Positions 1 to 64,000 of a DNA stretch of 64,000 nucleotides are shown here, piece after piece. Source of the stretch: Nitrosopumilaceae archaeon. GTDB lineage: Archaea; Thermoproteota; Nitrososphaeria; Nitrososphaerales; Nitrosopumilaceae. The stretch spans positions 1,888,001 through 1,952,000 of the forward strand of contig CBDCCK010000002.1 in the NCBI GenBank assembly GCA_965214835.1. Direction: 5' to 3'. Under the pieces are notes generated by a model. That model did no database searches and was not told the DNA's origin. It was given only the letters and a program-made list of their open reading frames with translations. Both the position numbers and the translations under genes were made by a program. The first letter of the stretch is position 1. The number at the start of each line of letters is the position of its first letter.

Positions 1-717
1 GTGGGTCCTGCCGCAGTCCTGGGTCCGCACGCGCACACCTATGCACTGCTCTCCATATACGACGCAAGGCCCGACCTGCAGGCAGCATACCCGGAGGTCG
101 TGGCAGGCGATCGTGACGCACTGACTGTCTGGGCGCGCGACTGGGGAATCAACGACTATCCGGATGATCCCGTGGGTCCTGCCGCAGTCCTGGGTCCGCA
201 CGCGCACACCTATGCACTGCTCTCCATATACGACGCAAGGCCCGACCTGCAGGCAGCATACCCGGAGGTCGTGGCAGGCGATCGTGACGCACTGACTGTC
301 TGGGCGCGCGACTGGGGAATCAACGACTATCCGGATGATCCCGTGGGTCCTGCCGCAGTCCTGGGTCCGCACGCGCACACCTATGCACTGCTCTCCATAT
401 ACGACGCAAGGCCCGACCTGCAGGCAGCATACCCGGAGGTCGTGGCAGGCGATCGTGACGCACTGACTGTCTGGGCGCGCGACTGGGGAATCAACGACTA
501 TCCGGATGATCCCGTGGGTCCTGCCGCAGTCCTGGGTTCGCACGCGCACACCTATGCACTGCTCTCCATATACGACGCAAGGCCCGACCTGCAGGCAGCA
601 TACCCGGAGGTCGTGGCAGGCGATCGTGACGCACTGATCAAGTGGATACGGGATTACGGGATAACTGAATATCCGTCTGTCCTAGGCCCATATGCACACA
701 TCTATGGTAGAGACTAA
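1..717 (+). CDS. C-terminal end (5' truncated) of a probable surface protein with >=4 tandem 57-aa 'RPDLQAAYPE' repeats
   Basis: 171-bp near-perfect tandem repeat in frame; same unit as the C-terminus of 4458..10226. Confidence 0.85.
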   Translation: MGPAAVLGPHAHTYALLSIYDARPDLQAAYPEVVAGDRDALTVWARDWGINDYPDDPVGPAAVLGPHAHTYALLSIYDARPDLQAAYPEVVAGDRDALTVWARDWGINDYPDDPVGPAAVLGPHAHTYALLSIYDARPDLQAAYPEVVAGDRDALTVWARDWGINDYPDDPVGPAAVLGSHAHTYALLSIYDARPDLQAAYPEVVAGDRDALIKWIRDYGITEYPSVLGPYAHIYGRD

Positions 718-730
718 ATGTCTTAAAACG

Positions 731-860
731 GGGGTTGTCGCCTAATTCCACCTGCCGGACTCAATCCGCACATTTTTCTGAATCTCCACCATTTTTGCAC
801 GCCTAGTCCGGATAACATCATATGATTTTCAGAAATTCTGATGAATTAGGCGACAACCCC
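731..860. mobile_element. MITE family B (130 bp)
   Basis: TIR GGGGTTGTCGCCTAATTC at both ends; 9-bp TSD CTTAAAACG (722-730, 861-869); second copy at 31014..31143. Confidence 0.92.
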
Positions 861-969
861 CTTAAAACGTAACAGGCTCATGTATGAACACGATATCGCG
901 TATCTGACACCGGCCGCATCCAGCTCGGAGATGACTGCTGCCGAAAAGAACTCGCGGTCTAGCATCACG

Positions 970-1080
970 GTAATAGCTCGGGCTCTGGAAGCTGCTCCTA
1001 ATTTCAGGCACGAGTCTGCCCGGGAGGCCTCTCCGAGGTGGCAAAACCCATGCCTGAACTTCCAGAACCCGAGCTGCTAC
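970..1080. mobile_element. MITE family E (~110 bp)
   Basis: Imperfect TIR around AGCTCGGGCTCTGGAAG; near-TSD GCATCACG/GCATCGCG; inverted copy at 40258..40366 and half copy at ~12503..12550. Confidence 0.8.
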
Positions 1081-1277
1081 GCATCGCGACTCCGAGATCG
1101 GCCCCGCGCGGCGTGCAGAATCGATGATTTTACGCACGAAATCGGCCGTATCCTCAAGGGGTCGGCATGTGCAGTGTTCCCAGCACAAGGCGGCAGTGGC
1201 TCACTATACACTGTGTGGTGATGTACTGCTAAAAGACTATCGTCCCACTCTTCTTCTTGGAGCGGATCAGCTCCCTG

Positions 1278-1414
1278 AGAGGTGATCCAAAATTAGAAAC
1301 AATGTAAATTTTTCATGTAATTTCACAGATAGTTTGTATATTGTTGATGTTTTGAGCCGTTCTATGCAAATTCGTTCACAAATAATCAGAGTTTGCTAAT
1401 TTCGAATCAACTCT
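1278..1414. mobile_element. MITE family A (~137 bp)
   Basis: TIR AGAGGTGATCCAAAATTAG / CTAATTTCGAATCAACTCT; 3-bp TSD CTG; five close copies in the window. Confidence 0.9.
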
Positions 1415-1630
1415 CTGAGATCGTCGGCAGCGAGCCCGAACGGCCAGTCCCACACAGAGGAGGACTCCATGACGTATTTGGCGTCCTCCGAAATCCCTGC
1501 AAACGCCCTTCTTATCTCGCCGTCCTTGTTGCTGATTTTTGTGTTCCTCAGCACCTTGCCGCTCTTGTCCATCACCGCAACTTGGATGAACTCCTTGTAC
1601 ACGTCTAGGCCTACGTACTGCTGCTACACC
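1415..1630 (-). pseudogene. IS110-family transposase N-terminal remnant
   Basis: YVGLDVYKEFIQVAVMDKSG...YVMESSSVW, the DEDD RuvC-like N-terminus; ends at MITE A. Confidence 0.8.
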
Positions 1631-1735
1631 GCCTTTGGTTTCACGCGTGTCCTCTTTTTTGCGGTAATCTGCATGTTTGCATTGCCTCTTATCTTGGCAC
1701 CGCCTGAATTTCGTCTTTGAGGCACATATGGTTAC

Positions 1736-2636
1736 TCACTTGTTCTTTAAAATCATAAACACAAAGTCACTATCGATTACTTTTTCTTTAATTAACAACT
1801 GCTCTGTGTTGTATAGCAGTTTTAGAATCAACGAGTCTTTTTCGTTGCTAGGATCAAAATTTCCTACAATACAGTCCATCGCAAATTGCAACAGCGTCCC
1901 GCCATACTTTCGTTCGTAAACTACTTTGAAATTTTCTTTTAGCAATCTTGTTATTTCTCCTGATCTGATGGACTCTGAAGGATCATCTTTTTCAATCACT
2001 GCCGGTTTTTCTCTGTACGTGCTTTTTCTAATTCTTCCATCAACCACGCTTGTTTTGTAATTATCCGTCAAGTTACTCAAAACCCAATTCATTAATTCGA
2101 CTTGTTTGTCGGTAAACTGATATCGTGACGGCCCAACATACTCATTTATTATGAACAGCCCCTCTGGCTTGAGGGCCCGTCTTACCTCCCCGAACAGCTC
2201 TTCTAATCTCTCTACGTGATGTATCGAATGCCATCCAAAAATTGCATCAAACGACCCTTTTTCTAATTTTATATTGTTAAGATTCGCCTCTTCATACTCT
2301 ATGCTTTGAGCCAGTCCGTCTCTTGCAGCTTCCTTTTTTGCGACTTTGATTGCATCTGCTGATATGTCGACTCCCTTACACCGTTTTGCGGTACCGTTGG
2401 CCGTGATTATTCTTTCTAAACGGCCGCTGCCTGAACCTAGGACTAGGGCACTGTCAAACTCCCCGAATTCTTTCAAAAATGCAAATATGTCTACTGCCTC
2501 ATTGCCTGTTATGGCTTTGTTGATACACTGAATTAGGGTGGGATGTGCACTCCAATGTTTTCGGGGCATGTCTGTTAGCGACTCGTTTGCGCATTTTCCC
2601 CAAACGTCGTTGACTTTTTCCTTGTACGAGGTCAGT
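1736..2636 (-). CDS. Class I SAM-dependent methyltransferase (start uncertain)
   Basis: LVLGSGSG motif I, GVDIS, FDAIFGWHSIHH, LKPEGLFIINEYVGP; AT-rich; the ORF extension to 2821 runs into an IS end. Confidence 0.85.
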
Positions 2637-2749
2637 CCATCTCCCCCCCCGGCAAGCGTGAAAATAGCCGGCGTGCAAATTCGTGTCGAGTTGCAAGGAA
2701 CGCGACCCGTACTTTTGACGTGCTGTCCATTTGAATCATTGCCTGATCT

Positions 2750-3337
2750 CAGTAGATGAAAATGTACCCCCCTTTTTAAATGTCTGATTGTTTTGACAGT
2801 AGATGAAAATGTACCCCGCAAATCCGTCTAACCGGGATCGTGCAGCCGCCGCCCAGCCCCGATCCTGCCTGCATCTGGCACAGAGGCAGCACGAATACAG
2901 GATCACAACATACATGAGTCAGCAGTGTCATGACGCGGGTCTTTGGATCGGCCGAGTCCCTCATTGTCAGCCATATGTTGCATACTGCAAGCTACACGTA
3001 AAACAAAAGCATCCGCATGACAGGATTCCTGCTGACGGTCTGTGGCCTGACGCTCTTGGCACAGCGATATCCCGTCTCGATACCCCACCTATTTTGATAC
3101 TCTTTTGTCACATAGTGAAACAACTGCCGGTAGCCGTGGCAGTGTACCGTGGTCGCAAACACGGGCATCTGTCAAAGATGTTATTTGCCGTGGACTTTGG
3201 GATCTTCCTGATGACCAGAGTGAACGTGAATCTCCTGCCGTCTGATAGCTTTATGGTATACCTTGATACTGCCTTTCTCTTGTCGCAGGCACGCTGTACG
3301 ATGGCCTGCTTTATTTATCCCCGGCGTCTTGACTGCA
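2750..3337 (-). pseudogene. ISH3-family transposase C-terminal remnant with a duplicated end
   Basis: Minus strand reads YQNRWGIETGYRCAKSVRPQTVSRNPVMRMLLFY; CAGTAGATGAAAATGTACCCC occurs twice (2750, 2798); truncated by MITE A. Confidence 0.65.
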
Positions 3338-3338
3338 G

Positions 3339-3475
3339 AGAGGTGATCCGAAATTAGAAACCGTGCGAATTTTTCAAGTAATTTCACAGATAATCTGTAT
3401 TTTGTTGGTGTTTTGAGCCGTTTTATGCAAATTCGTTCACAAATAATCAGAGTTTGCTAATTTCGAATCAACTCT
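3339..3475. mobile_element. MITE family A copy
   Basis: Near-identical to 1278..1414; TSD CAG. Confidence 0.9.
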
Positions 3476-3890
3476 CAGGCATGATGAATGCAAACCCGGC
3501 GCCGTATATGACATCCATTACGTCTACTGAAAAGAACCCCCTGTCAAGCAGGGTGACGCTTTGCCTTGACCCAGGCCTGGACGTAATGCCCAGATCGGCG
3601 CATTTTTGGAGTACAACATCAGGTCCTTTTTATACTGACAAGCCAACTTTTCTGGGCAGCGTCTTATGATCAGATGCCCTTGCAGACATGGCTGAGCATC
3701 AGACATTTGTGACCAGTCATTGCAGGATTGGAATTTGCTGGGGTGATCCATTATCGGCATCCTAGTCAAAGAATTCCGATGGAAATCTTTTTTGATCTTG
3801 CCTGTTTGATCTATTGTACGAAAATTAGGTCGCACTAATTTGAAGAGGATTGCAAAGGATTACTTTAGGCTTTACCGATCAAGAAAACCG

Positions 3891-4126
3891 ATGGTTACAA
3901 GGCTCGAGGCAAAGCAGATCAGATACGCAGTGACGCAGTGTGCAGGGGGACGAAAGCCCTCGGAGGTGGCCCCGGAGATAGGCGTCACGACAAGGCACGT
4001 CCAGCGGATGCATGCCCGGTTCAAGAAGACAGGCGACACGCACCACGTGCCGCTCAAGCCGGGAAGGAAAAGGAGCGCTCTGGTTCCCGACGGGGGCGTT
4101 TTTATCATGTGTTCAACAACAGTCTA
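3891..4126 (+). pseudogene. Transposase HTH remnant (IS481-like) joined to an IS110 end
   Basis: MVTRLEAKQIRYAV...EVAPEIGVTTRHVQRMHARFKKTG...LKPGRKR; 4091-4117 matches the IS110 end at 54388-54415. Confidence 0.55.
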
Positions 4127-4457
4127 ACCCCGAATACATCTTTATTAATTACGCCGGGTTTAATGATAATATCAGAATGAGCGCGTTATACACTACCACA
4201 CTGTCGGTCACCGTTATCAAAACCCCACATGATCACTGGGGGGGGGGGTAGTTGACCCGGGCCCTGCCGTCGGGGCTGGGAAGGGGCCCTCGTTCCGGCG
4301 GCTATGAAAGGCTGGCCTGCGGTTCGGATCCTGACGGCACAGGGGCCGCCATGCATGGGGGTCTTGCCCGTGCGGACTGCTGCAGGTGGCTTGTACAGGA
4401 CAACAAATCAGGCTACGACATGGGAGGCAACACTACAGAGTCCGGAGGTAATCTGCC

Positions 4458-7400
4458 ATGGCCGTAAAACGGCAACGCCCGCCCCGTCGATCTCCTGCAG
4501 GAACCCCCGCACTGTACTTGGCATTTATTGCAGCCGCCGTCTCCGGCCTGGCCGTAGCGGGATCTCTGCAGGAGGTGCACGCGCAGAACCGGATCGAGGT
4601 GATCCCTGCCGGGATGCTAAGTGATCACTCATCATGGCTGCTTGATGGTGCCACCGGCGTAGAAGTCTTTACAATAGGCAGCAAGACATATGCGGCGGTG
4701 ATTGCCTATCAGGACGACGGCCTCCAAATTGTAGACATCTCCAATCCATCTGACCCCTATAACCTTGCAAAGCTGGAAAACAACGGATCTCGGCTACTTG
4801 ATGCCCCCTATGGTGTGGATATATTCAAGATAGGCAGCAAGACCTACGCGGCAATCGCCTCCAGATTCAGCGACGGCCTCCAAATTGTAGACATCTCCAA
4901 TCCCTCCAGCCCGGCTGCCGTCGGAAAGCTGGGAGATAACAACTCCCGACTGCTTGACGGCGCCCATGACGTGGATGTCTTTACGATAGGCAGCAAGACC
5001 TACGCGGCAGTGGCCTCCCTTGAGGATGACGGCCTCCAGATTGTAGACGTCTCCAATCCCTCCAGCCCTACTGCCGTCGGAAAGCTGGGAGATAACAACT
5101 CTAGGGAGCTTGACGGCGCCCGTGGCGTAGACGTCTTTACGATAGGCAGCAAGACCTACGCGGCAGTAGCTGCCAATTATGATGACGGTCTCCAGATTGT
5201 AGACGTCTCCAATCCCTCCAGCCCTACTGCCGTCGGAAAGCTGGGAGATAACAACTCTAGGGAGCTTGACGGCGCCATAGGGGTGGCCGTCTTTACGATA
5301 GGCAGCAAGACCTACGCGGCAGTGGCCTCGTTTGAGGATCGAGGCCTCCAAATTGTAGACGTCTCCGATCCCTCCAGCCCGGCTGCCGTCGGAAAGCTGG
5401 AGAACAGCAACACAAACCTGCTTGACGGCGCCACCGGCGTGGATGTCTTCGTGATGGCTGGCAGGACATACGCGGCGGTGGCATCTGCCTTCGATAATGG
5501 TCTCCAGATTGTAGATGTCTCCAATCCCTCCAGCCCAACTGCCGACGGAAAGCTGAAAGACAACAACTCTAGGGTACTTGGCGGCGCCGTCGCCGTGGAC
5601 ATCTTCATGATGGGCGACAGGACCTACGCGGCAGTCGCCTCGGATAGCGATGATGGCCTCCAGCTGATACAGCTTCGCGATCGTATAAAGCCCGGGTTTG
5701 TCTCGGCCGCACTAGACGAGAACACGGGCCTCATGATGATTACCCTCGATGAACCCATAGACACATCGGATACTGATCTCTCCAAGCTGTACGTCAGCGA
5801 TGCGGGCAGGACAAACGAGGTGGTTCTGACGGGGGCTACCTTTGATGATACGGTGCCGGACTTAGACACGATAACATTTACGCTTACCAACACCCAGCTT
5901 GACGACATAATCCCGATGGCAACGCCGCAGCTTGACATTGCCGCAGGCGCAGTGGAGGATCTTGCCGCAAACGCCATAGACGCGGCGCCTGACAATGCAA
6001 TCACGACGGCAAGCCCGGACAGCCCGATCCCGTCCGGAAGGCTGACCGACAGCCCGCAGGTGCATCTTGACAAGTCCCGCAGCGTGGACGTCTTCACGCT
6101 AGGCGGCAAGATCTACGCCGTCGCCGTATCCAGCACCGAGGATGCCATCCAGATTGTTGACATCAGCAGTCCCGACAGGCCTCGGGCCCGCGGCAGTCTT
6201 GATACGACTGACTCACCTACGCTGTTGCTTGACGGCGCCCGCGCAGTGGATACATTCACGACGGGCGGCAAGACCTACGCCGTCGTGGCCTCGCATGCCG
6301 ATGACGGCATCCAGATAGTCCGCGTCTCGGATCTTACGCATCCGCAGCCTGCCGGGAGGCTGGATGACAACAAATCCCGGCTGCTTGACGGTGCCAACGG
6401 CGTCAACGTCTTTAGGATAGGCACGGGCATCTATGCTGCAGTCACCTCCCAGTACGACGGCGGTCTTCAGATCATAGACGTCACCAATCCCGACAGTCCG
6501 ACAGAGGCCGGAAAGCTGGAGGACGGTACCTTCCGGCTGCTTGATGACACCACCGACGTGGACACCTTCAGAGTGGGCGGCTCCACCTATGCAGTCGTAT
6601 CCTCTTGGGTTGACAAAGGCATCCAGATTGTGGATGTAAGCAATCCGGACAGTCCGAGAGAGTCCGAGGTTCTGAAAGACAACAATGACCTGCTACTCGA
6701 CGGAATACGTGCAGTGGACGCCTTTGAGGTGGGGGGCACCGCATATGCTGCAGTGGCATCGCACACCGACGGAGGTCTTCAGATCATAGACGTCTCCAAT
6801 CCTGCCAGCCCTGCAGCGGCCGGAAAGCTTGCAGACACCGACGACCTGTTGCTTGGTGGTGCCAGCGGCGTGGAGATCTTCAGGGTGGGCAAGGCCGTCT
6901 ATGCCGCAGTGGCCTCCCAGTACGACGGCGGCCTCCAGATTGTGGATGTCTCCGATCCCGACAATCCGACAGCGGCCGGATCCCTGGAGGACGGCCCGGA
7001 ACTGTCGCTTGCAGCGGCCCGGAATCTGTCCGTGTTCACCCACGGAGGGGATCTGTACGCCGCAGTGGTCTCCGACACGGAGGGACTCCAGATAGTAAAG
7101 CTTGCCGAGGACGATCTCGAGTTTGTATCGGCGACGCTTGACGCGGCCACGGGCAAGATGACGGTTACCTTCACTAAGACCATAGATGTATCAGATACGA
7201 AACTGTCAAAGATGTATGTCAGCGATGCCGGCAAGACAAACGAGGTGGTCCTAAGCGGGGCGACCTTTGACAAAACGACACGTGACTCGGAGACCATATC
7301 ACTTACGCTTGTCCCGGCCCAGCTAGACGACATAACACGGATGGCGGCCCCGCAGCTTGACATAGCAGCCGGCGCCGTGTCAGACGTATCGGGTAATGAC

Positions 7401-10226
7401 ATAGCCGCGGCGTCTGACAACCCGGTCACGGTGGCCATCGTGATGACCCCGGTCGGGAATATAAGTGACGACCACTCGTTACTGCTTGATTCTGCCCGCG
7501 CAGTGGATACGTTTACGATAGGCAGCAGGATCTACGCGGCAGTGGCGGCCTCATCTGACGACGGTCTCCAGCTGGTCGATATCTCCGATCCCTCCAGTCC
7601 CATCGCCGCCGGGCATCTTGAGGATACCGAGGGCAGCAACGAGCTGCTGCTTGATGGTTCCAACGACGTGAACGTCTTTGTAATCGGCAGCAGGACATAT
7701 GCCGCAGTGACCACCGCATCTGACCACGGCCTCCAGATTGTAGACGTCTCCAATCCCTCCAGCCCGACTGCCGCCGGAAAACTGGCAGACAACAGCTCTA
7801 GGGAGCTTAAAGGCGCCACAGGGGTGGCCGTCTTTACGATAGGCGGCAAGACCTACGCGGCAGTGGCGGCCTCATCTGACGACGGTCTCCAGCTGGTCGA
7901 TATCTCCGATCCCACCAACCCGACTGCCGCCGGAAATCTGGGGGATACCAACTCTAGGCTGCTTGACGGTGCCTCTGACGTGGCCGTCTTTACGATAGGC
8001 GGCAAGACCTACGCGGCAGTGGCCTCATCTGCCTCTGACGACGGTCTCCAGCTGGTCGATATCTCCGATCCCACCAACCCGACTGCCGCCGGGCAGCTGG
8101 CAGCTACCAAATCTAGGCTGCTTGACGGCGTCGAGGGCCTAGACATCTTTACAACGGGTGGCAAGACCTACGCCGTCGTGACAGCCAGATTTGACGACGC
8201 CCTCCAGATTATAGACATCACCGATCCCGACAAACCTGTAGCTGCAGGGAACCTGGTGGACGGCGGCAACCTGCGGCTTGGCTCTCCCTTTGACGTGGAT
8301 GTCTTCACGCTAGACGGCAAGACCTACGCCGCAGTCACGTCGTTTGCTGATGACACACTCCAGATCATAGATGTCACCAATCCTGCCGGTCCGGCCGCCG
8401 CCGGCAGTCTGAGAGACGGAGGTTCTCTGAATCTTAACGGCATCGATGCCGTGAACGTTTTTACAGTCGGAGCGGACACCTACGCTGCAGTCGCCGCCCA
8501 ACTGGATGACGGTCTCCAGATGGTGAGGCTGAGCTCATGGGGGACATCCAACACCCCACCGGTGGCACCATCCGCGACGGCAACCACTGCAGAGGACACG
8601 TCTGTAACCATAACTCCGAACATATCGGATCCGGACACATCAGATACCCCGAGGATATCGGCAGTAGAGAACCCGCCCAACGGGACTGTTATACATGATG
8701 ATACCACCATAACTTATACGCCCGATCAGGGCTATACGGGCACCGATACGTTCGGATATACGGTAACTGATGGCACCGACTCTGTACAAGGCACGGTAAC
8801 GGTAACCGTCACACGCGACAACAACACCTCAAAGGCAATATCTGACCTGCTGAGCATCTACCACGCAAGGCCGGATCTGCAGGCAGCATACCCGGAGGCC
8901 GGCTCCAACAACGATATGACGGGACTACTTAGGTGGGCATGGCAGTACGGAATTGTTGACTATCCTGCAGACCCCAACGGCCCGCATGCAGTCCTGGGCC
9001 CGCACGCGCACACCTATGCACTGCTCTCCATATACGACGCAAGGCCCGACCTGCAGGCAGCATACCCGGAGGTCGTGGCAGGCGATCGTGACGCACTGAC
9101 TGTCTGGGCGCGCGACTGGGGAATCAACGACTATCCAAATGATCCGGTGGGTCCTGCCGCAGTCCTGGGCCCGCACGCGCACACCTATGCACTGCTCTCC
9201 ATATACGACGCAAGGCCCGACCTGCAGGCAGCATACCCGGAGGTCGTGGCAGGCGATCGTGACGCACTGACTGTCTGGGCGCGCGACTGGGGAATCAACG
9301 ACTATCCAAATGATCCGGTGGGTCCTGCCGCAGTCCTGGGCCCGCACGCGCACACCTATGCACTGCTCTCCATATACGACGCAAGGCCCGACCTGCAGGC
9401 AGCATACCCGGAGGTCGTGGCAGGCGACCACACAGCACTGACTGTCTGGGCGCGCGACTGGGGAATCAACGACTATCCAAATGATCCGGTGGGTCCTGCC
9501 GCAGTCCTGGGCCCGCACGCGCACACCTATGCACTGCTCTCCATATACGACGCAAGGCCCGACCTGCAGGCAGCATACCCGGAGGTCGTGGCAGGCGACC
9601 ACACAGCACTGACTGTCTGGGCGCGCGACTGGGGAATCAACGACTATCCAAATGATCCGGTGGGTCCTGCCGCAGTCCTGGGCCCGCACGCGCACACCTA
9701 TGCACTGCTCTCCATATACGACGCAAGGCCCGACCTGCAGGCAGCATACCCGGAGGTCGTGGCAGGCGACCACACAGCACTGACTGTCTGGGCGCGCGAC
9801 TGGGGAATCAACGACTATCCGGATGATCCGGTGGGTCCTGCAGCGGTTCTGGGCCCGCACGCGCACACCTACGCACTGCTCTCCATATACGACGCAAGGC
9901 CGGATCTGCAGGCCGCATATCCTGAGGCTGCCTCCGGCGACATGGCCGGGCTGACTGTCTGGGCGCGCGACTGGGGAATCAACGACTATCCGGATGATCC
10001 GGTGGGTCCTGCCGCAGTCCTGGGCCCGCACGCGCACACCTACGCACTGCTCTCCATATACGACGCAAGGCCCGACCTGCAGGCAGCATATCCTGAGGCT
10101 GCCTCCGGCGACATGGCCGGGCTGACTGTCTGGGCGCGCGACTGGGGAATCAACGACTATCCGGATGATCCGGTGGGTCCTGCAGCGGTTCTGGGCCCGT
10201 ACGCACACGACTATGGTGATGATTAA
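4458..10226 (+). CDS. 1922-aa surface protein: signal peptide, three LVIVD-like repeat beta-propeller blocks, Ig-like spacers, a cadherin-like domain and 8 C-terminal 57-aa repeats
   Basis: Hydrophobic N-terminus ending EVHA; ~52-aa repeats YAAVAS..DDGLQIVDVSNPSSP; NTPPVA..TAEDT..ITYTPD..YTGTDTFGYTV; 171-bp array. Confidence 0.92.
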   Translation: MAVKRQRPPRRSPAGTPALYLAFIAAAVSGLAVAGSLQEVHAQNRIEVIPAGMLSDHSSWLLDGATGVEVFTIGSKTYAAVIAYQDDGLQIVDISNPSDPYNLAKLENNGSRLLDAPYGVDIFKIGSKTYAAIASRFSDGLQIVDISNPSSPAAVGKLGDNNSRLLDGAHDVDVFTIGSKTYAAVASLEDDGLQIVDVSNPSSPTAVGKLGDNNSRELDGARGVDVFTIGSKTYAAVAANYDDGLQIVDVSNPSSPTAVGKLGDNNSRELDGAIGVAVFTIGSKTYAAVASFEDRGLQIVDVSDPSSPAAVGKLENSNTNLLDGATGVDVFVMAGRTYAAVASAFDNGLQIVDVSNPSSPTADGKLKDNNSRVLGGAVAVDIFMMGDRTYAAVASDSDDGLQLIQLRDRIKPGFVSAALDENTGLMMITLDEPIDTSDTDLSKLYVSDAGRTNEVVLTGATFDDTVPDLDTITFTLTNTQLDDIIPMATPQLDIAAGAVEDLAANAIDAAPDNAITTASPDSPIPSGRLTDSPQVHLDKSRSVDVFTLGGKIYAVAVSSTEDAIQIVDISSPDRPRARGSLDTTDSPTLLLDGARAVDTFTTGGKTYAVVASHADDGIQIVRVSDLTHPQPAGRLDDNKSRLLDGANGVNVFRIGTGIYAAVTSQYDGGLQIIDVTNPDSPTEAGKLEDGTFRLLDDTTDVDTFRVGGSTYAVVSSWVDKGIQIVDVSNPDSPRESEVLKDNNDLLLDGIRAVDAFEVGGTAYAAVASHTDGGLQIIDVSNPASPAAAGKLADTDDLLLGGASGVEIFRVGKAVYAAVASQYDGGLQIVDVSDPDNPTAAGSLEDGPELSLAAARNLSVFTHGGDLYAAVVSDTEGLQIVKLAEDDLEFVSATLDAATGKMTVTFTKTIDVSDTKLSKMYVSDAGKTNEVVLSGATFDKTTRDSETISLTLVPAQLDDITRMAAPQLDIAAGAVSDVSGNDIAAASDNPVTVAIVMTPVGNISDDHSLLLDSARAVDTFTIGSRIYAAVAASSDDGLQLVDISDPSSPIAAGHLEDTEGSNELLLDGSNDVNVFVIGSRTYAAVTTASDHGLQIVDVSNPSSPTAAGKLADNSSRELKGATGVAVFTIGGKTYAAVAASSDDGLQLVDISDPTNPTAAGNLGDTNSRLLDGASDVAVFTIGGKTYAAVASSASDDGLQLVDISDPTNPTAAGQLAATKSRLLDGVEGLDIFTTGGKTYAVVTARFDDALQIIDITDPDKPVAAGNLVDGGNLRLGSPFDVDVFTLDGKTYAAVTSFADDTLQIIDVTNPAGPAAAGSLRDGGSLNLNGIDAVNVFTVGADTYAAVAAQLDDGLQMVRLSSWGTSNTPPVAPSATATTAEDTSVTITPNISDPDTSDTPRISAVENPPNGTVIHDDTTITYTPDQGYTGTDTFGYTVTDGTDSVQGTVTVTVTRDNNTSKAISDLLSIYHARPDLQAAYPEAGSNNDMTGLLRWAWQYGIVDYPADPNGPHAVLGPHAHTYALLSIYDARPDLQAAYPEVVAGDRDALTVWARDWGINDYPNDPVGPAAVLGPHAHTYALLSIYDARPDLQAAYPEVVAGDRDALTVWARDWGINDYPNDPVGPAAVLGPHAHTYALLSIYDARPDLQAAYPEVVAGDHTALTVWARDWGINDYPNDPVGPAAVLGPHAHTYALLSIYDARPDLQAAYPEVVAGDHTALTVWARDWGINDYPNDPVGPAAVLGPHAHTYALLSIYDARPDLQAAYPEVVAGDHTALTVWARDWGINDYPDDPVGPAAVLGPHAHTYALLSIYDARPDLQAAYPEAASGDMAGLTVWARDWGINDYPDDPVGPAAVLGPHAHTYALLSIYDARPDLQAAYPEAASGDMAGLTVWARDWGINDYPDDPVGPAAVLGPYAHDYGDD
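8845..10215 (+). repeat. 171-bp coding tandem repeat (1 divergent + 7 near-identical units)
   Basis: CTGCTCTCCATATACGACGCAAGG recurs at 9021, 9192, 9363, 9534, 9705, 9876, 10047. Confidence 0.95.
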
Positions 10227-10242
10227 GAGGCACATGTTATGT

Positions 10243-10362
10243 CAGTCTTCCCAGAAGTGCCACATCGAATCATCCTAGGCTCGAAACAATTCAAATGAGA
10301 ATGCCTGCAGATCCGCATGTCGTCTACTGCACCACCACAGTCGGTTACTTTTGGGAATGCTG
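10243..10362. mobile_element. MITE family D (120 bp)
   Basis: TIR CAGTCTTCCCAGAAGT / ACTTTTGGGAATGCTG; second copy at 17577..17697, partial end at ~45228. Confidence 0.85.
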
Positions 10363-13300
10363 GTCTGCGTCCCGTTGCACCTTGGCAGTTTCTAGTGCTG
10401 CCGACGGAATGCTGGCTTCTTTTGTCAGTATCTGCGTCAGGGTATCGCGAACTAGTTCCGGGGAATAGTGGGAATTGGCAAAGGCAAGGGAGTTTTTTGA
10501 GAGCGTATTCCACAAGGATTCATCAGTGTATGCTGAGATCGCCCTGTCTACAAATTCGGCAGGGTCGTCTCCAACCAACAGGATCTTGTCGTCATCTGAC
10601 ATACCCTCTGCCCCTATCGACGTCGTAACAACAGGCAACCCATACGCAAAGCTACTAGTGATCTTTCCCTTAATCCCGGCCCCATATGTCAGAGGAACCA
10701 GCATGATCCTGCAGCGGTTGAGGTGTCCCTCTATGTCCGGTAGGTATCCGAGAAAGGCGACGTTTTTGGTACCGGTGCACAGATCCCTGATCTTTTTGGA
10801 CGCATTGCTTCCTATAACGTACAGCCTGACATCGGGCAGGCGCTCTCTGATCTGTGGGAATATGCGACTTGTCAGATATTCAAGGGAATCTACATTTGGT
10901 GGGTGTGTAAACCCTCCCACAAACAGGAAATCCTTTCGTTTTTCAAACGGTACGGGACTCTTTTGTGGAATCTGCAGCGGCGGAATTACGGCGACCGACA
11001 GGCCGGGATCCTCGTTTAGCAGGAATCTTGCCTCCTTGAGGCTACGGACTATGACCATATCTGACTTGCCGATAAGAGACAATTCGCCTTTGCTGTTCCT
11101 GCTTGCAGCAGTTATCTGTGATGGGTCTTGGGACAGTACGGCCATCCTGTACTCGCGGACAAAGTGAAGATCCGTAGTGTCGTAGACTATCTTGCATCCT
11201 GGCGCGTGTCTTTTGAGACGGTCAAAATATCTTGCGGTGATATGAGGCCTTGAGGCAAAACAGACGTGAAAGGTCTCCTTGCGTCCTTTCAAAAACTCCT
11301 CAAAGTCGCGGTTTCCGTAGACGACCTCGATTCCCTTCTGCTGCAGCTCCGTAGCATATGGCTCTGTTCTGGCCAAGTTATCTGGCCAGAAGGTGACGTT
11401 GTGGTTCATGGATGCCAAGATTGAGATCACATAGTACGCAGTAAGCGAGCCCGCGTCGCGATCGTACTCTGGGACGAAGTGATCTATGTAGAGTATGTTG
11501 AGGCCGGCAGTGCGGTTCCTCTCAAAGAATACATTCTCCGGCGAGTCCGGATGCCTGCTTTGTATGATCCCTTCCCATTTTTTCATGTATCTATCCTTGT
11601 TTGTGACTTGGAATGACTTTATTCCCTGTGAGGTGTCGGTGCCTTGGGTCCTGCCTTCGTGGTGGATGAAACAGGCCATGGGCTGGTACAGGATGCTGTA
11701 TCCCTTTTGCCTGATGGCCTGGCAGAGGTCATTGTCCTCCCAGTAGGCAACGTCGTATCCGGAGTCGAACCCTCCGTTCTCCTCGAAGATCTCCCGCCTG
11801 ACCATCAGACATGCTCCAGAACAGTAGTCGACCTCCCTGACAAAGTTATACTCGGCCTTGTCCGGGTCGTCGCCTCTCCCGTAGTTCCATACGTTTCCGT
11901 TCCCCCAGACGATGCATCCGGCTTCCTGCAGGGTTCCGTCGGCAGACAGCAGCTTGCCTCCCACGGCACCCGTCCCCTCATTCAGGGCCAGCTTCAGCAT
12001 GGCCTCCAGCCAGTTCGGCGAGGCCACCTCCATATCGTCGTTTAGAAAAACCAGATATTCGCCCCGGGCACTCTTGGATGCATGGTTGTTGATTTTTGCA
12101 AAGGAGTATTCGCCATCATAAATCAGAACCTTGTGCCTGATCCCGTCAAGGTATCGCCGCATCTCCGAATCTCCATCTTTGTTGTTTGTGACAATGATGA
12201 TCTCATAGTTTTTGTATGTCGTCTTTGACTCTATAGACTCTAGGTTCTTTCTGAGATAATCGGTTTGGTTGAGGGTGGGGATGATTATGCTGACCTTTGG
12301 ATTTCTTGGAAGCGTGAGGATTTCTGCCGATCCTATCTGAATGTGCTCTCTCAGATCTTCGTCAGGCTCGGCGGGGTACTCGTTGCAGAATATCCTTGAG
12401 TTCAATTTGGGATCATCAAGTTTGATCGTCTCCGAGTATCGCCTGACTCTTTCGGACAGGATGTTGGTGGCAACATCCAAGGAGGGGGGGGGGGGAAGGC
12501 TGCTCCAAAGTGGCAAAACCCATGTCTGAGCTTCTAGAGCCTGAGCTGTTGCAACTAAGAGACTGAAGGAAACCGTTGAGAATTTTCTCACCTACCTTAA
12601 GAGAATGGTATCTATCAAAATACGTTTTTCCATTTTGGCTGAGCCTTAACCAAAGATTCTCATCATCAAGAAGAGTGAAGACTGCATCGGCAAACTCTTC
12701 TTCATTGCTTGCGACAAGAACATCTTTTTTGCTTTTTAATTCAGTGCCGGCAAGTCCTAGAGGCGTCGTAATGACTGGAACGTTGAAGTTTAAAGACTCT
12801 AAGATTTTACCTTTTATTCCACCTGCCACCATCATATATGCAATGGTGGCAACAGCTCCGTCGTAATAAGGGAAAAGATCCTTTACAAAACCGGAAAAAT
12901 GGATGTTAGAATTTTCCATTTTTGTTAGTTCTTTAGGCGGGTCATTGCCTACAAAATACATCTCTATTGCAGGCATTTTTTTGAGAATAAGTGGAAATAC
13001 GTCATCGATGATTTTTTTCGCGGACACCACGTTTGGGGTGTGAGAAAACCCACCCACAAAAAGAAGATACTTTCTCTCATTGAATTTTTTTACTGGCCTG
13101 GTATTTAAATGGCGAATGTCAGGAAGCAGTAAAAGTTTTTCGGAGGGAACAATTTTTTGTAACAGATTTATTTCTCGCTGGGTAATCACCATTAGGTGAT
13201 CAGAGATATTGGTGAAATCTCTACCAAATTTAGTTAGTGTGTCTAGTGCTTTTTGATCATCGTCAACTTGTATGTTTTTATCTTGACTAACCAACCTGCA

Positions 13301-16300
13301 AAATCCGTAGAGATCATCAATATGGAGTAGAATTTTTGTTTGGGGGGAAGTAGTTTTAGACTGATGAAGATATTGTTTGCATTGAACAGAAGACATTCTG
13401 TTTGTATTGATAACTATCAAATCATAGTAATTTTTTCGATCTTCAAGCAAGACGGACACATCAAAATTTTGTGCGGGGATTATTTCAATCCCCAAACGTC
13501 GTAATCCGTCATTATATTCTGAGGCGCCATAGTGGCTTACAAAAAGTGTAATTTTTGAATTTAGCTGAGAAAGCAATTTTAGAATATTATGCACGCGAAG
13601 ATCTCCTCCGCTCTTATCGTGTTCTGCTATCCGCCCATCAATTACAAGAATTCTAACCGAATCGCGCATGTCCCGGGCAAGTAAAACGTTAGAGTCCGAA
13701 GGGATGTGCTTTGTAGAAAGGGCTTCCTTCCAAGTTTTCTGGAATTTGGGGCGGTTGATTATCTCGAATCGCTTTGTACCGGAGGGATTTTGCGGATCCC
13801 TGGTTGAAGAAATTCCCTCATAGTGAACTATCGAAGAGAACGGAGTATACATGACACGTAGTGAGTTTTTGTGTGCGTTGAAACAAAGATCAACATCTTC
13901 ATAATATGCAGGAATGTATTTTTCGCTAAATTTGCCCAATTTCTCAAAAATACTTTTCTTTACTAGTAAACATGCGCCAGAAACATAATCGACATCTCTA
14001 ACAAAATTATATTCCGGTTTTAAATGATCATCATTTCTGCCATATGCTCGTGCTGATCCGTCATTCCAAATTATTGAACCTGCTTCCTGCAGACTGCCGT
14101 CAGGGTACAAGAACTTGGGTCCGACAATTCCAACTTTCTCATAATGTTCAAAAATATCAAGTAAAGACTCTAACCAATTTTTTAACACAAGAGTGTCGTT
14201 GTTTAAAAACAACAGGTATTTTCCAACCGCATGGCATGATGCAAAATTATTTCCGGCAATAAACCCCAAATTAGATTTTAAATCAAACGATTTTGTATTT
14301 TTAATTTGTTTTAAAAGAAGCTTACTTGCGTTTTCAGTACAGCCGTTGTTGATTAGTATTATCTCATAAGGGATTTTGGTGTTATGTAAAACAGACGCAA
14401 GGCAATTAAATGTATATGCGGCTTTGTTATGATTTAGTATAATTATAGAAACAATAGGCGAATCATGTTTTGGAAATGTTAGGACAGAGTTAGTGTTTGC
14501 GTATTCTAATTCTTCTCTAAATTGTTCAGCTACATTACTGCCTTCTATTTTGGGAATAAGAACCGGTTTGAATGTAAGTACTGAAGTTAAGCTAGATTTG
14601 TTCTTTTTAGCTATGAATTCCTCAATTAATTTTTTTAGACCATGGGTTTTGGTGATGTACAAGCTAGATTTCATCACGCGTAAAAACTCGCCACTCCTAG
14701 TATTTGGCTTGAAAGTTCTATCTAGACTATTTGTAAATCCATTAAGAAATGAGAAAATCAGTGAGCTGTTGATTTGTTCTAATTCATATGCCAACGAATT
14801 ATATTTTGATTGTAATTCTGCCAACTCGGAGTTTTTGTAAGTAATCTGCTCTTTTAGAGAAGGTACACGCAAGTTTTTCGCGTCAACCTCTGCCTGTAGC
14901 CTCTTGACCATAGTGCCCAGCTCGGCCTTGTCGCCCTCCAGCGTGTCGACCTGCCTGCCCAGCTCGGCCTTGTCGCCCTCCAGCGTGTCGACCTGCCTGC
15001 CCAGCTCGGCCTTGTCGCCCTCCAGCGTGTCGACCTGCCTGCCCAGCTCGGCCTTGTCGCCCTCCAGCGTGTCGACCTGCCTGCCCAGCTCGGCCTTGTC
15101 GCCCTCCAGCGTGTCGACCTGCCTGCCCAGCTCGGCCTTGTCGCCCTCCAGCGTGTCGACCTGCCTGCCCAGCTCGGCCTTGTCGCCCTCCAGCGTGTCG
15201 ACCTGCCTGCCCAGCTCGGCCTCGACCTGCCTGTCTTGTCGCCCTCCAGCGTGTCGACCTGCCTGCCCAGCTCGGCCTTGTCGCCCTCCAGCGTGTCGAC
15301 CTGCCTGCCCAGCTCGGCCTTGTGCCTGCCCAGCTCGGCCTCCCTGTCTTGCAGCTTGGATGCCAGTGAGGAAGATTCTTCCGCTAGCCGAAATGAAGAA
15401 AGCAGTGATTCGTAATAGTGCTTGTATTTTCTTAGTTTCACCTTGTGAGAATCCGTGGAATCATCTGAAATTGCCCATTCGAGGAGGCGTGTGTAATCTC
15501 CGTTCTTGACTTCCGGAAAGGCCTTCCGCAGATCCGGTCTCAAGCGGTATATTTTCAATAGTTCGTCTAGCTCGATCTTGTAGCTCTCCAGATCGATCCG
15601 GCTTGGCTGTTGATCAGATATACTGGCCTCTTCAACTCGCATTTTCTGCATCTGTGATCTGATAAATTCACTTGAATTTTCTTCATGTGTGTTTTTATAG
15701 CAAATTTGCAACAGATCAAGAGCAGCTGCGTCGGTTGTGATAATCAGCGAGAGCTCTAACCACACCATTGCATTTTCAAATTTGCCACTGTCCATCAACA
15801 CATTGCCCTGCAACAGGTATCTTGCGTGATCGCTTTTATCGTGTTCAATCATTCGATCTAAGATCTTGGAACACTCGTGGTATTCCTGCAAGTTATACAG
15901 GCAGTTTGCACATCCCTCCAAGGCTGGAATGTATCCCCAATCTGTTTCAAGTATGCCCCTGTAAATTCTTAGTGCATCTGTCCACTTTGATGACTCTGCC
16001 AGCTTGTCTGCGTTGTAAAGATCTAGCAACACTTGGTTCTTTGTTAGACAATACTTTGTAGTTATATGTTTATAGACAAAGTCCTTGTTTTTCTCCATCA
16101 GTATGCTGGAGTTGCGCGTCGAGCCCTGCGTGTTGATCCAGTATTCTCCAGTGGCTTTTGGAACTCGCACAAAATAGGCGTGCTTGGAAAACCTCCTTAG
16201 AACGTCCCAGTCCTCCCAAAAATCTAGTGCCTCATCATACCTCTCAACCTTGGACAGCTCCTTTCTGTGCACCACCGCAAAATTGGGTATGAAGTTGTCC

Positions 16301-17532
16301 TGATCTACTGGATCATATCTCGCATTCTTCAGCTTCTTCAGCTTCTTTTCGATCGGAATCTGCACCCCGTCCTCATTCACCATACAGTTGACTTGGACGT
16401 AATCCGCATATACGAGCATCCTAGACTCAAATCTGACAAGCTCCCCCACGGTAACCTCCAGATGATCCGGATACAGCCTGTCATCGTCATCTAGATACGC
16501 AATGAGCTCGCCTCCAGCTGCTGTATCTATTGCATAGTTGTTGGCATAGGACTTGCCCCTGTGTTCTTCTAGCCTGATATACCTGATCCTAGGATCCTCA
16601 AACCCGTCAATTATACCCTTGATGTCCCTTCCCCCATCATTGACTATAATCAACTCGAAATTCTCATACGTCTGCGACAATACCGACCTTATCGCAAGTG
16701 GGATTATGGATTCCCTGTCTCGTGTGGCCATTATTACAGAAACAAGCGGGCTTTTGGGCGGCTTGGACGGGACTTGGCCTCCGCCTCGTGGCACCCACTT
16801 TCGCAGGAAATAGTCCTTGTTCTTCTGATCCACAAACGGTGATCTCAAGTCCGGATCCCCGGCGTGCGTAGGATCACCGGTATCGGTGCGGTAGACAAAG
16901 ACGTCCCTAGCAACCAGGATCGTCCCCCCAGCCTCCCGTATCCGCCTGCAATAGTCGTCATCATACAGCGGCCCGAAGCTGAATCCCTCGTCCAAGGGCC
17001 CTATGTCGGCTACAATCTTTGATCTTGCCACCATACAAAAGCCCCCGACCCGGTGGTATTTGGCCGTCAGACCCTCATACTTGGCGTGAAAGTCCCTGCC
17101 GTATTCGGCAATATGCACGGGATCGGATCCCACGCCGCACGAATAGTCGCACTGCATGACACCTGCCGAGTTGCTCATGGGCCCGACCGCCCCCGCATCC
17201 GGGTTGCCCTCAAGGTGTCCCACGAGCGTGTCCAGCCAGCCCGGGGTCACGATGACGCTGCTGTCCAGCCAGACGGCATACCTAGCGCGAATCTTTTCCA
17301 GTCCCTGATTCATGGCCCTTACGAACCCGGCGTCTTTTTTGTTTCTGATCAGTACCGAGCCGTCAAACCTTTTGAGGTACTGCAAGGTTCCGTCCGTCGA
17401 GCCGTTGTCTACGAATATGTACCTGTAGGATATGGCGCCTTTGCTTGCCTCTACGCTCTCGATACACCTTTTTGTGCCATCCAGATCGTTACGGGTCACG
17501 ATGATGATGTCGCACGTAGACGGTGTGCTCAT
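10345..17532 (-). pseudogene. Giant multidomain glycosyltransferase (~2390 codons) split by two frameshifts: GT2-GT2-TPR-'RPDL' domain-coiled coil-amphipathic segment-GT2-GT4-GT2-GT4
   Basis: ORFs 14854..17553, 12416..14911 and 10345..12591 join across a 14-nt insertion (15221-15234) and a C12 tract (12484-12495); start MSTPSTCDIII matches the paralog at 58218; the stop lies inside MITE D. Confidence 0.82.
14917..15320 (-). repeat. 42-bp coding tandem repeat (AELGRQVDTLEGDK, ~9 units)
   Basis: Units at 14921, 14963, 15005, 15047, 15089, 15131, 15173, 15215 (+14 nt), 15271. Confidence 0.95.
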
Positions 17533-17576
17533 ATCAATGAAAAAAGGCTCCACGTATTAATAACATACTGCATGCC

Positions 17577-17697
17577 CAGTCTTCCCAGAAGTACCGCATA
17601 AAATCATCCCGGGCCAGAAACAATTCAGATGAGGATGCCTGCAGATCTGCATGTCACCTACTGCACTGCCGTGAGTCGGTTACTTCTGGGAAGACTG
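17577..17697. mobile_element. MITE family D copy
   Basis: Perfect TIR CAGTCTTCCCAGAAGT / ACTTCTGGGAAGACTG; body similar to 10243..10362. Confidence 0.88.
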
Positions 17698-17741
17698 ACT
17701 ATTACAGTCTAATATATATTGATATTTTTGGAAGCTCTGTT

Positions 17742-20239
17742 GTGCCCAACCTATTTTCAGATCTAATTCGTCAACAGACCTTATGCGTAATCGACCGGAT
17801 CGAAATATTCCGACGGTGGCCGGCCATACATGCAAGGCTGACGGCATCACATGACGTGTATGAGGGCGGCAGAGTCCGTATATAGTGCAGCTACGAGCCA
17901 TTACAGCTGGTAAAAACTACAGTATAGTGCGGCATCGTGTGGCGCCGCAATGCGCTCCGTATCGTGGTATCAGAACCCATGCATGAGCTTCTTGTTCCGC
18001 TTGTCCCACAGCAGCCTAAAGTTGGCAAGCCCGGCCGTCACCTGGAACTCCCTGTCGAACTCCTCGGCGGTCCCGTCGTACGGATCACGCATCCGCTTGT
18101 ACTGCTTTATCCGTCCTATGGCGTGCTCTACTGTCACCCTCTTGCTGCTTATCCTCCTGTTCTGCGCTTTCTGTTTCTTTGTAAGCTTGCCTTTCCTTGG
18201 CTTCTTGTCGGGCTGCACGGATGTGGCCCCGGGATACACCTCCTCGATTCCCATGTATCCCAGATCAGAGAACATCTTTACCTTCTCGTCCTCGGGGTGC
18301 TTTCTGTTGCTGCGCATCCTGGCAGTCAGGATTCCCAGATCCGGTGGGTTGTTCTTTATCATGGTGAGGTCGTGCGTGCTTCCGGGCGCCGACTTGCTTG
18401 CATACATCGCCAGTCCCTTCTTGTCGGCAATCACCTGGGTGTTGCGCGTAAAGCTCTTCTTCTTGCCAGAGTATGCCTCCTTTCTTGGCTCCTTGTCTGT
18501 GGGGCGCTGTATGTCGATGTGCGTGCCGTCTACAATCACGGTCAGATCCGGGACGATCTTCTTGACTTCCTTGATCGTGCGGGCGTTTCGTATCTTTCGC
18601 GATACGGCGTCCGGCGTGGGCAGTATCTTGGTGAATATCATGTCGCAATACCTGAGGTACCTGCATACGGTGCTCTGGTCTATGCCAAAGAATGCCGCAA
18701 GCTGCTCCTGTGTCGGGTTTCCGTACTTGCGCATCAGCGACATCAGCAGGGCGTGGCGGTAGGACAGCTTGCACCGGTTTCCGGGCAAGTTGTCCTCGTC
18801 TTCTGAGAACAGGGGGCCTTCTGTGTGCTTTTTGGCAAGCTTCGTAAACCGGTCATATATGTAGTCAAACTGGCGGAGGTTCATCGACGTGGTGGGCTGC
18901 AGGGACCCGCCACCGATTATGTCATCGAGCACCTCGAGCCTGTGCATGAGGGCGGCGTTGTCCGCGGAGCGCCTGTCGTCATCCCAGGTTGCGGGCCACA
19001 TCCGGCGCTCGGCGTCCAGCTGCTGTTCCAGCTGCCCTATCCTCTCCTGATCCCGCTCCTGCCTCCTGCCGTCCTGCCTGCTCTTCTTCTCGTACTCTCT
19101 GATCTCCTTCCTGTACTGCATCCTCTCCGTCCTGTCCCGCGCCTTCTCCTTCCTGTCCTGCCTGCTCTTCTTCTCGTGCCTCTTGATCCTCTTCTCATAC
19201 TTCTTGATCTTCTTTTTGTCCCGCGCCTTCTCCTTCCTGTCCTGTACCTTCTCCTTCTCGTACTGCTCGATTCTCTTCTTCAGCAGTCGTATCTGCTCGG
19301 TCTCGGACTTTGCCATTACTCTTATGCGAGAATGGATCCCGGATCTAAATCAATCGTCTGAAAATAGTTGTGGTTTTGATCAAATATTTTCAACGTTGTA
19401 AGGTACAGTCGCGCGTGCGCCGGCCCTGACTTGCCTCATTTGTAGCCCGTGCGCCGGGGGCATCGCCGCTAATTTCGTTTACGCATAAGGTCTAACGAAC
19501 AATCGTATTTTCATTGGCTATTACTGATGTAAAATTGCGATACAAAAATTCGGCTCTGGGGTTTTTCTGGACATTTCTAGAACCTGTATTGATGCTAGGA
19601 ATACTCTATGTTGTATTTAGCAATATTTTGCGAAGTGAGATTGAACACTACCCGATGTACTTGCTGATCGGGCTGGTATTTTGGTATATGTTTTCAAGAG
19701 CTACAACTGCTGGAATGACAAGCTTGCAAGACAAATCGTTTATAATCCAAAAAACATCTTTACGTCGTGAAATTATTGTTATTAGTTCTACGCTTACCGC
19801 TTTCATAATGATGATGTTTGAACTGTTGGCGTTTGGTGTATTTGTAATAATTTTTCAATTTGTTCCGCCATTAACAATATCGTTCTTGCCTATTTTACTA
19901 CTGGAGATACTCGTTTTATCTCTAGGCATAGCGTTCATCCTCTCTATTCTTAATGTTTATTTTAGAGATATTCGCTTTATTTGGCAAGTGATTCTTCAGG
20001 CGTCTTTCTTTCTTTCTCCCATAATCTATACACTTGACATGTTTCCTGAAACCATTCGTGGTATATTGGAAATTAACCCCTTCGTCCACATGTTAAACAT
20101 AACTCATAGTTTAGTACTGTATGGAACAACGCCCGAATTAAATTCCTTGTTTTACCTGATATCCACCACTGGAGCTCTGCTGGTGTTTGGATACTATTTA
20201 TTTAAATCAAAAGGGAAAAAAATTGCGGAGAAAATATAA
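17742..20239 (+). pseudogene. wzm: ABC-2 polysaccharide exporter permease interrupted near codon 11 by an IS
   Basis: GTG CCC AAC CTA TTT TCA GAT.. at 17742 matches MPNLFSDLIRQ of 44400..45176 and resumes at 19494; KLRYKNSALGFFWTFLEP motif. Confidence 0.88.
17776..19493 (-). mobile_element. IS5-family (ISL2/DDE_Tnp_4-like) element; transposase 17970..19316
   Basis: TIR AGACCTTATGCGTAA; TSD AAC; motifs VDGTHIDIQRP..YSGKKK, HDL, SDLGY, RVTVEHAIGRIK. Confidence 0.9.
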
Positions 20240-20985
20240 TGTCTGAAAGCATTGCTTTAAGATTAGAAAATGTTTCAAAAACATTTCGTATTCGATCAAA
20301 TAAAGACAGTACACTGTTTGAATTTTTAACCTCTTTTTGGAAAAATAATGTTGATGAAGAATTGAAAGTTTTACAAAATATCAACCTAACTATTCACAAG
20401 GGTGAGACATTAGGAATATTGGGTCTTAACGGAGCTGGAAAAAGCACACTATTAAAAATTTTAGCACAAATCTACGCTCCTGACTCTGGAACATTGCACG
20501 TTAATGGGAAATTAACCCCTTTCTTGGATCTAGGTACTGGATTTAATGGAGAGCTTTCTGCACGAGAAAATGTTTATGTTTATGGCATATTGTTAGGATT
20601 ATCAAAGAAACAAATTACTGATAAAATAGGTGACATTTTTGAGTATGCAGAACTTGAAAAATTCAAAAACACAAAATTGAAGAATTTTTCTTCTGGCATG
20701 GTGGCAAGATTGGCATTTTCGACAGCTATTACCGTTGATCCTGATGTCCTGTTGGTTGACGAAGTTCTGGCAGTCGGCGATGCACTATTTCGCCAAAAAA
20801 GCTACAAAGCATTTTTAGACTTTAAACAGAAAAACAAAACAATAATTATTGTCTCTCACTCAGTAACCCAAATTCAAGATCTGTGTGACCGAGCAATACT
20901 ACTTTTCAACGGAAAAATTATTTCTGACGGTGTTCCTGATGTTGTTGCTAAAGAATATGCAAAACTAATTGACACTAAATCGTAA
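20239..20985 (+). CDS. wzt: Polysaccharide ABC exporter ATPase without a C-terminal binding domain
   Basis: GLNGAGKST, FSSGMVARLAFS, LLVDEVLAVGD; 248 aa. Confidence 0.93.
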   Translation: MSESIALRLENVSKTFRIRSNKDSTLFEFLTSFWKNNVDEELKVLQNINLTIHKGETLGILGLNGAGKSTLLKILAQIYAPDSGTLHVNGKLTPFLDLGTGFNGELSARENVYVYGILLGLSKKQITDKIGDIFEYAELEKFKNTKLKNFSSGMVARLAFSTAITVDPDVLLVDEVLAVGDALFRQKSYKAFLDFKQKNKTIIIVSHSVTQIQDLCDRAILLFNGKIISDGVPDVVAKEYAKLIDTKS

Positions 20986-21045
20986 TTACGTTGTTGCGTT
21001 TTAACCACGGGTGTGAGGTCACGTAGTATTCACGGCTACCGTATG

Positions 21046-21247
21046 AGACGTTATATCAAACCTTATCTGTAGCGGACGCCATATTATCCGTGTTGGGCCC
21101 AAGAGCCCAAGTAAACTTGCCACATATGAGGGCGTGTAAGAGACTGGCTCAGAGTAGGCGGACAACGAAATGCCACATCATCGAGGGCGAATGGGAGTTT
21201 TCCGTTCAGTTGGGCACACACACTTTGATCAACATGGAGGTGATATC
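21046..21247 (+). ncRNA. Candidate IS110 bridge RNA (variant 2) ahead of a truncated transposase start
   Basis: Two stem/internal-loop/stem modules; followed by GGAGGTGA and MINIGIDVHKKT; loop GTAAGAGA matches its junctions. Confidence 0.7.
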
Positions 21248-21551
21248 ATGATCAACATAGGAATAGACGTTCATAAGAAGACATGTATGGTAACCATCAA
21301 AGAGTAAGAGACGTTATATCAAACCTTATCTGTAGCTAGTTTGTTGCATAACCCTTCCTAAAATTTGAAATCTGACCGAAAATCACCAAAATGATCAACT
21401 AATCCTTACCGAAAAAGTAATGGATCATGAGGATGCCTCGTATGGTATACATTGACACAAACAGACAATGCAAAGTACGTAAAGAGGGGGGCAGGCCTAT
21501 ACTGACGATCATTGAAAATTTCGCCTGATTACACGTCTTGTGAAGGTTTAT

Positions 21552-21747
21552 AGACGCTATATGAAATCTTATCTGTATCCTGTGATATACAATTACCGTT
21601 GGGCCTGAGAGTCGATGTGATCTTACCATGTACAAGGGTGTTTTATAGACTGACTCGTAACAGCAGGCGGAAAGCAATATACCGCGCAGACGGTGAATGG
21701 GAGATTCCGCCCGGATCAGGCATTTTGATCAAAAAGGAGGTGATAAC
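21552..21747 (+). ncRNA. Candidate IS110 bridge RNA (variant 1)
   Basis: Stems GAGTC/GACTC and GGCGGAA/TTCCGCC enclose loops TTTATAGA and ATGGGAGA that equal the left and right junctions. Confidence 0.75.
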
Positions 21748-21958
21748 ATGATCAACTCGGCCACAGCAGTACGAAACGACTCAAGACTTGGTTCTATATA
21801 TGAAAGGATAAGAAAGAGACGAGGATGGCAAAAGGCAAAGATTGTAGTTGCAAGGCACATGCTGGAGATAATCTGGCACATGCTGACCACCGGGGAGGAG
21901 TACCGCACTCAGAGCAAGACTCTCACGCAGAGAAAGTATAAGAGAATGCATCGCATAG

Positions 21959-23211
21959 TGATCTGGACCCCGTATTTTCGAACCACTTTTTGGGCGTTTT
22001 TGCGTAGCTCTGGCATCATCATTTGCCTGCCTCCCTTTGGTGCCGTACGACGAACTCCATCGGAGTGAGATATCCAAGTGAGGAGTGTATTCTGTCATGG
22101 TTATAGTCCCTAAATGCCTCCCTTATGACGTCTGAGGCGTCCTGGAAGGAGTCAAATTCATGGGGCCACAGGTATTCCCTCTTGATGCTTCCGTGAAACG
22201 ACTCTATGTGGCCGTTTTGTTCTGGCGTCCTGTATGCTATGAGCTCGTGTCTTATTCCCAGCTGTTTCAGGGACTCCCTGAACATGCGCGACGTATACTG
22301 AGAACCGTTGTCTGTCCGCAGGGTCAGCATGCTGCAGTCCGGATCTGCTGCCGATACCGCATCGAGTACGGCCTGAACCGCATTCTCCTTTTGCGCCGTG
22401 GTATCAAAGGAGTATGCAAGCCACCTGCGCGAAAAGGCATCAAGTACGTTGAAACAGTAGCACCAGCCGTCCCCGCCGCAGTCCACGTATGTGATGTCTG
22501 CCTGCCACAGCCGGTTGGGGGCATCTGGCCTTGTAAGCTTGCGCGAGGCCCGTATTATGTCGTTTTTGGTCTTTTTGGGCTCGATCCAGCCTATCTGGCG
22601 GTAGATTCGCTGTATCTTTTTGCGGTTTACGCGCACGCCAGTCTCGCGCAATATCTGGTTTGCCATCCTCCGGGTTCCGTACGTCGGCCTTTTCTTGCCT
22701 ATGGTACGTATGATTGAGACCGTCCCGGGGTCGGCTTTTCTGGCTCGTCTGTCGGCGTCCTTCCTGGCGTAATACCAGGTGCCCTTTGAGACGCCGCAGT
22801 ATTCCAGGGCTGTATTGAGGCTCATCTTCTGGTGGCAGATCTGTACGGCATTCATCCTTTGCTCAGCTCCATTGTTTTTTTTAAAGCGTCACAGGCCACT
22901 GCATACTCGCCTATGATGCGTTTGAGATTCTGGTTCTCCTTTTGCAGGGCAGCCGCTGCCTTGTCATTCCGGCCCAGGATGGATGCCTTGCCGCCCTCGA
23001 CGAACCTGTCCATCCACCTGCCAAACGTGGTGGGCGCGATGTTGTGCTTGCGGCACAGCTCGGCAGTGCTGATGCTGGTCTTGATGGACTCCATCACTAT
23101 GTCTGTTTTTTCGGCCAATGTGAACTTTTGTTTTTTCATGCCCCGTATGCCCTCCTGTCACATACAAATTCTACGCATTTGGGTGGTTCGAATTTTATGG
23201 GGTCCTCACCA
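21959..23211 (-). mobile_element. IS3-family element (orfA 22852..23139, orfB 22019..22855)
   Basis: TG..CA inverted ends; TSD ATAG; WQADIT, RTDNGSQY, PEQNGHIESF; same as 41341..42593. Confidence 0.95.
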
Positions 23212-25497
23212 ATAGCAACATTGTCCTGATTCGGAACATCACGCTGGCAAGGGTCCACGGTAGGATTAGGTACGATTTCATATGGGAGATCTCCGCCATG
23301 GCCATTCTGACATGAACAAGACGAAAATCCTCACGGATGCCATGCGTGTGGAAAAGGATACCAGGATTCACACCAGAATTCTGGCGGTGCGCTCCGTACT
23401 GCTTGGCAACACCACTGCACAGACCGCAGAGATTGCCGACGTGACACAGCGTACCATACAGATGTGGGTCGAGAGGTTTGAGCTTGACGGCGTTGACGGT
23501 CTCCGTGACTCCCCCAACAGGGGCAAAAAGCCAAAGGTTCCAATCAACAGAATAAAAAAGATCGCCATGAGGCTGCGCAGGATGGAAAAGCTCACCCCAA
23601 AGAAGATGCGCAACTGGGTGCGCCGCAAACTGCATGTAACATACAGCGTTGGAAGCATCAGAAGAATCCTGCGCACGATGGGATTCTCGCTAAAGACGTC
23701 AACTACCAAGCTGGCAAATGCTGCCGACGCAAAGGAGGTAAGACGGTGGCAAAGGGAGGCAAAAGACACGATTAGGCTTGCAAAAAGGCGCGGATTCAGG
23801 ATAACCGTACAGGACGAGTCGATATTCGTCAGTACGGGAAGGGACGGCAAAAAGTTCTGGTCGCCAGTGGGGGACAGAATCGAGGTGCAACGATCCGGCA
23901 GAAGGGAGCGCGTCGTGGTATACGGAACGGTTGCAGACGACGGAACCAGGCTGATGCGTACATACGACAAGTTCAACAGCATAAACTTTGTGCGTTATCT
24001 CAAGCAGGCGCGCAAAAAGTGGGGAAAGGTTCTGATTGTGATGGACAACGCAGCACAGCATAGGACCGGAAGGGTCCGCATGTACCTGGAGAAAAATCCC
24101 GACGTTATCCTGCTGTACCTGCCAGTAGCCAGGCCGGAGCTGAGCGCCATAGAGCCAATCTGGAAGGATGCCAAGTACATACTGGTCACATCTGCCTTTT
24201 ACGATTCGGCAGATCACCTCAAAAGGGATGTCTCGGAATACTTTAGGACGTGTTCCATCAAGGTTGACATCTACAAATATCTTGAGCGCCGCGTGTAATC
24301 AGGCGAAATTTTCAATGATCGTCAGTATAGTCGTCAAGTACAACCCGGAATGGGAGAAGGATCTCAAGGATGCCAACCGTCACAAGGAGGGCGCCCCGTT
24401 CCTGTATGCAGAAGGCATGATAATGGCCGCAGCAGCCCTTAGGACTGCATTAATGATGAAGTACAGACAGCTGTCAGGCATGCTCGGGGAGATGCTAAAG
24501 GGCGCGGACTCGCCGTGTTACACCACGATATTCAGGAGAATACAAAAGCTTGACGTCGACATTGCAGAGCACGTAATCACGGTGCGCGACAAGACCCGTA
24601 ACCTGGTCATGATAGCCGATGCCACTGGCCTCAAGCAGCACAACCGAGGCGAGTGGATATGCAAAAAATGGAAGGTAAGGCGCAGATTTGTCAAGATGCA
24701 CCTGATGGTCGACGCAGACACCAAGCAGGTGCTGGCAGTATCTGTCACAAGTGATGCAGTCGGCGACAGCACGGAACTGCCTATACTGCTTGAGGAGGTG
24801 ACCAAGAACACCAAGGAAGAGGAGCAGCAGCAGGAACGCACCGACGACGCAGATGCAGTCAAGATTCCCAACATGCTTGCAGACGGGATCTCACCGATGA
24901 CCCTGCTTGACACCGGCGCGAATCCTGATACGCCGGGAAAGATCCTGCTTGCAGATGGCGCATACGGCTCAAGGAAGAACGTAGCCGAGTGCCACAAGCG
25001 CGGCATAAAACCACTCATACGGCTCTTGACAAGCTGTACTGCAAAGGGCAAGGGCACCGGCGACAAGTGGGGCATGCTTGTACGGTGGCAGCTTGGGGGC
25101 GGCCCCGAGGTGCCGGTGGGTGATCTCTCAAAGGAGGAAAGACAGGAGAACCTGCGGTACTGGAAGAGCACGGTCGGCTTCGGCAGCAGGTGGATAGTCG
25201 AGATCGTGATATCGTCCATAAAGCGCATGTTCGGCGAGGGCGTAATGGCCCTCAAGTGGTCCAATGTGGTGCAGGAGGTAAAGCTGAGGATATGGCTGTA
25301 CAACAAGTGGATCGCAGAGGCGGTGGCTGCCATGTAGGAACCTGGTGCCTGTAGTGATCCGGACGGAACGACTTGGCTCTAGTCGGAGTTATGCAACAAA
25401 CTAGATGTTGTACCATATTCCGGCCAGTATTGTGCAGGTAGCGGGATTAGCACCTAGGTGTGTCAATTACGCATAAAGTCTAATATAATTATCGTCC

Positions 25498-26541
25498 TTG
25501 ATACCGTATGTGGAAATAATCCGAAGTCGTGCCCCGCTGCGTATTAGCTTTGCAGGAGGCGGAACAGACGTGTCCCCGTATCCTGAATTAAAGGGAGGCG
25601 CAGTAATCAGTACCACCATAGACAGATACGCCTACGTATCATTACAGGCAAATCAAGAAAACCGAGTGCAGGTCAAATCCCACGACTATAATCTTTTGGA
25701 AACATTTGAGAACATCTCTGATATGACATACGACGGAAGATTAGACTTGGCCAAAGCCGCAATAAAGATATTGAATCTGGAAAAAACATATTTTGACGCA
25801 CTGATACATGTCGATTCCCCGCCAGGATCCGGCCTAGGATCATCTTCTGCTGTGGCCGTAAGCCTGATCGGTTCGCTATCTTATCTCCTGAGGAAAGATC
25901 TCTCTACTTACGAGATAGCAGAAAAGGCCTATGACGTGGAAAGAGTCGAATTGGGAATCAAGGGCGGCAAACAGGATCAATACGCATCATCTTTTGGCGG
26001 GTTCAACCTTCTGGAGTTTAAAAAATCATCCGTTGACGTTACCCCGCTTCGAATAAGACACGAAATTTTAAACGAATTACTGGCCTCTATTGTGATCTGT
26101 GACACGCAGGTTACTCGACTGTCTGCTAACATCCTTGAAAGACAGTCAAAGAGCTACTCAAAGGGAAGCAATACCATTGATTCTAACCTAGATTTCATAA
26201 AAAAATCTGCCTATGACATGAAAGCCTCTCTAATCAAAGGCGACATGACAAGTATGGGCGAACTGCTACACGAGGGCTGGATGTATAAAAAGAGACTTGA
26301 CAGCGAGATTAGCAATTCGTCAATTGATAAAATTTATGACACTGCCTTGGAAAATGGCGCATCCGGAGGAAAACTGCTGGGGGCCGGCGGAGGCGGGCAT
26401 TTTCTGTTCATTTGTGATCCGGACAAACGCAATGAAGTCTCGCGTGTTGTAGAAAAGCTAGGCTGCAAACAAATCAAGATAAATTTTGATACTGAGGGAC
26501 TGCAGGTGTGGAAAAAAAACAACGATCACATCACATATTGA
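25498..26541 (+). CDS. hddA: D-glycero-alpha-D-manno-heptose-7-phosphate kinase (GHMP family)
   Basis: RAPLRISFAGGGTDV, PPGSGLGSSS, GGKQDQYA, GKLLGAGGGG; next to gmhA. Confidence 0.9.
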   Translation: MIPYVEIIRSRAPLRISFAGGGTDVSPYPELKGGAVISTTIDRYAYVSLQANQENRVQVKSHDYNLLETFENISDMTYDGRLDLAKAAIKILNLEKTYFDALIHVDSPPGSGLGSSSAVAVSLIGSLSYLLRKDLSTYEIAEKAYDVERVELGIKGGKQDQYASSFGGFNLLEFKKSSVDVTPLRIRHEILNELLASIVICDTQVTRLSANILERQSKSYSKGSNTIDSNLDFIKKSAYDMKASLIKGDMTSMGELLHEGWMYKKRLDSEISNSSIDKIYDTALENGASGGKLLGAGGGGHFLFICDPDKRNEVSRVVEKLGCKQIKINFDTEGLQVWKKNNDHITY

Positions 26542-26588
26542 CGACAACATCAAACAGTTTAATACCGTACGCTGATGATGCCTAAAGC

Positions 26589-27197
26589 ATGAAATACACT
26601 CATTTTATAGAACGCGAACTACAAAGCAGCATAGACATAAAAAAATCACTTTTGGCAGACATCCAGACAATTCAAAAAATCGGAAAAATTATGATCAAAT
26701 CCATCAACTCAAACCACGGCATATTCTTTCTTGGAAATGGCGGCAGTGCTGCCGATGCGCAACACATGGCAGCCGAATTGGTGGGGCTGTTTGGCCACAA
26801 CGTAAAGCGAGCTGCACTTCCTGCAGTTGCCCTGACTACTAACTCGTCCATTCTTACTGCAGTATCCAACGACATTTCCTTTGATATGGTATTCTCAAGA
26901 CAGGTTGAAGCTTTTGTTAAAAAGGGCGATGTGGTGGTGGGGATAAGTACCTCTGGACGCTCAAAAAACATTATTGAGGCAATAAGGCTTGCCAAGAAAA
27001 AGGGCGCCATCACAATTGCTCTTACCGGAAAAAACAAGAGTCCCCTCTCAAAAATTGCCGATGTTTCCATGCATGCTCCCTCAAACAATACCCAAAGAAT
27101 TCAGGAATGCCACATTACACTGGGCCACATCTTCTGTGGAATGATTGAGAATTCCCTCAAGCCTGATTTCATTCTGACTGCAGGAAAGAAGGCTTAA
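26589..27197 (+). CDS. gmhA: Sedoheptulose-7-phosphate isomerase
   Basis: GNGGSAADAQHMAAEL, ISTSGRS, RIQECHI. Confidence 0.95.
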   Translation: MKYTHFIERELQSSIDIKKSLLADIQTIQKIGKIMIKSINSNHGIFFLGNGGSAADAQHMAAELVGLFGHNVKRAALPAVALTTNSSILTAVSNDISFDMVFSRQVEAFVKKGDVVVGISTSGRSKNIIEAIRLAKKKGAITIALTGKNKSPLSKIADVSMHAPSNNTQRIQECHITLGHIFCGMIENSLKPDFILTAGKKA

Positions 27198-27221
27198 TAT
27201 TGAATCGTACTTTGCCCAATA

Positions 27222-28184
27222 ATGTTGAGGGTATTTGTTACTGGAATTACCGGCTTTGTGGGAAGCCACCTGGCAGAATACATCCTGGACAAGCACCCCG
27301 AATACGAGGTTCACGGTGGTTCCAGATGGAGAAGTGATCTGCAAAACGTCAGACACCTAGATGGAAAGATCTCCATGCATGACTTTGAGCTGCGTGACGG
27401 AAAATCCGTAGAGAACGTAATTAAAAACGTTCGGCCGGAAAAAATATTCCACCTTGCGGCCCAATCCTATGTGATGTCAAGCTACGAGCATCCGCGCGAT
27501 ACCATCGAAACAAACGTTATTGGAACGCTGAACCTTTTTGAGGCCATTAGAAAGTCAGACATCGATCCGGTCGTGCATGTCTGCAGTTCTTCAGAGGTGT
27601 ACGGCAGGGTTAACCCTGATGAGATACCCATCAAGGAAACCAACGAATTAAGGCCTGCCAGTCCGTATGCCCTGAGCAAAGTGGGCGAAGATCGGCTTGG
27701 ATTTCAGTATTTTAATTCCTACGGGATCAAAAACATCATGACTAGGGCATTTACCCACACCGGCCCGCGCAGAGGCAGCGTATTTGCAGAATCCAGTTTT
27801 GCCAAGCAAATAGCCGAAGCTGAAAACGGAAAACGCGAGCCTGTTGTCAGTACAGGCAATCTGGACTCTGTTCGAACTTTTCTTGATGTAAGGGACATTG
27901 TTCACGCATACTGGCTGCTGACTGAAAAATGCGTTCCCGGCGAGGCATACAATGTAGGCGGAAAAACCACAATGAAGGTCGGAGAGATGCTTGACCTGAT
28001 GATTGGCATGAGCGACAAAGAAATCACGACAAGGCAGGATCCAAGGCGCATGAGGCCCTCAGACGTCACATTACAAATTCCTGATACCTCCAAGTTTGCA
28101 GAAAAAACCGGCTGGAAACCCACAATTCCGGTTGAAAAGACGTTCAGGGATCTTTTGGATTACTGGCGTGATCTAACAAAATAA
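27222..28184 (+). CDS. GDP-sugar 4,6-dehydratase, DmhA-like (GDP-manno-heptose)
   Basis: GITGFVGSHL, HLAAQS, VHVCSSSEVYG, YALSK, THTGPRR, GNLDSVRTF; lies within the heptose genes. Confidence 0.8.
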   Translation: MLRVFVTGITGFVGSHLAEYILDKHPEYEVHGGSRWRSDLQNVRHLDGKISMHDFELRDGKSVENVIKNVRPEKIFHLAAQSYVMSSYEHPRDTIETNVIGTLNLFEAIRKSDIDPVVHVCSSSEVYGRVNPDEIPIKETNELRPASPYALSKVGEDRLGFQYFNSYGIKNIMTRAFTHTGPRRGSVFAESSFAKQIAEAENGKREPVVSTGNLDSVRTFLDVRDIVHAYWLLTEKCVPGEAYNVGGKTTMKVGEMLDLMIGMSDKEITTRQDPRRMRPSDVTLQIPDTSKFAEKTGWKPTIPVEKTFRDLLDYWRDLTK

Positions 28185-28416
28185 AAGGCCTAAAAATTAT
28201 GGGACATGACGACAGAGAGTTGATTTGAACTTTACAGACAGACAATTCACCATTTGCAGGCATCATTTTGATCGATTTGATGCAAATCTGCTTATGTGTG
28301 ATCCGAGTCTGCTGATTTCGAGCCAACCCTCCGGCAAACGTGATTTTCATATAAAACGTGTCACGTGACCGGGGTTGTAATGACAAATTTTTATTGAATA
28401 CAAACTACAAGACGAC

Positions 28417-28902
28417 ATGAAGCGCGGATTGTTCCTGGATCGTGACGGCGTACTAAATTTCAAGGCTGAATCCTATGTGACTACAGCAGATGAACTGGTG
28501 CTGCTTCCAGACGTCGGAAAACATCTGAGGAAGTTTCAGGAATGCGGTTTTCAGCTGTTTGTGGTTACTAACCAGTCTGCAATAAACCGTGGACTGCTAA
28601 GTCATGAAACCCTGAATAAAATCCACCAGAAGCTGTTACATCAATTATCCGCAGATGGCGTTACCGTAAAAAAAATCTATTACTGCCCGCACAAACCAGA
28701 AGAGAGGTGTGCATGCCGCAAACCAAAAAACGCATTGTTTGAAAAAGCCCTAAGGGACAACCGTCTTGATCCCTCACAATCCTGGATGATAGGAGATTCA
28801 AACTCCGATGTTGAGGCTGCAATCGCTTCCGGCATAAACCCATTTAAAATAAGAACCAATTCCTCCTTGCTGGCCTGCATTGAGAAGATCTTAGACGGCT
28901 GA
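28417..28902 (+). CDS. gmhB: D,D-heptose-1,7-bisphosphate phosphatase (HAD)
   Basis: FLDRDGVLN, VTNQS, YYCPH, CACRKPK, MIGD. Confidence 0.93.
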   Translation: MKRGLFLDRDGVLNFKAESYVTTADELVLLPDVGKHLRKFQECGFQLFVVTNQSAINRGLLSHETLNKIHQKLLHQLSADGVTVKKIYYCPHKPEERCACRKPKNALFEKALRDNRLDPSQSWMIGDSNSDVEAAIASGINPFKIRTNSSLLACIEKILDG

Positions 28903-29099
28903 AACCCATCTGTTTTTTAGAACTTTACGAAATAGATGCCTGTTATTTTTTCCTTGATCAAAGAATCGGGAGACTGCAGATGCGTCTGTGATCGTATGAG
29001 TTTACCCCGTCTCGAGGAATACGGCGCGGTAGGCACGATCATAAAGATCCCGGCCAGTCCTGTCGCCTGAGGGGTAAACTCGTACAGACGTATCTACTA

Positions 29100-29670
29100 G
29101 ACATTCCATCATTTTATACTTTCTTTGCATGAGTTCATTGTTCTGCGTGTGGTATTCTGTTTCATAGGTCAACATGTGCCAGATCACCTTTGCAGGCGTT
29201 CTGGCCACGACTACCTTGGTCTTGACATGATGCGCCAGATGCACGTCTATTTGCACATCCTTAAGCATGTCATGCAGCAGAATCCAGTTCCCCGTAGCCT
29301 CGCAGACTGCACAAATCTTGCGTTCTGCATATCCCTAGCTGATCTGTCCTGCAAATTTTTTATCCCGTAGGTTGTGTTGGAAAACTCCGCCTGGTCCAGA
29401 ATCCCTGCAGTCTGGTCCTTGATGACTGCTACGTACGTCCTTTTATGGGCGTCTATTCCTACGTTGATCATGTTATCACCTCCTTTCTGATCAAAATGCC
29501 TGATCCGGGCGGAATCTCCCATTCACCGTCTTCTGCGCGGTACATTGCTTTCCGCCTGCTGTTACGAGTCAGTCTATAAAACACCCTTGTACATGGTAAG
29601 TTCCGATCGACTCTCAGGCCCAACAGTAATGGCATATCACAGGATACAGATAAGATTTCATATAGCGTCT
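29100..29670 (-). mobile_element. Degenerate IS110 with a variant-1 non-coding leader (29472..29670)
   Basis: MINVGIDAHKRT start at 29471; frameshifted and internally deleted; leader near-identical to 21552..21747. Confidence 0.8.
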
Positions 29671-29673
29671 ACT

Positions 29674-29800
29674 GAGAATAGGAACACTTTTTTTTCGCAC
29701 ACTTTTTGAGTCAGGAGGCCGAGTCACAAATATGACCAAGAAAGCATGGAGTACGCAGGACAAGATAGAGATAGTCATGGAGCACATCAACACCAATAAG
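29674..29800 (+). pseudogene. IS3 orfA 5' fragment
   Basis: MTKKAWSTQDKIEIVMEHINTN matches orfA at 35464 and 50679. Confidence 0.8.
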
Positions 29801-29914
29801 GACGCGCACACGAGTCACCTCATGGATCCCGGCGGGGCAGACGGGCAGCAAAAGGCAAGGCCGGCAAGGCGCCTGTCTGGATTCGGGGCAGCTGCCAGGT
29901 ACTGCGGCTCTAAG

Positions 29915-30907
29915 ATGTCCAAGTTCGGTGGGGCCCTATACGCATCTTGCACGGCAAAGGACAGGATCAGGGTCGCCTTTATCTACAAGCCGTCTTGGAG
30001 ATACTATGACCGAAACAACTCCATCAACAACAGGTACTATTTCTTTTTTCAGGCGCTACGGAGAAACAGGAACCTCCAGATGGGCTATTTTCCCGCAGAG
30101 CATACGTTTGATACGGCAAAGCTCAGGGGAAAGTACGATGTCATACTGTGTACGAACAGCGAGATCAGCACGCCGCAGCTAAACGGCGCCCGGGATCTGG
30201 GCATCCCGGTGATTGCCCACACGCACGACCCACACCACATCAAAACGTTTGATCTAGTCGGCTTTCATGAAAAGTACGGGGTGGACTATTACTTTAACTT
30301 CATACCTGCCAGTTATTTTTACAAGTACCTTCCAAGGGACTTTGGGTACAGGATGATAACTTATGGTGTCGAGCCAGATCTGCCACATCTGCCCGCATTC
30401 GCAGACCGGATAAGGGATCGCATTCTGCTTACGGGGACGCTCTGGAAGGGGAACGCAAACGACCCTGTCCAAAACCCCTATACGCTGAGGAGGACGTGCA
30501 GGGATCTGCCGTACGTCGACTATGCCGGGGTCGTGCCAGGCACCATCCAGTACGTGCACGCAGGACATCCGGACTTTATAACACACCTGTCACGGTACAG
30601 GGCAACCATAACCGCAACGAGGTACTTTCCTACCATCAAGTACTACGAGTCCACGGCTGCCGGATGCCTGACGTTCATGGAGTTCTCAGAGGAAAGCCAC
30701 GGCGGGTACCTAGGATTCCGGGACGGGGAGAGCGCAGTGTTTATCGACTCTAAAAACTACAAAAAAAGGTTCGAGGAATACTTGGCCTCTCCAGATGATC
30801 CAAAGTGGGCGCAAATAGCGGCGCGCGGAAAAAGACACACCATGGAGAACCTCACAAACGACAAGGCGGCCGAGTCCCTTGTGGACCTGATGCGGGAGCT
30901 GATCTGA
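29915..30907 (+). CDS. GT-B glycosyltransferase (Glyco_trans_1_2/CgeB-like C-terminus); start uncertain
   Basis: KYYESTAAGCL, LGFRDGESAVF, QIAARGKRHT; the ORF-track N-terminus is IS3-derived. Confidence 0.75.
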   Translation: MSKFGGALYASCTAKDRIRVAFIYKPSWRYYDRNNSINNRYYFFFQALRRNRNLQMGYFPAEHTFDTAKLRGKYDVILCTNSEISTPQLNGARDLGIPVIAHTHDPHHIKTFDLVGFHEKYGVDYYFNFIPASYFYKYLPRDFGYRMITYGVEPDLPHLPAFADRIRDRILLTGTLWKGNANDPVQNPYTLRRTCRDLPYVDYAGVVPGTIQYVHAGHPDFITHLSRYRATITATRYFPTIKYYESTAAGCLTFMEFSEESHGGYLGFRDGESAVFIDSKNYKKRFEEYLASPDDPKWAQIAARGKRHTMENLTNDKAAESLVDLMRELI

Positions 30908-30936
30908 GTCTTTGCATGTTTTTTGCCTCTTCCCAG

Positions 30937-31212
30937 AGAAGCGATTCGAAATTAGAGACCGTACGAATTTTTCAAATAATTTCACAGATAATCTGTATTT
31001 TGTTGATGTTTTGGGGGTTGTCGCCTAATTCCACTTGTTTGACTCAATCTGCACGTTTTTCTGAATTTCTGCCCCTTTGCATGCCTGATCCATGTGGCAT
31101 CTCAGCGGTTCTCAGGAATTCTGGCGAATTAGGCGACAACCCCGATGTTTTGAGCTGATTTACGCAAATTCGTCCACAAATAATCAGAATCTGCCAATTT
31201 CGAACCAACTCT
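30937..31212. mobile_element. MITE A with a nested MITE B (31014..31143)
   Basis: Outer TSD CAG; inner TIR GGGGTTGTCGCCTAATTC with 9-bp TSD GATGTTTTG. Confidence 0.92.
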
Positions 31213-31261
31213 CAGGGGCGAGATAAGGATGGCAGAAATGAGCGGCTGGTTGATGTAGATG

Positions 31262-33769
31262 TTACGTATACTTGACGTCCCCGTGTGCCGTACCACCGTT
31301 TCCTCCGCCCGAAGAGTCCGACAGATCGCCCTCGAACTCAAGGTGCATCAGGAGCGCACCATCATAGTCTCCCATACACGCATGATCACCGGTAAGCGCG
31401 TCGACGGTGCCGGTGCCTTTGGTGTCTGACACGGTAGCCATCTCCACATGGCATTTGTGTACGTCCGATATGTAGTCGGCAGGCAACCGTGCCGAGTATA
31501 TCATGATATCATCCAGCACGGTATCCTGTGCAGGATTTCTGCCGATGCTACTAGCACCTATCGCAAGCCGGTGATCATTTGCAACGGATCCTGCCAGCGA
31601 CGTGTTGTACCAGCGCAGATTGTCGATCTGTCCGTCCACGTACACGTCGAGTCCGCCCCTGTCTCCTGAGCCATCATAGGTAAACACGATGTGGTGCCAG
31701 CGGCCGTCGGTCATGCCGGAGAACGTGCCGACGGTGATCTGGCTTTGCGCATCGTCTGCCATCCGGAATGAAATCCCGCCATATGGGTTGCCCCATACGG
31801 TGATGCCCTGCTGCCTGGCCGCGTCAGCCTTTGAGATGATCAACGAGTCAGGGTTGCCGGGTTCGAGCATCTTGATCCAGAAGGCTATGCTGAACGGATC
31901 GGCCCCACCGAGATCGAGTCCGGGTGCGGCGGCAAGCGTGACGTATGCAGTGCCGTCAAGGTGGAGGGCCCGGCCGGCGGGGCCGTATGCAGGCAGGGAC
32001 GTCCACCCGGGCGGGTTCCACACCGTCACCTCCATACTGCTACTGAAATGTCGGTGGAACTTGGATGGTATCGGCGTGTCTGGTTTTGAGGGACCCTGAA
32101 ACTCGATTACCCTATCACTGCCATCGTATATGTCAACATACCGCTGTGACCAGTCCGTTTCCGGAGACGCCGTCGCATTGCCCCCATCACCACCGCCGGT
32201 CTCCAGCACGTTCCTATGAAACTTGACCCTGTCGACAGAGTCGATCATTACGATCTTGTTGGTTTTGTGCGGACGCGTGTCGTACAGGTCATATCTGTCC
32301 AAGCTTGAATGGGTAATATTGTAGCCGTGCAGCCGCCATGATTCGTTAATCAGCCACATGATTATTTCCGCGTCGGAGCCGGCATAGTTTTGCAGCGCAA
32401 AGAACAGTGCGCTAGGATAGGCAGACATCGTGTCCCAATGCACAAACACTCCCGACGTGGACAGGCCGAGCGCCGCGACGGCAAGCAAGGCAGCCAGCAA
32501 CAGCGTGCGCTGCCTCCCCGGATCCTGTATTCTGGCTGATGCCCTTTCAATCCCTGCGCCGATCAGTGCGGCGGCGGCAATGCACATCACAGTCCACAAC
32601 ATCCCCAGATGGTAGAGGTACGTCACGAACCCGATTGATCCAAAGAACAGCAGGACGGGTGCGGCCCACAGCAGCAGAAACCTGTTGCGTGAGGCCACCG
32701 CAAAGGCCAGTCCTGCTGTGCCCAGCGATACCATGACCGGATCCATCTCGAACAGCAGTATCGTGGCCACCAGCATGATCGCAGGACGGGTCAGTATGTC
32801 AGGATCCTGGTCATATACGAGGGCGATCGACGTGTATTGCTGCAGCAGATCCAGCTTGGACTGACTGCCCCTGTCTGTGTGCCACAGGACGCCGTCCACC
32901 CACCCGTCAAAATCACCTGCCAGTGCCGCAGAGGCGGGCCAGGCTGCCGCAATCAGGATTGCGGGCACAAGCCACAGCAGTACGCGCCCCGGCCTCCTGC
33001 CGGCCGACCAGACCAGAGCGAGGACAAGCGGGATCATGACAAGCGAGGGAACCTTGACAAGCATGGCGCATCCCATGCAGACACCAGACAGGATAATCAG
33101 CAGGCGGATCCTGTCCGGGCCAGGTTGCAGCGACGCACCCCTCTGAGACGGGCCGTCCTTCGGGTTAGGACCGCGCGCGTGCATGGCAAGCAGAACGGAA
33201 GAGAGGACAAATGGGAGGAGGATCGAGTCCAGCAGAACCAGTCTGAGCGTCATCGATACGGGCATCGCCGCGAACAGGATCGCCGCAATTGGTGCGATCC
33301 TGCGCCCAAAGCCCCTCTCGACTATCTTGTATATCAGAAAGGTGTCTAGGACGGCAAGCAGGCCCATGAGGATGCGTGGTGCCCCGTAAAGCATCCCAAG
33401 CGAGGACGCCTCCTCCGGTGTCACAAGGAAGTCAGGGTATCCCGTGGCATGCAGGAATCCGGCCAGCATCGTGATAGAAGAGATGTCATGATACTCATGT
33501 GGATAGGCCGATCCCGTGGCATGCAGGAATCCGGCCAGCATCGTCCAGCCAAGGAACGGATGGTCGTGATTGTAGGGCAGTATCCTGTGATCCAGTACGT
33601 CCAGGGCCCGTCCTATGTAGGTTGACTCGTCTGGGTGCCACGACGGAAACCCTGCCGTGTTCCACATGTGCGTGTATGCAGAAAGCGCCAGTATTGCTAC
33701 AAGCAGGAGGAGTGGCCCGTGCCCCGACAGGCGCCCCGTGCGAATGGTGGTACGTCCGAGGCCAAGCAT
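31262..33769 (-). CDS. Membrane GT-C glycosyltransferase (ArnT/PMT-like) fused to a C-terminal LamG domain
   Basis: PDESTY..A, HDHPFLG, many TM segments, LLDS, LVKVP; FSIAFWIK..WHHIVFTYDG..YVDG. Confidence 0.85.
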   Translation of the reverse strand: MLGLGRTTIRTGRLSGHGPLLLLVAILALSAYTHMWNTAGFPSWHPDESTYIGRALDVLDHRILPYNHDHPFLGWTMLAGFLHATGSAYPHEYHDISSITMLAGFLHATGYPDFLVTPEEASSLGMLYGAPRILMGLLAVLDTFLIYKIVERGFGRRIAPIAAILFAAMPVSMTLRLVLLDSILLPFVLSSVLLAMHARGPNPKDGPSQRGASLQPGPDRIRLLIILSGVCMGCAMLVKVPSLVMIPLVLALVWSAGRRPGRVLLWLVPAILIAAAWPASAALAGDFDGWVDGVLWHTDRGSQSKLDLLQQYTSIALVYDQDPDILTRPAIMLVATILLFEMDPVMVSLGTAGLAFAVASRNRFLLLWAAPVLLFFGSIGFVTYLYHLGMLWTVMCIAAAALIGAGIERASARIQDPGRQRTLLLAALLAVAALGLSTSGVFVHWDTMSAYPSALFFALQNYAGSDAEIIMWLINESWRLHGYNITHSSLDRYDLYDTRPHKTNKIVMIDSVDRVKFHRNVLETGGGDGGNATASPETDWSQRYVDIYDGSDRVIEFQGPSKPDTPIPSKFHRHFSSSMEVTVWNPPGWTSLPAYGPAGRALHLDGTAYVTLAAAPGLDLGGADPFSIAFWIKMLEPGNPDSLIISKADAARQQGITVWGNPYGGISFRMADDAQSQITVGTFSGMTDGRWHHIVFTYDGSGDRGGLDVYVDGQIDNLRWYNTSLAGSVANDHRLAIGASSIGRNPAQDTVLDDIMIYSARLPADYISDVHKCHVEMATVSDTKGTGTVDALTGDHACMGDYDGALLMHLEFEGDLSDSSGGGNGGTAHGDVKYT

Positions 33770-34022
33770 GGGCTATCCTCACCCGTCATCCAAATAACTG
33801 TTCGGAGGGAATTATTTTGTTGCATAACCCTGCCTGAAATTTGGAATTTGGTCGAAAATCGTACAACATCAGGTTCTACGTAAAATCAGGCGTGAACAGG
33901 AAATTTGGATGAATACTTTACGTCTAGAAAGTTGAGGATCTGATGTTGTACGATTTTTTTGATCTGTACTGATTACGCAAAGTCTATTGAAAATTACATG
34001 ATGGTTTGAAGCAAGGAGGTGA

Positions 34023-34940
34023 TCATAGCGTCAAGTTTCGGAGTTGCTGGATCCATTTGCGCTGTATCTTTTTGTAGGTCGGGCCGGCAATTGAGAAGAT
34101 TATCTTCTGCTCCTTTAGTGGCATCTTCCCATCGTAGAGTCTGATGGCGTCCGGATCTATTGAGCGATACGGATCTGTGTCTCCTATGGCGTACCCGTTC
34201 TCGTCAACGTATTTGTGCTCCATCAGGTGATGGTTCAGCATCTTGGTGTCAAACGGGATTTTCAGGAACCTGCATATGTGTCTGATGTTTCTTTCCGGCG
34301 AGGTACACAGATCTTCGTACAGGATCAGACGGAGTTTGTAGCCCATCTCGTCATACCGGAAGAAGGATTCGGTCTTTATCTTCCAGTACAACGCCACCTT
34401 TGCTGCAAACGAGAACTCGCCGGCATTTTTTATTATGGACAGGTCTCCAGCGTACTTTTCATTGAAGCCAGGAATTGTCTCGGGGTAGAGGGAATCCACA
34501 TATCCTTCCCATGAGTTGGCCCAAGATGAGTATCGTGGGTTTGTCTTTAGCCTCTTCAGGGAAAGGCACACGTCCCTGGGATCCCTGACTAGGAACAAGA
34601 CAAGATGGTTGTTGTACCTGAACGGAAATGGAAACTTGTGGTAGCTTATGTCCCTTGCCACCCCGTCTGTATTGTCAAACTGCTCTGTCAGACAGGGGCA
34701 CTTGAAGGCCAGAACTCTTTTTCCCAGACTTTTCTGCTCGCGAAGCTCCCCTTCGAGCACCGTCTCATCTGCAAAGTAATCATAGGAGGTCGGCTCGTCA
34801 TGGCAGCTGATCCCGCTGTGGCACTCGAGAATAAGATGCATCAGCGTTGTTCCAGAGCGCTGGCATCCCACAATGAGGCAGATGTCAGAGTGCTCGTCGA
34901 CCAGCCGGTCAAACAAACGCGATCTGTTGACATCGGCCAC
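34023..34940 (-). CDS. PAPS-dependent sulfotransferase
   Basis: IVGCQRSGTT (5'-PSB), LVRDPRDV..S (3'-PB), YEDL..P; paralog of the domain in 37044..39824. Confidence 0.88.
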   Translation of the reverse strand: MADVNRSRLFDRLVDEHSDICLIVGCQRSGTTLMHLILECHSGISCHDEPTSYDYFADETVLEGELREQKSLGKRVLAFKCPCLTEQFDNTDGVARDISYHKFPFPFRYNNHLVLFLVRDPRDVCLSLKRLKTNPRYSSWANSWEGYVDSLYPETIPGFNEKYAGDLSIIKNAGEFSFAAKVALYWKIKTESFFRYDEMGYKLRLILYEDLCTSPERNIRHICRFLKIPFDTKMLNHHLMEHKYVDENGYAIGDTDPYRSIDPDAIRLYDGKMPLKEQKIIFSIAGPTYKKIQRKWIQQLRNLTL

Positions 34941-35089
34941 CTCGCTGGGCAGGGGGAACTGATCCCAGTTGACGGATGCGTTTATCCGGTCCCCCTCCCA
35001 AGCTTGAAGACAGCATCTCCCCTAGCACAATCAAGAGGATGCGGGTCTCCCCGGCACTCTCCCTCGTCCTGTAAACTTTCAATTGTATT

Positions 35090-35536
35090 GACGGTTTTAC
35101 CCGTTGCCCCGCTGTACTGCAATGCCATGTGCGTGCTCCAGCCCTTGTTCTTTAACTCCGTTACTACAGCCACCTTTTGCCTGCCTGCCTCCAAGGTTTT
35201 TTTCAATACCGCGTTGGCCACGGCGTATTCCCCGACTATCTTCTTGAGCGACTCGATCTCTTTTTGCTGCCGCTCCTCTGTTGACTTGTGGCCCCTGCCT
35301 GATAGTGACGCGCGTCCGGCCTGCAAAAAGCGCTCCCTCCACTGATAAAACGTCCTGGGGGAGAGGTTGTGGCGGTGGCACAGCTCTGCCGTCTCGATGC
35401 TGGTGTTGATGTGCTCCATGACTATCCCTATCTTGTCCTGCGTATTCCATATTTTCTTTGTCATATTTGTAATTCGACCTCCTGATTCAAAAAGTGTGCG
35501 AAAAAAAGTGTTCCTATTCTAGCGGGGTCCTCACCA
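35090..35536 (-). mobile_element. Truncated IS3 (left end, orfA, start of orfB)
   Basis: End TGGTGAGGACCCC; orfA similar to 50389..50679. Confidence 0.85.
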
Positions 35537-35713
35537 CTTTCTATGTATCGGAGTGACTTTTCCTCCGGTCTTTTACTCATGTTTTTTGATCGGTACAGTC
35601 TAAAATAATCCTTCAAAGTACGCCTGATCTTAGTCGGAATTAATTTTTGTACGACACAAACAGACTGTTACAAAGACATGTTTTATAAAATGTGAGGAGA
35701 ACACCAGCGTACC

Positions 35714-36580
35714 TTGGTTGCTCTGAAAAACATTCTCCCTGCACTGCGCATAAGGAAGGACACCTGCCTGAGTCTGCTGACCGTGTGCATAAAGACGTTC
35801 TGTCGGCCCAGCACGCTTTATGCCACTCTTGACAACATCATTGTCAAGAGCAGGTATCATGATCTGAGCATCCTAGTAGCTGATGACAGCGATGACGATT
35901 ACAAGAAAAAAAACGGGGAGATTGTGCGGCATTTTAGAGGAATAAACAAAAACCTGAGGTTGCTGGAGATGCCGTTTGACGTAGGCCTCTCCAGGGGCAG
36001 AAACCTGCTTGTCGAAAACTGCAAGACAAAGTATGCGCTTATGCTAGACGATTCCAGACACTTCACTAGGGACACCAAGATTGAGAAAATGGTAGATTTT
36101 CTAAGGGAGACGGACTATCATTTGGTGGGCGGGGTCATTCCCGGCAGAGGCAGAATCGACTCTCATTATACCGGCATGTTTGAAAAAATACGCCATGACA
36201 GCAAAAGCAACACGGTCAATATTTGGGTAGATACCATCCTAGAGAGAATCGATTATGACAAGATTCCGGTATTCAAGACGAATGTTACGCTGAATTGCTT
36301 TATTGCAAAAACCGAACTCCTGAGAAGGTGTAGATGGCGCGACGAGCTGAAAACCATGGAGCATGAAAACTTTTTTTTGGACTGGTACAACATGGGCTAC
36401 AGATGCGCAGTCTCATTCCTGTGTCCTTTTGTAGAAAACTCTGCTGAAAGCAGGCAGTATCCGGCAAAATACCGCCACCTCAGATACGACCCTGCAAGAA
36501 ACAACAAGACAGATCTAGGCTCCAGAGGAACCATACCGCTGGTAAACATCAACTATAACAGAGACGCGCTGCACTGCTGA
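35714..36580 (+). CDS. GT-A glycosyltransferase resembling GT12 (B4GALNT1/2-like)
   Basis: IKTFCR, VADDS, MPFDVGLSRGRNL, TKYALMLDD, LVGG, NCFIAKT, EHENFFLD. Confidence 0.75.
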   Translation: MVALKNILPALRIRKDTCLSLLTVCIKTFCRPSTLYATLDNIIVKSRYHDLSILVADDSDDDYKKKNGEIVRHFRGINKNLRLLEMPFDVGLSRGRNLLVENCKTKYALMLDDSRHFTRDTKIEKMVDFLRETDYHLVGGVIPGRGRIDSHYTGMFEKIRHDSKSNTVNIWVDTILERIDYDKIPVFKTNVTLNCFIAKTELLRRCRWRDELKTMEHENFFLDWYNMGYRCAVSFLCPFVENSAESRQYPAKYRHLRYDPARNNKTDLGSRGTIPLVNINYNRDALHC

Positions 36581-36639
36581 GTGTCAGCTGCATGCTGCAT
36601 ACGCATTGTATGCTGCATCTGCACGCCGTGGCGGAGCAG

Positions 36640-36776
36640 GGAGTTGATTCGAAATTAGCAGATTCTGATTATTTGTAAACGGATTTGCACAAAGCAGCTC
36701 AAAACACCAACAAAACACAAATTATTTGTGAAATTACTTGAAAGATTCGTACGGTTTCTAATTTTGGATCACCTCT
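36640..36776. mobile_element. MITE family A copy (inverted)
   Basis: Reverse complement of 1278..1414. Confidence 0.88.
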
Positions 36777-37043
36777 CTGATGACATGCCTTAGTACACAC
36801 ATCAAAAATTGGAACATAATTTTGGCATATTGTGCCTATTTTGGCACAAAAATGTTTGATTTTCAACTGTGCGTACTAGTGATCTTCTTGTCCGACATCT
36901 TTCTTGTCATGTCTCTGCCTGATCGGTACAGTCTGAAATGCTCGGCGACCGTACGCCTTATCTTTAGGCGGATCTAATTTTTGTACAAAACACGGCCCCG
37001 GTTTGCGTTATATGTTTATAGAGAACTGCGCATACGGCAAATA

Positions 37044-39824
37044 TTGAAGATTATAGCATACCTGTGCGTGTACAACGAGGAGGACATACTGGAGGAGAAC
37101 GTTCTTTACCACACCGCGCAGCAGGGGGTGGACATAGTCGTAATAGACAACGGATCAACTGACGCAACTGCCGATATAATCAAAAGGCTGGCAGGAGAGA
37201 ACAGGATCCTAGATCATGTCAGGTACACAACAGAAAGATTTTCACTACAGCAGCTGACTAGGGCCGGGTTTGAGCTGGCCAGAAAGCACAATCCGGACTG
37301 GATAATACACCTGGATGCCAGCACGTTTCTTGAGAGCGGTTCCGGATCGGATGTGCCGCTAAGCGAGCAGATACGGAAGGCCGACGAGGCAGGATACAAC
37401 GTCATCAGCCTGGCATCATACGACTTTTACCCGACTGAGAGGGACGATCCGGACGAGTCCAGCGTATTCAAGCGGATGAAGTTCTATGCCAACACAATAT
37501 ACACAAACAGACTACAGGAGAAGATATTCAAGAACCTTGACGGACTGCTGACCCACAATGGACACAAGATCATATTTCCCAAATCCGCCGAAAAGAAGAT
37601 ATCTGACAAAAAGGCAGTCATGCGGCATTACATATTCCGGTCTGCGCCCCACGGCGTAAGAAAGATCCTTGAGAGAAAGAACCGGTGGGATGCCGCCGAG
37701 CGTGCAGACAACCACCACACCCACTATGACGGCTTTCTTGGATTTGAGGAGGAAATCCCGGTTCCATCTAGGCTCCTTGCGTTCAAAGACGAAGAGGGCG
37801 GATGGGACAGCTCGATAACATACAAAGAACCGCCCCCCCTTCCAACCGAAAAGTATGATATCAACAGGTCACATAGGTTTGACAGACTGCCATTCCGACA
37901 TTCTGACTGCTGTTTCATTGTGGGATGTCCGGGTTCGGGAACCTCACTGCTAGGACATATTCTTGAGGGTAATGGCAGTGTCATCTGCTACGGCGAGCCG
38001 GCATGCTACGACTATCTGTCAGATGCGGCCCTGCCTGAGGAGGCCAACAAACAAAAGACTGAAAATGGCGTCCTGGCCTTCGAGTCTGCCGGTATTACAG
38101 AATACCTTGACAGTCCAGACCGGGCTACAGAATATTCCAGAGGCCGCAGGTTTCCTCCCGCGTTTACATATGACGGCCAGCCGGTTTTATTCCTGGTCAG
38201 GGATCCAAGGGACGTATATCTGTACTTGACGGGGCTCAAATCGGATCCCTTACAGCGTGACGCGGCAGAAGCATGGGAGAAATACATAGATGACCTGGCA
38301 GCCGAGGCGAAGGCAAGGGGCGCCGATCCCGGAGGCGGACATCTCGGAAACCTATCTGCATTGAAAAACGCCGGCAAGCTCTCGCTTGCCGCAAAGGCCG
38401 CACTGTATTGGAAGATAAAGACAGAGTCATTCTTCAGATATGACGAGCTGGGCTACAACCTGCATCTTGTCCTGTACGAGGATCTGTGCGTGTCGCCCGA
38501 GAAAAACCTCGAGGATATTTGCAACTTTCTAAAAATCCCGTTTGATTCGCAGATGCTAGAACATGACTCCATCAAGCGTGATGTTGGCAAGGGCGGGGTT
38601 GCAGATGACGCCCATGTGCGGCTCATAATGGATCCGGGAGACGCCATAAAATACAGGGGAAATGTTCCCATAGAGGAACAAAGGACAATCCTCTCGATTG
38701 CCGGCCCGACATACAAGAAGATACAGCACAAATGGATCCAGCAGCTTGGAAAGCCGGACAAGCAGGCCGATGCGTTGGAGGCAGCCAAGTCCTATCTTGC
38801 TGCCAGAGACGAGAGAATACAGGAACTGCAGGAGGATCTTGACGAGAAGAACGTCTGGGCGCTGCGCCTTGACGAGGAGGCGGAGATCAAAGATAAGAAG
38901 ATACGGGAACTTCAAAAGGAGTTGGACGAGAAGAGCGTCTGGGCGCTGCGCCTTGACGAGGAGGCGGAGATCAAAGATAAGAAGATACGGGAACTTCAAA
39001 AGGAGTTGGACGAGAAGAGCGTCTGGGCGCTGCGCCTTGACGAGGAGGCGGAGATCAAAGATAAGAAGATACGGGAACTTCAAAAGGAGTTGGACGAGAA
39101 GAGCGTCTGGGCGCTGCGCCTTGACGAGGAGGCGGAGATCAAAGATAAGAAGATACGGGAACTTCAAAAGGAGTTGGACGAGAAGAGCGTCTGGGCGCTG
39201 CGCCTTGACGAGGAGGCGGAGATCAAAGATAAGAAGATACGGGAACTTCAAAAGGAGTTGGACGAGAAGAGCGTCTGGGCGCTGCGCCTTGACGAGGAGG
39301 CGGAGATCAAAGATAAGAAGATACGGGAACTTCAAAAGGAGTTGGACGAGAAGAGCGTCTGGGCGCTGCGCCTTGACGAGGAGGCGGAGATCAGGGACAG
39401 GGAGGCGGAGATCAAAGATAAGAAGCTGGGTGACCTTCAGAGGGAGTTAGACTCTACCAAAAAGACCATAGAGAACAAAGAGTCAGAGATGGCAGATCTG
39501 CTACAGAAGATGCATGTGCAGAACGACGAATTTGAGGAGATCAGGCAGTCAGTCCTGTTCAAAACTGCATCAGGTCTTGCCAGAAAACTGGACAAGTTGT
39601 TCCCGCAGAATAGCAAAAGGGGCGAGATGTTCAGATTGTCCAAGGCATTGTTTGACATAGTCCAAAACGACGGATATGGGGCCCTTCTGAGAGCCTTTAG
39701 GGAGAAATGGCGCAGCAGATCCGAATCCCCTCCCCCCGAAGACACCAGCATCAGTTATGAAAAGACCAGGCAGCATCCTGATGACGCGTCTGCTGCCGAC
39801 TCTGCAGAGCAGGCAGAGCAGTAG
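37044..39824 (+). CDS. GT2-like + sulfotransferase-like + coiled-coil repeat + amphipathic segment fusion
   Basis: CVYNEEDIL..IDNGSTD; IVGCPGSGTS, LVRDPRDV; 7x28-aa repeat; probable TTG start at 37044 (ORF open from 36981). Confidence 0.87.
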   Translation: MKIIAYLCVYNEEDILEENVLYHTAQQGVDIVVIDNGSTDATADIIKRLAGENRILDHVRYTTERFSLQQLTRAGFELARKHNPDWIIHLDASTFLESGSGSDVPLSEQIRKADEAGYNVISLASYDFYPTERDDPDESSVFKRMKFYANTIYTNRLQEKIFKNLDGLLTHNGHKIIFPKSAEKKISDKKAVMRHYIFRSAPHGVRKILERKNRWDAAERADNHHTHYDGFLGFEEEIPVPSRLLAFKDEEGGWDSSITYKEPPPLPTEKYDINRSHRFDRLPFRHSDCCFIVGCPGSGTSLLGHILEGNGSVICYGEPACYDYLSDAALPEEANKQKTENGVLAFESAGITEYLDSPDRATEYSRGRRFPPAFTYDGQPVLFLVRDPRDVYLYLTGLKSDPLQRDAAEAWEKYIDDLAAEAKARGADPGGGHLGNLSALKNAGKLSLAAKAALYWKIKTESFFRYDELGYNLHLVLYEDLCVSPEKNLEDICNFLKIPFDSQMLEHDSIKRDVGKGGVADDAHVRLIMDPGDAIKYRGNVPIEEQRTILSIAGPTYKKIQHKWIQQLGKPDKQADALEAAKSYLAARDERIQELQEDLDEKNVWALRLDEEAEIKDKKIRELQKELDEKSVWALRLDEEAEIKDKKIRELQKELDEKSVWALRLDEEAEIKDKKIRELQKELDEKSVWALRLDEEAEIKDKKIRELQKELDEKSVWALRLDEEAEIKDKKIRELQKELDEKSVWALRLDEEAEIKDKKIRELQKELDEKSVWALRLDEEAEIRDREAEIKDKKLGDLQRELDSTKKTIENKESEMADLLQKMHVQNDEFEEIRQSVLFKTASGLARKLDKLFPQNSKRGEMFRLSKALFDIVQNDGYGALLRAFREKWRSRSESPPPEDTSISYEKTRQHPDDASAADSAEQAEQ
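38815..39392 (+). repeat. 84-bp coding tandem repeat x7 (ELDEKSVWALRLDEEAEIKDKKIRELQK)
   Basis: GACGAGAAGA(A/G)CGTCTGGG at 38841, 38925, 39009, 39093, 39177, 39261, 39345. Confidence 0.96.
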
Positions 39825-39957
39825 CAGGCGTCGATCAGGGGGCAGCATCCTGATGACGCGTCTGCTGCCGACTCTGCAGAGCAGGCAGAGCAGTAGCAGG
39901 CGTCGATCAGGGGGCAGCATCCTGATGACGCGTCTGCTGCCGACTCTGCAGAGCAGC
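39769..39957 (+). repeat. 72-bp tandem repeat (~2.6 units), each full unit carrying an in-frame TAG
   Basis: CAGCATCCTGATGACGCGTCTGCTGCCGACTCTGCAGAGCAG occurs three times. Confidence 0.93.
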
Positions 39958-40257
39958 AACAGCGCACCGCCGCCCTGGCCGAAAAAGTCAGGCGGTATTC
40001 GGAGACTGCCAGACTTGACGACCCCGGGCTGAGCTCAAGAATAATCTGCAACGAGCGCCTCGTCGAGCCTGATGAAGATCTTAGAAAACACATGCAGATC
40101 GGATCGGCGGAAATCCTCACACTTCCAAGAAATCCGAAGGTCAGCATAATCATTCTTACCCTCAACCAAACCGATTATCTCAGAAAGAACCTAGAGTCAA
40201 TAGAGTCAAAGACGACATACAAAAACTATGAGATCATTATTGTCACAAACAACAGAG
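39958..40257 (+). pseudogene. In-frame GT2 module remnant cut by MITE E
   Basis: LAEKVRRYSET..PKVSIIIL..YEIIIVTNN near-identical to both paralogs. Confidence 0.85.
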
Positions 40258-40366
40258 GTACCAGCTCGGGCTCTGGAAGTTCAGGCATGAGTTTTGCTAC
40301 CTCGGAGAGGCCTCCCGTAGATTCGTACCTGAAATCAGGAGCAGCTTCCAGAGCCCGACCTGTTAC
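40258..40366. mobile_element. MITE family E copy
   Basis: Reverse-complement homolog of 970..1080. Confidence 0.8.
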
Positions 40367-40603
40367 GAATATTGTGAGAAAAGGATTCATGACAGAATAG
40401 GGCAAAAAAATTGGAAGATGGGTTTTACTGCAAATATTTGTCACGAGGATCCAAGAGACGTTCCCATGCTTCAGGTTGCGGATTACATAGCAAGTGCAAC
40501 CCAGGGATTCATTGTTCACGGCGATGCGACGTTTTACAACGCGTACAGTAACAAATTGAGCTATCGTGAAAAATTGGACAGCAACGATAAGATAAGATGG
40601 TGA
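40367..40603 (+). pseudogene. C-terminal fragment of a DUF3800-like gene
   Basis: PMLQVADYIA motif; 5' part lost at MITE E. Confidence 0.5.
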
Positions 40604-40921
40604 CTCTCGACCTACTTCTTCCAGCCTGTCCGAACAGACGTCATCGTTTCGGTCAAGATCCTATTGATTGTTCAATAGACTTTACCCACCTGTTTGATAT
40701 TCTCATGTCTGATATTAAAAGTATAAGCATGAGCAGTCTTGCACAGCCCTGATTTCAGGCTGTAGTATACGAAAAGTCGGTCCGCTAGTCATCTGCGTCC
40801 CTCTCCATCCATTTTGGATCCTTCCTCCTGATCGCATCGGTGGCCTCCTTGCTCCCAAACGCCTGAAGCGACGTCTCACAGCTGGTAATGTCAAGCGAAA
40901 AGTGGGGACCTTCTCTCGTTG

Positions 40922-43430
40922 TATAGCAACGGTCACAAGTAATTGAGGGTCTTGAGCGGCGATCTGTAAATGTACTTGTACATGCAAAGGTGGGCAAACG
41001 ACACCGTCCTGTAATATTCGGATATGGCATGCCGCAGCTCGCTGATTCTTCTGTACACTATCCCCCTGAAAACGACATGCTTGCCCAGGTTCCAGCATTC
41101 TTCCACGACATTGAGGTACGGCGATCCCTTTGGGAGCATTATCAGCCTGACGTCGGGATGGCCCGCCAGATATTCTGCGACGGCAGCAGATCTGTGCACG
41201 CTCCACCTGTCGCAAAAGACTGCAACCTTGCCAAACTTGGCGCGCAGCGCCTCTAGACATTGTATGAACTGCACCGACGTAAAGGATCCCGTAAACGTCT
41301 TGAACAGCTTCCTGCCGTCTTCTGCGATGCTTCCAAACACTGGTGAGGACCCCATAAAATTCGAACCACCCAAATGCGTAGAATTTGTATGTGACAGGAG
41401 GGCATACGGGGCATGAAAAAACAAAAGTTCACATTGGCCGAAAAAACAGACATAGTGATGGAGTCCATCAAGACCAGCATCAGCACTGCCGAGCTGTGCC
41501 GCAAGCACAACATCGCGCCCACCACGTTTGGCAGGTGGATGGACAGGTTCGTCGAGGGCGGCAAGGCATCCATCCTGGGCCGGAATGACAAGGCAGCGGC
41601 TGCCCTGCAAAAGGAGAACCAGAATCTCAAACGCATCATAGGCGAGTATGCAGTGGCCTGTGACGCTTTAAAAAAAACAATGGAGCTGAGCAAAGGATGA
41701 ATGCCGTACAGATCTGCCACCAGAAGATGAGCCTCAATACAGCCCTGGAATACTGCGGCGTCTCAAAGGGCACCTGGTATTACGCCAGGAAGGACGCCGA
41801 CAGACGAGCCAGAAAAGCCGACCCCGGGACGGTCTCAATCATACGTACCATAGGCAAGAAAAGGCCGACGTACGGAACCCGGAGGATGGCAAACCAGATA
41901 TTGCGCGAGACTGGCGTGCGCGTAAACCGCAAAAAGATACAGCGAATCTACCGCCAGATAGGCTGGATCGAGCCCAAAAAGACCAAAAACGACATAATAC
42001 GGGCCTCGCGCAAGCTTACAAGGCCAGATGCCCCCAACCGGCTGTGGCAGGCAGACATCACATACGTGGACTGCGGCGGGGACGGCTGGTGCTACTGTTT
42101 CAACGTACTTGATGCCTTTTCGCGCAGGTGGCTTGCATACTCCTTTGATACCACGGCGCAAAAGGAGAATGCGGTTCAGGCCGTACTCGATGCGGTATCG
42201 GCAGCAGATCCGGACTGCAGCATGCTGACCCTGCGGACAGACAACGGTTCTCAGTATACGTCGCGCATGTTCAGGGAGTCCCTGAAACAGCTGGGAATAA
42301 GACACGAGCTCATAGCATACAGGACGCCAGAACAAAACGGCCACATAGAGTCGTTTCACGGAAGCATCAAGAGGGAATACCTGTGGCCCCATGAATTTGA
42401 CTCCTTCCAGGACGCCTCAGACGTCATAAGGGAGGCATTTAGGGACTATAACCATGACAGAATACACTCCTCACTTGGATATCTCACTCCGATGGAGTTC
42501 GTCGTACGGCACCAAAGGGAGGCAGGCAAATGATGATGCCAGAGCTACGCAAAAACGCCCAAAAAGTGGTTCGAAAATACGGGGTCCAGATCAACACGGC
42601 CACCCTTGTGTTATCCCCCGAGTACGAGGCCACGCTTCTGGTGCCGACCGGACCCCACACGTATCTGTCGTATGCGCCCTGCACGAAGAACGCCTCATCA
42701 GATGACACCAGCGTAAAACCGTCGTTTTTCAGGCACGGAATACGCACGTTTTCAAGGTATCGCTGCCACGAGTATACCGAGCTTGGGGTGGCATGGTTGA
42801 CATGTATGTTTTGCACCTTGCGGCGCGACAGGCCGTGCTGGCGCATCATTCTCCGGACATGCTCTATGCTGTATTGTATCCCGGTGGCATTCCTTATGTC
42901 ATCGCGCCCCGTCATGACGTCGGTACTGTTGTATTCAACGGACAGATCCATTATGGCGGCAATCTTTTTTCGTATGTGGTCACCTATCCCCACCAATCAG
43001 GCACGAATTAGTATACACAATTATGATTTCCACGCCTAGCCAGTAAGGGGACGTGACCTCATACCTTTTTTCTGTCCACCCTTGGCCTGCATCCGGAACG
43101 GGGAAGATCCCGGAGGCAGTCCATGCCGTCCTCCGAAAACCTCGCCAGCCAGTTGCGCACGGAATTCTCACTGCACCGGATCTTTCTTGCAGTCTCGGGT
43201 ACGCCCATGTCGTCTTCTAGCACAAACATCAGCGCCATGATCTTCTTGTAGACTTTGGCATCCTTTTCTTTGCGCATGGCCTCTGACAGGATGTCTGTTT
43301 CTTTTGCCATACATACTGCGCCAGTTACGTGATCATTATACTTTTCGAATGACCTTGTTTTGGCTCAAAGACTTATGCTCGTTGCTATAGTTTGACCTAC
43401 TTTGACTCAAAGACTTCTGCCCGTTGCTAT
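40922..43430 (-). mobile_element. IS630-family element, frameshifted and interrupted by IS3
   Basis: Fragments 43310-43059, 42996-42598, 41340-40933 (SDEA, CDRW, PYLNVVEECW); end TATAGCAACG at 40922, inverted twice near 43389 and 43430. Confidence 0.82.
41341..42593 (+). mobile_element. IS3-family element (orfA 41413..41700, orfB 41697..42533)
   Basis: Same proteins as 21959..23211; TSD ACAC. Confidence 0.95.
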
Positions 43431-43653
43431 AATAGACCAAGAGCCTGATGGTCGCCTTGCCGTTCTTCTCGGACTTGTGCATCCTAAAAAGCCTGTCCTT
43501 GCTTGCTATCCCGTACAGGAACTGCGTTCCCGCCGGTAATTCCTTCTTTCCTTTCATGTGTATATATGGGACTGGCAGATCTTAGATCCTTTGATTGAAA
43601 AATTGTTCTTTTTGTAATCAATTAGTAGTCGTGAATACTACGCAACAACAAAA

Positions 43654-44403
43654 TTACGATTTTGCATCAATTAGTTTTGCATATTCCTGAGCAACAACAC
43701 TAGGAACATCATCAGAAATAACTTTTCCGTTGAAAAGTAGTATTGCTCGGTCACACAGATCTTGAATTTGGGTTACTGAATGAGAGACAATAATTATTGT
43801 TTTGTTTTTCTGTTTAAAGTCTAAAAATGCTTTATAGCTTTTTTGACGAAATAGTGCATCACCGACTGCTAAAACCTCGTCAACCAGCAGGACATCAGGA
43901 TCAACGGTGATAGCTGTCGAAAATGCTAATCTTGCCACCATGCCGGAAGAAAAATTCTTCAATTTTGTATTTTTGAATTTTTCAAGCTCTGCATATTCAA
44001 AAATATCATCTATTTTATCGGTAATTTGTTTCTTTGACAATCCTAACAATATACCATAAACATAAACATTTTCTTGTGCAGAAAGCTCTCCATTAAATCC
44101 AGTGCCTAGATCCAAGAAAGGAATTAATTTTCCATTAACGTGTAATGTTCCGGAATCAGGAACATAGATTTGTGCTAAAATTTTTAATAGTGTGCTTTTT
44201 CCAGCTCCGTTAAGACCCAATATTCCTAATGTCTCACCTTTGTGAATAGTCAAGTTGATATTTTGCAAAACTTTCAATTCTTCATCAACATTATTTTTCC
44301 AAAAAGAAGTTAGAAATTCAAACAGTGTGCTGTCTTTATTTGATCGAATACGAAATGTTTTTGAAATATTTTCTAATCTCAAAGCAATGTTTTCAGACAT
44401 CAT
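43654..44403 (-). CDS. wzt: Polysaccharide ABC exporter ATPase
   Basis: Near-identical to 20239..20985. Confidence 0.93.
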   Translation of the reverse strand: MMSENIALRLENISKTFRIRSNKDSTLFEFLTSFWKNNVDEELKVLQNINLTIHKGETLGILGLNGAGKSTLLKILAQIYVPDSGTLHVNGKLIPFLDLGTGFNGELSAQENVYVYGILLGLSKKQITDKIDDIFEYAELEKFKNTKLKNFSSGMVARLAFSTAITVDPDVLLVDEVLAVGDALFRQKSYKAFLDFKQKNKTIIIVSHSVTQIQDLCDRAILLFNGKVISDDVPSVVAQEYAKLIDAKS

Positions 44404-45176
44404 ATTTTCTCTGCAATTTTCTTCTCTTTGAGTTTAAATAAATAGTATCCAAATATTAGCAAAGCTCCGGTGGTTGATATCAGATAAAATAATGAGTTTA
44501 ATTCAGGCATTGTTCCGTACAGTACTAAACTATGAGTTATATTTAGCATGTGAACGAAAGGGTTAATTTCTAATATCCCACGAATGGTTTCAGGAAACAT
44601 TTCAAGAGTGTAAATTATAGGAGAAAGAAAGAAAGATGCTTGAAGAGTTACTTGCCAAATAAATCGAATATCTCTAAAATAAACATTAAGAATGGAGAGA
44701 ACGAACGCTATCCCTAAAGATAAAATGAATATCTCTAGCAGTAAAATAGGCAAAAAAGATATTGTTAGTGGTGGGATAAATTGAAAAATTATTACAAATA
44801 CGCCAAACGCCAATAGTTCAAACATCATCATTATGAAAGCGGTAAGTGTAGAACTAATAACAATAATTTCACGACGCAAAGGTGTTTTTTGGATTATAAA
44901 CGATTTATCTTGCAAGCTTGTCATTCCGGCAGTTGTAGCTCTTGAAAACATATACCAAAATACCAGTCCGATCAATAAATACATCGGGTAGTGTTCAATT
45001 TCACTTCGCAGAATATTACTAAATACAACATAAAGTATTCCTAACATCAATACAGGTTCTAGAAATGTCCAGAAAAACCCCAAAGCAGAATTTTTATATC
45101 TTAATTTTACATCGGTAATAGCCAACGAAAATACGATTGTTCGTTGACGAATTAGATCTGAAAATAGATTGGGCAT
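44400..45176 (-). CDS. wzm: Polysaccharide ABC exporter permease (intact copy)
   Basis: ABC-2 permease motifs; overlaps wzt by 4 nt. Confidence 0.93.
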   Translation of the reverse strand: MPNLFSDLIRQRTIVFSLAITDVKLRYKNSALGFFWTFLEPVLMLGILYVVFSNILRSEIEHYPMYLLIGLVFWYMFSRATTAGMTSLQDKSFIIQKTPLRREIIVISSTLTAFIMMMFELLAFGVFVIIFQFIPPLTISFLPILLLEIFILSLGIAFVLSILNVYFRDIRFIWQVTLQASFFLSPIIYTLEMFPETIRGILEINPFVHMLNITHSLVLYGTMPELNSLFYLISTTGALLIFGYYLFKLKEKKIAEKI

Positions 45177-45274
45177 ACTAATAGAATTTCCAAAAATATC
45201 AACATATATTAGACTTTATACGTACACAGTCTTCCCAGAAGTACGCGATTCATGATTGTCCAGATGGTGACAAG

Positions 45275-46412
45275 GGGGTTGTTTCCTAATTCACTCATGC
45301 TGCCTCCACCGGTATCCCGAGCTTTGCGGCGCACTTGAGTCTGTTTAGCACCTCAAGGTTCCATCCTATGGCCTTGCACAGGCCAAACCTTCTGCGGGTG
45401 GATGCCTTTCTGAACCTGCACATCAGCCTGTGGTTCTCTGCCTCCTCTGCGCCAAAGATTCCCTCTATCGTCGCGCGCATCGTGTAGGATTCTGGATCAA
45501 ACGCCTCGGAGGCTTCCTTCCTGTGTTTCATTTTGGTACGGACTGCATTATCTCTCAGCTTGATGTTCGGTTTCATTCCGGATTCCTTGAGGATCCTTAT
45601 GTTCTCATCCGAGTCGTATCCCATGTCGGCGTTGAAGATGCCAGAGAATCCGAGTCCGATCTTTCCAATTCTCTGCAAGAGTGATCTTAGGATGGTAGTG
45701 TCTGCCATTCTGTCTGAGGTAATCCGGCATGCTAGGATTACCTGCAGGCCCAGCACGGATGCCACGTGCCACTTTAGATATTGTTTGTAGGGCTTGGCCT
45801 TTCTCTTTCTTTCGGCCTTTTTTGCGCCAGATTCGTGCCTAGAATCGGCCTTTTTGCCCGTCACCTTCTTTGGCTTGAGATCCTTTCTCTTCTTCTTCTT
45901 GTCGTATCTGTCAGTAACGACGCCGGTGCTGTCGGCCGCAAGCTTGAGTGCAGACAGGTCAAACCCTGCAAGGCATCTGCGTGCAGTTTCTGATATCATC
46001 TCCTCAAGCCACTTGTTTGGAATCTTTGGCATGAATTTGCACAGGGTGACGTGGTCTGGCACCGGCTCGTCGTTCCAGCGAGGCAGCCTTAGAAAGTGCG
46101 CAATGCACCGCGTGTCACGGTATGTCATATCCAGACACACCATCAATATGCACAGGCATGCCAGCTTGTCACGGCTGTGGACTATTGGCCGACCCGGTCC
46201 GGAACCAACCTTCACGGGACACGGGTTCTCCACGATCAAGGAAACTATATTGGATAGGAGAAACACCATTTCTTGGGTGTGGGCAGCATGGTAATACTTC
46301 CAGTACCCATTGCGTCTCTTATGTTCCGTCATTAGAGAACCACGCCCGTTCTGATCAATATAGTGTAGAATCTAAAAAATTAGACTAGATTGCCGAATTA
46401 GGAAACAACCCC
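45275..46412 (-). mobile_element. IS5/IS4-like DDE element; transposase 45295..46332
   Basis: Perfect 18-bp TIR GGGGTTGTTTCCTAATTC; ADSTG, NADMGYDS, YTMRATIEGIF. Confidence 0.9.
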
Positions 46413-46638
46413 GGTACAATCATGACAGGCCCCACAGGTCGCTGGACTGGGACAATCAGGAGACGCCCGCGCAGACATTTCTCAGAAAGATGCCCAAGGA
46501 GGGGGAAACCGTTATTGACGGGCAGACAGGAGAGGAGTATGATGTCAAATAAGGGGGGGGGGCGAACTACTTTCTGGATCCCACATGAATACTGGTTGTA
46601 CAAAAAACTTTTTAGTCATCTGCCGTGCTGTAAGACAA

Positions 46639-47259
46639 ATGGCAAAAATGCTGCCTGCCTACGTGATTGCGTCTGCCGTACTGATGTTTTTGGCACCGGC
46701 CTTTGTACATGCGCAGGATGTCCCGCCGGAGGCCAGGGGGCCCGGAGACGATGCCAGAACCATCAACCTCTGCTCCTCAGAGTCCGAATGCGTGCTGATT
46801 TCAAAGAACCATACGGGCAAGGGCGCCAAGATATCCCAGTCGCTACAGCACGTCATCTCCCGGCCGGATATGTGGGGAGGCGACCTTTCCAGATCAACGA
46901 TGGATGCGGGGGCGATGGAAGGCGAAAAGATACCGGTAATCATCCGCATAAAGTCCGGCTCAGAAGGGTTTGTCCTTCCCGATAACCTCGGAGTAGACGT
47001 GGTCGGAGCCTCCAGCCTTGGCATACATGCAGATGTTCCGGCCTTGAGCATACTGCGGCTGGCAGAGTATGACGAGATAGACCAGATAAGGATGGCACCT
47101 GCAATGATTGAGGGGCAGGCAGTCAATCCGGTGGCACCAGGCAACGGGCTACAGTTGTCGTGGGATCCGTCATACCTTCTGGTACTGCTGATCCCCGCCG
47201 CCGTCGCCCTTGCAGTATGGCAGGCCAGAAGGGGAAAAAAGAGGATTGCCACGGCATAG
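46639..47259 (+). CDS. Secreted, C-terminally membrane-anchored protein resembling a subtilase prodomain
   Basis: Signal peptide ending FVHA; KISQSL..IPVIIRI..LGVDVV..IHADVP..LRLAE..IDQIR; TM helix followed by RRGKKR. Confidence 0.7.
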   Translation: MAKMLPAYVIASAVLMFLAPAFVHAQDVPPEARGPGDDARTINLCSSESECVLISKNHTGKGAKISQSLQHVISRPDMWGGDLSRSTMDAGAMEGEKIPVIIRIKSGSEGFVLPDNLGVDVVGASSLGIHADVPALSILRLAEYDEIDQIRMAPAMIEGQAVNPVAPGNGLQLSWDPSYLLVLLIPAAVALAVWQARRGKKRIATA

Positions 47260-50200
47260 GCGCGCGGCACTGGCAACCCAGCTTGCGGCGGCACCGTTAC
47301 TTGTACTTGTACTGGCGCTGTCACTGGGCCAGATGCATGCAGCAGTATACGGCCAGTCCGTGACAAGCCAGGGCGCGTACACCGTAGAGTCACATGTTGT
47401 AAACAGCCTGGGAAACAACGGCAGCGGGATCAAGGTGGCGATCATAGACGCCGGGTTTGACGTGACAGATGAGGAGATATCATCCAACATAGCAGAGGCC
47501 AGATCGTTTCGCTCAAACGGCGACATTACGGCGGGAGGACGCACCGCCCACGGGACTGCAACTGCGCAGATAGTGGTAGATGTCGCACCCGACGTCGAGC
47601 TGTATCTTTACAACATCGAATCCGTGCCAAACATGATAAGACTGATCGATTACATAATAGGGAGGGGGGACATTGACATAGTCAGCCTGTCCGTAGCATG
47701 GTGGGGCGTGGGGCCGTATGACGGGACCAGCGGGCTCTCACAGAAGGTCAGCGAGGCGCAAGACAGCGGGATACTGTGGATATCGGCGGCCGGAAACTAT
47801 GCGGACAGCCACTGGGAAGGGATGTTTGCAGACGCAGACGCAGACGGGTTTCACAACTTTGGATCTGTAGACGAGACAATATCGTTTTTTGCCGCAGCCG
47901 GCTCCGTGGTGGAGCTGGAGCTCACATGGGACGATGCGTGGGGCCGGTCCTCCAACGACTATGAGCTGCGCCTGTTCGATGCGAACCTGAACCTGCTGAT
48001 CTCCTCCATTGAGACACAGGACGGCGATGACGACCCGCTGGAGACGATACAGTACCTTGTCGTCTCCGACGGTATCTATAACATAGTGATAGAGCGATAT
48101 TCAGGCGAGGCAAGGAACCTGGAGCTGTTCAGCTTTGAGCACTCCCTTACGGAACACAACGTACCCGGGGGCAGCGTGATAATCCCGGCCGATGCGGTAG
48201 GCACAGTCGCCGTGGCAGCCGTCGGGCACGACACGGAATCGTTAAAGCTATACAGCTCGCGCGGGCCCACAAACGACGGCAGGACAAAGCCGGACGTTGC
48301 GGGGCCGACGGACGTGATCACGAGCACGTACGACCCCTTTGGAGGCACGTCGGCTGCAGCCCCGCACGTGGCGGGAGTGGCCGCCCTGATAAAGTCTGCC
48401 AACCCGACGTATACGCCTGCCCAGATCCAGTCCGTTCTGGAGGACACCACGAGGAACCACCACGCAAAGGGCAACGAGGACGGAACCGGGCTGGCAAACG
48501 CGCTAAACGCGATGGGGCTGCCGCTTGCAGAGACATTTGAGACGGATCTGTCTGCGTGGACCGAGGAGGGCGGGGCCGGCGGCTGGAGCGTGGGGCCGCC
48601 CGGGGACGGCGGCCACCCGCCGGGCCACCATGACGCAACGAACACGGTTGCAAGGGCAGGCGACGGCTGCGCCTCCGAGTGCAGGCTGGTCCTGTCAGAC
48701 GGGCTGGACCTGACCGGGTACGACTCGGCCGCCATGACGCTTTACAGGTACGTCGATGACGGCCTTGACGACGGCGAGTACCTCAGGGTGGACGTCTCAG
48801 AGAACGGCGGGACAAGCTGGACTGGCGCGTACGACTGGCAGGGGGACCAAGACGGCGATGACACGTGGACCATGCACACGCTGGACCTGGCAGACCACCT
48901 GGACTCGGACAGCTTCAAGGTGAGGCTGTCGGCAAGGGCCTCCCAGCCGTCGGGGGAGGGCGTGATGGTCGATACCCTGATCATCGACGGCGTGGCCTCC
49001 AGGCAGGTGCCTGTACAGGACACCGCGCCGCCCTCCCTTGTCTCGGTAACCCTCAACGAGGCCACCTGGGCCATGACCATAACCTTCAGCGAGACCGTGG
49101 ATGTCTCGAAGACCGACATCTCCAGACTGTACGTCAGCGATGAGAACCAGGAAGACGCCGTCTCGCTGGACGGTGCCGGCTTTGACGGCGCGGAGGCCGA
49201 CTCTGCAACCATATCGCTTACGCTAACCCCAGCCCAGTTTGTCCAGATCATCGCTATGGCCGCGCCGCAGCTTGACATCGGCGCGGGCGCCGTGTCGGAC
49301 GTCTTGCAAAACCCGATAGGCGACTCGCCGGATCACCCGATCACAGTCACGGGCGTGATGCCAAACGCCCCGCCGGTGGCGCCTGCCGCGACGGCGACCA
49401 CCGCCGAGGACACGCCCGTCACCATAACTCCCCCGATATCGGATCCCGACGCGGCCGACACCCCGGTGATATCGGCAGTATGGAGTGGACCCCTATGAGT
49501 AGGAGCGATTTTGGCGACATTTTATGCACACTCTGATCGCTCATTTTTGAGGCACCTCCTCCTGTCTTTTCTGGGTTTTTCGGACAAACTCGTCTGGTGT
49601 CAGGTATCCCAGCGCCGAATGGATCCTGTCCTGGTTGTAGTCCGCAAACGCCTCTGCCAGGACGACCTCGGCATCCTGGAACCTGGCAAAGTCATGCGGC
49701 CAGACGTACTCCTTTTTGAGGGTCTTATGGAAGGACTCGACATGTCCGTTCTGCTCGGGCGTGTTGTGCCAGATGTATTCGCACCTTACCCCAAGCGCCT
49801 TCATGCTTTCCTTGAATTCGCGGCTCGTATACCGGACGCCGTTGTCACTTCTGACCAGCAGGCCGCGCGCTTCGTCTGCCGAAATCGTGGAGACTGCCTT
49901 TGTCAGCGATTCGACTGCGACCTGTGCGGTGGCCTGCGTGTCAAAGACGTATGTTATCCACTTCCTGGTGAACGTATCAATTACGTTAAAGCAGTAGCAC
50001 CACCCGTCAACGCCGCACCAGACGTACGTGATGTCAGTCTCCCACAGCTGGTTTGGCCCTGTGGGCTTGAACCTGTCCCTTCTTCCGGCTCTTATTATGT
50101 CGTTTTTGGTCTTTTTAGGCGTGATCCAGCCTATCTTGCGGTATATCTGCTGTATCTTTTTGCGGTTTGTCGGCACGCCGGTCTCGCGTCTTATCTGGGC

Positions 50201-52405
50201 TGCCATGCGGCGCGTGCCGTATGTGGGCCTCTTGTTGCCAATCTCCCTGACAAGCAAGACCGTCTGCGGATCCGGTTCTGTCGGCTTTTGCGGCTTTTTT
50301 ACGTGGTACCACGCAGTTCTGGAGGCGCCGCTGTACTGCAGTGTCTTGTCCATGCTCCAGCCCCTCTCCCTTAGCAGTATTGCAATGTTCACCTTTTGCC
50401 TGCCTCCAAGGTTTTTTTTAAAAGCGCATTGGCCACGGCATACTCGCCGATGATGTTTTTGAGCGACTCGTTCTCCTTTTGGAGCCTGCCTTCGGCCGTT
50501 GCAGGGCCGCTGCCTGACAGCGATGCGCGTCCGCCCTGCAAAAAGCGTTTCCTCCACTGGTAAAACGTCCTGGGGGAGAGGTTGTGGCGACGGCACAGCT
50601 CTGCCGTCTCGATGTTGGTATTGAGATGCTCCATGACTATCCCTATCTTGTCCTGCGTACTCCATATTTTCTTTGTCATATTTGTAATTCGACCTCCTTA
50701 TTCAAAAAGTGTGCATTGCAGATCGTTCCTTCTTTTTTGGGATCCGCACCAAGTATCCGACCCGCCCAACGGGACTGCCACACATGACGATGATACGATA
50801 ACCTACACGCCTGATGCAGACTATGCGGGAACCGACACGTTCGGATACACGGTATCTGACGGCACCAACACGGCGCAGGGCACCGTAACCGTTACAGTCA
50901 CGCGCGACAACAACGCCCCCGTCCTCGGCACGATAGGCGACCGGGCCGCGAAGGTGGGATTCCAGCTGAGCATAGCGCCCACCGTGACTGATGCCGATCC
51001 TACAGACACGCACATGTACTCCATAACGCGCGGCACGCTGCCGGAAGCCGCCGCGTTTTCCACGTCTGACGGCAGCATCACCTGGACGCCAGTACAGGCC
51101 GACGCAGGACAGACCCATACGGTCACCATAACCGTAGATGACGGCCGGGACGGCACCGATTCTGAGACCTTTGACATATCCGTGATGGATATTCCAAACG
51201 CCCCGCCGGTGGCGCCCTCAGAGACGGCGACCACCGCCGAGGACACGCCCGTCACCATAACTCCCACGATATCGGATCCCGACATGTCGGACACCCCGGT
51301 GATATCCGCGGTAGCCGACCCGCCCAACGGGACTGCCACACATGGCGACGATACGATAACCTACACGCCCGATGCAGACTATGAGGGAACCGACTCCTTC
51401 GGATACATGGTATCTGACGGAACGGACACGACAGATGGCACGATAACCGTTACAGTTACGCGCGCCAACAACGCCCCCGTCCTCGGTACCATAGGCGACC
51501 GGGACGCGACGGTGGGCGCACAGCTGACCATAACGCCTTCTGTGACTGATGCCGATACTACGGACGCGCACACGTTTACGATATCGCGCGGCACTCTGCC
51601 GGCAGCTGCTGCATTCTCCACGTCTGCCGGCAGCATCACCTGGACGCCCGTACAGGCCGATGCAGGACAGACCCATACTGTCACCATAACCGTAAATGAC
51701 GGACGCGGAGGCACCGATTCTGAGACCTTTGACATAGTAGTAACCGAACTGCTCGAGGCGGCCGGCGCCCACCTGGAATTTGAGAACGACCTGACCGACT
51801 CTTCTGGCGCCCACGGAGGCACCATACAGTCCGGCTCCGTATCATATGCGGCAGGCCCCGTCGGGCGGGCAGTCATGCTGGATAATACACACGTCACGCT
51901 TGCAGGGGAGCCGGACCTTGACTTTGACACCGACGAGGCCTTCAGCATAGCATTCTGGATAAACAAGGATCACGAGCCCTCCTCCACCGTCTCGCTGGTG
52001 TCAAAGTCCGAGCGCTTTTGGAGGCAGGGAACCGATATATGGTTCAACCCGAATGCCGGCGGCAAGGCATCCCTCAGACTGTCTGACGGCTCTGCATACA
52101 TGGAGATACGCACGCCTGGAGCGGTGGCAGACGGCACGTGGCACCACGTGGCATTCACGTATGACGGCAGCGGCACCCGTGCGGGCATGTCCGTATATGT
52201 GGACGGGCAACCCGTCACCGAGATCACCGCAGGCGCCACATCGTTGTCCGGCTCCATACTCAACGACCATCCGGTCGGTATCGGTGCCAGCAGCACCGGA
52301 CTGGATCCGGCAGGAAACACCGCCCTTGACGAGCTGCACATCAGGCCCGGCCAGATGAGCGCGTCCGAGGTATCCGCACTGCATGCTGCCGGATCATTGC
52401 CATAA
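47246..52405 (+). pseudogene. S8 subtilisin-like surface protease (~1300 aa) with cadherin/Ig repeats and LamG, interrupted by IS3
   Basis: IIDAG, HGTA, AAGN, GTSAAAPHVAG; removing 49481..50755 restores ISAVSDPPNG in frame. Confidence 0.9.
49481..50751 (-). mobile_element. IS3-family element (orfA 50389..50679, orfB ending at 49541)
   Basis: TG..CA ends; TSD AGTA; WETDIT, RSDNG, PEQNGHVESF; A-run at the orfA/orfB overlap. Confidence 0.94.
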
Positions 52406-52426
52406 TCACCAAGATTGGATGATCCG

Positions 52427-52560
52427 AGAGATGATTCGAAACTAGAAACCGTACGAATTTTTCAAGTAATTTCACAGATAACTTGTATTTTGTTGGTGTT
52501 TTGGGCTGTCATGCAAATTCGTTCACACATAATCAGAATCTGCTAATTTGAGCCAACTCT
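52427..52560. mobile_element. MITE family A copy
   Basis: Homologous to 1278..1414. Confidence 0.87.
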
Positions 52561-52561
52561 C

Positions 52562-52965
52562 AGGCGCGGCGTAAGGCCCCTCATACGGCTCCTGACAAGC
52601 TGCACCACTGCAAGGGGCAAGGGCGCCGGCGGCAAGTGGGGCCGGCTGGTGCGATGGCAGCTCGGGGGCGGCCCCGGGGTGCCGGTTGGGGGATCTGTCA
52701 AAGGAGGAGAGGCAGGAGAACCTGCGGTACTGGAAGAGCACGGTCGGCTTCGGCAGCAGGTGGATCGTCGAGATCGTGATATCGGCCATAAAGCGCATGT
52801 TCGGCGAGGGTGTAATGGCCCTCAAGTGGTCCAATGTGGTGCAGGAGGTAAGGCTGAGGATATGGCCGTACAGCAGGTGGATCGCAGAGGCGGTGGCTGC
52901 CGTGTAGGAACCTGGCGCCGGCAGCGATCCGGAAGGATTGGCCGGGCCCTAGTCGGAGTTATGCA
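52562..52965 (+). pseudogene. 3' remnant of the IS903-like IS5 element; its right TIR is split by IS110 and completed at 54411-54421
   Basis: Matches 24995..25396. Confidence 0.88.
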
Positions 52966-54412
52966 TCCATGGTAAAACGCCCGCCAGTAACATGGCGACG
53001 TTCCTTTCGTCTTCTGATCCGTGCCTAGTCGGCCGGGCCGTGCTTTATAGCTAACGCTAGCAATACGCACGAGCCAGTCCTGTCGCACCTGCCAGGGTGC
53101 GGGCGGATCATTGGGTGGGTGGGTGGGGGATGGAAGGTGGTAATCCTATGCCGTTCCCGCCAGTTCTGTCACCCTCTTGATCTTCTTGTCGTACAGGACA
53201 GCATTGCGCGATGAATACACAGTCTTTGTCGTCAGCATGTGCCAGATTATCCTGAGCATCTTGTTTGCAACATGCGTTATCGCTATGACGTGGTTGTTGC
53301 CGTTCCTTTTGCGGACCCTCTCGTAGAACTCCCTCATCCTGTCGTCGTGCTGTACGGCGACGTTGGCTATCTGGATCATCAGCCAGTTGATCCTGCGGTT
53401 TGCATCCTTTTTCATGTGGCCGTGGTACTCGCGTTCCCCCGACTGGTACACCCGGGGACACATGCCGGCCCAGGACACAAGCTGGTTCGGCGATGGAAAC
53501 CTGGCTATGTCACCGATCTCTGCTATCAGCAGCATTGCTGCAAAGGTGTCTATTCCCGTCATGCTCAACAGCAGCTTGGCATCCTCGTTCGATCCTGCCT
53601 GTCTTCCTATGTCCTCCCCTGCCTGGCCTATCTCCTCTGTGACGTGTACAATCCTCCTAGTGCAGCTTGCCAGTATCCTGTCATCGTTTGGCATGTTCAG
53701 CCTGGTATCGGAGATCTTCCGTATGGCCTTCTTGGAGTACATCGTGGATGCATCTATGGCTATATCGTACTTGTCAAGCCAAGCTGTGCAGCCCGTTTAT
53801 GACTGCGGTCCTCTCCTGCACCATCCGTATCCTGTACCTCATCAGCTCCCTGACATCCCTCAGCTCTGCTGATGCCACGTAGCATCGTGGTATCATTCCG
53901 GCCCTGAGCGTTTCGGCTATCTTCCTTGCATCTATCGGGTCAGTCTTTACGCTGGTCTCTGATACTATCTTCATCTTGAGGGTGTTTGCAAGCAGTATGG
54001 GGATATGCTGATCCTCAAACGCCCTGAACGTCTTTAGCCACATGTTGCCCGTTGACTCGCACGCGGCCTGGCACTTTTTGTACTCTTTTTTCAGTCGTGC
54101 AGCAAGCTTTGATGCCTCCTTGTACGTGTTGTTATACGAGCCCTCCTCTAGCACGTGTCCCTTGGCGTCGATGACGCACACTGCGCATTTTCTCTTTCCA
54201 ATGTCTATTCCTATGCTTCTCAATCCTTTTCTTTCACCTCCTTTCGGATATGGTTTGACAGATCAGAAGCTGCATTCATCCATCAGTGCGCGTAGCACAG
54301 GAACACAGCAGCTCGGATATCCCCATTCAACAGGTAGTGCGCGAAGCACATGCATAACGAGGGGTTGATCCATCACCCTGGCTACGGCGGGGGCGTTTTT
54401 ATCATGTGTTCA
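52964..54412 (-). mobile_element. IS110-family element, transposase 53146..54223 with one frameshift (~53780); CA core at both junctions
   Basis: IGIDIGK, ACESTG, KTDPIDA, GIDTFAA, WAGMCPRVYQSG. Confidence 0.9.
54262..54385 (-). ncRNA. Candidate IS110 bridge RNA
   Basis: Two internal loops closed by twin GTGCT(T/A)CGCGCAC hairpins; four loop strands match target and donor halves. Confidence 0.82.
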
Positions 54413-54522
54413 ACAGACTAGACAGGAACACCATTTTTTATAGATCGATTGGCGAAAAAATCATGCCAATTTGTTCAAAACATTCAGACACTTAAAAGGG
54501 AGATACATTTTCAACTACTGTA

Positions 54523-55248
54523 GTGGAAGAAATAAGCACAAAAATTTCGGAGAGGGACGAAATGTTCAAGACTACTGCCTCCCACAACCATCCGGATCCC
54601 AAACTCGCATACCTGAACGGAGGAAAGATGATAATTGAGACCGTAACTGATATTTTGAAAAAATGGGGGCCGGAGTTGCTGAACGGCAAAAACATCCTAG
54701 ATTATGGGTGCGGCCATGGAAGGGTGGCCAGGCACATCAAGCGCCTAAACCCGGCAAAATTGGTATGCGCCGACGTTTGGGACGATGCAGTGGGCTTTTG
54801 CGCCAGAGAGTTCTCGGCAGATCCATTTGTTATCTCAGATGACAGCCCGATTTCTAGCAGGTGGCAGTCATTTTTTGACGTGGTCATCAGCATTTCAGTT
54901 TTTAGCCACCTTCCGCCCGCAAGGTTTGAGAGGAATTTGACGGCCCTGCAAAAGGCAATGAGGGGGGGGGGAATCCTGCTGTATACAACCCACGGGAATT
55001 TTTCAGCGAAAAAAAGGAGTCTGACCATCCCGGATTCAAATTTCAGATATGGGCCGGTTGGCGCAAAGCCCAACCATACTGATGGAAGGCTACCGGTGGA
55101 GGAATACAGCTTCATGTGCACCAACCCGGAGTACAACAAGAGCATGGTTTCCAAGGCAGGCTTGAGCCTGTTGGAATTCAGGGAGCAGGGAATAAATGAA
55201 CAGGATTTGTATGTTGTTAAGAAACCGCAGGGTACTGGATCATTCTAA
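54523..55248 (+). CDS. Class I SAM-dependent methyltransferase
   Basis: ILDYGCGHGRV, FDVVISISVFSHL, GGILLYTTHG; contains a G10 tract. Confidence 0.88.
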   Translation: MEEISTKISERDEMFKTTASHNHPDPKLAYLNGGKMIIETVTDILKKWGPELLNGKNILDYGCGHGRVARHIKRLNPAKLVCADVWDDAVGFCAREFSADPFVISDDSPISSRWQSFFDVVISISVFSHLPPARFERNLTALQKAMRGGGILLYTTHGNFSAKKRSLTIPDSNFRYGPVGAKPNHTDGRLPVEEYSFMCTNPEYNKSMVSKAGLSLLEFREQGINEQDLYVVKKPQGTGSF

Positions 55249-55428
55249 ACGACCTGTCTTTGAGGGCAGGGCATGACTCGGACTGCCGGTGTCCACATCA
55301 AAAAACGGAATCATGGTTTTGACATGTCGTGCCTGTTTTACACCTCGGCCCCCGTGCCCGGCCCTAACCGATTACAGAACCCAGGCATGAAATATACAAA
55401 TAATTAACTGTAATCCGACAAATCCTCC

Positions 55429-56205
55429 ATGGTGGCTCTGCCGTTTGCGGATTTGTGGCAAAATAAGGCACTGGTTGTGAGCTTTTCCTGGTATTTGATC
55501 AAGATACGCTACAAGGCAAACCACCTTGGTCTGATCTGGGCCGGACTGGAACCGATGCTGTTCTTTGTTTTCCTGCACCTAGTGTTTACAAGCATCAAAT
55601 TCGGGTCTGGGGACGACTTTTCAATATACCTGCTGACGGGAATCGTCCTCTATCATGCATTTGCAAAGGGTACTAACGCGGGACTCTCCAGCCTGAGGGA
55701 TAACGCGAACCTGGTCACATCGCTCAACATAAGAAGGGAGTTCTTTCCCGTCTCCTCCACCTCGGCCTCTGCCATCTTGCTGATGGTGGAAGTCGCGGTG
55801 TTTTTCATGATAATGCCGTTTATCGGGTTTACGCCGACGGCCGACATGATATTCTTGCCGCTGATATTGGGCCTGCTTCTCGTCCTGATCTTGGGGATGT
55901 CGTACATTCTGTCAATAGTCTATACGTATGTTACAGACATCAGGCCCCTGTGGGGGGTCATCGTGCAGGCGCTGTTTTTCATCACCCCTGTCTTTTGGCG
56001 TCTGGAGGATGCGCACGAGATCGCAGGAAGCATACAGATGGTGAATCCGATCGGACAACTGGTGGAGCTGGCGCACGGGGTGGTCATATATGACGTCCCG
56101 CCCGTAAGCGAGTGGGCCTATACCACTGCCATGATTTTCGGGATATTTGCATTCGGATACGTGCTGTTTCACAGGCTTGAGAAAAACATTGCGGAGAGAA
56201 TCTAG
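55429..56205 (+). CDS. wzm: Polysaccharide ABC exporter permease (divergent third copy)
   Basis: IKIRYKANHLGLIWAGLEP, FFITPVFW, NPIGQLVE. Confidence 0.9.
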   Translation: MVALPFADLWQNKALVVSFSWYLIKIRYKANHLGLIWAGLEPMLFFVFLHLVFTSIKFGSGDDFSIYLLTGIVLYHAFAKGTNAGLSSLRDNANLVTSLNIRREFFPVSSTSASAILLMVEVAVFFMIMPFIGFTPTADMIFLPLILGLLLVLILGMSYILSIVYTYVTDIRPLWGVIVQALFFITPVFWRLEDAHEIAGSIQMVNPIGQLVELAHGVVIYDVPPVSEWAYTTAMIFGIFAFGYVLFHRLEKNIAERI

Positions 56206-56934
56206 ATGGAAAAGCCGTTCATTTCAATCCGCAACGTGACAAAAACATTTAACGTCTCGCAAAGCAGTGAAAAAAGATCCCTTTTCTCCATGCTGAAAGA
56301 ACGAAAAAAGATGGTCGCGCTAAAAAACCTGTCCCTCGACATAGAAGGGGGGAGCGTTGTCGGAATAATAGGCTCCAACGGAAGCGGCAAGACCACCCTT
56401 CTGAGGATAATCGCTGGAATTCTCGAGCCCGATTCGGGAACGGTGAGTATAGGCGGAAATATCGCGCCGTTGTTTCAGATCGGAGCCGGGTTTCACAGGG
56501 ATCTAAACGCCCGGGAGAACATAATGATCTCGGCGATGCTGTCCGGGCTGCCAAGGCACGCCATCAAAAAGAAAATCCCCGAGATTTTAAAATTTGCAGA
56601 ACTTGAGGAGTTCAGGGAGATGAAGATAAAGCACTATTCGGCAGGAATGAAGGCCAGACTGGCGTTTTCGACTGCAATACTAGTCGATCCTGACATACTT
56701 TTGGTCGATGAGATCCTCTCCGTCGGCGACATTTCGTTCAGGAAAAAAAGCCTTGCCGAATTTTTAAAGCTAAGGAACGAAAGAAAGGTAATACTTCTGA
56801 CCACGCATAACATGAGTGCTGTAAGAGACATCTGCGACTGTGTGATAGTCATGGACGGGGGAAGAATGATATTCCAGGGAGACACGTCTGAGGGAATTGA
56901 AAAGTTTGTGGAGATCTCAAGATCGCAAAAATAG
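56206..56934 (+). CDS. wzt: Polysaccharide ABC exporter ATPase without a C-terminal binding domain
   Basis: GSNGSGKTT, YSAGMKARLAFS, LLVDEILSVGD. Confidence 0.92.
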   Translation: MEKPFISIRNVTKTFNVSQSSEKRSLFSMLKERKKMVALKNLSLDIEGGSVVGIIGSNGSGKTTLLRIIAGILEPDSGTVSIGGNIAPLFQIGAGFHRDLNARENIMISAMLSGLPRHAIKKKIPEILKFAELEEFREMKIKHYSAGMKARLAFSTAILVDPDILLVDEILSVGDISFRKKSLAEFLKLRNERKVILLTTHNMSAVRDICDCVIVMDGGRMIFQGDTSEGIEKFVEISRSQK

Positions 56935-56935
56935 C

Positions 56936-57766
56936 TTAGACGTAGCCAAATTTTCGAAGGATCGGCTCCGATATCCCCATTATGGTGTCATGCTCCTCGC
57001 CTGAAAAGGCCTCCTTCCACCCGCCCACCTTTGCGCTCCTGTAAAACTTGCCGTCTCCCCTTAGATCTTCATCAATATTCTCAAAGGCGTACTTGTCTAC
57101 CTTTGAGGCCAGATCCTCGTCTGTGATCGAGACGTCAAGGAAGCTGTAAACTCGCTTTGTTTGTGCAAGCGTGTCTGTGCGCAGATCCTCGTACTTTACC
57201 AGCAGCCTGTTTTCGGGCGAATGGTTCTCAAAGGCAAAGGAGACATGTTTTAGCGAGTTTGCCCAATTTTTTGCAAATTTCTTAATGCGCTCATTTCTGC
57301 CCTTGTCTGTTGCCCAGATGACGCCGTTTTCATTCCAAGAGCCCTTGTTTGTAGCGTTGATCTGCGAATCTACCACGTCCCTTCCATCCCTAATCAAAAA
57401 TATCATCTTCGAATCCGGCAAGGCGCCCACCACTGCAGGTGCCCCAAAACCGGCATTGGGATCCTTGATTATGATGTTTTTCGCAGTTGTGCTGAATTGG
57501 GCATGGGCCCTGTTGAGAATTAACTTTCTTAGATGGTATTTCCACACGTCCTGGTATTTTTTTGAAAGAAAATACGGATCTCCTCTATTCGTTTGCCAGT
57601 CTGAAACACTCGCAAAGTGATTGCCGATGTACGGTTCGTCCCAAATGAGATTTTCCGGATGGTTCAACAACTGGGTGCCCAGCCACGTGGATCCGCTTCT
57701 TCCAGATCCCGTGAGCCAGACCATTTTTTTTTCAAGATCACGCTCTTCGATTGATGTCAGCTCCAT
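56936..57766 (-). CDS. PAPS-dependent sulfotransferase
   Basis: GSGRSGSTWL, LIRDGRDVVDS, VKYEDL, FYRSAKVGGWK. Confidence 0.9.
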   Translation of the reverse strand: MELTSIEERDLEKKMVWLTGSGRSGSTWLGTQLLNHPENLIWDEPYIGNHFASVSDWQTNRGDPYFLSKKYQDVWKYHLRKLILNRAHAQFSTTAKNIIIKDPNAGFGAPAVVGALPDSKMIFLIRDGRDVVDSQINATNKGSWNENGVIWATDKGRNERIKKFAKNWANSLKHVSFAFENHSPENRLLVKYEDLRTDTLAQTKRVYSFLDVSITDEDLASKVDKYAFENIDEDLRGDGKFYRSAKVGGWKEAFSGEEHDTIMGISEPILRKFGYV

Positions 57767-57811
57767 TTGGTTTACTAGGCATGCTCCCGGTTATTACACT
57801 TTGCGTGTTTG

Positions 57812-57998
57812 TAGTTTGTTGCATAACCCTGCCTAAAATTTGAAACCTGGCCGAAAATCACCGGAATGATCAACTGATTCTGGCCGAAAAAGTAATGGAT
57901 CATGAGGCTGCCTCGTATGACATACATTGACACGCACGGACAGTGCAAAGTACGCAGGGAGGGGGGGGGGGACAGGCCTGGTCGTCAGGTACGACCCG
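57812..57998 (+). mobile_element. Left-end remnant of the IS903-like IS5 element (shorter copy at ~33815)
   Basis: Matches 21337..21497 and continues across the IS630 insertion point. Confidence 0.85.
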
Positions 57999-58217
57999 AA
58001 ATTAGATACCGGGTAAATGCCAGGATTTTTCCGTACGTCTGCCAGGTAGTTTTACAGACAGACAGTCTGCCATTTGCAGGCATTATCTTGATCGATCTGA
58101 TGCAAGTTCGCTTACACATGATCAGAGTCCGCCGACTTCTAGCCGGCCCTCTGGGAAGCAAACTATTGCCATCGCACATGCAGTATGTTATTAATACGTG
58201 AGTCTTTTTTCATTGGT

Positions 58218-61200
58218 ATGAGCACACCGCCTGCGTGCGACATCATCATCATCGTGACCCGTAACGATCTGGATGGCACAAAAAGGTGTCTTGAGAGCAT
58301 AGAAAAGAACAGGGGCGCCATATCCTACAGGTACATATTCGTGGACAACGGCTCGACGGACGGAACCATTCAGTACCTGAAGCGGTTTGACGGCTCGGCG
58401 CTGATCAGAAACAAAAGGGACGCCGGTTTCGTAAGGGCCATGAACCAGGGACTGGAAAGGGTCCGCGCAGAGTATGCCGTCTGGCTGGACAGCGGCGTCA
58501 TCGTGACCCCTGGCTGGCTGGACACGCTCGTGGGGCACCTTGAGAGGAACCCGGATGCCGGGGCCGTCGGGCCCATGAGCAACACGGCAGGTGTCATGCA
58601 GCGCGACTATTCGTGCGGCGTGGGGGCCGAACCGGCGGAGATAGCCGAGTACGGCAGGGACTTTCACGCCAGACATGAGGGCCTGACGGCCGAATACCAC
58701 AGGATCGGGGGCTTTTGCATGGTGGTCAGATCGGAGCTTGCGGCCGGCATAGGGCCACTGGACGAGGGGTTCAACTTCGGGCCGCTGTACGACGACGACT
58801 ATTGCAGGAGAGTGCGGGAGGCCGGCGGCGCGGTCTTGGTTGCCAGGGACGTGTTTGTCTACCGCACGGACGGCGAGGCACCCCCGAGCGCCGGGGATCC
58901 GGACTCGAGCCCGCCGTTTGTGGATCAGAAGAACAGGGACTATTTCCTGCGCAAGTGGGTGCCACAAGGCGGGGGCAGAACCGCCAATCAGCCATCCGGA
59001 ACCCCGCTCGTTTCCGTAATAATGGCCACACAAGACAGGGAATCCACAATCCCCCTTGCGATCAAATCGGTATTGTCACAAACGTACGAGAATTTCGAGC
59101 TGATCATAGTCAACGACGGGGGAAGGGACATCAAGGGCATAATCGACGGGTTTGGGGATCCCAGGATCAAGTACATCAGGCTAGAGGAGCACAGGGGCAA
59201 GTCCTATGCCAACAACTATGCAATAGACAGGGCAGGCGGCGAGCTCATCGCGTACCTGGATGACGATGACAGGCTGTATCCGGATCACCTAGAGGTCACC
59301 GTGGGCGAGCTTGTCAGGTTCGAGTCCAGGATGCTCGTATATGCGGACTATGTCAAGACCTACTGTAAAACAGATCAAAACGGGGTACAGGTGCCGATCA
59401 GAAAGGAGCTAGAGATCCTGGAGAACGCAGCGTACGATCCGCTGGATCAGTCCAACTTCATACCCAACTTTGCTGTGGTACACAAAAGGGAGCTGTTTGA
59501 CGCAGAGAGATACGACGAGGAGCTGGAGGTTTTCGAGGACTGGGACATTCTGAGGAGGTTTTCCAAGCACGCCTACTTTGTGCACATTCCAAAGGCGACC
59601 GGGGAGTACTGGATCAACACACAGGACTCGACGCGTAACTTTAGCAGGTTCATGGATAAAAACAGGGATGTCGTCGCCAGTTACATAAGAACAAAGTACA
59701 CCACTACAAAAAGCCGCACGCTGCTGGATCTCTTCAGTGCAGACCGGCTGGCAAAATCCTCAGAGTGGTCCGACGCACTGGTAGCATACAGGAGCATACT
59801 CCAGACGGATCCAGAATACATTCCCGCCTTGGAGGGGTGTGCAAGATGCCTGTACAACCTGCGACGATACAGTGACTGCTCCAAAGTTTTGGATCGGGTG
59901 CTCGGACACGACAGGTACAACTATGAAATGTACATGCTACAGGGCAACGCACTGGCCAACACCGGCGACTATGGCGGGGCCCGAACATGGATGGAGCTTG
60001 CACTGGTAGTCGGTCACGACGCTGGCGCCCTGCGCATGCTACAGGACTGCTATGAAAACCTGCAAGGACAGGATTCCGGCGAGTTCATCGGTCTGCAGGC
60101 GCGGGAAATGCTGGACGTGGAAGCAACCGCGGTCGATCAGCAGACACCAGAGTCAGAGCTTGCCGACAGATACGAGAAGCTGCAGGCCGAGGTTGACGAG
60201 AAAAACGCCCGTGCGCTGCACCTTGACGAGGAGATAGGCACCAAGGGAGAGAGGCTGCAGGAGCTGCAGGCCGAGGTTGACGAGAAAAACGCCCGTGCGC
60301 TGCACCTTGACGAGGAGATAGGCACCAAGGGAGAGAGGCTGCAGGAGCTGCAGGCCGAGGTTGACGAGAAAAACGCCCGTGCGCTGCACCTTGACGAGGA
60401 GATAGGCACCAAGGGAGAGAGGCTGCAGGAGCTGCAGGCCGAGGTTGACGAGAAAAACGCCCGTGCGCTGCACCTTGACGAGGAGATAGGCACCAAGGGA
60501 GAGAGGCTGCAGGAGCTGCAGGCCGAGGTTGACGAGAAAAACGCCCGTGCGCTGCACCTTGACGAGGAGATAGGCACCAAGGGCAAGAGTAAGAGCAATC
60601 TTCAGATGAGACTAGATTCGGCCAGAAAAACTTTGGAGCGTAAAGAGTCACAAATAGCGGATCTGCGACGGCAGCTGCATGCACAGCACAACGAATCTGA
60701 GGAGATCAGGCAGTCCATCTTGTTTAAAACGGCGACCAGCCTTGCCAAAAAACTAGACAGGTCGTTCCCACAGAATACCCGAAGGGGCGAGATACTCAGG
60801 CTGTCCAAGGCATCACTCGACATAATCCAAAATGATGGATATGTGGCTCTTCTAAGAGCCATCAGGGAGAAACGGCGTGGCAGAGCTGGATCCGACGCCA
60901 AGGACACCGTCATCGTATCTGAAAAAACCAAGCAGCACCTTGACGAGGCATCTGCGGCCGACTCTGCAGGCACCCAGATAGATGAGCTGGAGAGAGACAA
61001 GGCAGAGCTGGGCACCCAGGTAGATGAGCTGGAGAGAGACAAGGCAGAGCTGGGCACCCAGGTAGATGAGCTGGAGAGAGACAAGGCAGAGCTGGGCACC
61101 CAGGTAGATGAGCTGGAGAGAGACAAGGCAGAGCTGGGCACCCAGGTAGATGAGCTGGAGAGAGACAAGGCAGAGCTGGGCACCCAGGTAGATGAGCTGG

Positions 61201-64000
61201 AGAGAGACAAGGCAGAGCTGGGCACCCAGGTAGATGAGCTGGAGAGAGACAAGGCAGAGCTGGGCAGGCACATCCTGGCCGAAAAAGTCAGGCGATATTC
61301 GGAGACGGTCAAACTCGACGATCCCAAGCTGAGCTCAAGGATAATCTGTAACGAGTACCCCGTCGAGCCTGATGAAGATCTGAGAGATCACATGCAGATC
61401 GGATCGGCGAAAATCCTCACACTTCCAAGAAATCCGAAGGTCAGCATCATCATTCCCACCCTCAACCAAACCGACTATCTCAGAAAAAACCTGAAATCCA
61501 TAGAGTCAAAGACGACATACAAAAACTATGAGATCATTATTGTCACAAACAACAAAGATGAAGATTCGGAGATGCGGCGATATCTTGACGGGGTCAGGTA
61601 CAAGGTTCTGATTTATGACGACAAGTACTCGTTTGCAAAAATCAACAACTATGCATCCAAGAGCGCCCGGGGCGAATACCTGCTTTTTCTAAACGACGAC
61701 ATGGAGGTGGCCTCACCGAACTGGCTGGAGGCGATGCTGAAGCTGGCCCTGGATAAGAAGACGGGCGCCGTAGGGGGCAAGCTGCTGTCTACCGACGGAA
61801 CCCTGCAGGAGGCAGGATGCATCGTCTGGGGGAACGGAAGCGTATGGAACTACGGGAGAGGCGACGACCCGGACAAGGCCGAGTATAACTTTGTCAGGGA
61901 GGTCGACTATTGCTCAGGAGCCTGCCTGATGATCCGGCGGGAGATCTTCGAGGAGAGTGGGGGGTTTGATGCCGGATACGAGATTGCCTACTGGGAGGAC
62001 AGTGACCTTTGCCAGGCCATCAGGCAAAGAGGATACAGTATCCTGTACCAGCCCATGGCCTGCCTCGTCCACCACGAAGGCAGAACCCAGGGCACCGACA
62101 CCTCGACTGGAATAAAATCATTCCAGGTCACAAACAAAGAAAGATACATGAAAAAATGGGGCGGGGTCATACAAGGCAGGCATCCGGACTCGCCAAAGAA
62201 CGTATTCTTTGAAAGAAACCGCAAGGCAGGCCTCAACATACTCTACATAGACCAGTACGTCCCAGAATACGACCGCGACGCGGGCTCGCTGACTGCGTAC
62301 TATGTGGTCTCAATTCTGGCATCCATGAACCACAACGTCACATTCTGGCCGGACAACCTGGTCAGGACAGAGCCGCATACTACGGAGCTGCAGCAGAAGG
62401 GAATCGAGGCAGTCTACGGAAACCGCGACTTTGAGGAGTTCTTGAAGGGACGCCGGGAGACCTTTCACGTCTGCTTTACCTCAAGGCCTCACATCACCGC
62501 AAGATATTTTGACCATCTCAAAAGATACGCGCCAGGATGCAAGATAATCTACGACACCACGGATCTTCACTTTGTCCGCGAGTACAGGATGGCCGTACTG
62601 TCCAAAGACCAGTCCAAGATAGCTGCGGCAAGCAGGAACAGCGAAGGCGAGCTGTCTCTTATCGGCATGTCAGACGTGGTCATTGTCAAGAGCCTCAAGG
62701 AGGCAAGATTCCTGCTAAACGAGGATCCCGACCTGTCAGTCGCCGTAATTCCGCCGATGCAGATTCCACTAGAGAACCCCGTACCGTTTGAAAAACGAAG
62801 GGATTTCCTGTTTTTGGGTGGATTTGCGCACCTGCCAAATGTAGATGCTCTTGAATTCCTGATAAACCGCATATTCCCGAAGATCAGAGAGCGCCTGCCC
62901 GATGCCAGACTGTACGTGACAGGAAGTAATGCGTCCAAAAAGGTCAGGGATCTGTGCACCGGTGCCGAGAGCGTTGCCTTTCTCGGATACATACAGGACA
63001 TAGAGGGATACCTTGACCGCTGCAGGATCATGCTGGCGCCTCTGACGTATGGGGCAGGGGTGAAGGGAAAGATCACCGATAGCTTTGCGCGTGGGCTGCC
63101 CGTCGTTACGACGTCGGTGGGGGCAGAGGGGATCTCACCGGACGACGGCAAGATCCTGTTGATCGAGGACGACCCTGCCGGATTTGCAGACAGGGCAATC
63201 TCCGCATACACGAACGAATCCTTGTGGAATACACTCTCGAAAAACTCCCTTGCCTTTGCCAACACCCATTATTCACCGGAACTTGGTCGCGATACCCTGA
63301 CGCAGATACTGGCAAAAGAAGCCAACGGCGCTCTCCCCCCCCCCTCCACCTTTACCAAAAAAGACATCATATGCTTTCCGATAATAGACTGGGGATTCAG
63401 ATACCAGCGCTCACAGCACATTATGAGTAAGTTTGCCGAGGCAGGACACCGGGTCTTCTACCTCACAGTAGATCTGGAATGCCTCAAGACCCCGTACGAG
63501 ATAACAGAGATCAAGAAGGATGTCTACGAGTTAAAGCTGCGTTCGCCGACCCCGTTCAACATATACAGGGAAGAGTTCAATGCGGAGCTGGTCGACGGGG
63601 TAATGGAGTCATTCCTCCATGCAAAGGATGTCCTGAACATAGACGGCATAGCGTTTGTCCAGTACCCCACATGGTTTATGTTGGTACGACAGCTGCAGAA
63701 AAAGCACGGCATGGGGGTCGTCTTTGACATACTTGACGAATTCATGGGGTTTGACAACGTCCCAAAGGCACGGATCAGAGAGGAAAAAGACCTGATCGAG
63801 TGCAGTGACATGGTCACCGCCTCATCATCATACCTGATGAAAAAGACCAAGAGATCCAGCACGGTCATCGTGCCCAACGCCTGCGAATACGAGCATTTCG
63901 CACAAAGCGACACACATTTGCTGTCAGATCACACAAAGCCCATAATAGGGTATTTCGGCGCCATTGCGAGCTGGCTTGACGTGTCGCTGATAGAATATGC
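58218..64000 (+). CDS. Giant multidomain glycosyltransferase (>1927 aa, runs off the window): GT2-GT2-TPR-coiled coil-amphipathic segment-coiled coil-GT2-GT4-GT4
   Basis: ATG AGC ACA CCG at 58218; frame checked at 60051, through both repeat arrays and at 63300-63440 (DIICFPIIDWGFRYQRSQHI); absent from the ORF track, consistent with no stop in the window. Confidence 0.9.
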   Translation, partial: MSTPPACDIIIIVTRNDLDGTKRCLESIEKNRGAISYRYIFVDNGSTDGTIQYLKRFDGSALIRNKRDAGFVRAMNQGLERVRAEYAVWLDSGVIVTPGWLDTLVGHLERNPDAGAVGPMSNTAGVMQRDYSCGVGAEPAEIAEYGRDFHARHEGLTAEYHRIGGFCMVVRSELAAGIGPLDEGFNFGPLYDDDYCRRVREAGGAVLVARDVFVYRTDGEAPPSAGDPDSSPPFVDQKNRDYFLRKWVPQGGGRTANQPSGTPLVSVIMATQDRESTIPLAIKSVLSQTYENFELIIVNDGGRDIKGIIDGFGDPRIKYIRLEEHRGKSYANNYAIDRAGGELIAYLDDDDRLYPDHLEVTVGELVRFESRMLVYADYVKTYCKTDQNGVQVPIRKELEILENAAYDPLDQSNFIPNFAVVHKRELFDAERYDEELEVFEDWDILRRFSKHAYFVHIPKATGEYWINTQDSTRNFSRFMDKNRDVVASYIRTKYTTTKSRTLLDLFSADRLAKSSEWSDALVAYRSILQTDPEYIPALEGCARCLYNLRRYSDCSKVLDRVLGHDRYNYEMYMLQGNALANTGDYGGARTWMELALVVGHDAGALRMLQDCYENLQGQDSGEFIGLQAREMLDVEATAVDQQTPESELADRYEKLQAEVDEKNARALHLDEEIGTKGERLQELQAEVDEKNARALHLDEEIGTKGERLQELQAEVDEKNARALHLDEEIGTKGERLQELQAEVDEKNARALHLDEEIGTKGERLQELQAEVDEKNARALHLDEEIGTKGKSKSNLQMRLDSARKTLERKESQIADLRRQLHAQHNESEEIRQSILFKTATSLAKKLDRSFPQNTRRGEILRLSKASLDIIQNDGYVALLRAIREKRRGRAGSDAKDTVIVSEKTKQHLDEASAADSAGTQIDELERDKAELGTQVDELERDKAELGTQVDELERDKAELGTQVDELERDKAELGTQVDELERDKAELGTQVDELERDKAELGTQVDELERDKAELGRHILAEKVRRYSETVKLDDPKLSSRIICNEYPVEPDEDLRDHMQIGSAKILTLPRNPKVSIIIPTLNQTDYLRKNLKSIESKTTYKNYEIIIVTNNKDEDSEMRRYLDGVRYKVLIYDDKYSFAKINNYASKSARGEYLLFLNDDMEVASPNWLEAMLKLALDKKTGAVGGKLLSTDGTLQEAGCIVWGNGSVWNYGRGDDPDKAEYNFVREVDYCSGACLMIRREIFEESGGFDAGYEIAYWEDSDLCQAIRQRGYSILYQPMACLVHHEGRTQGTDTSTGIKSFQVTNKERYMKKWGGVIQGRHPDSPKNVFFERNRKAGLNILYIDQYVPEYDRDAGSLTAYYVVSILASMNHNVTFWPDNLVRTEPHTTELQQKGIEAVYGNRDFEEFLKGRRETFHVCFTSRPHITARYFDHLKRYAPGCKIIYDTTDLHFVREYRMAVLSKDQSKIAAASRNSEGELSLIGMSDVVIVKSLKEARFLLNEDPDLSVAVIPPMQIPLENPVPFEKRRDFLFLGGFAHLPNVDALEFLINRIFPKIRERLPDARLYVTGSNASKKVRDLCTGAESVAFLGYIQDIEGYLDRCRIMLAPLTYGAGVKGKITDSFARGLPVVTTSVGAEGISPDDGKILLIEDDPAGFADRAISAYTNESLWNTLSKNSLAFANTHYSPELGRDTLTQILAKEANGALPPPSTFTKKDIICFPIIDWGFRYQRSQHIMSKFAEAGHRVFYLTVDLECLKTPYEITEIKKDVYELKLRSPTPFNIYREEFNAELVDGVMESFLHAKDVLNIDGIAFVQYPTWFMLVRQLQKKHGMGVVFDILDEFMGFDNVPKARIREEKDLIECSDMVTASSSYLMKKTKRSSTVIVPNACEYEHFAQSDTHLLSDHTKPIIGYFGAIASWLDVSLIEY
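60180..60583 (+). repeat. 84-bp coding tandem repeat x~5 (LQAEVDEKNARALHLDEEIGTKGERLQE)
   Basis: Units at 60180, 60264, 60348, 60432, 60516. Confidence 0.95.
60969..61262 (+). repeat. 42-bp coding tandem repeat x7 (GTQVDELERDKAEL)
   Basis: Direct inspection of the array. Confidence 0.95.

Follow-up and report, generated by a model that had tools for sequence, protein, structure and literature searches.

Short repeats that hold secreted enzymes on an envelope polymer through avidity are known in several forms, among them the Cpl-7/CW_7, choline-binding and pseudomurein-binding repeats and LysM. SLH domains (PF00395), which carry a conserved TRAE motif, attach proteins to the wall non-covalently when they occur in tandem, and in OmpM-type porins a single SLH domain precedes a coiled coil. 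We know of no SLH domain inside a cytoplasmic glycosyltransferase and, to our knowledge, none of the other repeats occurs in a cytoplasmic synthase. According to one account of ABC-transporter-dependent glycan assembly proteins, their catalytic modules flank a coiled coil and the genes lie beside the ABC exporter; in K. pneumoniae O4 ORF7 the coiled coil follows a TPR-like helical bundle, and O7 ORF6 contains an unexplored carbohydrate-binding module (PMC11231755). The module described here gives a handle on two questions: how archaea retain secreted enzymes and adhesins at the surface without a C-terminal anchor, which is poorly understood, and how ruler enzymes with a coiled coil take hold of the growing chain's end.

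We analyzed a window of 64,000 nucleotides from an ammonia-oxidizing Nitrosopumilaceae archaeon, in which a repeat of about 57 aa is common to two surface proteins and a giant glycosyltransferase (Table 1). The complete surface protein consists, in order, of a signal-peptide-like N-terminus, LVIVD repeats (PF08309; P0001, E 2.2e-77, nine stretches), a Big_9/cadherin-like domain and the repeat array. Its sole hydrophobic segment is N-terminal (aa 19-37), and the absence of a C-terminal anchor noted in the preliminary description is thus borne out. The first copy of the array is diverged and 58 aa long, while the remaining seven have 57 aa; Tandem Repeats Finder gives a 171-bp period, 7.2 copies and 95% matches. 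Window copies read ARPDLQAAYPE. The open frame of the second surface protein extends upstream of the window and holds eight copies in all. Copy number differs between orthologues: the complete window protein has 8, whereas a relative's 2031-aa protein has 10. The LVIVD repeat was reportedly defined in a 2004 paper, and our literature search found nothing linking it with Nitrososphaera.

Table 1. Features of the window
Feature	Position	Strand	Remarks
Surface-protein fragment	1..717	+	C-terminal end of a 2044-aa open frame starting upstream of the window; a partial copy and four full copies at 43-213, 214-384, 385-555 and 556-705, the last only 50 aa
Complete secreted surface protein	4458..10226	+	1922 aa
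Eight tandem module copies	8844..10214	+	C-terminal end of the 1922-aa protein
Unit starts of this array	8844, 9018, 9189, 9360, 9531, 9702, 9873, 10044	+	
Giant glycosyltransferase	10348..17553	-	GT2-GT2-TPR-module-coiled coil-GT2-GT1-GT2-GT1
Coiled-coil-encoding 42-bp tandem repeat	14914..15323	-	unit GDKAELGRQVDTLE
Single enzyme-type module copy	15412..15564	-	aa 664-714 of the 899-aa ORF 14854..17553
ABC-2 permease (ABC2_membrane)	19514..20239	+	241 aa; Wzm-like, beside the glycosyltransferase
ATPase (ABC_tran)	20239..20985	+	248 aa; Wzt-like, partner in the glycan exporter
Paralogous giant glycosyltransferase	58185..63998	+	GT2-GT2-TPR-coiled coil-GT2-GT1...; module absent

The glycosyltransferase requires a correction to the earlier account: it lies on the minus strand, and two frameshifts, near 15230 and near 12485, divide it among three frames. 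Within the 42-bp repeat, the frame is shifted by an irregular 14-nt junction near 15234. The paralogue L018 has its coiled coil in frame, as does P0075, an intact 2411-aa protein from a related genome to which the window enzyme is 94.5-99.7% identical. GT2 domains (PF00535) are found in P0002 (E 8.8e-46, two stretches), and the downstream pieces carry GT2 and GT1. The coiled coil, a heptad-like 14-aa unit, separates the GT2-GT2-TPR-module block from GT2-GT1-GT2-GT1. As the preliminary description had it, the single copy sits directly before the coiled coil, and the paralogue has none (0 domains); the TPR region lies on the other side of the copy. At just 248 aa, and judging from that length, the ATPase is probably too short for an added carbohydrate-binding module. 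In the window and in a related 2.83-Mb genome, array proteins, module-bearing glycosyltransferase and ABC-2 exporter form one island. The window enzyme and many family members share with the coiled-coil rulers WbdD, WbbB, O4 ORF7 and O7 ORF6 the placing of catalytic modules on either side of a tandem-repeat coiled coil and an adjoining ABC-2 exporter; those rulers are bacterial, and the comparison is one of layout. By its coiled coil and adjoining exporter, the window enzyme is a candidate ruler-type polymerase/terminator. In the literature we found, no module of this family is described in those ruler proteins.

The homology between surface and enzyme copies is robust. BLASTP aligns the surface array with the glycosyltransferase at 27/63 identical residues (43%, E 7e-8). 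A profile built from 29 enzyme-type copies of other organisms, with this genome and its close relative excluded, recovered all surface repeats at i-E 5e-15 to 1.5e-12 and the glycosyltransferase copy at 5e-21; a second, from 49 secreted tandem pairs of other organisms, found the glycosyltransferase copy at 2e-10. Among the 1173 six-frame ORFs of the window, only the two surface ORFs and the glycosyltransferase scored at E<=10 with the leave-out profiles. These profiles rule out chance similarity between the surface repeats and the glycosyltransferase copy. For locus scans we used alignment A1 because the broad alignment A2 was too diverse. The consensus is LLxIYxxRxDLQxA(F/Y)PE...LxxWA...G...LxP(Y/F)xxxY, with a unit of 52-57 aa. 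Recovering the family took an exhaustive profile search: among 1.84 billion sequences it returned 495 cluster representatives at E<=1e-3 (124 at <=1e-10), whereas a word-index search with one surface repeat gave just four proteins of the same clade and one with the glycosyltransferase copy gave no homologue. The module is therefore a real, rare family with a sizeable set of representatives, and it merits a profile in the domain databases, since dozens of large proteins hold this unannotated region.

The preliminary description had called the domain unnamed, and it remains so. No Pfam or NCBIfam family covers the 57-aa unit over its curated cut-off; sub-threshold matches were scattered and inconsistent, with nothing consistent in Pfam at E<=10. 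An NCBIfam "flagellin" match was weak (40.6 bits against a cut-off of 210) and was judged a repeat artefact. A sequence-profile search of 177,635 distinct PDB sequences gave no significant match, the best being 30 residues of a hemerythrin-like protein at E 0.019. Our literature search found no description of the module sequence, only unrelated papers.

We surveyed 151 matches for their domain contexts and found three: C-terminal arrays on signal-peptide proteins, cytoplasmic polysaccharide enzymes, and C-terminal pairs on GT-C membrane enzymes. The polysaccharide enzymes account for 41 of the 151, none of the 41 with a signal-peptide-like N-terminus. They carry one to eight copies each, often directly before a coiled coil, next to GT2, GT1/GT4, RgpF, TOD1/MUCI70, Methyltransf_24/CmcI and other methyltransferases, sulfotransferases, pyruvyl transferase or radical SAM. 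GT-C (PMT_2) enzymes make up 4/151, with two C-terminal copies. Extracellular-type domains accompany the module in 21 matches, with a median of four copies, and in 90% of these the last copy ends within 15 aa of the C-terminus. The partners here are S8, sedolisin, PKD, HYR, fn3, MG2, LamG_3, beta-helix, PQQ/NHL propellers, cupredoxins, Spherulin4 and Ig-like domains, and the array proteins have no C-terminal hydrophobic anchor. The other 85 matches have no further Pfam domain; 27 of them begin with a signal-peptide-like N-terminus. Furthermore, 29 of the 35 ORFs scanned from metagenomes and genome contigs contain a glycan-enzyme catalytic domain, and in L040 and L104 adjacent enzymes have a copy apiece. 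The survey strongly ties the module to polysaccharide assembly. A count that tells against a glycan role is that of ORFs neighbouring metagenomic array genes, of which only 5 of 21 are glycan-related; this count is uncontrolled.

The module also trades places with a lectin-like domain. Over 404 aa, the window S8 protease shares 84% identity with P0004, a protein with six copies at its end; across an IS insertion, the window gene runs instead into Big_9/He_PIG/Laminin_G_3. Similarly, the window GT-C enzyme has a C-terminal Laminin_G_3, where P0105, P0108, P0124 and P0136 have two C-terminal copies. Thus Laminin_G_3, a concanavalin-A-like lectin domain (PF13385), occupies the same C-terminal position on orthologous or analogous proteins, the S8 protease and the GT-C enzyme, and P0061 has both. 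The two are unrelated in sequence, and Laminin_G_3 is a beta-sandwich, whereas the module is helical in the model. This repeated swap points to a lectin-like role.

Together, the contexts suggest glycan binding as the most economical reading. We tentatively favor, short of calling it probable, a non-catalytic binder of a cell-envelope polysaccharide or its lipid-linked precursor, and we infer a glycan ligand and attachment of array proteins to the cell surface. Assembly enzymes in the cytoplasm would stay attached to the nascent chain through their one or few copies. In the window glycosyltransferase, the copy occupies the end of the coiled coil that faces the N-terminal GT2-GT2-TPR block, and two or three copies would meet when the coiled coil oligomerizes. 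On anchorless secreted proteins, four to ten tandem copies would give avidity for the exported polymer and hold proteases and LVIVD-type adhesins on it non-covalently. A bolder version, possible but doubtful, is a new helical glycan-reading fold that recognizes the same polymer on both sides of the membrane, capturing the chain end in rulers and tethering secreted arrays. If true, a single gene island would make a surface glycan and also direct proteins to it, which would give archaea and bacteria an equivalent of the SLH/secondary-cell-wall-polymer system.

The preliminary description had proposed just such a glycan-binding module, analogous to SLH. Part of this stands: the domain is real and shared with a glycan synthase, and the layout is SLH-like, with units of about 55 aa, helical, in tandem on the ends of secreted proteases and surface proteins, and with a single copy before a coiled coil in both OmpM-type porins and the window glycosyltransferase. 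Sequence gives no such support. The SLH Pfam profile matches neither arrays nor enzyme-type copies even at E<=10, TRAE is absent from every window copy, and the host here is an archaeon; nor does the module match Cpl-7/CW_7, choline-binding, pseudomurein-binding or LysM families in Pfam. AlphaFold predicts the last two surface copies as all-helical (pLDDT 94, pTM 0.85, on an alignment of 57 tandem pairs), with a 20-residue helix bridging the repeat boundary; a single-sequence prediction of three repeats was poor (pLDDT 50). Against the PDB, Foldseek returned 0 matches at E<=0.001, and VIA-align returned 0 at Z>=5 among 48,161 chains. The top VIA-align match, the OmpM1 SLH chain 8bz2_A, is non-significant at Z 4.0 (rmsd 3.0 A, 61/83 residues); unrelated helical proteins follow at Z 3.3-3.4, and when Foldseek's 22 chains were re-examined structurally, none exceeded Z 2.6. 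By sequence and fold comparison, the module matches no known carbohydrate-binding-module family. We take the unit to be a helical module that folds independently and has had no name until now. Because carbohydrate-binding modules are for the most part beta-rich, the all-helical model counts against the glycan reading. So do the need for archaeal and bacterial family members to recognize very different glycans and the genomes, described below, that have enzyme-type copies but no secreted array.

A protein-protein docking or oligomerization module is a somewhat unlikely alternative. It would gather separate catalytic proteins into an assembly complex, or cap and stabilize the coiled-coil oligomer, and outside the cell its arrays would bind each other or a protein layer such as the S-layer. 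Small helical domains are typical docking units, and the module is small and helical. One cluster can hold several different enzymes with a copy apiece, such as two methyltransferases in L040 or two sulfotransferases in L104, and the contig of L044, L046 and L051 has at least five module-bearing ORFs. By a crude heptad rule, a coiled-coil-like stretch lies within 40 aa after a copy in 18 of the 41 enzyme-class proteins, and by eye a coiled coil follows the copy in 8/8 hand-picked sequences. In PMC11231755, such pathways are described as operating as multiprotein complexes recruited to coiled-coil proteins, which is also consistent with docking. However, this genome's 18 matches are confined to two surface proteins and two glycosyltransferases; the two kinds lie across the membrane from each other, and the genome has no module-bearing membrane or S-layer partner for homotypic docking outside the cell. 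The swap with Laminin_G_3 likewise argues for a lectin-like role rather than docking.

An inert rod or spacer without a ligand is unlikely; enzymes would use it to lengthen the coiled-coil ruler, and surface proteins as a stalk. The confident two-repeat model, with its bridging helix, would suit a rigid rod, and this too weighs against glycan binding. Conservation lies mostly at hydrophobic packing positions: L2, L3, I5, Y6, L12, A15, F16, L27, W30 and A31 follow a helix-packing periodicity and form the majority of conserved positions, so that most may be purely structural, a further point against glycan binding. The differing copy number of orthologues (8 versus 10) fits a spacer, as do sulfotransferase proteins such as P0027, with four to six spaced copies behind the catalytic domain. 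Yet a C-terminal stalk with no anchor beyond it, as in the 90% of secreted proteins ending within 15 aa, has nothing to hold, and the single copies at the very C-terminus of some GT2-GT2 enzymes are hard to read as spacers. Moreover, the most conserved polar and aromatic positions are Y6, R9, D11, Q13, F/Y16, P17, E18 and W30, of which R9, D11 and Q13 are near-invariant polar residues that exceed the needs of a spacer. Residues of these kinds are common in sugar-binding sites, and under glycan binding we take the conserved R/D/Q/E-plus-aromatic motif as a putative binding site.

A further reading is that the module binds the membrane or its lipid carrier. Peripheral cytoplasmic enzymes would then be held at the membrane's inner face, or at the head group of polyprenyl phosphate, and secreted proteins at its outer face. 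Because both sides share one membrane and one carrier lipid, the dual topology would be explained. Lipid-linked glycan assembly enzymes need membrane association, and Trp, Tyr and Arg, which the module conserves, typically occur at membrane interfaces. We consider this very unlikely. The copies are acidic on average (mean net charge per copy about -2 for secreted proteins, -1 for enzymes and -5 for the window surface repeat), which is unfavorable for anionic head groups. In addition, in ruler-type enzymes the coiled coil separates the copy from the GT2 modules at its other end, which are reportedly membrane-proximal (PMC11231755). Finally, a C-terminal secretion or sorting signal, recognized and then removed, would suit the extreme C-terminal position in 90% of the secreted class but is barely credible, because known sorting signals are not built as 4-10 near-identical copies and the same module occurs inside cytoplasmic enzymes without a signal peptide.

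The distribution of the module is patchy. At E<=1e-5, searches of 300 further genomes from the archaeon's phylum and of 300 from the phylum to which a bacterial carrier belongs gave no match; with the loose first filter of these searches, this means rarity among the genomes searched, not absence. In a Nitrososphaeraceae genome, all five matches are enzyme-type open frames with no secreted array, and two of three bacterial genomes searched have one match each, again an enzyme-type open frame with no secreted array. In those genomes, then, the enzyme role can do without secreted partners.

The preliminary description had held that the repeat ending two surface proteins recurs as a single domain in a giant glycosyltransferase, and this was borne out. 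A BLASTP alignment of the array with the glycosyltransferase spans 63 residues, of which 43% are identical (E 7e-8). Profiles built only from other organisms found both: one of 29 enzyme-type copies matched all surface repeats, at i-E 5e-15 to 1.5e-12, and reached 5e-21 on the glycosyltransferase copy, and one of 49 secreted tandem pairs matched the glycosyltransferase copy at 2e-10. No further ORF was found at E<=10 among the 1173 six-frame ORFs of the window. Three more of its observations held as well. Directly behind the glycosyltransferase copy lies a coiled coil whose coding sequence is a 42-bp tandem repeat; the paralogous giant glycosyltransferase at 58185 (placed there at 58218) lacks the module; and no C-terminal hydrophobic segment was found in the window's complete surface protein, in keeping with the absence of a transmembrane anchor. 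The second surface protein is cut by the window's edge, so that of its eight copies four fall inside in full and a fifth in part. In a close relative, arrays are carried by five secreted proteins (2044, 2031, 790, 601 and 444 aa), three of which adjoin its intact giant glycosyltransferase.

Features of the window that carry the module or bear on its context
Feature	Position (nt)	Strand	Remarks
C-terminal end of 2044-aa paralogue with eight copies	ORF 1..717		
1922-aa surface protein	ORF 4458..10226	+	Signal-peptide-like N-terminus, LVIVD repeats (E 2.2e-77), Big_9/cadherin-like domain, array
Eight tandem copies of 57-aa unit	8844-10214	+	C-terminal end of 1922-aa protein
GT2-GT2-TPR protein	ORF 14854..17553	-	
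Single module copy	15412-15564	-	Downstream of GT2-GT2-TPR in ORF 14854..17553
P0075 aa 1-778	17532..15220	-	tblastn
P0075 aa 730-1701	15358..12479	-	tblastn
P0075 aa 1697-2411	12492..10348	-	tblastn
ABC-2 permease/ATPase pair			Adjoins giant glycosyltransferase gene
GT-C (PMT-like) membrane enzyme, 835 aa	31262-33769	-	Laminin_G_3 at C-terminus
Sulfotransferase gene	34023-34940		Near GT-C enzyme
GT2-sulfotransferase-like ORF	36981-39824		Near GT-C enzyme
S8 protease gene	47210-52405	+	
IS element, rve-type transposase, 374 aa	49541-50665	-	Apparently within cadherin-like domain of S8 protease gene
Resumed S8 protease frame	ORF 50582-52405		Beyond IS element

When 1.84 billion cluster representatives were searched exhaustively with a profile, 495 carriers were recovered at E<=1e-3; of these, 124 reached <=1e-10 and 21 reached <=1e-30. 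The consensus of 302 instances is L-[LM]-x-[IV]-Y-x-x-R-x-D-L-Q-x-A-[FY]-P-[ED]-[AV]...L-x-x-W-A-x3-G...L-x-P-[YF]-x3-Y. No Pfam model covers the unit, whether the cut-off is set at E<=0.01 or relaxed to E<=10, and neither an NCBIfam model nor a PDB sequence covering it was found. As far as searches of these databases and of the literature (supplementary files aside) show, the family is undescribed. From an alignment of 57 tandem pairs, AlphaFold gave a confident, all-helical model (pLDDT 94.0, pTM 0.85), with four short helices per unit and a long one that runs on into the following unit. Fold searches brought no clear relative. The best Foldseek match had an E of only 3.1, and none of 48,161 chains reached Z>=5 in VIA-align, where the top row, the SLH domain of OmpM1 (Z 4.0 and rmsd 3.0 A over 61 residues), stood level with unrelated helical proteins. 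The distribution of the module is patchy. A metagenome scan gave 79 loci, and a scan of genome contigs found carriers in the close relative, in a Nitrososphaeraceae and a Nitrosopumilaceae MAG, and among bacteria in Deltaproteobacteria, Planctomycetia and Arenimonas MAGs. Searches of 300 further genomes from the archaeon's phylum, and of 300 from the phylum of one bacterial carrier, did not find the module.

We then classed 151 proteins by domain context: 147 new matches from the profile search, the 1922-aa surface protein and three further carriers (P0004-P0006). Polysaccharide-enzyme domains occur in 41, with a median of 2 copies, and include GT2, GT1/4, RgpF, TOD1/MUCI70, CmcI-type and other methyltransferases, sulfotransferases, pyruvyl transferase and radical SAM; none of the 41 has a signal-peptide-like N-terminus. 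Four are GT-C (PMT_2) membrane enzymes with two copies at the C-terminus. Extracellular-type domains (S8, sedolisin, PKD, HYR, fn3, MG2, LamG_3, beta-helix, propellers, cupredoxins and Spherulin4) mark another 21, with a median of 4 copies, and in 90% of these the array ends <=15 aa from the C-terminus. The other 85 have no further Pfam domain, and 27 of them begin with a signal-peptide-like segment. Among 35 ORFs from the metagenome and genome-contig loci, 29 have a glycan-enzyme domain and one more encodes a thermopsin protease bearing three copies at its C-terminus; neighboring enzymes in the scanned loci often each have a copy. A recurrent enzyme layout is unit, coiled coil, conserved segment and GT2-GT2, often with a second, C-terminal copy. 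A tandem-repeat coiled coil follows the unit in 18 of the 41 enzyme-type proteins by a crude heptad rule, and by eye in all eight of a hand-picked set. In one Nitrososphaeraceae MAG locus (L022), a 403-aa open frame at 1735-2943 (-) has two N-terminal copies followed by an alpha/beta-hydrolase-like region (GNSMGG); it is divergent to a methyltransferase-GT2-GT2 protein that also has a copy.

The link of the module to glycan biology is strong. The preliminary description had gone further, proposing that the module holds the growing chain in the synthase and tethers adhesins to the exported polymer as SLH repeats do. This is partly supported: likening the module to SLH is reasonable, whereas the mechanism is as yet unproven. 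We tentatively favor a non-catalytic glycan-binding module, since a polysaccharide or its lipid-linked precursor is the only thing that secreted proteins without an anchor have in common with GT-C enzymes and with the cytoplasmic enzymes of assembly and decoration. Tandem copies would provide multivalency outside the cell, and oligomerization through the coiled coil would do so inside. Against this stand the helical, unmatched fold and the conserved residues, most of which may be structural. That the module itself serves in docking or oligomerization is rather unlikely, though it comes next. A rigid structural rod is doubtful. Binding to the membrane or a lipid carrier is improbable, and the acidic net charge of the copies speaks against it; a sorting signal is very improbable indeed.

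Under the glycan-binding reading, the giant glycosyltransferase would be a synthase with its own polymer-holding module. P0075, an intact orthologue of 2411 aa from a related 2.83-Mb genome, combines one copy of the unit with four GT2 modules and two GT1 modules. Using P0075 as a tblastn query, we found that the window gene encodes this same protein across three reading frames, with identities of 94.5-99.7%. The first frameshift lies near 15230, at an irregular 14-nt junction within the 42-bp repeat, and the second near 12485. The three-frame gene at 10348-17553 (-) represents a pseudogene or else reflects an error of assembly. A further paralogue on a separate 13-kb contig of the source genome runs in frame from unit to coiled coil to more GT2; that contig may represent a repeat copy of the island that was left unplaced. 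The overall layout, catalytic modules, TPR, unit, coiled coil and more glycosyltransferase modules beside an ABC exporter, resembles that of the coiled-coil "molecular ruler" proteins described in PMC11231755 for ABC-transporter-dependent glycan assembly. Many ruler-type proteins have a conserved segment between coiled coil and GT2, roughly S-[IF]-x-[FYW]...R...K..P..[ST]-[KR]-R-G. It is present in carriers P0074, P0094, P0099, P0114, P0143 and P0151 and, near aa 805-835, in the module-free paralogue P0007 (58185-63998), and it may serve in membrane association or recruitment.

In two protein types the module and Laminin_G_3 occupy the same end. Over 404 aa, the S8 protease of the window and the relative's P0004 share 84% identity. 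P0004 closes with six copies, but the window gene continues instead into three Big_9 domains, He_PIG and Laminin_G_3, beyond an IS element that appears to interrupt it. Similarly, where other GT-C proteins have two copies of the unit at the C-terminus, the window's GT-C enzyme has Laminin_G_3. Both domains are present in another carrier, P0061.

The source organism is an ammonia-oxidizing archaeon (archaeal SSU rRNA, 1452 bits; archaeal AmoA, E 1.4e-115). The region is probably a mosaic, horizontally acquired glycan island, given its transposase and integrase genes, at least five at 17970-25337 and 45295-46332 (DDE_Tnp_4, rve, DDE_3 and two DDE_Tnp_1), and the swings in G+C between 39% and 62%. 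The genome measures 3.22 Mb, compared with 1.1-1.8 Mb in other listed genomes of the family; the one listed congener has 4.3 Mb.

What the first reader, a model, noticed from the sequence alone, without database searches (positions are those of the whole stretch)
21041..23295. Natural reprogramming: related IS110 leaders whose guides co-vary with their insertion sites
Seen: variants 1 (21552, 29670) and 2 (21046) share a scaffold with compensatory stem changes (GAGTC/GACTC vs GAGCC/GGCTC; TACC/GGTG vs TGCC/GGCG). The variant 1 loop TTTATAGA (21642) equals its left junction (21547), and ATGGGAGA (21697) equals its right junction (23282). The variant 2 loop GTAAGAGA (21136) matches junctions GTAAGAGA (21304) and GTATGAGA (21041, 7/8). 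The remaining donor strand tracks the left end weakly (AGC vs AACG). The two variant-1 copies differ in the other target strand (GTGATCT vs CGGAACT). Inference: these are retargeted bridge RNAs carried by non-autonomous mini-IS110s. Caveat: the 29670 junction matches poorly and abuts an IS3 fragment.
Basis: partly seen in the sequence, partly recalled or inferred. Interest (0 to 1): 0.72.

Follow-up and report, generated by a model that had tools for sequence, protein, structure and literature searches.

The report
Decayed bridge-RNA insertion sequences, archaeal genome
The region holds broken copies of an RNA-guided jumping gene (IS110 family) of an ammonia-oxidising archaeon, whose small guide RNA genes spell out the DNA sites they sit in; this mechanism has been known since 2024, so the finding is real but largely ordinary.

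Summary
Windows 21047-21206 and 21553-21711, and 29508-29669 on the minus strand, are three copies of one structured leader. It has two stem/internal-loop modules: 18 pairs, 98.1% paired, 5 pairs with compensatory changes.

The 3' strand of loop 1 repeats the left flank plus an AG core. The 5' strand is the reverse complement of AG plus the right flank. Loop 2 matches the element's own right and left ends.

A covariance model found 22 hits in this genome and hits in 19 of 151 related genomes. Of 64 evaluable copies, 27 match their left flank 7/7 and 16 match 6/7, using 17 different guides. No shuffle out of 100,000 reached the observed agreement. Empty target sites exist in the genome.

This is the known bridge RNA/seekRNA mechanism with natural retargeting. 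The "mini-IS" part is only partly supported: the copies are unique deletion remnants, nested with an IS3, an IS630-like element and MITEs, and only one intact transposase remains (C2:311759-312853).

One twist: the RNA is encoded upstream of the transposase, as in IS110-type elements. Its guide order, 8-12-bp subterminal repeats and core strand follow the IS1111 type.

The parts
21041..21047 (+). Left target (GTATG) plus core AG of the variant-2 remnant
   Evidence: sequence. The flank class GTATG-AG recurs at 7 left ends in the genome. It differs by 1 nt from this copy's own guide GTAAGAG.
21047..21206 (+). Variant-2 bridge RNA gene (left end, target-binding module, donor-binding module)
   Evidence: Covariance model R1 hit at C2:1909047-1909206, 172.1 bits. 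All four helices are intact.
21111..21117 (+). Variant-2 guide on the 5' strand of loop 1 (GTAAACT). [quoted passage not shown]
   Evidence: In the intact copy, the same guide sits beside the right flank AG|TTTACCCC.
21136..21144 (+). Variant-2 guide on the 3' strand of loop 1. GTAAG+AG equals the left target plus core; the following AC equals the first two bases of the element (handshake-like).
   Evidence: The match is 7/7 in copies C2:313052 and 848125. The empty site GTAAGAGTTTAC occurs 45 times in the genome.
21163..21170 (+). Variant-2 5' strand of loop 2 (CAACGAAA). AACG is complementary to element start bases CGTT.
   Evidence: It covaries with the left end across lineages: AGC/GCT, AACG/CGTT, GGGT/ACCC, TAGTG/CACTA, TGGCA/TGCCA vs TAGCA/TGCTA.
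21191..21197 (+). Variant-2 3' strand of loop 2 (ATGGGAG), equal to the right end plus core
   Evidence: Right ends read ...TTTGATATGGG+AG.
21248..21303 (+). First ~19 codons of the transposase (MINIGIDVHKK...), then truncated
   Evidence: compared with the intact 365-aa protein P0001.
21304..21336 (+). Second left junction: target GTAAG+AG plus the first 26 nt of a variant-2 left end. It is cut off by the next repeat.
   Evidence: The same left-end fragment followed by TAGTTTGTTG occurs at C2:639953.
21337..21499 (+). ~163-bp repeated element (MITE-like), unrelated to the IS110 leader
   Evidence: 10 further BLAST matches in the genome at 74.5-99% identity (9 of them at 83% or more).
21496..21551 (+). 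Left terminal repeat of an IS630-like element. It ends in the variant-1 left target TTTAT.
   Evidence: More than 40 copies of this ~58-bp end. The uninterrupted form ...GAAGGTTTATAGATCTCCATCCATGGCC... lies at C2:958830 and 962904.
21552..23288 (+). Variant-1 IS110-family element with both core AG copies (21552-21553 and 23287-23288). The element proper is 21554-23286.
   Evidence: Ends are defined by comparison with other copies and with the empty site TTTAT-AG-ATCTCC. Contigs of 4 runs join 21551 to 23287; these probably come from uninterrupted paralogues.
21553..21711 (+). Variant-1 bridge RNA gene
   Evidence: R1 hit at C2:1909553-1909711, 151.8 bits. The single-sequence centroid fold shows both two-stem modules.
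21619..21623 (+). Variant-1 5' strand guide of loop 1 (GATCT), the reverse complement of AG+ATC
   Evidence: The right flank is AG|ATCTCCGCC.
21642..21650 (+). Variant-1 3' strand guide of loop 1 (TTTAT+AG, then AC)
   Evidence: 7/7 identical to the left junction at 21547-21553.
21697..21703 (+). Variant-1 donor guide ATGGGAG, equal to the right end plus core (23282-23288)
21748..21958 (+). Transposase remnant: codons 1-3 fused in frame to roughly the last 65 codons
   Evidence: compared with P0001.
21956..23212 (-). IS3-family element inserted into the variant-1 copy (orfA 23139-22852, orfB 22855-22019), with a 3-bp duplication TAG
   Evidence: Pfam HTH_Tnp_1 49.2 bits, rve 81.1 bits. Contigs of runs X1, X4, X6 and X7 lack it, with joints 21954-21959 to 23212-23217 that skip 1257 bases. 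The paralogue at C2:1633 kb also lacks it.
23276..23283 (+). Right subterminal inverted repeat TTTCATAT. Its partner ATATGAAA lies at 21559-21566.
   Evidence: It covaries with the left repeat across lineages: TTTGATAT/ATATCAAA in variant 2, ATTTTTCATAT/ATATGAAAAAT in G004, AACACAT/ATGTGTT in G010 and G090.
23282..24298 (+). Transposase ORF of the IS630-like element that the variant-1 copy interrupted
   Evidence: Pfam DDE_3 73.4 bits plus HTH domains.
29085..29670 (-). Third leader copy (variant 1). The bridge RNA gene is at 29508-29669. The transposase has an internal deletion, and the right end is replaced by an 87-bp MITE.
   Evidence: R1 hit at C2:1917508-1917669, 142.9 bits; sequence. 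Guide TTTATAG vs flank TCAGTAG matches 4/7. The other guide GATCGGAACT predicts AG+TTCCGATC, and TCAGTAGTTCCGAT occurs 3 times as an empty site.

Best explanation
These are defective copies of a ~1.35-kb IS110-family insertion sequence of an ammonia-oxidising archaeon. The left end of the element encodes a bridge RNA (also called seekRNA) with two stem/internal-loop modules.

Module 1 reads the target. [quoted passage not shown] Module 2 reads the element's own joined ends. Its 3' strand equals the right end plus AG. Its 5' strand is a short, discontinuous complement of the left end.

By analogy with IS621 and ISEc11 (inferred, not tested here), a DEDD/serine recombinase bound to this RNA would exchange strands at the AG core between the circularised element and the target. 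Different sublineages carry different guides and sit in matching sites, mostly the terminal repeats of other mobile elements. Variant 2 sits in the GTAAG-AG-TTTAC end of an 87-bp MITE. Variant 1 sits at TTTAT-AG-ATCTC, 57 bp inside an IS630-like element.

The three window copies have lost their transposase by deletion, truncation and insertion of other elements. Their RNA genes are still intact.

Shown here: structure covariation, guide-flank and guide-end covariation, empty sites, and the transposase family. Inferred: transcription, RNA-protein complex, circular intermediate, and present-day activity.
For: Transposase. The intact family member P0001 (365 aa) hits PF01548 (90.2 bits) and PF02371 (87.4 bits). 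It also hits NF033542 'IS110 family RNA-guided transposase' at 243.9 bits against a cut-off of 140, and IS621 transposase 8wt6 at 55.7 bits.

Structure. 18 pairs are 98.1% paired, and 5 pairs have compensatory changes. 0 of 500 shuffles reach the covariation score. The U-G closing pairs are only possible on the transposase-sense strand.

Survey. Model R1 gives 22 hits in the own genome and hits in 19 of 151 genomes (G000 included) in the relatives search.

Left flank. Of 64 evaluable hits, 27 are identical in 7/7 positions and 16 in 6/7, with 17 distinct perfect guides. Taking one representative for each of the 41 guide classes, the mean over 6 flank positions is 3.95 against 1.77 in shuffles; 0 of 100,000 shuffles reach it. 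This still holds when the worst-matching member of each class is used (3.59 vs 1.76).

Right flank. For 13 unique pairs the mean is 6.0 of 8 against 4.1 in shuffles; 0 of 50,000 shuffles reach it.

Empty sites predicted by joining the two guides exist in the genome: GTAAGAGTTTAC 45 times, TTTATAGATCTC 2 times (in the IS630-like end context), CCTATAGTGAC 7 times, TCAGTAGTTCCG 3 times.

Donor side. ATGGGAG is present in loop 2 and at the right ends. The 5' strand of loop 2 covaries with the left end, including a single-base G/A with C/T switch within genome G090.

Mechanism as published: PMC11208160 and PMC11208158 (passages read), PMC11187229 (sections 6 and 13 and passages read).
Against: There is no direct evidence that the RNA is made: no RNA run holds the stretch. 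No right-end/left-end circle junction was seen in the contigs laid.

Single-sequence folding energies are no better than shuffles (z -0.45 and -0.42). Rfam has no model that hits it.

Many copies do not match their flanks. 21 of 64 hits differ from the left flank in 2 or more of 7 positions; many of these are degraded fragments. In this genome, only 5 of 11 full-length leaders are perfect: 4 have one mismatch, 1 has two and 1 has three.

Within variant 2, the A/T guide difference does not track the flank cleanly. A-guides lie in A-sites in 2 of 5 copies, and T-guides in T-sites in 2 of 2.

Only one intact transposase of this family is left in the genome, so current activity is doubtful.
Confidence: 0.88

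Rival explanations
1. The window copies are true non-autonomous mini-IS110 elements (ends plus guide RNA, no transposase) that have been mobilised in trans, each carrying its own retargeted guide.
For: The variant-1 copy keeps both ends, both subterminal repeats and an intact RNA gene. Without the IS3 insert it is only ~476 bp. One intact related transposase exists in the genome. Published work shows the RNA can act in trans and can move cargo flanked by ends (PMC11187229 abstract).
Against: No deletion derivative was found at two different sites. The variant-2 remnant has no right end. The 29670 copy has no right end. The only pair sharing a deletion has identical flanks, so it is a duplication. 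The variant-1 copy sits in a site that fits its own guides, which is equally expected if a full-length copy inserted there and then decayed.
Confidence: 0.12
2. Guide reservoir. The transposase-less remnants persist as trans-acting guide RNA genes. They would let the single intact transposase send elements to further sites, which would explain copies whose own guide differs from their flank.
For: 13 near-full-length RNA genes stand against 1 intact transposase. Three variant-2 copies with guide GTAAGAG lie in GTATGAG sites, while other copies carry GTATGAG. G004 copy L041 (guide CCAACAG) lies in ATAGACAG, which is exactly the guide of G004 copy L100. The 29670 copy has a mismatched left guide.
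Against: The same mismatches are explained by tolerance of 1-2 mismatches (PMC11208160, passage read). They are also explained by half-match recombination (10.64898/2026.08.31.748434, abstract read) or by gene conversion between copies after insertion. There is no expression data. My search started from the leader, so remnants that keep the leader are over-sampled.
Confidence: 0.25
3. The loop-flank identities are DNA-level features, such as transposase-binding repeats or duplicated junction sequence inside the left end, rather than RNA guides.
For: The guide-coding DNA is by construction identical to the junctions. It appears to take part in DNA rearrangements: the junction TTTTATAG|ATTCCGCC at C2:1633343, and a tandem left-end duplication in G003 locus L020.
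Against: The stems that frame the loops keep pairing through compensatory changes, and they use G-U pairs that exist on one strand only. One loop strand is sense and the other antisense to the target, meeting at the core. This is the published RNA-DNA pairing geometry and has no obvious meaning for a protein-binding repeat.
Confidence: 0.03

Closest known systems
IS621 / IS110-type bridge RNA elements (Durrant et al. 2024, PMC11208160; Hiraizumi et al. 2024, PMC11208158)
   Same: A DEDD+Tnp recombinase of the same Pfam/NCBIfam families. The RNA is encoded in the left end, upstream of the transposase. There are two pseudo-symmetric stem/internal-loop modules, one for the target and one for the donor. 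Each loop reads both DNA strands, overlapping at a 2-nt core, and a 2-nt extension matches the partner DNA (handshake-like). Targets lie in repeated elements.
   Different: Guide order is reversed. Here the top-strand-pairing guide is 5' and the bottom-strand-pairing guide is 3'; the papers state the opposite for IS621. The core reads AG on the transposase-sense strand, i.e. CT on the other strand, whereas IS621 has CT. Subterminal repeats are 8-12 bp against 2-3 bp. Protein similarity is low (55.7 bits). The host is an archaeon. The comparison with IS621 rests on the papers' text, not on an alignment of my own.
IS1111-type seekRNA elements (ISEc11, ISPa11, ISKpn4; Siddiquee et al. 2024, PMC11187229)
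   Same: [quoted passage not shown] Subterminal inverted repeats are long, with short terminal extensions. 'Natural reprogramming' between relatives is described in that paper.
   Different: [quoted passage not shown] The paper lists a few exceptions with an upstream region (ISMtsp17), and ISHvo10 and ISAcp5 with long regions on both sides. The passages I read do not give the guide order for those. I did not test whether this transposase groups with IS1111.
ISPpu9 / ISPpu10 of Pseudomonas putida (PMC12288879; 10.64898/2026.03.19.712850; abstracts seen in search listings)
   Same: IS110-family elements that insert into one repeated intergenic sequence. In ISPpu9 the RNA gene copies also occur apart from the transposase.
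   Different: They are bacterial, and the ISPpu9 RNA gene lies downstream of the transposase. Here the targets are the ends of other transposable elements.

Membership tests
IS110 family (RNA-guided DEDD transposase elements, broad sense) | Transposase with a DEDD RuvC-like domain (PF01548) and a Tnp domain (PF02371) | tested here: met
   The intact family copy P0001 scores 90.2 and 87.4 bits and NF033542 243.9 bits against a cut-off of 140. The window copies themselves keep only fragments.
IS110 family (RNA-guided DEDD transposase elements, broad sense) | A non-coding end encodes a structured RNA with internal loops framed by conserved stems | tested here: met
   4 helices, 98.1% paired, 5 compensatory pairs. 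The model finds 22 hits in the own genome and hits in 19 of 151 genomes.
IS110 family (RNA-guided DEDD transposase elements, broad sense) | One loop is complementary to both strands of the target, overlapping at a core dinucleotide | tested here: met
   Left: 27 of 64 perfect 7/7 and 16 of 64 with one mismatch; 0 of 100,000 shuffles. Right: 13 pairs, 0 of 50,000 shuffles. Joined-guide empty sites are present.
IS110 family (RNA-guided DEDD transposase elements, broad sense) | The other loop is complementary to the element's joined ends (donor) | tested here: met
   ATGGGAG is in loop 2 and at the right ends. The 5' strand covaries with the left end over 3-6 nt in each of the lineages compared (v1, v2, G003, G010, G090).
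IS110 family (RNA-guided DEDD transposase elements, broad sense) | The core is present once in the empty site and on both sides of the inserted element, with no other duplication | tested here: met
   TTTAT-AG-ATCTCC is uninterrupted at C2:958830 and 962904, against TTTAT-AG-[element]-AG-ATCTCC in the window.
IS110 family (RNA-guided DEDD transposase elements, broad sense) | A circular intermediate with abutted ends; RNA made and bound by the transposase | not testable with these tools
   No RNA run was listed. Only contigs were available, and they showed no right-end/left-end joint.
IS110-type subgroup (IS621, ISEc21) | RNA encoded upstream of the transposase | tested here: met
   The leader lies between the left end and the ATG in all copies.
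IS110-type subgroup (IS621, ISEc21) | The bottom-strand-pairing guide is 5' of the top-strand-pairing guide | tested here: not met
   Here the 5' strand is the reverse complement of core plus right flank, and the 3' strand equals left flank plus core. The IS621/ISEc21 order is taken from PMC11208160, PMC11208158 and PMC11187229 (passages read).
IS110-type subgroup (IS621, ISEc21) | No subterminal inverted repeats, or only 2-3 bp | tested here: not met
   There are 8-12-bp repeats that covary between lineages.
IS1111-type subgroup | Subterminal inverted repeats of 7-17 bp | tested here: met
   TTTGATAT/ATATCAAA, TTTCATAT/ATATGAAA, ATTTTTCATAT/ATATGAAAAAT.
IS1111-type subgroup | [quoted passage not shown] | tested here: met
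   definition from PMC11187229 (passages read).
IS1111-type subgroup | Long non-coding region downstream of the transposase | tested here: not met
   About 195 nt lie upstream and about 53 nt downstream in the intact copy. Exceptions with an upstream region are on record (PMC11187229, section 6).
IS1111-type subgroup | Transposase related over its full length to that of IS1111 | not tested
   No labelled IS1111 and IS110 reference set was at hand. The best plasmid hit is an archaeal IS110-family gene at 38% identity.
Non-autonomous mini-IS / MITE | Both ends present and no transposase | tested here: inconclusive
   Met by the variant-1 copy at 21554-23286. Not met by the variant-2 remnant or by the 29670 copy, which have no right end.
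Non-autonomous mini-IS / MITE | The same short form at several independent sites | tested here: not met
   0 found. The only shared deletion lies in a duplicated segment with identical flanks.

The most novel reading that the evidence does not exclude
This lineage of ammonia-oxidising archaea may be an undescribed intermediate between the IS110 and IS1111 types. Its bridge RNA is encoded upstream, but the donor site and both guide pairs have the opposite strand polarity to IS621: AG core on the sense strand, top-strand guide first, long covarying subterminal repeats. In addition, guide half-sites may be exchanged between copies. The 29670 copy combines the left guide of one sublineage with the right guide of another. 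Transposase-less remnants may also serve as a trans-acting guide library for the one surviving transposase.
Probability: 0.3. Interest if true: 0.55.

Novelty: new member of a known kind. Interest (0 to 1): 0.32.

Why it matters
It adds a well-resolved natural series of bridge RNAs from ammonia-oxidising archaea. There are at least 17 different left guides with perfectly matching sites across the 11 genomes (G000 and 10 relatives) whose hits were evaluated. I found no paper that links bridge RNAs with these archaea; those searches were not exhaustive.

The series gives ready-made data on guide length (5+2 nt on the left, 5-10 nt on the right), mismatch tolerance and handshake bases. It also shows that RNA position and guide polarity can be uncoupled, which bears on how IS110- and IS1111-type elements are related.

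For this genome, it explains a nest of insertions: an IS3 inside an IS110 inside an IS630-like element. It also shows mobile elements using each other's ends as landing sites. It does not reveal a new mechanism.

Tried and rejected
Rfam. At gathering thresholds over the whole window, there was no family for the leader. The only hit was DUF3800-X RNA at 40598-40691.

Thermodynamic folding of single sequences. The z-scores were -0.45 and -0.42 on the sense strand, and 0.72 and -0.74 on the antisense strand. These are not informative for RNAs with large internal loops. RNAalifold alone did not recover the outer donor stem, so I supplied the structure by hand and tested it.

Expression. No RNA holder was listed.

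Contigs of four runs laid on 20800-23600. They show the empty-site joint 21551>23287 and IS3-less joints. Both are explained by paralogous copies in the same genome. No right-end/left-end joint was seen, and contigs cannot show rare forms.

tblastn of the transposase against plasmids. The best hit is 38% identical (Halanaeroarchaeum). I fetched two enterobacterial hits with a long downstream gap as possible IS1111-type controls. I did not pursue them, because their ends would need a separate copy survey. Subgroup placement by phylogeny was therefore not done.

Single-base A/T covariation within variant 2. The counts are 2 of 5 and 2 of 2, too few for a test.

Right-end call for C2:1290485 (L053). 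It is doubtful but was kept in the count.

Rows dropped. In one search, 4 of 68 model hits had no evaluable loop or left end. In one search, hits without a recognisable right end within the fetched DNA were left out (14 kept, 13 unique). Locus L083 of the unpublished genome G102 was left out. Only the tally '19 of 151 genomes' includes G102.

Supplementary files of the papers were not seen; they may hold guide maps for IS1111-type elements with upstream RNA.

Full report
WHAT IS THERE

The window is G000:C2:1888001-1952000 of a 3.22-Mb genome. The genome carries an archaeal SSU rRNA (1452.6 bits) and archaeal AmoA (384.2 bits). The host is therefore an ammonia-oxidising archaeon.

BLAST and a covariance model show that the two leaders at 21047-21206 and 21553-21711, and the minus-strand one at 29508-29669, belong to one family. 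That family has 22 model hits in this genome, of which 13 are near full length.

The only intact copy is at C2:311703-313050, about 1.35 kb. It has ~195 nt of left end, a 365-aa ORF and ~53 nt of right end. The ORF is an IS110-family transposase: PF01548 and PF02371, NF033542 at 243.9 bits, and IS621 transposase as the best solved relative at 55.7 bits.

STRUCTURE

I aligned 15 leaders from four genomes and proposed a structure by hand: two modules, each an outer 5-bp stem, a large internal loop and an inner 4-bp stem.
- The structure is 98.1% paired.
- 5 of 18 pairs change on both sides, in 25 cells.
- 0 of 500 column shuffles reach the covariation score.
- Sliding the 3' partners by 1-3 columns drops pairing to 29-47%.

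The conserved U-G closing pairs fit only the transposase-sense strand. Single-sequence energies are not better than shuffles, so covariation carries the argument and stability does not.

GUIDES AND FLANKS

Model R1 hit 19 of 151 genomes (G000 included) in the relatives search (one of these, G102, is unpublished and was not used further). I fetched the hits with their flanks, aligned 68 of them to the model and read the loop strands and flanks in fixed register.

Left side. The 3' strand of loop 1 repeats the 5 nt left of the element plus AG. Of 64 evaluable hits, 27 are identical in 7/7 positions and 16 in 6/7, with 17 different perfect guides. With one representative for each of 41 guide classes, the mean identity over six flank positions is 3.95 against 1.77 in shuffled pairings; 0 of 100,000 shuffles reach it. 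This holds even when the worst-matching member of each class is used.

Right side. The 5' strand of loop 1 is the reverse complement of AG plus the right flank. For 13 unique pairs the mean is 6.0 of 8 against 4.1; 0 of 50,000 shuffles reach it. Examples are AGTTTAC, AGGTTAC, AGAATAG, GTTAATT and, with 9 of 10 matched, GGGTGAGATC.

Empty sites. Joining the two guides predicts the empty site, and these sites exist:
- GTAAGAGTTTAC, 45 times, in the terminal repeat of an 87-bp MITE.
- TTTATAGATCTC, 2 times, in exactly the IS630-like end context that flanks the window's variant-1 copy.
- CCTATAGTGAC, 7 times.
- TCAGTAGTTCCG, 3 times.

These fix the element ends and show that the core AG is single in the empty site and present on both sides of the insert.

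Donor side. Loop 2 reads the element itself. Its 3' strand, ATGGGAG, is the right end plus core. Its 5' strand covaries with the left end: AGC/GCT, AACG/CGTT, GGGT/ACCC, TAGTG/CACTA. Within G090 it switches between TGGCA/TGCCA and TAGCA/TGCTA.

The two bases after the left guide (AC in most lineages) equal the first bases of the element. The bases after ATGGGAG equal the start of the right flank in some lineages (v1 AT, v2 TT) and not in others (G003). This resembles the handshake guides described for IS621 (PMC11208158, passages read).

COMPARISON WITH WHAT IS KNOWN

This is the bridge RNA/seekRNA mechanism. Guide-target covariation across natural IS110 elements is how it was discovered (PMC11208160, passages read). 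'Natural reprogramming' between relatives is described in PMC11187229 (passages read).

One respect differs from the best-studied elements. The papers state that in IS621 and ISEc21 the RNA is upstream and the bottom-strand-pairing guide comes first, and that IS621 has a CT core and 2-3-bp subterminal repeats. In IS1111-type elements the RNA is downstream, the top-strand complement comes first and the subterminal repeats are 7-17 bp long.

Here the RNA is upstream, but the top-strand guide comes first. The core reads AG on the sense strand, which is CT on the other strand. The subterminal repeats are 8-12 bp and covary between lineages. The element is thus IS110-like in layout and IS1111-like in polarity.

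PMC11187229 (section 6) records a few IS1111 relatives with an upstream non-coding region (ISMtsp17), so there is precedent for the layout. I saw no statement about their guide order. I did not place the transposase phylogenetically, and the comparison with IS621 rests on the papers' wording.

THE 'MINI-IS' CLAIM

The window is a nest of mobile elements.
- 21048-21303: a variant-2 left end with an intact RNA gene and 19 transposase codons.
- 21304-21336: a second left junction, GTAAG-AG plus 26 nt of left end. It is cut by a 163-bp repeat (21337-21499; 10 further BLAST matches).
- 21496-21551: the left terminal repeat of an IS630-like element (more than 40 copies), whose transposase gene is 23282-24298 (DDE_3).
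- 21554-23286: the variant-1 IS110 copy, which split that element at TTTAT-AG-ATCTCC. Its transposase has an in-frame deletion that leaves codons 1-3 and about the last 65. It is itself split by an IS3-family element (~21956-23212).

The 29670 copy has an internal deletion, and its right end is replaced by an 87-bp MITE. Its twin at C2:1963222 has identical flanks, so it is a duplication.

I found no deletion form at two independent sites. The copies are defective, but mobilisation as mini-elements is not shown.

MISMATCHED COPIES

In this genome 5 of 11 full-length leaders match their left flank perfectly. Four have one mismatch, one has two and one has three.

The three-mismatch case is the 29670 copy. 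Its flank TCAGT-AG and its right guide (which predicts AG-TTCCGATC) together fit the empty-site class TCAGTAGTTCCGAT. Its left guide, however, is that of the TTTATAG sublineage. The copy is therefore chimeric. Three explanations are possible, and I cannot tell them apart:
- gene conversion after insertion;
- guidance in trans by another copy's RNA;
- insertion on a half match, as reported for IS621 (10.64898/2026.08.31.748434, abstract read).

VERDICT

The bridge-RNA reading is supported at about 0.88. The mini-IS reading is weak. The finding is a new member of a known kind, with a polarity and layout combination that deserves a phylogenetic check.

Noticed in passing
C2:311617-311703 (right flank of the intact copy); also window 28991-29081 (C2:1916991-1917081): An ~87-bp palindromic MITE-like repeat (GTAAGAGTTTACCCC ... 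GGGGTAAACTCTTAC) with more than 60 copies. Its terminal repeat is the landing site of variant 2, so each copy offers two sites.
   Followed up: partly
window 21496-21551 and 23289-24350; C2:958780-962954: An IS630-like element (DDE_3 transposase, ~58-bp terminal repeats, more than 40 ends in the genome). Variant 1 lands 57 bp inside its left end, just upstream of its transposase start.
   Followed up: partly
C2:1633330-1633350: The junction ...CTTTTATAG|ATTCCGCCCGG... joins a target-like left flank directly to the base after the ATGGGAG donor-guide coding DNA of a variant-1 leader. It looks as if the guide-coding DNA itself had served as a right-junction mimic in an excision-like deletion.
   Followed up: partly
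L020:1170-1300 (G003:C3, upstream of 937089): A tandem duplication of the segment from the left end to the left-guide coding DNA (flank ACCGGCAG | left end ... GGGTGACCGGCAG | full element). It is consistent with recombination between the left junction and the identical guide-coding 10-mer.
   Followed up: no
window 21336/21337; C2:639982; C2:1764944, 1863139, 2303966-2304079: Other repeats sit at fixed points inside IS110 left ends. A TAGTTTGTTG... element follows CTGTAGC in two variant-2 left ends. A 122-bp MITE (CAGTCTTCCCAGAAG...) follows left-end base ~31 in two variant-1 left ends and interrupts a third leader. This may be site-specific insertion into the IS110 left end.
   Followed up: partly
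window 53164-53589 (-) and about 10 further loci: About 216-aa ORFs matching only the C-terminal half of the IS110 transposase (33-35% identity), present in many copies. Their upstream repeat resembles the TAGTTTGTTG element above.
   Followed up: no
window 40598-40691 (-): Rfam DUF3800-X RNA, 49.5 bits against a gathering score of 38.2. It was the only Rfam hit in the window.
   Followed up: no
window 29732-30907 (+): A 391-aa ORF beside the 29670 copy. Its C-terminal part is glycosyltransferase-like (PF13524, 30.5 bits).
   Followed up: partly
C2:1916-1919 kb and 1961-1964 kb: A segmental duplication that carries the same defective IS110 copy with identical flanks.
   Followed up: no

Follow-up and report, generated by a model that had tools for sequence, protein, structure and literature searches.

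Glycan synthases with repeat-built coiled coils in ammonia-oxidising archaea: a possible repeat-tuned ruler for surface-glycan length

Enzymes that carry a rod built from DNA repeats probably make surface sugar chains in ammonia-oxidising archaea, and how many repeat units the rod contains could reset the length of these chains. We analysed a window of 64,000 nucleotides (the whole stretch of DNA to which the coordinates below refer), which holds three paralogs, here called A, B and C; a recent duplicate of A (C2:1970873) and another paralog (contig C1) lie beyond it. The host is archaeal, as had been predicted, since amoA is present and the genome is of the Nitrosopumilaceae type, an ammonia oxidiser. 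In proteins of the family, a head of catalytic type is combined with a long heptad helix and a basic amphipathic three-helix segment, to which full-length members add C-terminal GT2-GT4 modules, and the genes lie beside wzm/wzt. The helix grows and shrinks by gain and loss of 84-bp and 42-bp units, and both heads and units transfer between paralogs. The WbdD/WbbB-like architecture proposed in the original prediction holds, next to export genes, at the level of the family; taken as a whole, its observation was confirmed in part and its interpretation supported in part. We favour, with moderate confidence, the view that these proteins are archaeal members of ABC-transporter-dependent glycan assembly with the WbdD/WbbB layout, in which the coil is a repeat-tuned ruler for chain length.

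An array scan, together with one degenerate 84-type unit that follows the 42-bp array of C, gave the same unit counts for A, B and C as had been predicted (7, 5 and 1 of the 84-bp unit; 0, 7 and 9 of the 42-bp unit). The layout attributed to all three paralogs was found complete in B, was missing the GT2-GT4 part in A, and was broken twice in C here while intact elsewhere. Paralog B (58185..64000, + strand; 2091 aa, extending about 460 bp beyond the window end) is the sole intact full synthase within the window and is predicted to be the working synthase of this genome. Its order is GT2-GT2-TPR, coil, amphipathic segment, second coil and GT2-GT4-GT4-like modules. The 84-bp array of B (60178..60583, + strand) has 4.8 copies at 100% matches. 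Its 42-bp array (60969..61266, + strand; 7.1 copies, 99%) had been counted as part of the coil, but it lies 3' of the amphipathic segment and so outside the head-to-anchor coil. The latter array is about 80% identical to that of C, and allele P0003 has three units of it. This variable second coil, located between anchor and polymerase modules, is not required by a simple ruler geometry and so counts against the ruler.

Paralog C lies on the - strand in three parts. The 5' part (14854..17553) encodes GT2-GT2-TPR, a small helical domain and the 42-bp array (14914..15323; 9 full units and partial units, scored as 7.4 copies plus two more units), within which the frame is broken at about 15222-15235. 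The middle part (12416..14911) encodes the amphipathic segment together with a GT2-GT4 module of low GC (32-45%) and ends beyond a poly-C tract, and a second GT2-GT4 module (10345..12459) has 89% DNA identity to B. Two lesions account for the breaks, an out-of-frame 14-bp patch in the array and one extra C in the poly-C tract. Judged by its reading frames, C is inactivated in this genome and intact in other assemblies; P0002 and P0122 have 11 intact units versus 9 here. Since one of these lesions sits within the array, array changes do not invariably preserve frame. The expectation that length would change without loss of frame or heptad register was thus upheld for whole-heptad variation and contradicted by the 14-bp patch.

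Paralog A (37044..39824, + strand; 926 aa, TTG start) reads GT2, sulfotransferase-fold domain, coiled coil and amphipathic helices and then stops, a WbdD-like format. Its GT2 head (Pfam Glyco_tranf_2_4; 37044..37790, end approximate) lacks the second Asp of the DxD motif, as do 7/8 full-length homologs. The sulfotransferase-fold domain (37890..38747) has 50% identity with a stand-alone gene at 34023-34940, and its motif Arg and Ser, both retained in 8/9 homologs, are replaced by Gly and Tyr. The 84-bp array (38841..39393; 6.6 copies, 99% matches) encodes a 28-aa four-heptad unit and contains seven Trp-bearing units. Previously put at about 29 nm, the coil is longer when taken in its entirety (38760-39545): it has about 260 aa, and a rise of 0.148 nm per residue makes this about 39 nm. 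The basic amphipathic three-helix segment that follows (39528..39719) is conserved across the family and is the presumed membrane anchor and polymerase-recruiting region. Beyond it, a TAG at 39822-39824 terminates A, leaving a product without GT2-GT4; the stop is common to five alleles, so that the same C-terminus is found in 5/5. A had been described as a full synthase with polymerase modules, a description that fails for those modules and for the sulfotransferase, which is without its conserved Arg and Ser.

The stop lies inside a 72-bp repeat (39769..39956, + strand) composed of a 44-bp duplication and a 28-bp insert, with in-frame TAGs at 39822 and 39894. There are 2.6 copies of this repeat in A and 1.6 in both its duplicate and G416. 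An off-target CRISPR scar is a conceivable origin; the unit total of 72 bp would fit, the split is 44 + 28, and a search of the genome found no source for the insert. In contig-type sequencing runs, long pieces stop or restart near the repeat, which is compatible with its presence and is not proof of it. Downstream lies an untranslated 94-aa GT2 remnant (39975..40256, + strand) with 89% protein identity to B, and a MITE-like short repeated element of about 110 bp (40258..40366, strand unassigned; some 80-90 genomic matches) adjoins the break of the remnant. The first 568 residues of A have 39-49% identity, over about 95% of the searched region, to P0135-P0141, stand-alone GT2-sulfotransferase proteins of 552-731 aa from an unnamed family, which match the head of A and are without a coil. 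From these alignments, A is a GT2-sulfotransferase module fused onto a coil and anchor resembling those of B. It is a derived head-coil-anchor protein whose polymerase tail is gone, and probably its own sulfotransferase activity too. Consequently, A may be a scaffold that acts with B and a stand-alone sulfotransferase, or it may be decaying; that it still works as a ruler is doubtful.

Unit number varies by whole heptads within the genome, between assemblies and across homologs, in agreement with the variable counts that had been anticipated for related genomes. Alleles of A have 7 units here and 6 in the duplicate, and those from other assemblies have 6, 6 and 8, with variant units at differing positions. 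The duplicate differs from A over 12.2 kb by three repeat-unit losses (84, 21 and 72 bp) versus four substitutions. Among 23 homologs, the length difference was a multiple of 14 residues in 10/10 close pairs and coils ranged from 45 to 306 aa, a range that excludes the values of a simple coil-length heuristic, which gave zeros for several proteins. P0023 and P0025 share 99% identity outside the coil, and one has enlarged a 14-mer while the other has enlarged a 28-mer. In another pair, the methyltransferase-headed P0006 and P0133, a single 14-residue unit is the sole difference. When we examined 50 homologs with the amphipathic segment, a sequence repeat was present upstream of it in 26 and downstream in 0, and the repeat periods were multiples of 7 in 25/26 of the repeat-bearing proteins. 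In low-GC relatives, arrays of at least 94% identity were present in 4/8 genomes. Locus retrieval by alignment A1 gave mainly distant bacterial GT2-GT4 genes and served as a control only, and searches of phages and plasmids returned distant glycosyltransferases only.

Structural predictions bear out the expected coil. The heptad register is kept in the units of A and B and, together with long helices in two single-chain models, supports an extended coil between the head and the membrane region. In the AlphaFold model of A, helices span residues 573-685 and 717-852, both of modest confidence, and three short helices come after them. In the model of a family member, P0004, a Rossmann head is joined by a single 87-residue helix to three short helices, a GT-A and a GT-B domain. 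The conserved three-helix segment reaches a hydrophobic moment of 0.41-0.45 and has a net positive charge; the moments of the coil are similar. A trimer prediction for residues 690-895 of A received a score close to zero, too low to speak for or against a trimer, and a search of the ESM Atlas with the coil and anchor gave matches that were all under 0.9. B, intact C (P0002) and family members carry a fused GT2-GT4 at the coil's base, which is predicted to be the polymerase. As had been proposed, the heads are exchangeable among homologs, which carry methyltransferase, sulfotransferase-like or GT2 heads; B and C each have a GT2-GT2-TPR head. At least five homologs bear a sulfotransferase-like head whose motif is intact (motif-based; Pfam at 1e-5 made no call).

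The genes nearby supply three wzm/wzt pairs, at 19514..20985 (+; Wzt 248 aa, without a C-terminal extension), 43654..45176 (-; Wzt 249 aa) and 55429..56934 (+; Wzt 242 aa, upstream of B), and wzm or wzm/wzt is also close to the gene in relatives G323, G050, G227, G317, G108 and G120. The Wzt carbohydrate-binding module (PF14524) was absent from this genome (G000) and from 5/5 relatives examined; in G317 the Wzt is 488 aa long, with an extension that has no Pfam match. Two stand-alone sulfotransferases are encoded on the - strand, at 34023..34940, with both motif residues intact, and at 56936..57766. Pfam assigned a GHMP kinase, a SIS isomerase, a GDP-sugar dehydratase and a HAD phosphatase at 25498..28902 (+), a set that we take to be a probable nucleotide-heptose donor pathway. 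A genome from a different genus (16S 95.9%) holds much of this island at 99.5-99.9% identity, which implies recent transfer. No tRNA among those listed lies near the island, the flanking ORFs include IS transposases and no integrase, and a scan for promoters and terminators gave signals near chance level.

These features resemble three described systems. WbbB of K. pneumoniae O12 and ORF6 of K. pneumoniae O7 are described as combining terminator, coiled coil and polymerase in a single polypeptide (PMC11231755); shared with them are the head at the coil's distal end, two C-terminal GT modules and an ABC transporter in the locus. The same source mentions ORF6 orthologs that stop after the coil and notes that the archaeon Methanoculleus marisnigri has homologs too. 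In contrast to the WbbB and ORF6 it describes, the archaeal coil is encoded by near-perfect DNA units differing from allele to allele, a GT2-GT4 pair is the predicted polymerase, the heads include sulfotransferase-like and GT2-GT2-TPR types, and Wzt is without a detectable binding module. For WbdD (E. coli O9a; K. pneumoniae O3 and O5), engineered changes in coil length are reported to move modal chain length (PMC3482155, PMC5082667). A shares with WbdD the format of heads, long coil and C-terminal amphipathic region without a polymerase. However, WbdD is described there as a trimer with methyltransferase-kinase heads and a coil of about 20 nm, whereas A has GT2 and a degenerate sulfotransferase on its longer coil. 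No match to WbdD or WbbB was found among solved structures by sequence or among the Foldseek matches listed. A repeat-tuned glycan ruler is already published for H. pylori FutA/FutB (PMC2583950), an 'enzymatic ruler' in which the modified chains change in size with repeat number and repeat number varies through slippage and paralog exchange, with poly-C switching (PMC2583950, PMC4205683). The archaeal family shares with these enzymes natural heptad-repeat variation beside amphipathic helices. As described, however, FutA/FutB decorate chains, change in one-heptad steps and have no polymerase, whereas the archaeal proteins change in two- and four-heptad steps, have a terminator-polymerase layout, and their effect is predicted. 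The paralogs lack a fucosyltransferase domain, Pfam giving GT2, GT4-type, sulfotransferase and TPR only, and our literature search found no repeat-encoded terminator-polymerase rulers for this archaeal family.

We infer that unit number sets glycan length. The GT2-GT4 pair would polymerise a lipid-linked glycan at the membrane while an oligomeric coil keeps the head at a distance from the membrane-bound polymerase. The head would cap or modify the chain only when it is long enough to reach, and Wzm/Wzt would export the finished glycan. An extra 84-bp unit would make the coil about 4 nm longer and an extra 42-bp unit about 2 nm, so that slippage or unequal crossover would move modal chain length stepwise.

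A first alternative, which we regard as unlikely, is tolerated drift: the coil is a mere spacer of nearly irrelevant length, heptad-multiple repeats accumulate since other changes are purged and an IS-rich genome slips, and A and C are decaying. The genome is indeed repeat-prone, a point that also weighs against the ruler, since of its 337 merged arrays 84 are near-perfect, and the period is a multiple of 21 in 33 of these 84. An IS66 transposase likewise differs in its number of 42-bp heptad units, with 1-7 exact copies at 13 places, and multiples of 7 would be selected in any coiled coil. The truncation and degenerate motifs of A and the broken frame of C fit drift as well and speak against the ruler. 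However, arrays occur in 0/6 other long coils of the genome versus 4/4 detected coil segments of the synthase family, and across the roughly 95 kb examined in low-GC relatives they are confined to synthase coils. Moreover, P0023 and P0025 lengthened in parallel through different units, and the engineered length changes reported for WbdD alter chain length (PMC5082667).

Less probable still is size-selective decoration, in which the coil would hold a head that adds methyl, sulfate or sugar at a fixed distance along the chain while export sets chain length, with FutA/FutB as precedent (PMC2583950). Transporters without a binding module would fit this reading, since for those of that kind PMC11231755 describes export of uncapped chains with a stoichiometry-dependent length, and no Wzt_C was found here. 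That same lack argues against the ruler, as PMC11231755 reports such a module for all the terminated O-polysaccharides it discusses. The GT2-GT2-TPR heads of B and C, not a recognised terminator, point the same way. Against decoration, the polymerase-type GT2-GT4 pair is joined to the coil at its base, which is the terminator format, and methyltransferases, the classic caps, are the commonest head type among the 23 close homologs (13/23). Finally, copy numbers that are mere assembly artefacts are very improbable: assembly may have collapsed the counts where perfect arrays lie on short contigs, short-read contigs break at arrays (as did three contig-type runs, no piece of which spanned one), and the one raw-read run had no reads covering the stretch, but arrays below 600 bp lie within contigs of 3.2, 2.8 and 1.9 Mb, variant units are differently placed in different alleles, and the units of homologs are diverged and imperfect.

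If the repeat-tuned ruler is correct, the family joins the adjustability of WbdD-type proteins, seen with deletions and insertions engineered into them, to the natural repeat tuning of the H. pylori fucosyltransferases, and sulfate is indicated as a chain cap. Natural alleles 14 to 84 residues apart, some identical outside the coil, are a ready series for measuring sugars per heptad, and could test ruler function without a cap-reading transporter. The ruler would also supply modular parts for polysaccharides of chosen length. More tentatively, the family might be a contingency system, mobile and modular, that adjusts surface-glycan length in these archaea. One gene would combine a coarse dial of 84 bp with a fine dial of 42 bp, and recombination would exchange the heads, sulfotransferase caps among them. 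Transporters that have no module to read the cap would export any new combination, and the island would pass from genus to genus and be tuned anew by each host. That a near-identical island occurs in two genera suggests sideways spread of surface-glycan type among these archaea, and the ruler, if true, would provide a route to long surface glycans in a group whose glycobiology is described as barely studied (PMC12153357).

The original prediction described three glycan synthases in which a repeat-built coiled coil accompanies GT2-GT4 modules, and proposed that they form a tunable ruler. An array scan and a unit count confirmed its arrays and copy numbers, and the 84-bp (28-aa) and 42-bp (14-aa) units of paralogs A (37044..39824, +) and B (58185..64000, +, running past the window end) keep the heptad register. 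The gene models fared less well. A, the flagged gene, does not carry GT2-GT4, since a TAG stop at 39822, inside a 72-bp duplication, gives a product of 926 aa that lacks these modules; beyond the stop, GT2 survives as a 94-aa remnant that breaks off next to a short repeated element. The truncating 72-bp unit (39769-39956) consists of a 44-bp duplication and a 28-bp insert, which is similar to the duplicated part in reverse-complement orientation, folds into a hairpin and has no source that we could find in the genome. A is a fusion in which a GT2-sulfotransferase protein, stand-alone elsewhere (8 homologs), is joined with a coil that shares 70% DNA identity with that of B. In its sulfotransferase, Gly and Tyr replace an Arg and a Ser with a role in binding the sulfate donor, both kept in 8 of 9 homologs. 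The predicted structure has a mean pLDDT of 63.8 and a low-confidence break at 686-716. A is the weakest example of its family. B (2091 aa) is the sole intact synthase within the window; its 42-bp array lies not in the coil between head and anchor (the amphipathic three-helix segment) but between the anchor and the C-terminal glycosyltransferases. Paralog C (10345..17553, -) carries two disruptive lesions here, an out-of-frame 14-bp patch within the 42-bp array and a poly-C tract that is one C too long, and is intact in two other assemblies (2411 aa, 11 units). The tract separates the two GT2-GT4 modules of C (12484-12495), with 12 C here, out of frame, against 11, in frame, in the related genome G416; it could act in phase switching, as similar tracts do in H. 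pylori fut genes, or the difference could be an error in the consensus. The first of these modules (12560-14860) has 32-45% GC within a 52% GC genome, which suggests that it derives from a low-GC relative. Two further paralogs, a duplicate of A and a copy on contig C1 whose C-terminal part is a differing GT2-GT2, lie outside the original three.

Counting units in paralogs and related genomes revealed that copy number varies. The second copy of A lies 46 kb away, within a very recent 13-kb segmental duplication (28300-41340 versus C2:1961856-1974979) whose 12.2-kb core differs by four substitutions, two 139-bp insertions and three unit losses (84, 21 and 72 bp). An older, 87% identical copy of heptose-pathway genes adjoins it. 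The five members of the protein cluster of A hold 7, 6, 6, 6 and 8 units, not counting an additional damaged one in the last; Asn/Ser variant units occur in differing order among them, and all five end on an identical residue. For the wider family, B residues 790-1340 were used as query and the best 120 of 669 matches considered. An anchor profile matched 64 of 146 collected proteins, leaving 50 homologs once 14 island alleles or cluster mates were dropped. A sequence repeat was present within 300 residues upstream of the anchor in 26 of the 50, with a period that is a multiple of 7 in 25, and downstream in none (two lack downstream sequence). Coil length, measured from the first Trp unit, ranged from 45 to 306 residues among 23 close homologs. 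C-terminal identity reached 75% or more in ten of the 253 pairs; these are not independent, and all ten differ in length by multiples of 14. The proteins P0006 and P0133 are identical save for one 14-mer, and P0023 and P0025, 99% identical outside the coil, carry a 14-mer expanded about 12-fold and nine 28-mers, respectively. Modules are shuffled on this architecture: the head is a methyltransferase (three Pfam types occur), a sulfotransferase-like domain whose motif is intact, or GT2. One locus (L034:15529-17298) encodes a 590-aa Wzt with a long TPR-like N-terminal region beside a family-like synthase with a kinase-like head, domains named by eye. A Trp of the 28-aa unit (alignment A1, P0004 residue 286) is near-invariant across 24 homologs, replaced by Arg in B, and lies away from the coil core in the register of A; such Trp residues might line up as a periodic track on which sugars stack.

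The genome (3.22 Mb, two contigs, 52.6% GC, 99.95% complete) encodes an archaeal amoA, and close homologs bear names from Nitrosopumilus, Nitrososphaera and Nitrosotalea, from which we infer a Nitrosopumilaceae-type ammonia oxidiser as host. The window (C2:1888001-1952000) is a glycan island rich in IS elements, with three wzm/wzt pairs, two stand-alone sulfotransferases, two methyltransferases, GT-C/LamG genes and probably a nucleotide-heptose pathway. A PMT-like GT-C membrane protein fused to LamG (31262-33769), duplicated along with the island, is a candidate for attachment or modification of the exported glycan. Two large LVIVD-repeat proteins carry a 57-aa unit about seven times at the C-terminus (171-bp arrays, 8988-10215 and 1-637; one has 7.2 copies here versus 8.7 in G416). 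This unit, which has no Pfam match, has a homolog in the small helical domain directly before the coil in C (15370-15612; 40-57% identity, E 7e-10), and segments like it can be made out in the C1 paralog and other glycan synthases. G416, labelled another genus of the same family, shows 95.9% 16S and 85.4% amoA identity to this genome, and many control stretches that look single-copy reach just 65-78% when aligned. The island nevertheless recurs there (C1:1150951-1197643 and 1271678-1282946): four repeat-poor blocks are 99.5-99.9% identical, and four that contain repeats or IS ends 97.7-99.0%. This copy of the island includes A (5.6 units) and intact C (11.4 units); B was not found in G416, nor A or B in four congeners, one just 76% complete. 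Recent horizontal transfer is the simplest reading of these alignments, with a chimeric assembly as a formal alternative. Many short IS-like stretches are also common to both genomes (93-99%).

In a class-wide search, 9 of 400 other genomes proved to have both coil and anchor. Four of the eight that lack the shared island carry coil arrays at 94% identity or more: 42 bp x6.3 (G323), 42 bp at least x4 at a contig break (G212), 84 bp x3.0 and x1.9 (G050) and 42 bp x2.7 at a contig end (G047). In G227 the contig breaks within an 84-bp unit, G108 has an array at 71%, and none was seen in G317 and G394. An allele of B has three 42-bp units against seven here, on a 21-kb contig in which the array may have collapsed. 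That the copy numbers as a whole are assembly artefacts is very improbable.

If these proteins act as WbdD and WbbB do, a lipid-linked glycan would be polymerised by the C-terminal GT2-GT4 and capped by the head, which the coil would keep at a fixed distance. The architecture, its variation and the shuffling of modules can be seen in the sequences; that the proteins polymerise, cap and control length is inferred from the analogy. With 0.148 nm per residue, the coil would grow by about 4 nm for each 84-bp unit and about 2 nm for each 42-bp unit. We give this full ruler reading somewhat better than an even chance. That unit number simply drifts and is tolerated is unlikely, yet two controls speak against the ruler: of 84 near-perfect arrays among 337 genome-wide, 33 have a period that is a multiple of 21, and an IS66 transposase (L003:323-1960 and 12 other places) repeats a perfect 42-bp two-heptad unit close to its N-terminus, the number of exact units ranging from 1 to 7 across the 13 places. 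On the other side, four of ten long coils in the genome (identified heuristically) have arrays, all four of this family, and arrays scoring at least 90 in seven relatives' loci (~95 kb, 29-41% GC) are confined to these coils. In a control set of 159 loci, mostly bacterial, 37 comparable coils had seven arrays, of which only two were at 90% or more, both short. Heads that decorate the glycan and do not terminate it are a rather improbable alternative. The likeness to WbdD/WbbB held for the layout and not for sequence homology, and neither this genome nor any of the five relatives searched yielded a Wzt binding module, unlike the terminated O-polysaccharide systems discussed in PMC11231755, all of which use one. 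That paper also treats the coil as a marker of this assembly strategy and records orthologs ending after the coil and homologs in Methanoculleus.

PMC5082667 and PMC3482155 describe WbdD as a trimer with a ~20-nm coil whose engineering shifts chain length, and PMC13168486 and PMC12153357 give general background. In H. pylori FutA/FutB, natural heptad-repeat variation tracks the size of the modified chains (PMC2583950, PMC4205683), so a repeat-tuned glycan ruler is not new as a concept. In the literature that could be searched, we found nothing on repeat-encoded WbdD/WbbB-type coils, sulfotransferase chain caps or this archaeal family. The synthases described here are a real, length-variable family of ruler type in archaea, laid out as are WbdD and WbbB.

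Follow-up and report, generated by a model that had tools for sequence, protein, structure and literature searches.

A predicted bridge RNA in an archaeal IS110/IS1111-superfamily insertion sequence matches the IS5-family terminal repeat that it interrupts

This study asked what kind of element interrupts the terminal repeat of an IS5-family insertion sequence in a Nitrosopumilaceae archaeon, and how it could have recognized that site. The window, i.e. the whole 64,000-nt stretch of DNA that was analysed, contains at 52964-54412 what is very probably a copy of an archaeal IS110/IS1111-superfamily insertion sequence moving by bridge-RNA (seekRNA)-guided recombination. The mechanism itself has already been published, and the locus is a clear fresh archaeal instance of it. 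The boundaries of the element were obtained from eight genomic copies, which are 98-100% identical and whose flanks diverge beyond the target. On the plus strand, the left junction reads GAGTTATG-CA-TCCATGG and the right junction reads CATGTGTT-CA-ACAGACTAG, and the empty site, CTGTTGCATAAC, carries a single TG. The junctions of the eight copies indicate site-specific insertion at a common core dinucleotide, with no duplication of the target. Both CA junctions given by a first-pass annotation of this DNA were recovered; its element end, 54421, had to be corrected, as the element proper stops at 54412 and the last nine positions are the outer IS5 repeat. The ends of the element comprise the following features:

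52964-54412, minus strand: complete IS110/IS1111-family element of 1,449 bp, counting the TG/CA core at each end, with boundaries from eight copies.
54411-54412, no strand: core dinucleotide of the gene-sense left end, CA on the plus strand and TG on the minus strand, the sole sequence common to both junctions.
52964-52965, no strand: core dinucleotide of the gene-sense right end, from the junction reading.
54386-54399, minus strand: left subterminal inverted repeat AAAACGCCCCCGCC, with a 9-bp exact block and an imperfect extension relative to the right end.
52974-52985, plus strand: right subterminal inverted repeat, reading AAAACGCCCGCC on the plus strand, partner of the left repeat.
53011-53019, minus strand: internal motif of the right end, GAUCAGAAG in gene sense, the complement of the bridge-RNA tail (54269-54261, CUUCUGAUC).

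In the group comprising the window element and its near-identical copies (group A), the subterminal repeat is imperfect, the 9-bp exact block being followed by a 2-base gap and then GCC. Outside the repeats lie approximately 10-12 bases at the left end and 8-10 bases at the right end; in group A these are about 12 (TG followed by AACACATGAT) and 10 (ACCATGGA followed by TG), respectively. The exact block spans 9 bp in group A, 12 bp in the sister copy B2, 18 bp in C1, and 10, 8 and 8 bp in the relatives G004, G010 and G030, respectively; the group C block differs in sequence from that of group A. In A, B2, C1 and m2, a block of 9-12 nt complementary to the RNA tail is found at a distance of 47-48 nt from the right end, and its sequence changes between A and C.

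With regard to the protein, the recombinase gene is split by a frameshift into two open reading frames:

53774-54223, minus strand: DEDD/RuvC-like N-terminal half of the recombinase, 149 aa, closed by a TGA that results from the frameshift (PF01548, E = 1.2e-28).
53146-53742, minus strand: C-terminal half in the +1 frame, Transposase_20 with the YQSG serine motif (PF02371, E = 3e-26).
53777-53782, minus strand: frameshift site TTGGCT, with one extra G relative to CTG-CT in the intact sister copy, from the alignment of copies.

These two domains agree with the IS110 family originally proposed for the locus, as does the intact sister B2, which has both domains and scores 234 bits against NF033542, "IS110 family RNA-guided transposase" (cut-off 140). 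B2 aligns to IS621 (8wt6, E = 9e-9, phmmer) and to ISCro4 (9t56, E = 4e-9). Its motifs IGID, ESTG, KTDPIDAR and YQSG stand opposite IGID, EATG, KTDTVDAR and YESG of IS621, and the same motifs are present in the two open reading frames of the window copy. The catalytic residues of IS621 are D11, E60, D102, D105 and S241, as given in the available part of PMC11208158.

The leader, which spans 54224-54410 (187 nt), precedes the recombinase gene in the same orientation and folds with two internal loops. Its elements are as follows:

54257-54374, minus strand: predicted bridge-RNA fold, five helices across 21 sequences.
54351-54358, minus strand: 5' arm of the target loop, GTTATGCA (RNA GUUAUGCA), reverse complement of the core plus right flank, TG-CATAAC.
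54328-54334, minus strand: 3' arm of the target loop, CCUGUUG, same sense as the left flank plus core.
54301-54307, minus strand: 5' arm of the donor loop, UGUGUUC, reverse complement of the core G plus the left-end start AACACA.
54277-54283, minus strand: 3' arm of the donor loop, AUGGAUG, same sense as the right-end ATGGA plus the core TG.
54337-54349, minus strand: distal hairpin of the target loop, GTGC-TTCGC-GCAC, with compensatory UA/CG/GC at the second pair.
54287-54299, minus strand: distal hairpin of the donor loop, GTGC-TACGC-GCAC, with 100% of cells paired and two pairs with compensatory change.

All four guides described by the first-pass annotation are present where it had placed them, the near-identical closing hairpins are present too, and the guides covary with flanks and ends both here and in other genomes. 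The 5' arm of the target loop matches at 8 of 8 bases in all eight group-A copies. The 3' arm matches at 7/7 in five copies, at 6/7 in two, the window copy among them, and at 5/7 in the copy A3, whose arm is mutated; in the window copy, the 6-mer CTGTTG (54333-54328) matches and the 7-mer CCTGTTG (54334-54328) has one mismatch against the flank TCTGTTG. The 3' arm of the donor loop covaries with the right end, ATGGATG accompanying ...CCATGGATG and ATAGATG accompanying ...ACATAGATG in C1, D1 and m2. When the 187-nt leader was shuffled 20,000 times, all four guide words never occurred together, and three of them did so once.

The fold itself is supported by its relatives. The 28 pairs of the five helices are paired in 95.2% of cases over 21 sequences, against at most 51.7% with slid partners. 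Compensatory change occurs at six pairs (28 cells), giving a covariation score that none of 500 shuffles reached, a control that overstates the significance because the sequences are related. RNAalifold found the same helices independently, with all four arms unpaired in the consensus. The prediction of the first-pass annotation that folding would leave the guides free held for this consensus and not for the single sequence, whose energy is ordinary relative to shuffles (z = -0.7) and whose minimum-energy structure pairs a few guide bases, including part of the 5' target arm; this pairing is not conserved in the relatives. G-U pairs, such as that found in 20 of 21 sequences at one position of P4, are compatible with the gene strand alone. 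That the leader is transcribed in antisense was rejected by reasoning: the core would then stand at the start of each arm instead of at its end, and each G-U pair would turn into an A-C mismatch. A search of region 52800-54600 against Rfam 15, on both strands and with E up to 10, gave chance-level matches and no bridge-RNA family, and no second two-loop fold was found in the 173-nt non-coding region downstream of the gene. In public runs, 13 rows match part of the stretch, none of them listed as an RNA run.

The target was found to be the terminal inverted repeat of an IS5-family element, as had been claimed from the first reading:

52950-52963, plus strand: inner portion of the IS5-family terminal repeat that is interrupted, TAGTCGGAGTTATG, as in uninterrupted ends, e.g. 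window positions 25380-25404.
54413-54421, plus strand: outer part of the same repeat, ACAGACTAG, from junction and repeat comparison.
52686-52907, plus strand: C-terminal remnant of the host IS5-family transposase, 73 aa, resembling the C terminus of the full transposase at L031.

The IS5-family assignment has a score of 166.7 bits against NF033579 (cut-off 140); the remnant has no match in Pfam alone. The site chosen earlier for comparison, GTTATGCAACAAACTAG, is indeed present at 25388-25404. A second element end had been reported at 4091-4126: a left-end remnant of 31-38 nt does adjoin the repeat-like CAACAGTCTAA, at approximately 4088-4112 and with three extra bases between them (CA-ACA-ACAGTCTAA).

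As to whether other copies share this site, all eight group-A copies occupy the same position of the terminal repeat GNCTGT-TG-CATAAC, with TG/CATAAC to the right, xCTGT-TG to the left and unrelated outer flanks, in IS5-family elements or their MITEs. These copies could be non-independent, a single insertion into an IS5-type element having been spread by composite transposition. A2, A4 and A6 do share one MITE-type right flank, and two pairs share IS5 end types. Nevertheless, the host repeat is cut 6-8 bp inside its tip by the insertion, and the end so interrupted should no longer work; the copies are spread over four different types of host end, and B-, C- and m2-type relatives lie in the ends of unrelated repeat families, each matching the arms of the relative concerned. 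We consider such a composite origin very unlikely, and repeated insertion at one type of site is the reading followed here.

The sister elements of this 3.2-Mb genome carry the same scaffold and donor loop with rewritten target loops. The 5' target arm differs in groups B, C and m2, where it matches each one's own flanks. The group B arms CGUAGUUG and UUCAUUUUCA accompany the flanks GTAGT-TG and TG-AAAATG, and the group C/D1 arms GACUUCUG and UGUCUUCCCA accompany ACTTC-TG and TG-GGAAGAC. The targets of these subfamilies are termini of at least three repeat families besides the IS5 family. Some copies break the rule: the right flanks of B1, B3 and C1 do not match their arms, and junctions are mixed in the solo leaders m1, m3 and m5. 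Derivatives of 369-374 bp, consisting of the bridge-RNA leader and the right end, are also present. The genome carries a second IS110-family lineage, family E. For locating copies, a left-end pattern scan with four mismatches gave 157 mostly spurious matches, and nhmmer profiles were used instead.

Relatives in public genomes, with 37-60% protein identity, retain the layout. Of 80 public loci, 57 have, according to the nhmmer profile, the leader fold directly 5' of the gene and in the same orientation; 51 of these span both loops, and the arms are readable in 50, one having been left out for its arm length. The set comprises thaumarchaeal and related loci, many of the 50 being copies within one genome, so that they represent 39 distinct arm sets. 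The junction predicted from a locus's own arms lies within 2 mismatches of 13 at 32 of 50 left junctions and 29 of 44 right junctions, leaving 18 and 15, respectively, outside this limit. Both junctions are within it in 17 of 33 testable arm sets. With foreign target arms as a control, the corresponding values are 3.0% (left) and 7.7% (right).

The leader could instead be a mere 5' UTR or regulatory structure, with a protein that reads the subterminal repeats and the target, and with arm matches that are by-products, for instance of copied target-like sequence. Subterminal inverted repeats of 8-18 bp could well bind a protein, the leader stops just 5' of the ribosome-binding site GGAGGTG, and the right-end motif able to pair with the leader tail hints at an additional regulatory role. 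This would leave unexplained that the arms covary with the flanks here, in four or more subfamilies, as well as in the 39 public arm sets, while the helices stay constant. Moreover, in target and donor alike the arms match each of the two strands around a shared core, which is the experimental geometry of IS621 and ISEc11/ISEc21 in the available parts of the published reports, and the recombinase family is the RNA-guided one. We regard this alternative as extremely improbable.

In the bridge-RNA reading, the leader, of approximately 190 nt, would be transcribed on the gene strand, its closing stem enclosing the two internal loops. The 5' arm of the target loop, GUUAUGCA, is predicted to pair with 5'-TGCATAAC-3' on the gene-sense strand, which comprises the core and the inner IS5-family repeat, and the 3' arm CCUGUUG with 5'-CAACAGG-3' on the other strand, which comprises the core and the outer part of the repeat. 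The donor arms UGUGUUC and AUGGAUG would pair likewise with the joined ends of the excised circle (...CCATGGA-TG-AACACA...), whose predicted junction is ...CCATGGA-TG-AACACATG..., or CATGTGTT-CA-TCCATGG on the plus strand. The RNA-bound DEDD/serine recombinase would then exchange strands at the TG/CA core, yielding the observed junctions and no target duplication. For the group-A element, transcription, RNA binding, circle formation and catalysis are predictions drawn from sequence.

The broken recombinase gene makes the window copy non-autonomous, unless the shift is recoded. Among 11 aligned A/B copies, 10 have the same frameshift and B2 alone lacks it; C1-C3 are also broken, which leaves an intact frame in one of 14 full-length copies. 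These observations, together with decayed arms or hybrid junctions in several copies, would suit a fossil, i.e. a genuine bridge-RNA architecture whose whole A/B family is dead in this genome, its RNA and recombinase being inactive today. Contigs of four runs over 52500-54900 contain no circle or empty-site joint; these contigs break inside the repeat, and contigs cannot show circles. Against extinction, eight copies at different loci with 98-100% identity indicate recent amplification, and as all eight are frameshifted they must have spread after the frameshift arose, which requires a recombinase in trans or recoding. B2 is intact and has kept its catalytic motifs. In addition, dN/dS is 0.18-0.34 in both gene halves between frameshift-bearing lineages. 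We consider a dead family unlikely; the window copy, if still mobile, would most likely use the B2 recombinase in trans, programmed by its own RNA. Recoding is kept as a low-probability possibility because of the dN/dS values: with both halves under purifying selection, the frameshift common to 10 of 11 copies may be recoded. No slippery motif for programmed +1 frameshifting is recognizable at AGC-TTG-G-CTT-GAC.

A wider reading, which we offer tentatively as possible rather than probable, is that thaumarchaea harbour a third stable bridge-recombinase architecture, with an upstream RNA bounded by a closing stem, the arm order of IS1111, subterminal repeats, subfamilies that target termini, and guide-carrying miniatures of approximately 370 bp that use the single intact copy in trans. 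Its subfamilies would be systematically programmed against the termini of the IS5 family and at least three other repeats, with the same types of target elsewhere. The locus offers a fully readable natural case of bridge-RNA programming in archaea, in which the target loops cover the ends of four transposon families, and this natural reprogramming series could help in the design of compact recombinases. It suggests that RNA-guided elements use other transposons as safe landing sites, disabling those ends meanwhile. If confirmed, the guide-carrying miniatures and the conserved frameshift would constitute a new means by which non-autonomous elements take advantage of an RNA-guided enzyme.

In comparison with known systems, the closest experimental reference is IS621, as described by Durrant et al. 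2024 (PMC11208160) and Hiraizumi et al. 2024 (PMC11208158). Both elements have a DEDD and serine recombinase and a left-end RNA upstream of the gene on the gene strand, with two internal loops, each having a long 5' arm of 8-9 nt and a 3' arm that is shorter, both of which end at a 2-nt core; one loop serves the target and the other the joined ends, and there is no target duplication. In IS621, the bottom strand (left half) is read by the 5' arm and the top strand (right half) by the 3' arm, whereas this order is reversed in the window element. The core is CT in IS621 and TG/CA here, and the subterminal repeats measure 2-3 bp in IS621 and 8-18 bp in the window element and its relatives. The window element further differs in its closing stem around both loops and in its archaeal host, and protein similarity is low (E about 1e-8). 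The first-pass annotation had remarked that the guides read the opposite strand compared with IS621. The reversal is real, since predictions in the IS621 order fall within 2 mismatches at 0 of 50 left and 4 of 44 right public junctions, but such an order has already been published for the seekRNAs of IS1111 elements.

In the wide (ISfinder) sense, the element has what defines the IS110 family: the domains, the catalytic motifs, insertion at a core without duplication, and arms that match both strands of target and donor, the last as computed. With regard to the narrow IS110 group, comprising IS621 and ISEc21 in the available texts, it shares the upstream RNA and differs in arm order and in its repeats, which in that group are absent or 2-3 bp long. 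With the IS1111 elements ISEc11, ISPa11 and ISKpn4, it shares the arm order, the complement of the top strand coming first, provided that the top strand in the available part of Siddiquee et al. 2024 (PMC11187229) is the gene-sense strand. It also has subterminal repeats comparable to the approximately 11-13 bp of that group, site- and orientation-specific insertion without duplication, and natural reprogramming between relatives. In contrast, the long non-coding region and the RNA lie downstream of the gene in the IS1111 group, as there described, and the terminal extensions measure 7 bp (left) and 3 bp (right). The same source names rare exceptions: ISMtsp17, with the RNA region upstream, and ISHvo10 and ISAcp5, with such regions on both sides. 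On sequence features, the element is IS1111-like with its RNA upstream of the gene, a class that follows from its arm order, as in IS1111-family seekRNAs, and its subterminal inverted repeats. Arm order, subterminal repeats and RNA position, by which IS110 and IS1111 are told apart, do not always co-occur. Archaeal elements of the same layout may already stand in the ISfinder-wide supplementary tables of PMC11187229 and PMC11208160. Among the literature matches listed, none linked a bridge RNA to Nitrosopumilaceae or Thaumarchaeota or described bridge-RNA-bearing miniature elements, which is weak evidence of absence.

The targeting of transposon ends has a precedent in IS4321/IS5075, which likewise enter the terminal inverted repeat of a different transposon, always at the same point and in the same direction. 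Those elements are bacterial and use the 38-bp repeat of the Tn3 family, whereas the present lineage is archaeal and uses an IS5-family repeat, its sisters using at least three other repeat families. ISEc21, of the IS110 type, is RNA-guided and its natural target also lies inside another insertion sequence; according to the available part of PMC11187229, this target lies in conserved coding sequence of IS3-family transposase genes and not at a terminus; the arm order is that of IS110. Finally, ISPpu9 and ssr9, in the accessible portion of PMC12288879, also involve short transposase-less modules with IS-like ends and an IS110-family transposase acting in trans. There, ssr9 is not a bridge RNA, whereas the 369-374-bp derivatives of this genome consist of the bridge-RNA leader joined to the right end.

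The IS110/IS1111-family insertion sequence at 52964-54412 of the window lies on the minus strand, with the leader (the bridge-RNA region) upstream of its recombinase gene.

Features of the element (window positions)
52956-52972, plus strand: left junction, GAGTTATG-CA-TCCATGG
54403-54421, plus strand: right junction, CATGTGTT-CA-ACAGACTAG
53774-54223, minus strand: recombinase ORF, 149 aa (DEDD_Tnp_IS110, E = 1.2e-28)
53146-53742, minus strand: recombinase ORF, 198 aa (Transposase_20, E = 3e-26)
54358-54351, minus strand: leader, 5' arm of the target loop, GTTATGCA
54333-54328, minus strand: leader, 3' arm of the target loop, CTGTTG
54307-54301, minus strand: leader, 5' arm of the donor loop, TGTGTTC
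54283-54277, minus strand: leader, 3' arm of the donor loop, ATGGATG

The four leader words that the first-pass annotation had read as guides are all present on the minus strand, together with two near-identical hairpins (GTGC-N5-GCAC), and none of 20,000 shuffled leaders contained all four words. The site at 25388, which had been offered for comparison with the target, was also found. Regarding the second end placed at 4091-4126, a left-end remnant does abut a repeat-like sequence, but three extra bases follow the core. This remnant (4088-4126) comprises about 31-38 nt, is joined on its inner side to unrelated sequence, and abuts CAACAGTCTAA.

The genome (3.22 Mb, two contigs) was searched with BLAST and nhmmer, which revealed eight group-A copies, including that of the window, at 98-100% identity, three group-B copies (B1-B3, 83-92%), three group-C copies (C1-C3, about 65%) and many solo leaders. 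In gene orientation, all group-A copies share the consensus xTAGyCTGT-TG/AACACATG...CCATGGA-TG/CATAAC, and their flanks beyond the target are unrelated. Allowing one mismatch, the genome contains 51 instances of the empty site, CTGTTGCATAAC, of which 9 are exact; the site is the tip, beside TA, of the terminal inverted repeat GNCTGTTGCATAAC of 1.4-1.5-kb elements. The transposase of these elements scores 166.7 bits on the NCBIfam IS5-family model (cut-off 140), bearing out the earlier claim that the empty target is an IS5 terminal repeat. The same repeat also flanks MITEs of roughly 80 bp. As to whether other copies likewise sit in IS5 repeats, all eight group-A insertions are located at the repeat tip, across four distinct end types. 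Relatives of one element of about 80 bp (L034, G000:C2:~3110700-3110780), which is barely more than two IS5-type terminal repeats (TAGCCTGTTGCATAAC ... GTTATGCAACAGGCTA), host three of the eight insertions. The IS5-family transposase itself exhibits a tandem 18-aa repeat, KSIKKEEEQDCPDIVDTI (L031:160-1374, minus strand; G000:C2:2913905-2915410), with four units in one copy (404 aa) and six in another (440 aa). Directly left of the truncated IS5 copy, a 607-aa ORF (50582-52405, plus strand) carries two almost identical repeat units, in which DADPTD/TVTVT motifs abound, together with a C-terminal part.

With regard to the guides, all eight group-A copies have a 5' target arm that reverse-complements TG-CATAAC. 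In five of them the 3' arm CCTGTTG is identical to the left flank (the flank adjoining the RNA-bearing left end) plus core; it matches at 6/7 positions in two, including the window copy, and at 5/7 in one arm-mutated copy. Group B carries the target arms TTCATTTTCA and CGTAGTTG; GTAGT-TG flanks all three copies and TG-AAAATG only B2, the right flanks of B1 and B3 being different. The arms of groups C and D1 are TGTCTTCCCA and GACTTCTG, with left flanks ACTTC-TG in C1, C3 and D1 and ACTTT-TG in C2, and right flanks TG-GGAAGAC in D1, TG-GGAAAAC in C2 and an unrelated sequence in C1. Donor arms follow the element ends, ATGGATG going with right ends ...CCATGGATG and ATAGATG with ...ACATAGATG (C1, D1 and the solo-leader/miniature type m2). 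The targets of group B, group C and the m2 type are likewise termini of other repeat families.

Repeat-family termini among these targets
CAGTAGTTG/AAAATGTACCCC
...GGTTACTTCTG/GGAAGACTG, 172 sites at up to two mismatches
GGGGTTG/TCGCCTAATTCGC, one among roughly 60 matches of the inner word

B1, B3, C1, m1, m3 and m5 depart from the guide rule, apparently through decay or recombination. B1 (G000:C2:1517777) combines a group-B left flank with the right flank GATG-TCGCCTAATT of the m2-type target, and m1 (G000:C2:640362) an IS5-type left flank with an m2-type right flank; these hybrid junctions suggest recombination between elements at different sites. In two different leaders, a repeat starting GTACGAG... 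directly follows the TG that closes the donor-loop 3' arm, an arm which there mimics the right end and core in DNA: GATAGATG/GTACGAGGTCACC in L032:~225-235 (element at G000:C2:685686) and GATGGATG/GTACGAGTTTACC in L030 (element at G000:C2:504220). The terminus of this repeat, GTACGAGG..CACCTACCCCC, also adjoins other transposon ends.

We also identified miniature elements of 369-374 bp, four complete and three truncated, which lack the recombinase gene and have the left end with the two-loop leader, then some 120 bp of the sequence past the stop codon, and finally a right end of the C type, ...TTAACATAGATG.

Miniature elements
L016:1510-1883, plus strand: complete
L019:1291-1663, minus strand: complete
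L023:1277-1645, minus strand: complete
L025:1509-1879, plus strand: complete
L020, L021, L026: truncated relatives

Their target arms vary; the type whose 5' target arm is UUACGCGACA sits in the terminus GGGGTTG/TCGCCTAATTCGC, a repeat of about 60 copies.

In 10 of the 11 A and B copies, namely all of group A, B1 and B3, one extra G (TTGGCT versus CTG-CT; 53777-53782, minus strand) breaks the recombinase gene in two. Only B2 is intact (378 aa); its DEDD and serine motifs are retained in alignments to IS621 and ISCro4. The A and B copies differ by up to about 15%, and dN/dS between frameshifted lineages is, for the two gene halves, 0.34 and 0.32 for A1 versus B1 and 0.18 and 0.26 for A1 versus B3. 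Given that all eight near-identical copies carry the frameshift, they spread after it arose, and the simplest reading is trans supply from a B2-like copy. Alternatively, the mutation may have spread by recombination, and recoding is a less probable possibility; no slippery motif is evident at the frameshift site.

For the fold, 21 leaders were aligned, 15 from this genome and 6 from three others, and five helices were assigned: a closing stem, and a basal stem and distal hairpin for each of the two loops. Pairing in these helices reaches 95.2%, compared with 27-52% when partners are slid. Compensatory changes occur at six pairs (28 cells), and the covariation score was reached by none of 500 shuffles, a control inflated by the relatedness of the leaders. 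RNAalifold independently returned the same helices with all four arms unpaired. Frequent G-U pairs make the helices compatible with the gene strand only; the single-sequence fold energy is unremarkable, and no Rfam family matched the leader. Near the right end (47-48 nt from it; 53011-53019, minus strand), a motif that reads GAUCAGAAG in gene sense complements the closing stem's 3' strand and tail (CUUCUGAUC, 54261-54269) and therefore duplicates the stem's 5' strand. Motif and tail change jointly between groups A and C (TCTCTGATCCAC); the motif may offer an alternative partner for pairing within a long transcript, or may be a protein site that occurs twice.

Protein relatives at 37-60% identity in three other genomes keep the layout, with arms that fit their own flanks. 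A survey of public species-representative genomes retained 80 loci: at 35-62% identity from Nitrosopumilus, Cenarchaeum, other Nitrosopumilaceae, Nitrososphaerales, Nitrosotalea, and Bathyarchaeia and Methanosarcinales MAGs, one (45%) on a contig labelled Candidatus Kaiserbacteria, and at 23-29% from Bacillota and Chloroflexota. A leader nhmmer profile matched directly upstream of the gene, on the same strand, in 57 of the 80; both loops were covered in 51 of these, and arms were readable in 50, one being dropped for arm length. For every locus, 13-base junctions were predicted from its own arms; with at most two mismatches, these were found at 32/50 left and 29/44 right ends with the window-type arm order and at 0/50 and 4/44 with the IS621 order; foreign target arms gave 3.0% and 7.7%. 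These loci are not independent: they carry 39 distinct arm sets, and both junctions lay within two mismatches in 17 of the 33 testable sets. In some relatives from other genomes, the arms fit this IS5-type repeat (TAGCCTGT-TG-CATAAT) or the GGTTG...CGTAATTC type.

At the level of sequence, these data establish the anatomy of the element, its recurrent insertion at a single position within a transposon terminus, guides that complement both substrate strands around the TG/CA core and covary with their substrates, and a conserved fold predicted to present the guides unpaired. By analogy with experimentally studied relatives, the leader would be transcribed and bound by the recombinase, and the RNA would pair with target and donor; strands would be exchanged at the core, and a circular intermediate would form. 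The initial finding is real and was correctly read: among insertion sequences guided by bridge RNAs or seekRNAs, a known class, this is a new archaeal member. Three features surpass the single locus in interest: the series of subfamilies within this genome, reprogrammed towards the termini of different transposons; the miniature derivatives that carry guides; and the frameshift that the copies share.

In bacteria, IS4321/IS5075 provide a precedent for insertion into the terminal repeat of another transposon, and ISEc21 (PMC11187229) one for the targeting of other insertion sequences. The 5' arms here complement the right flank and the start of the left end on the gene-sense strand, and the 3' arms carry the sense of the left flank and right end, so the remark that the guides read the opposite strand relative to IS621 was correct. 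Both arms still finish at the core, which amounts to the IS621 geometry with each of the two DNAs reversed. For IS1111-family seekRNAs, this reversed order has already been described (PMC11187229). Subterminal inverted repeats, the hallmark of IS1111, are present here as exact blocks of 9 bp in A, 12 in B2 and 18 in C1, in a sequence that varies between subfamilies; about 12 and 10 bases lie outside them, versus 7 and 3 in IS1111 elements. The RNA here nevertheless lies upstream of the gene, a placement given for IS1111-type elements in PMC11187229 only as a rare exception, ISMtsp17, with ISHvo10 and ISAcp5 exhibiting long regions at both sides. Judged by its sequence, the element combines IS1111-type arm order and repeats with an upstream RNA.
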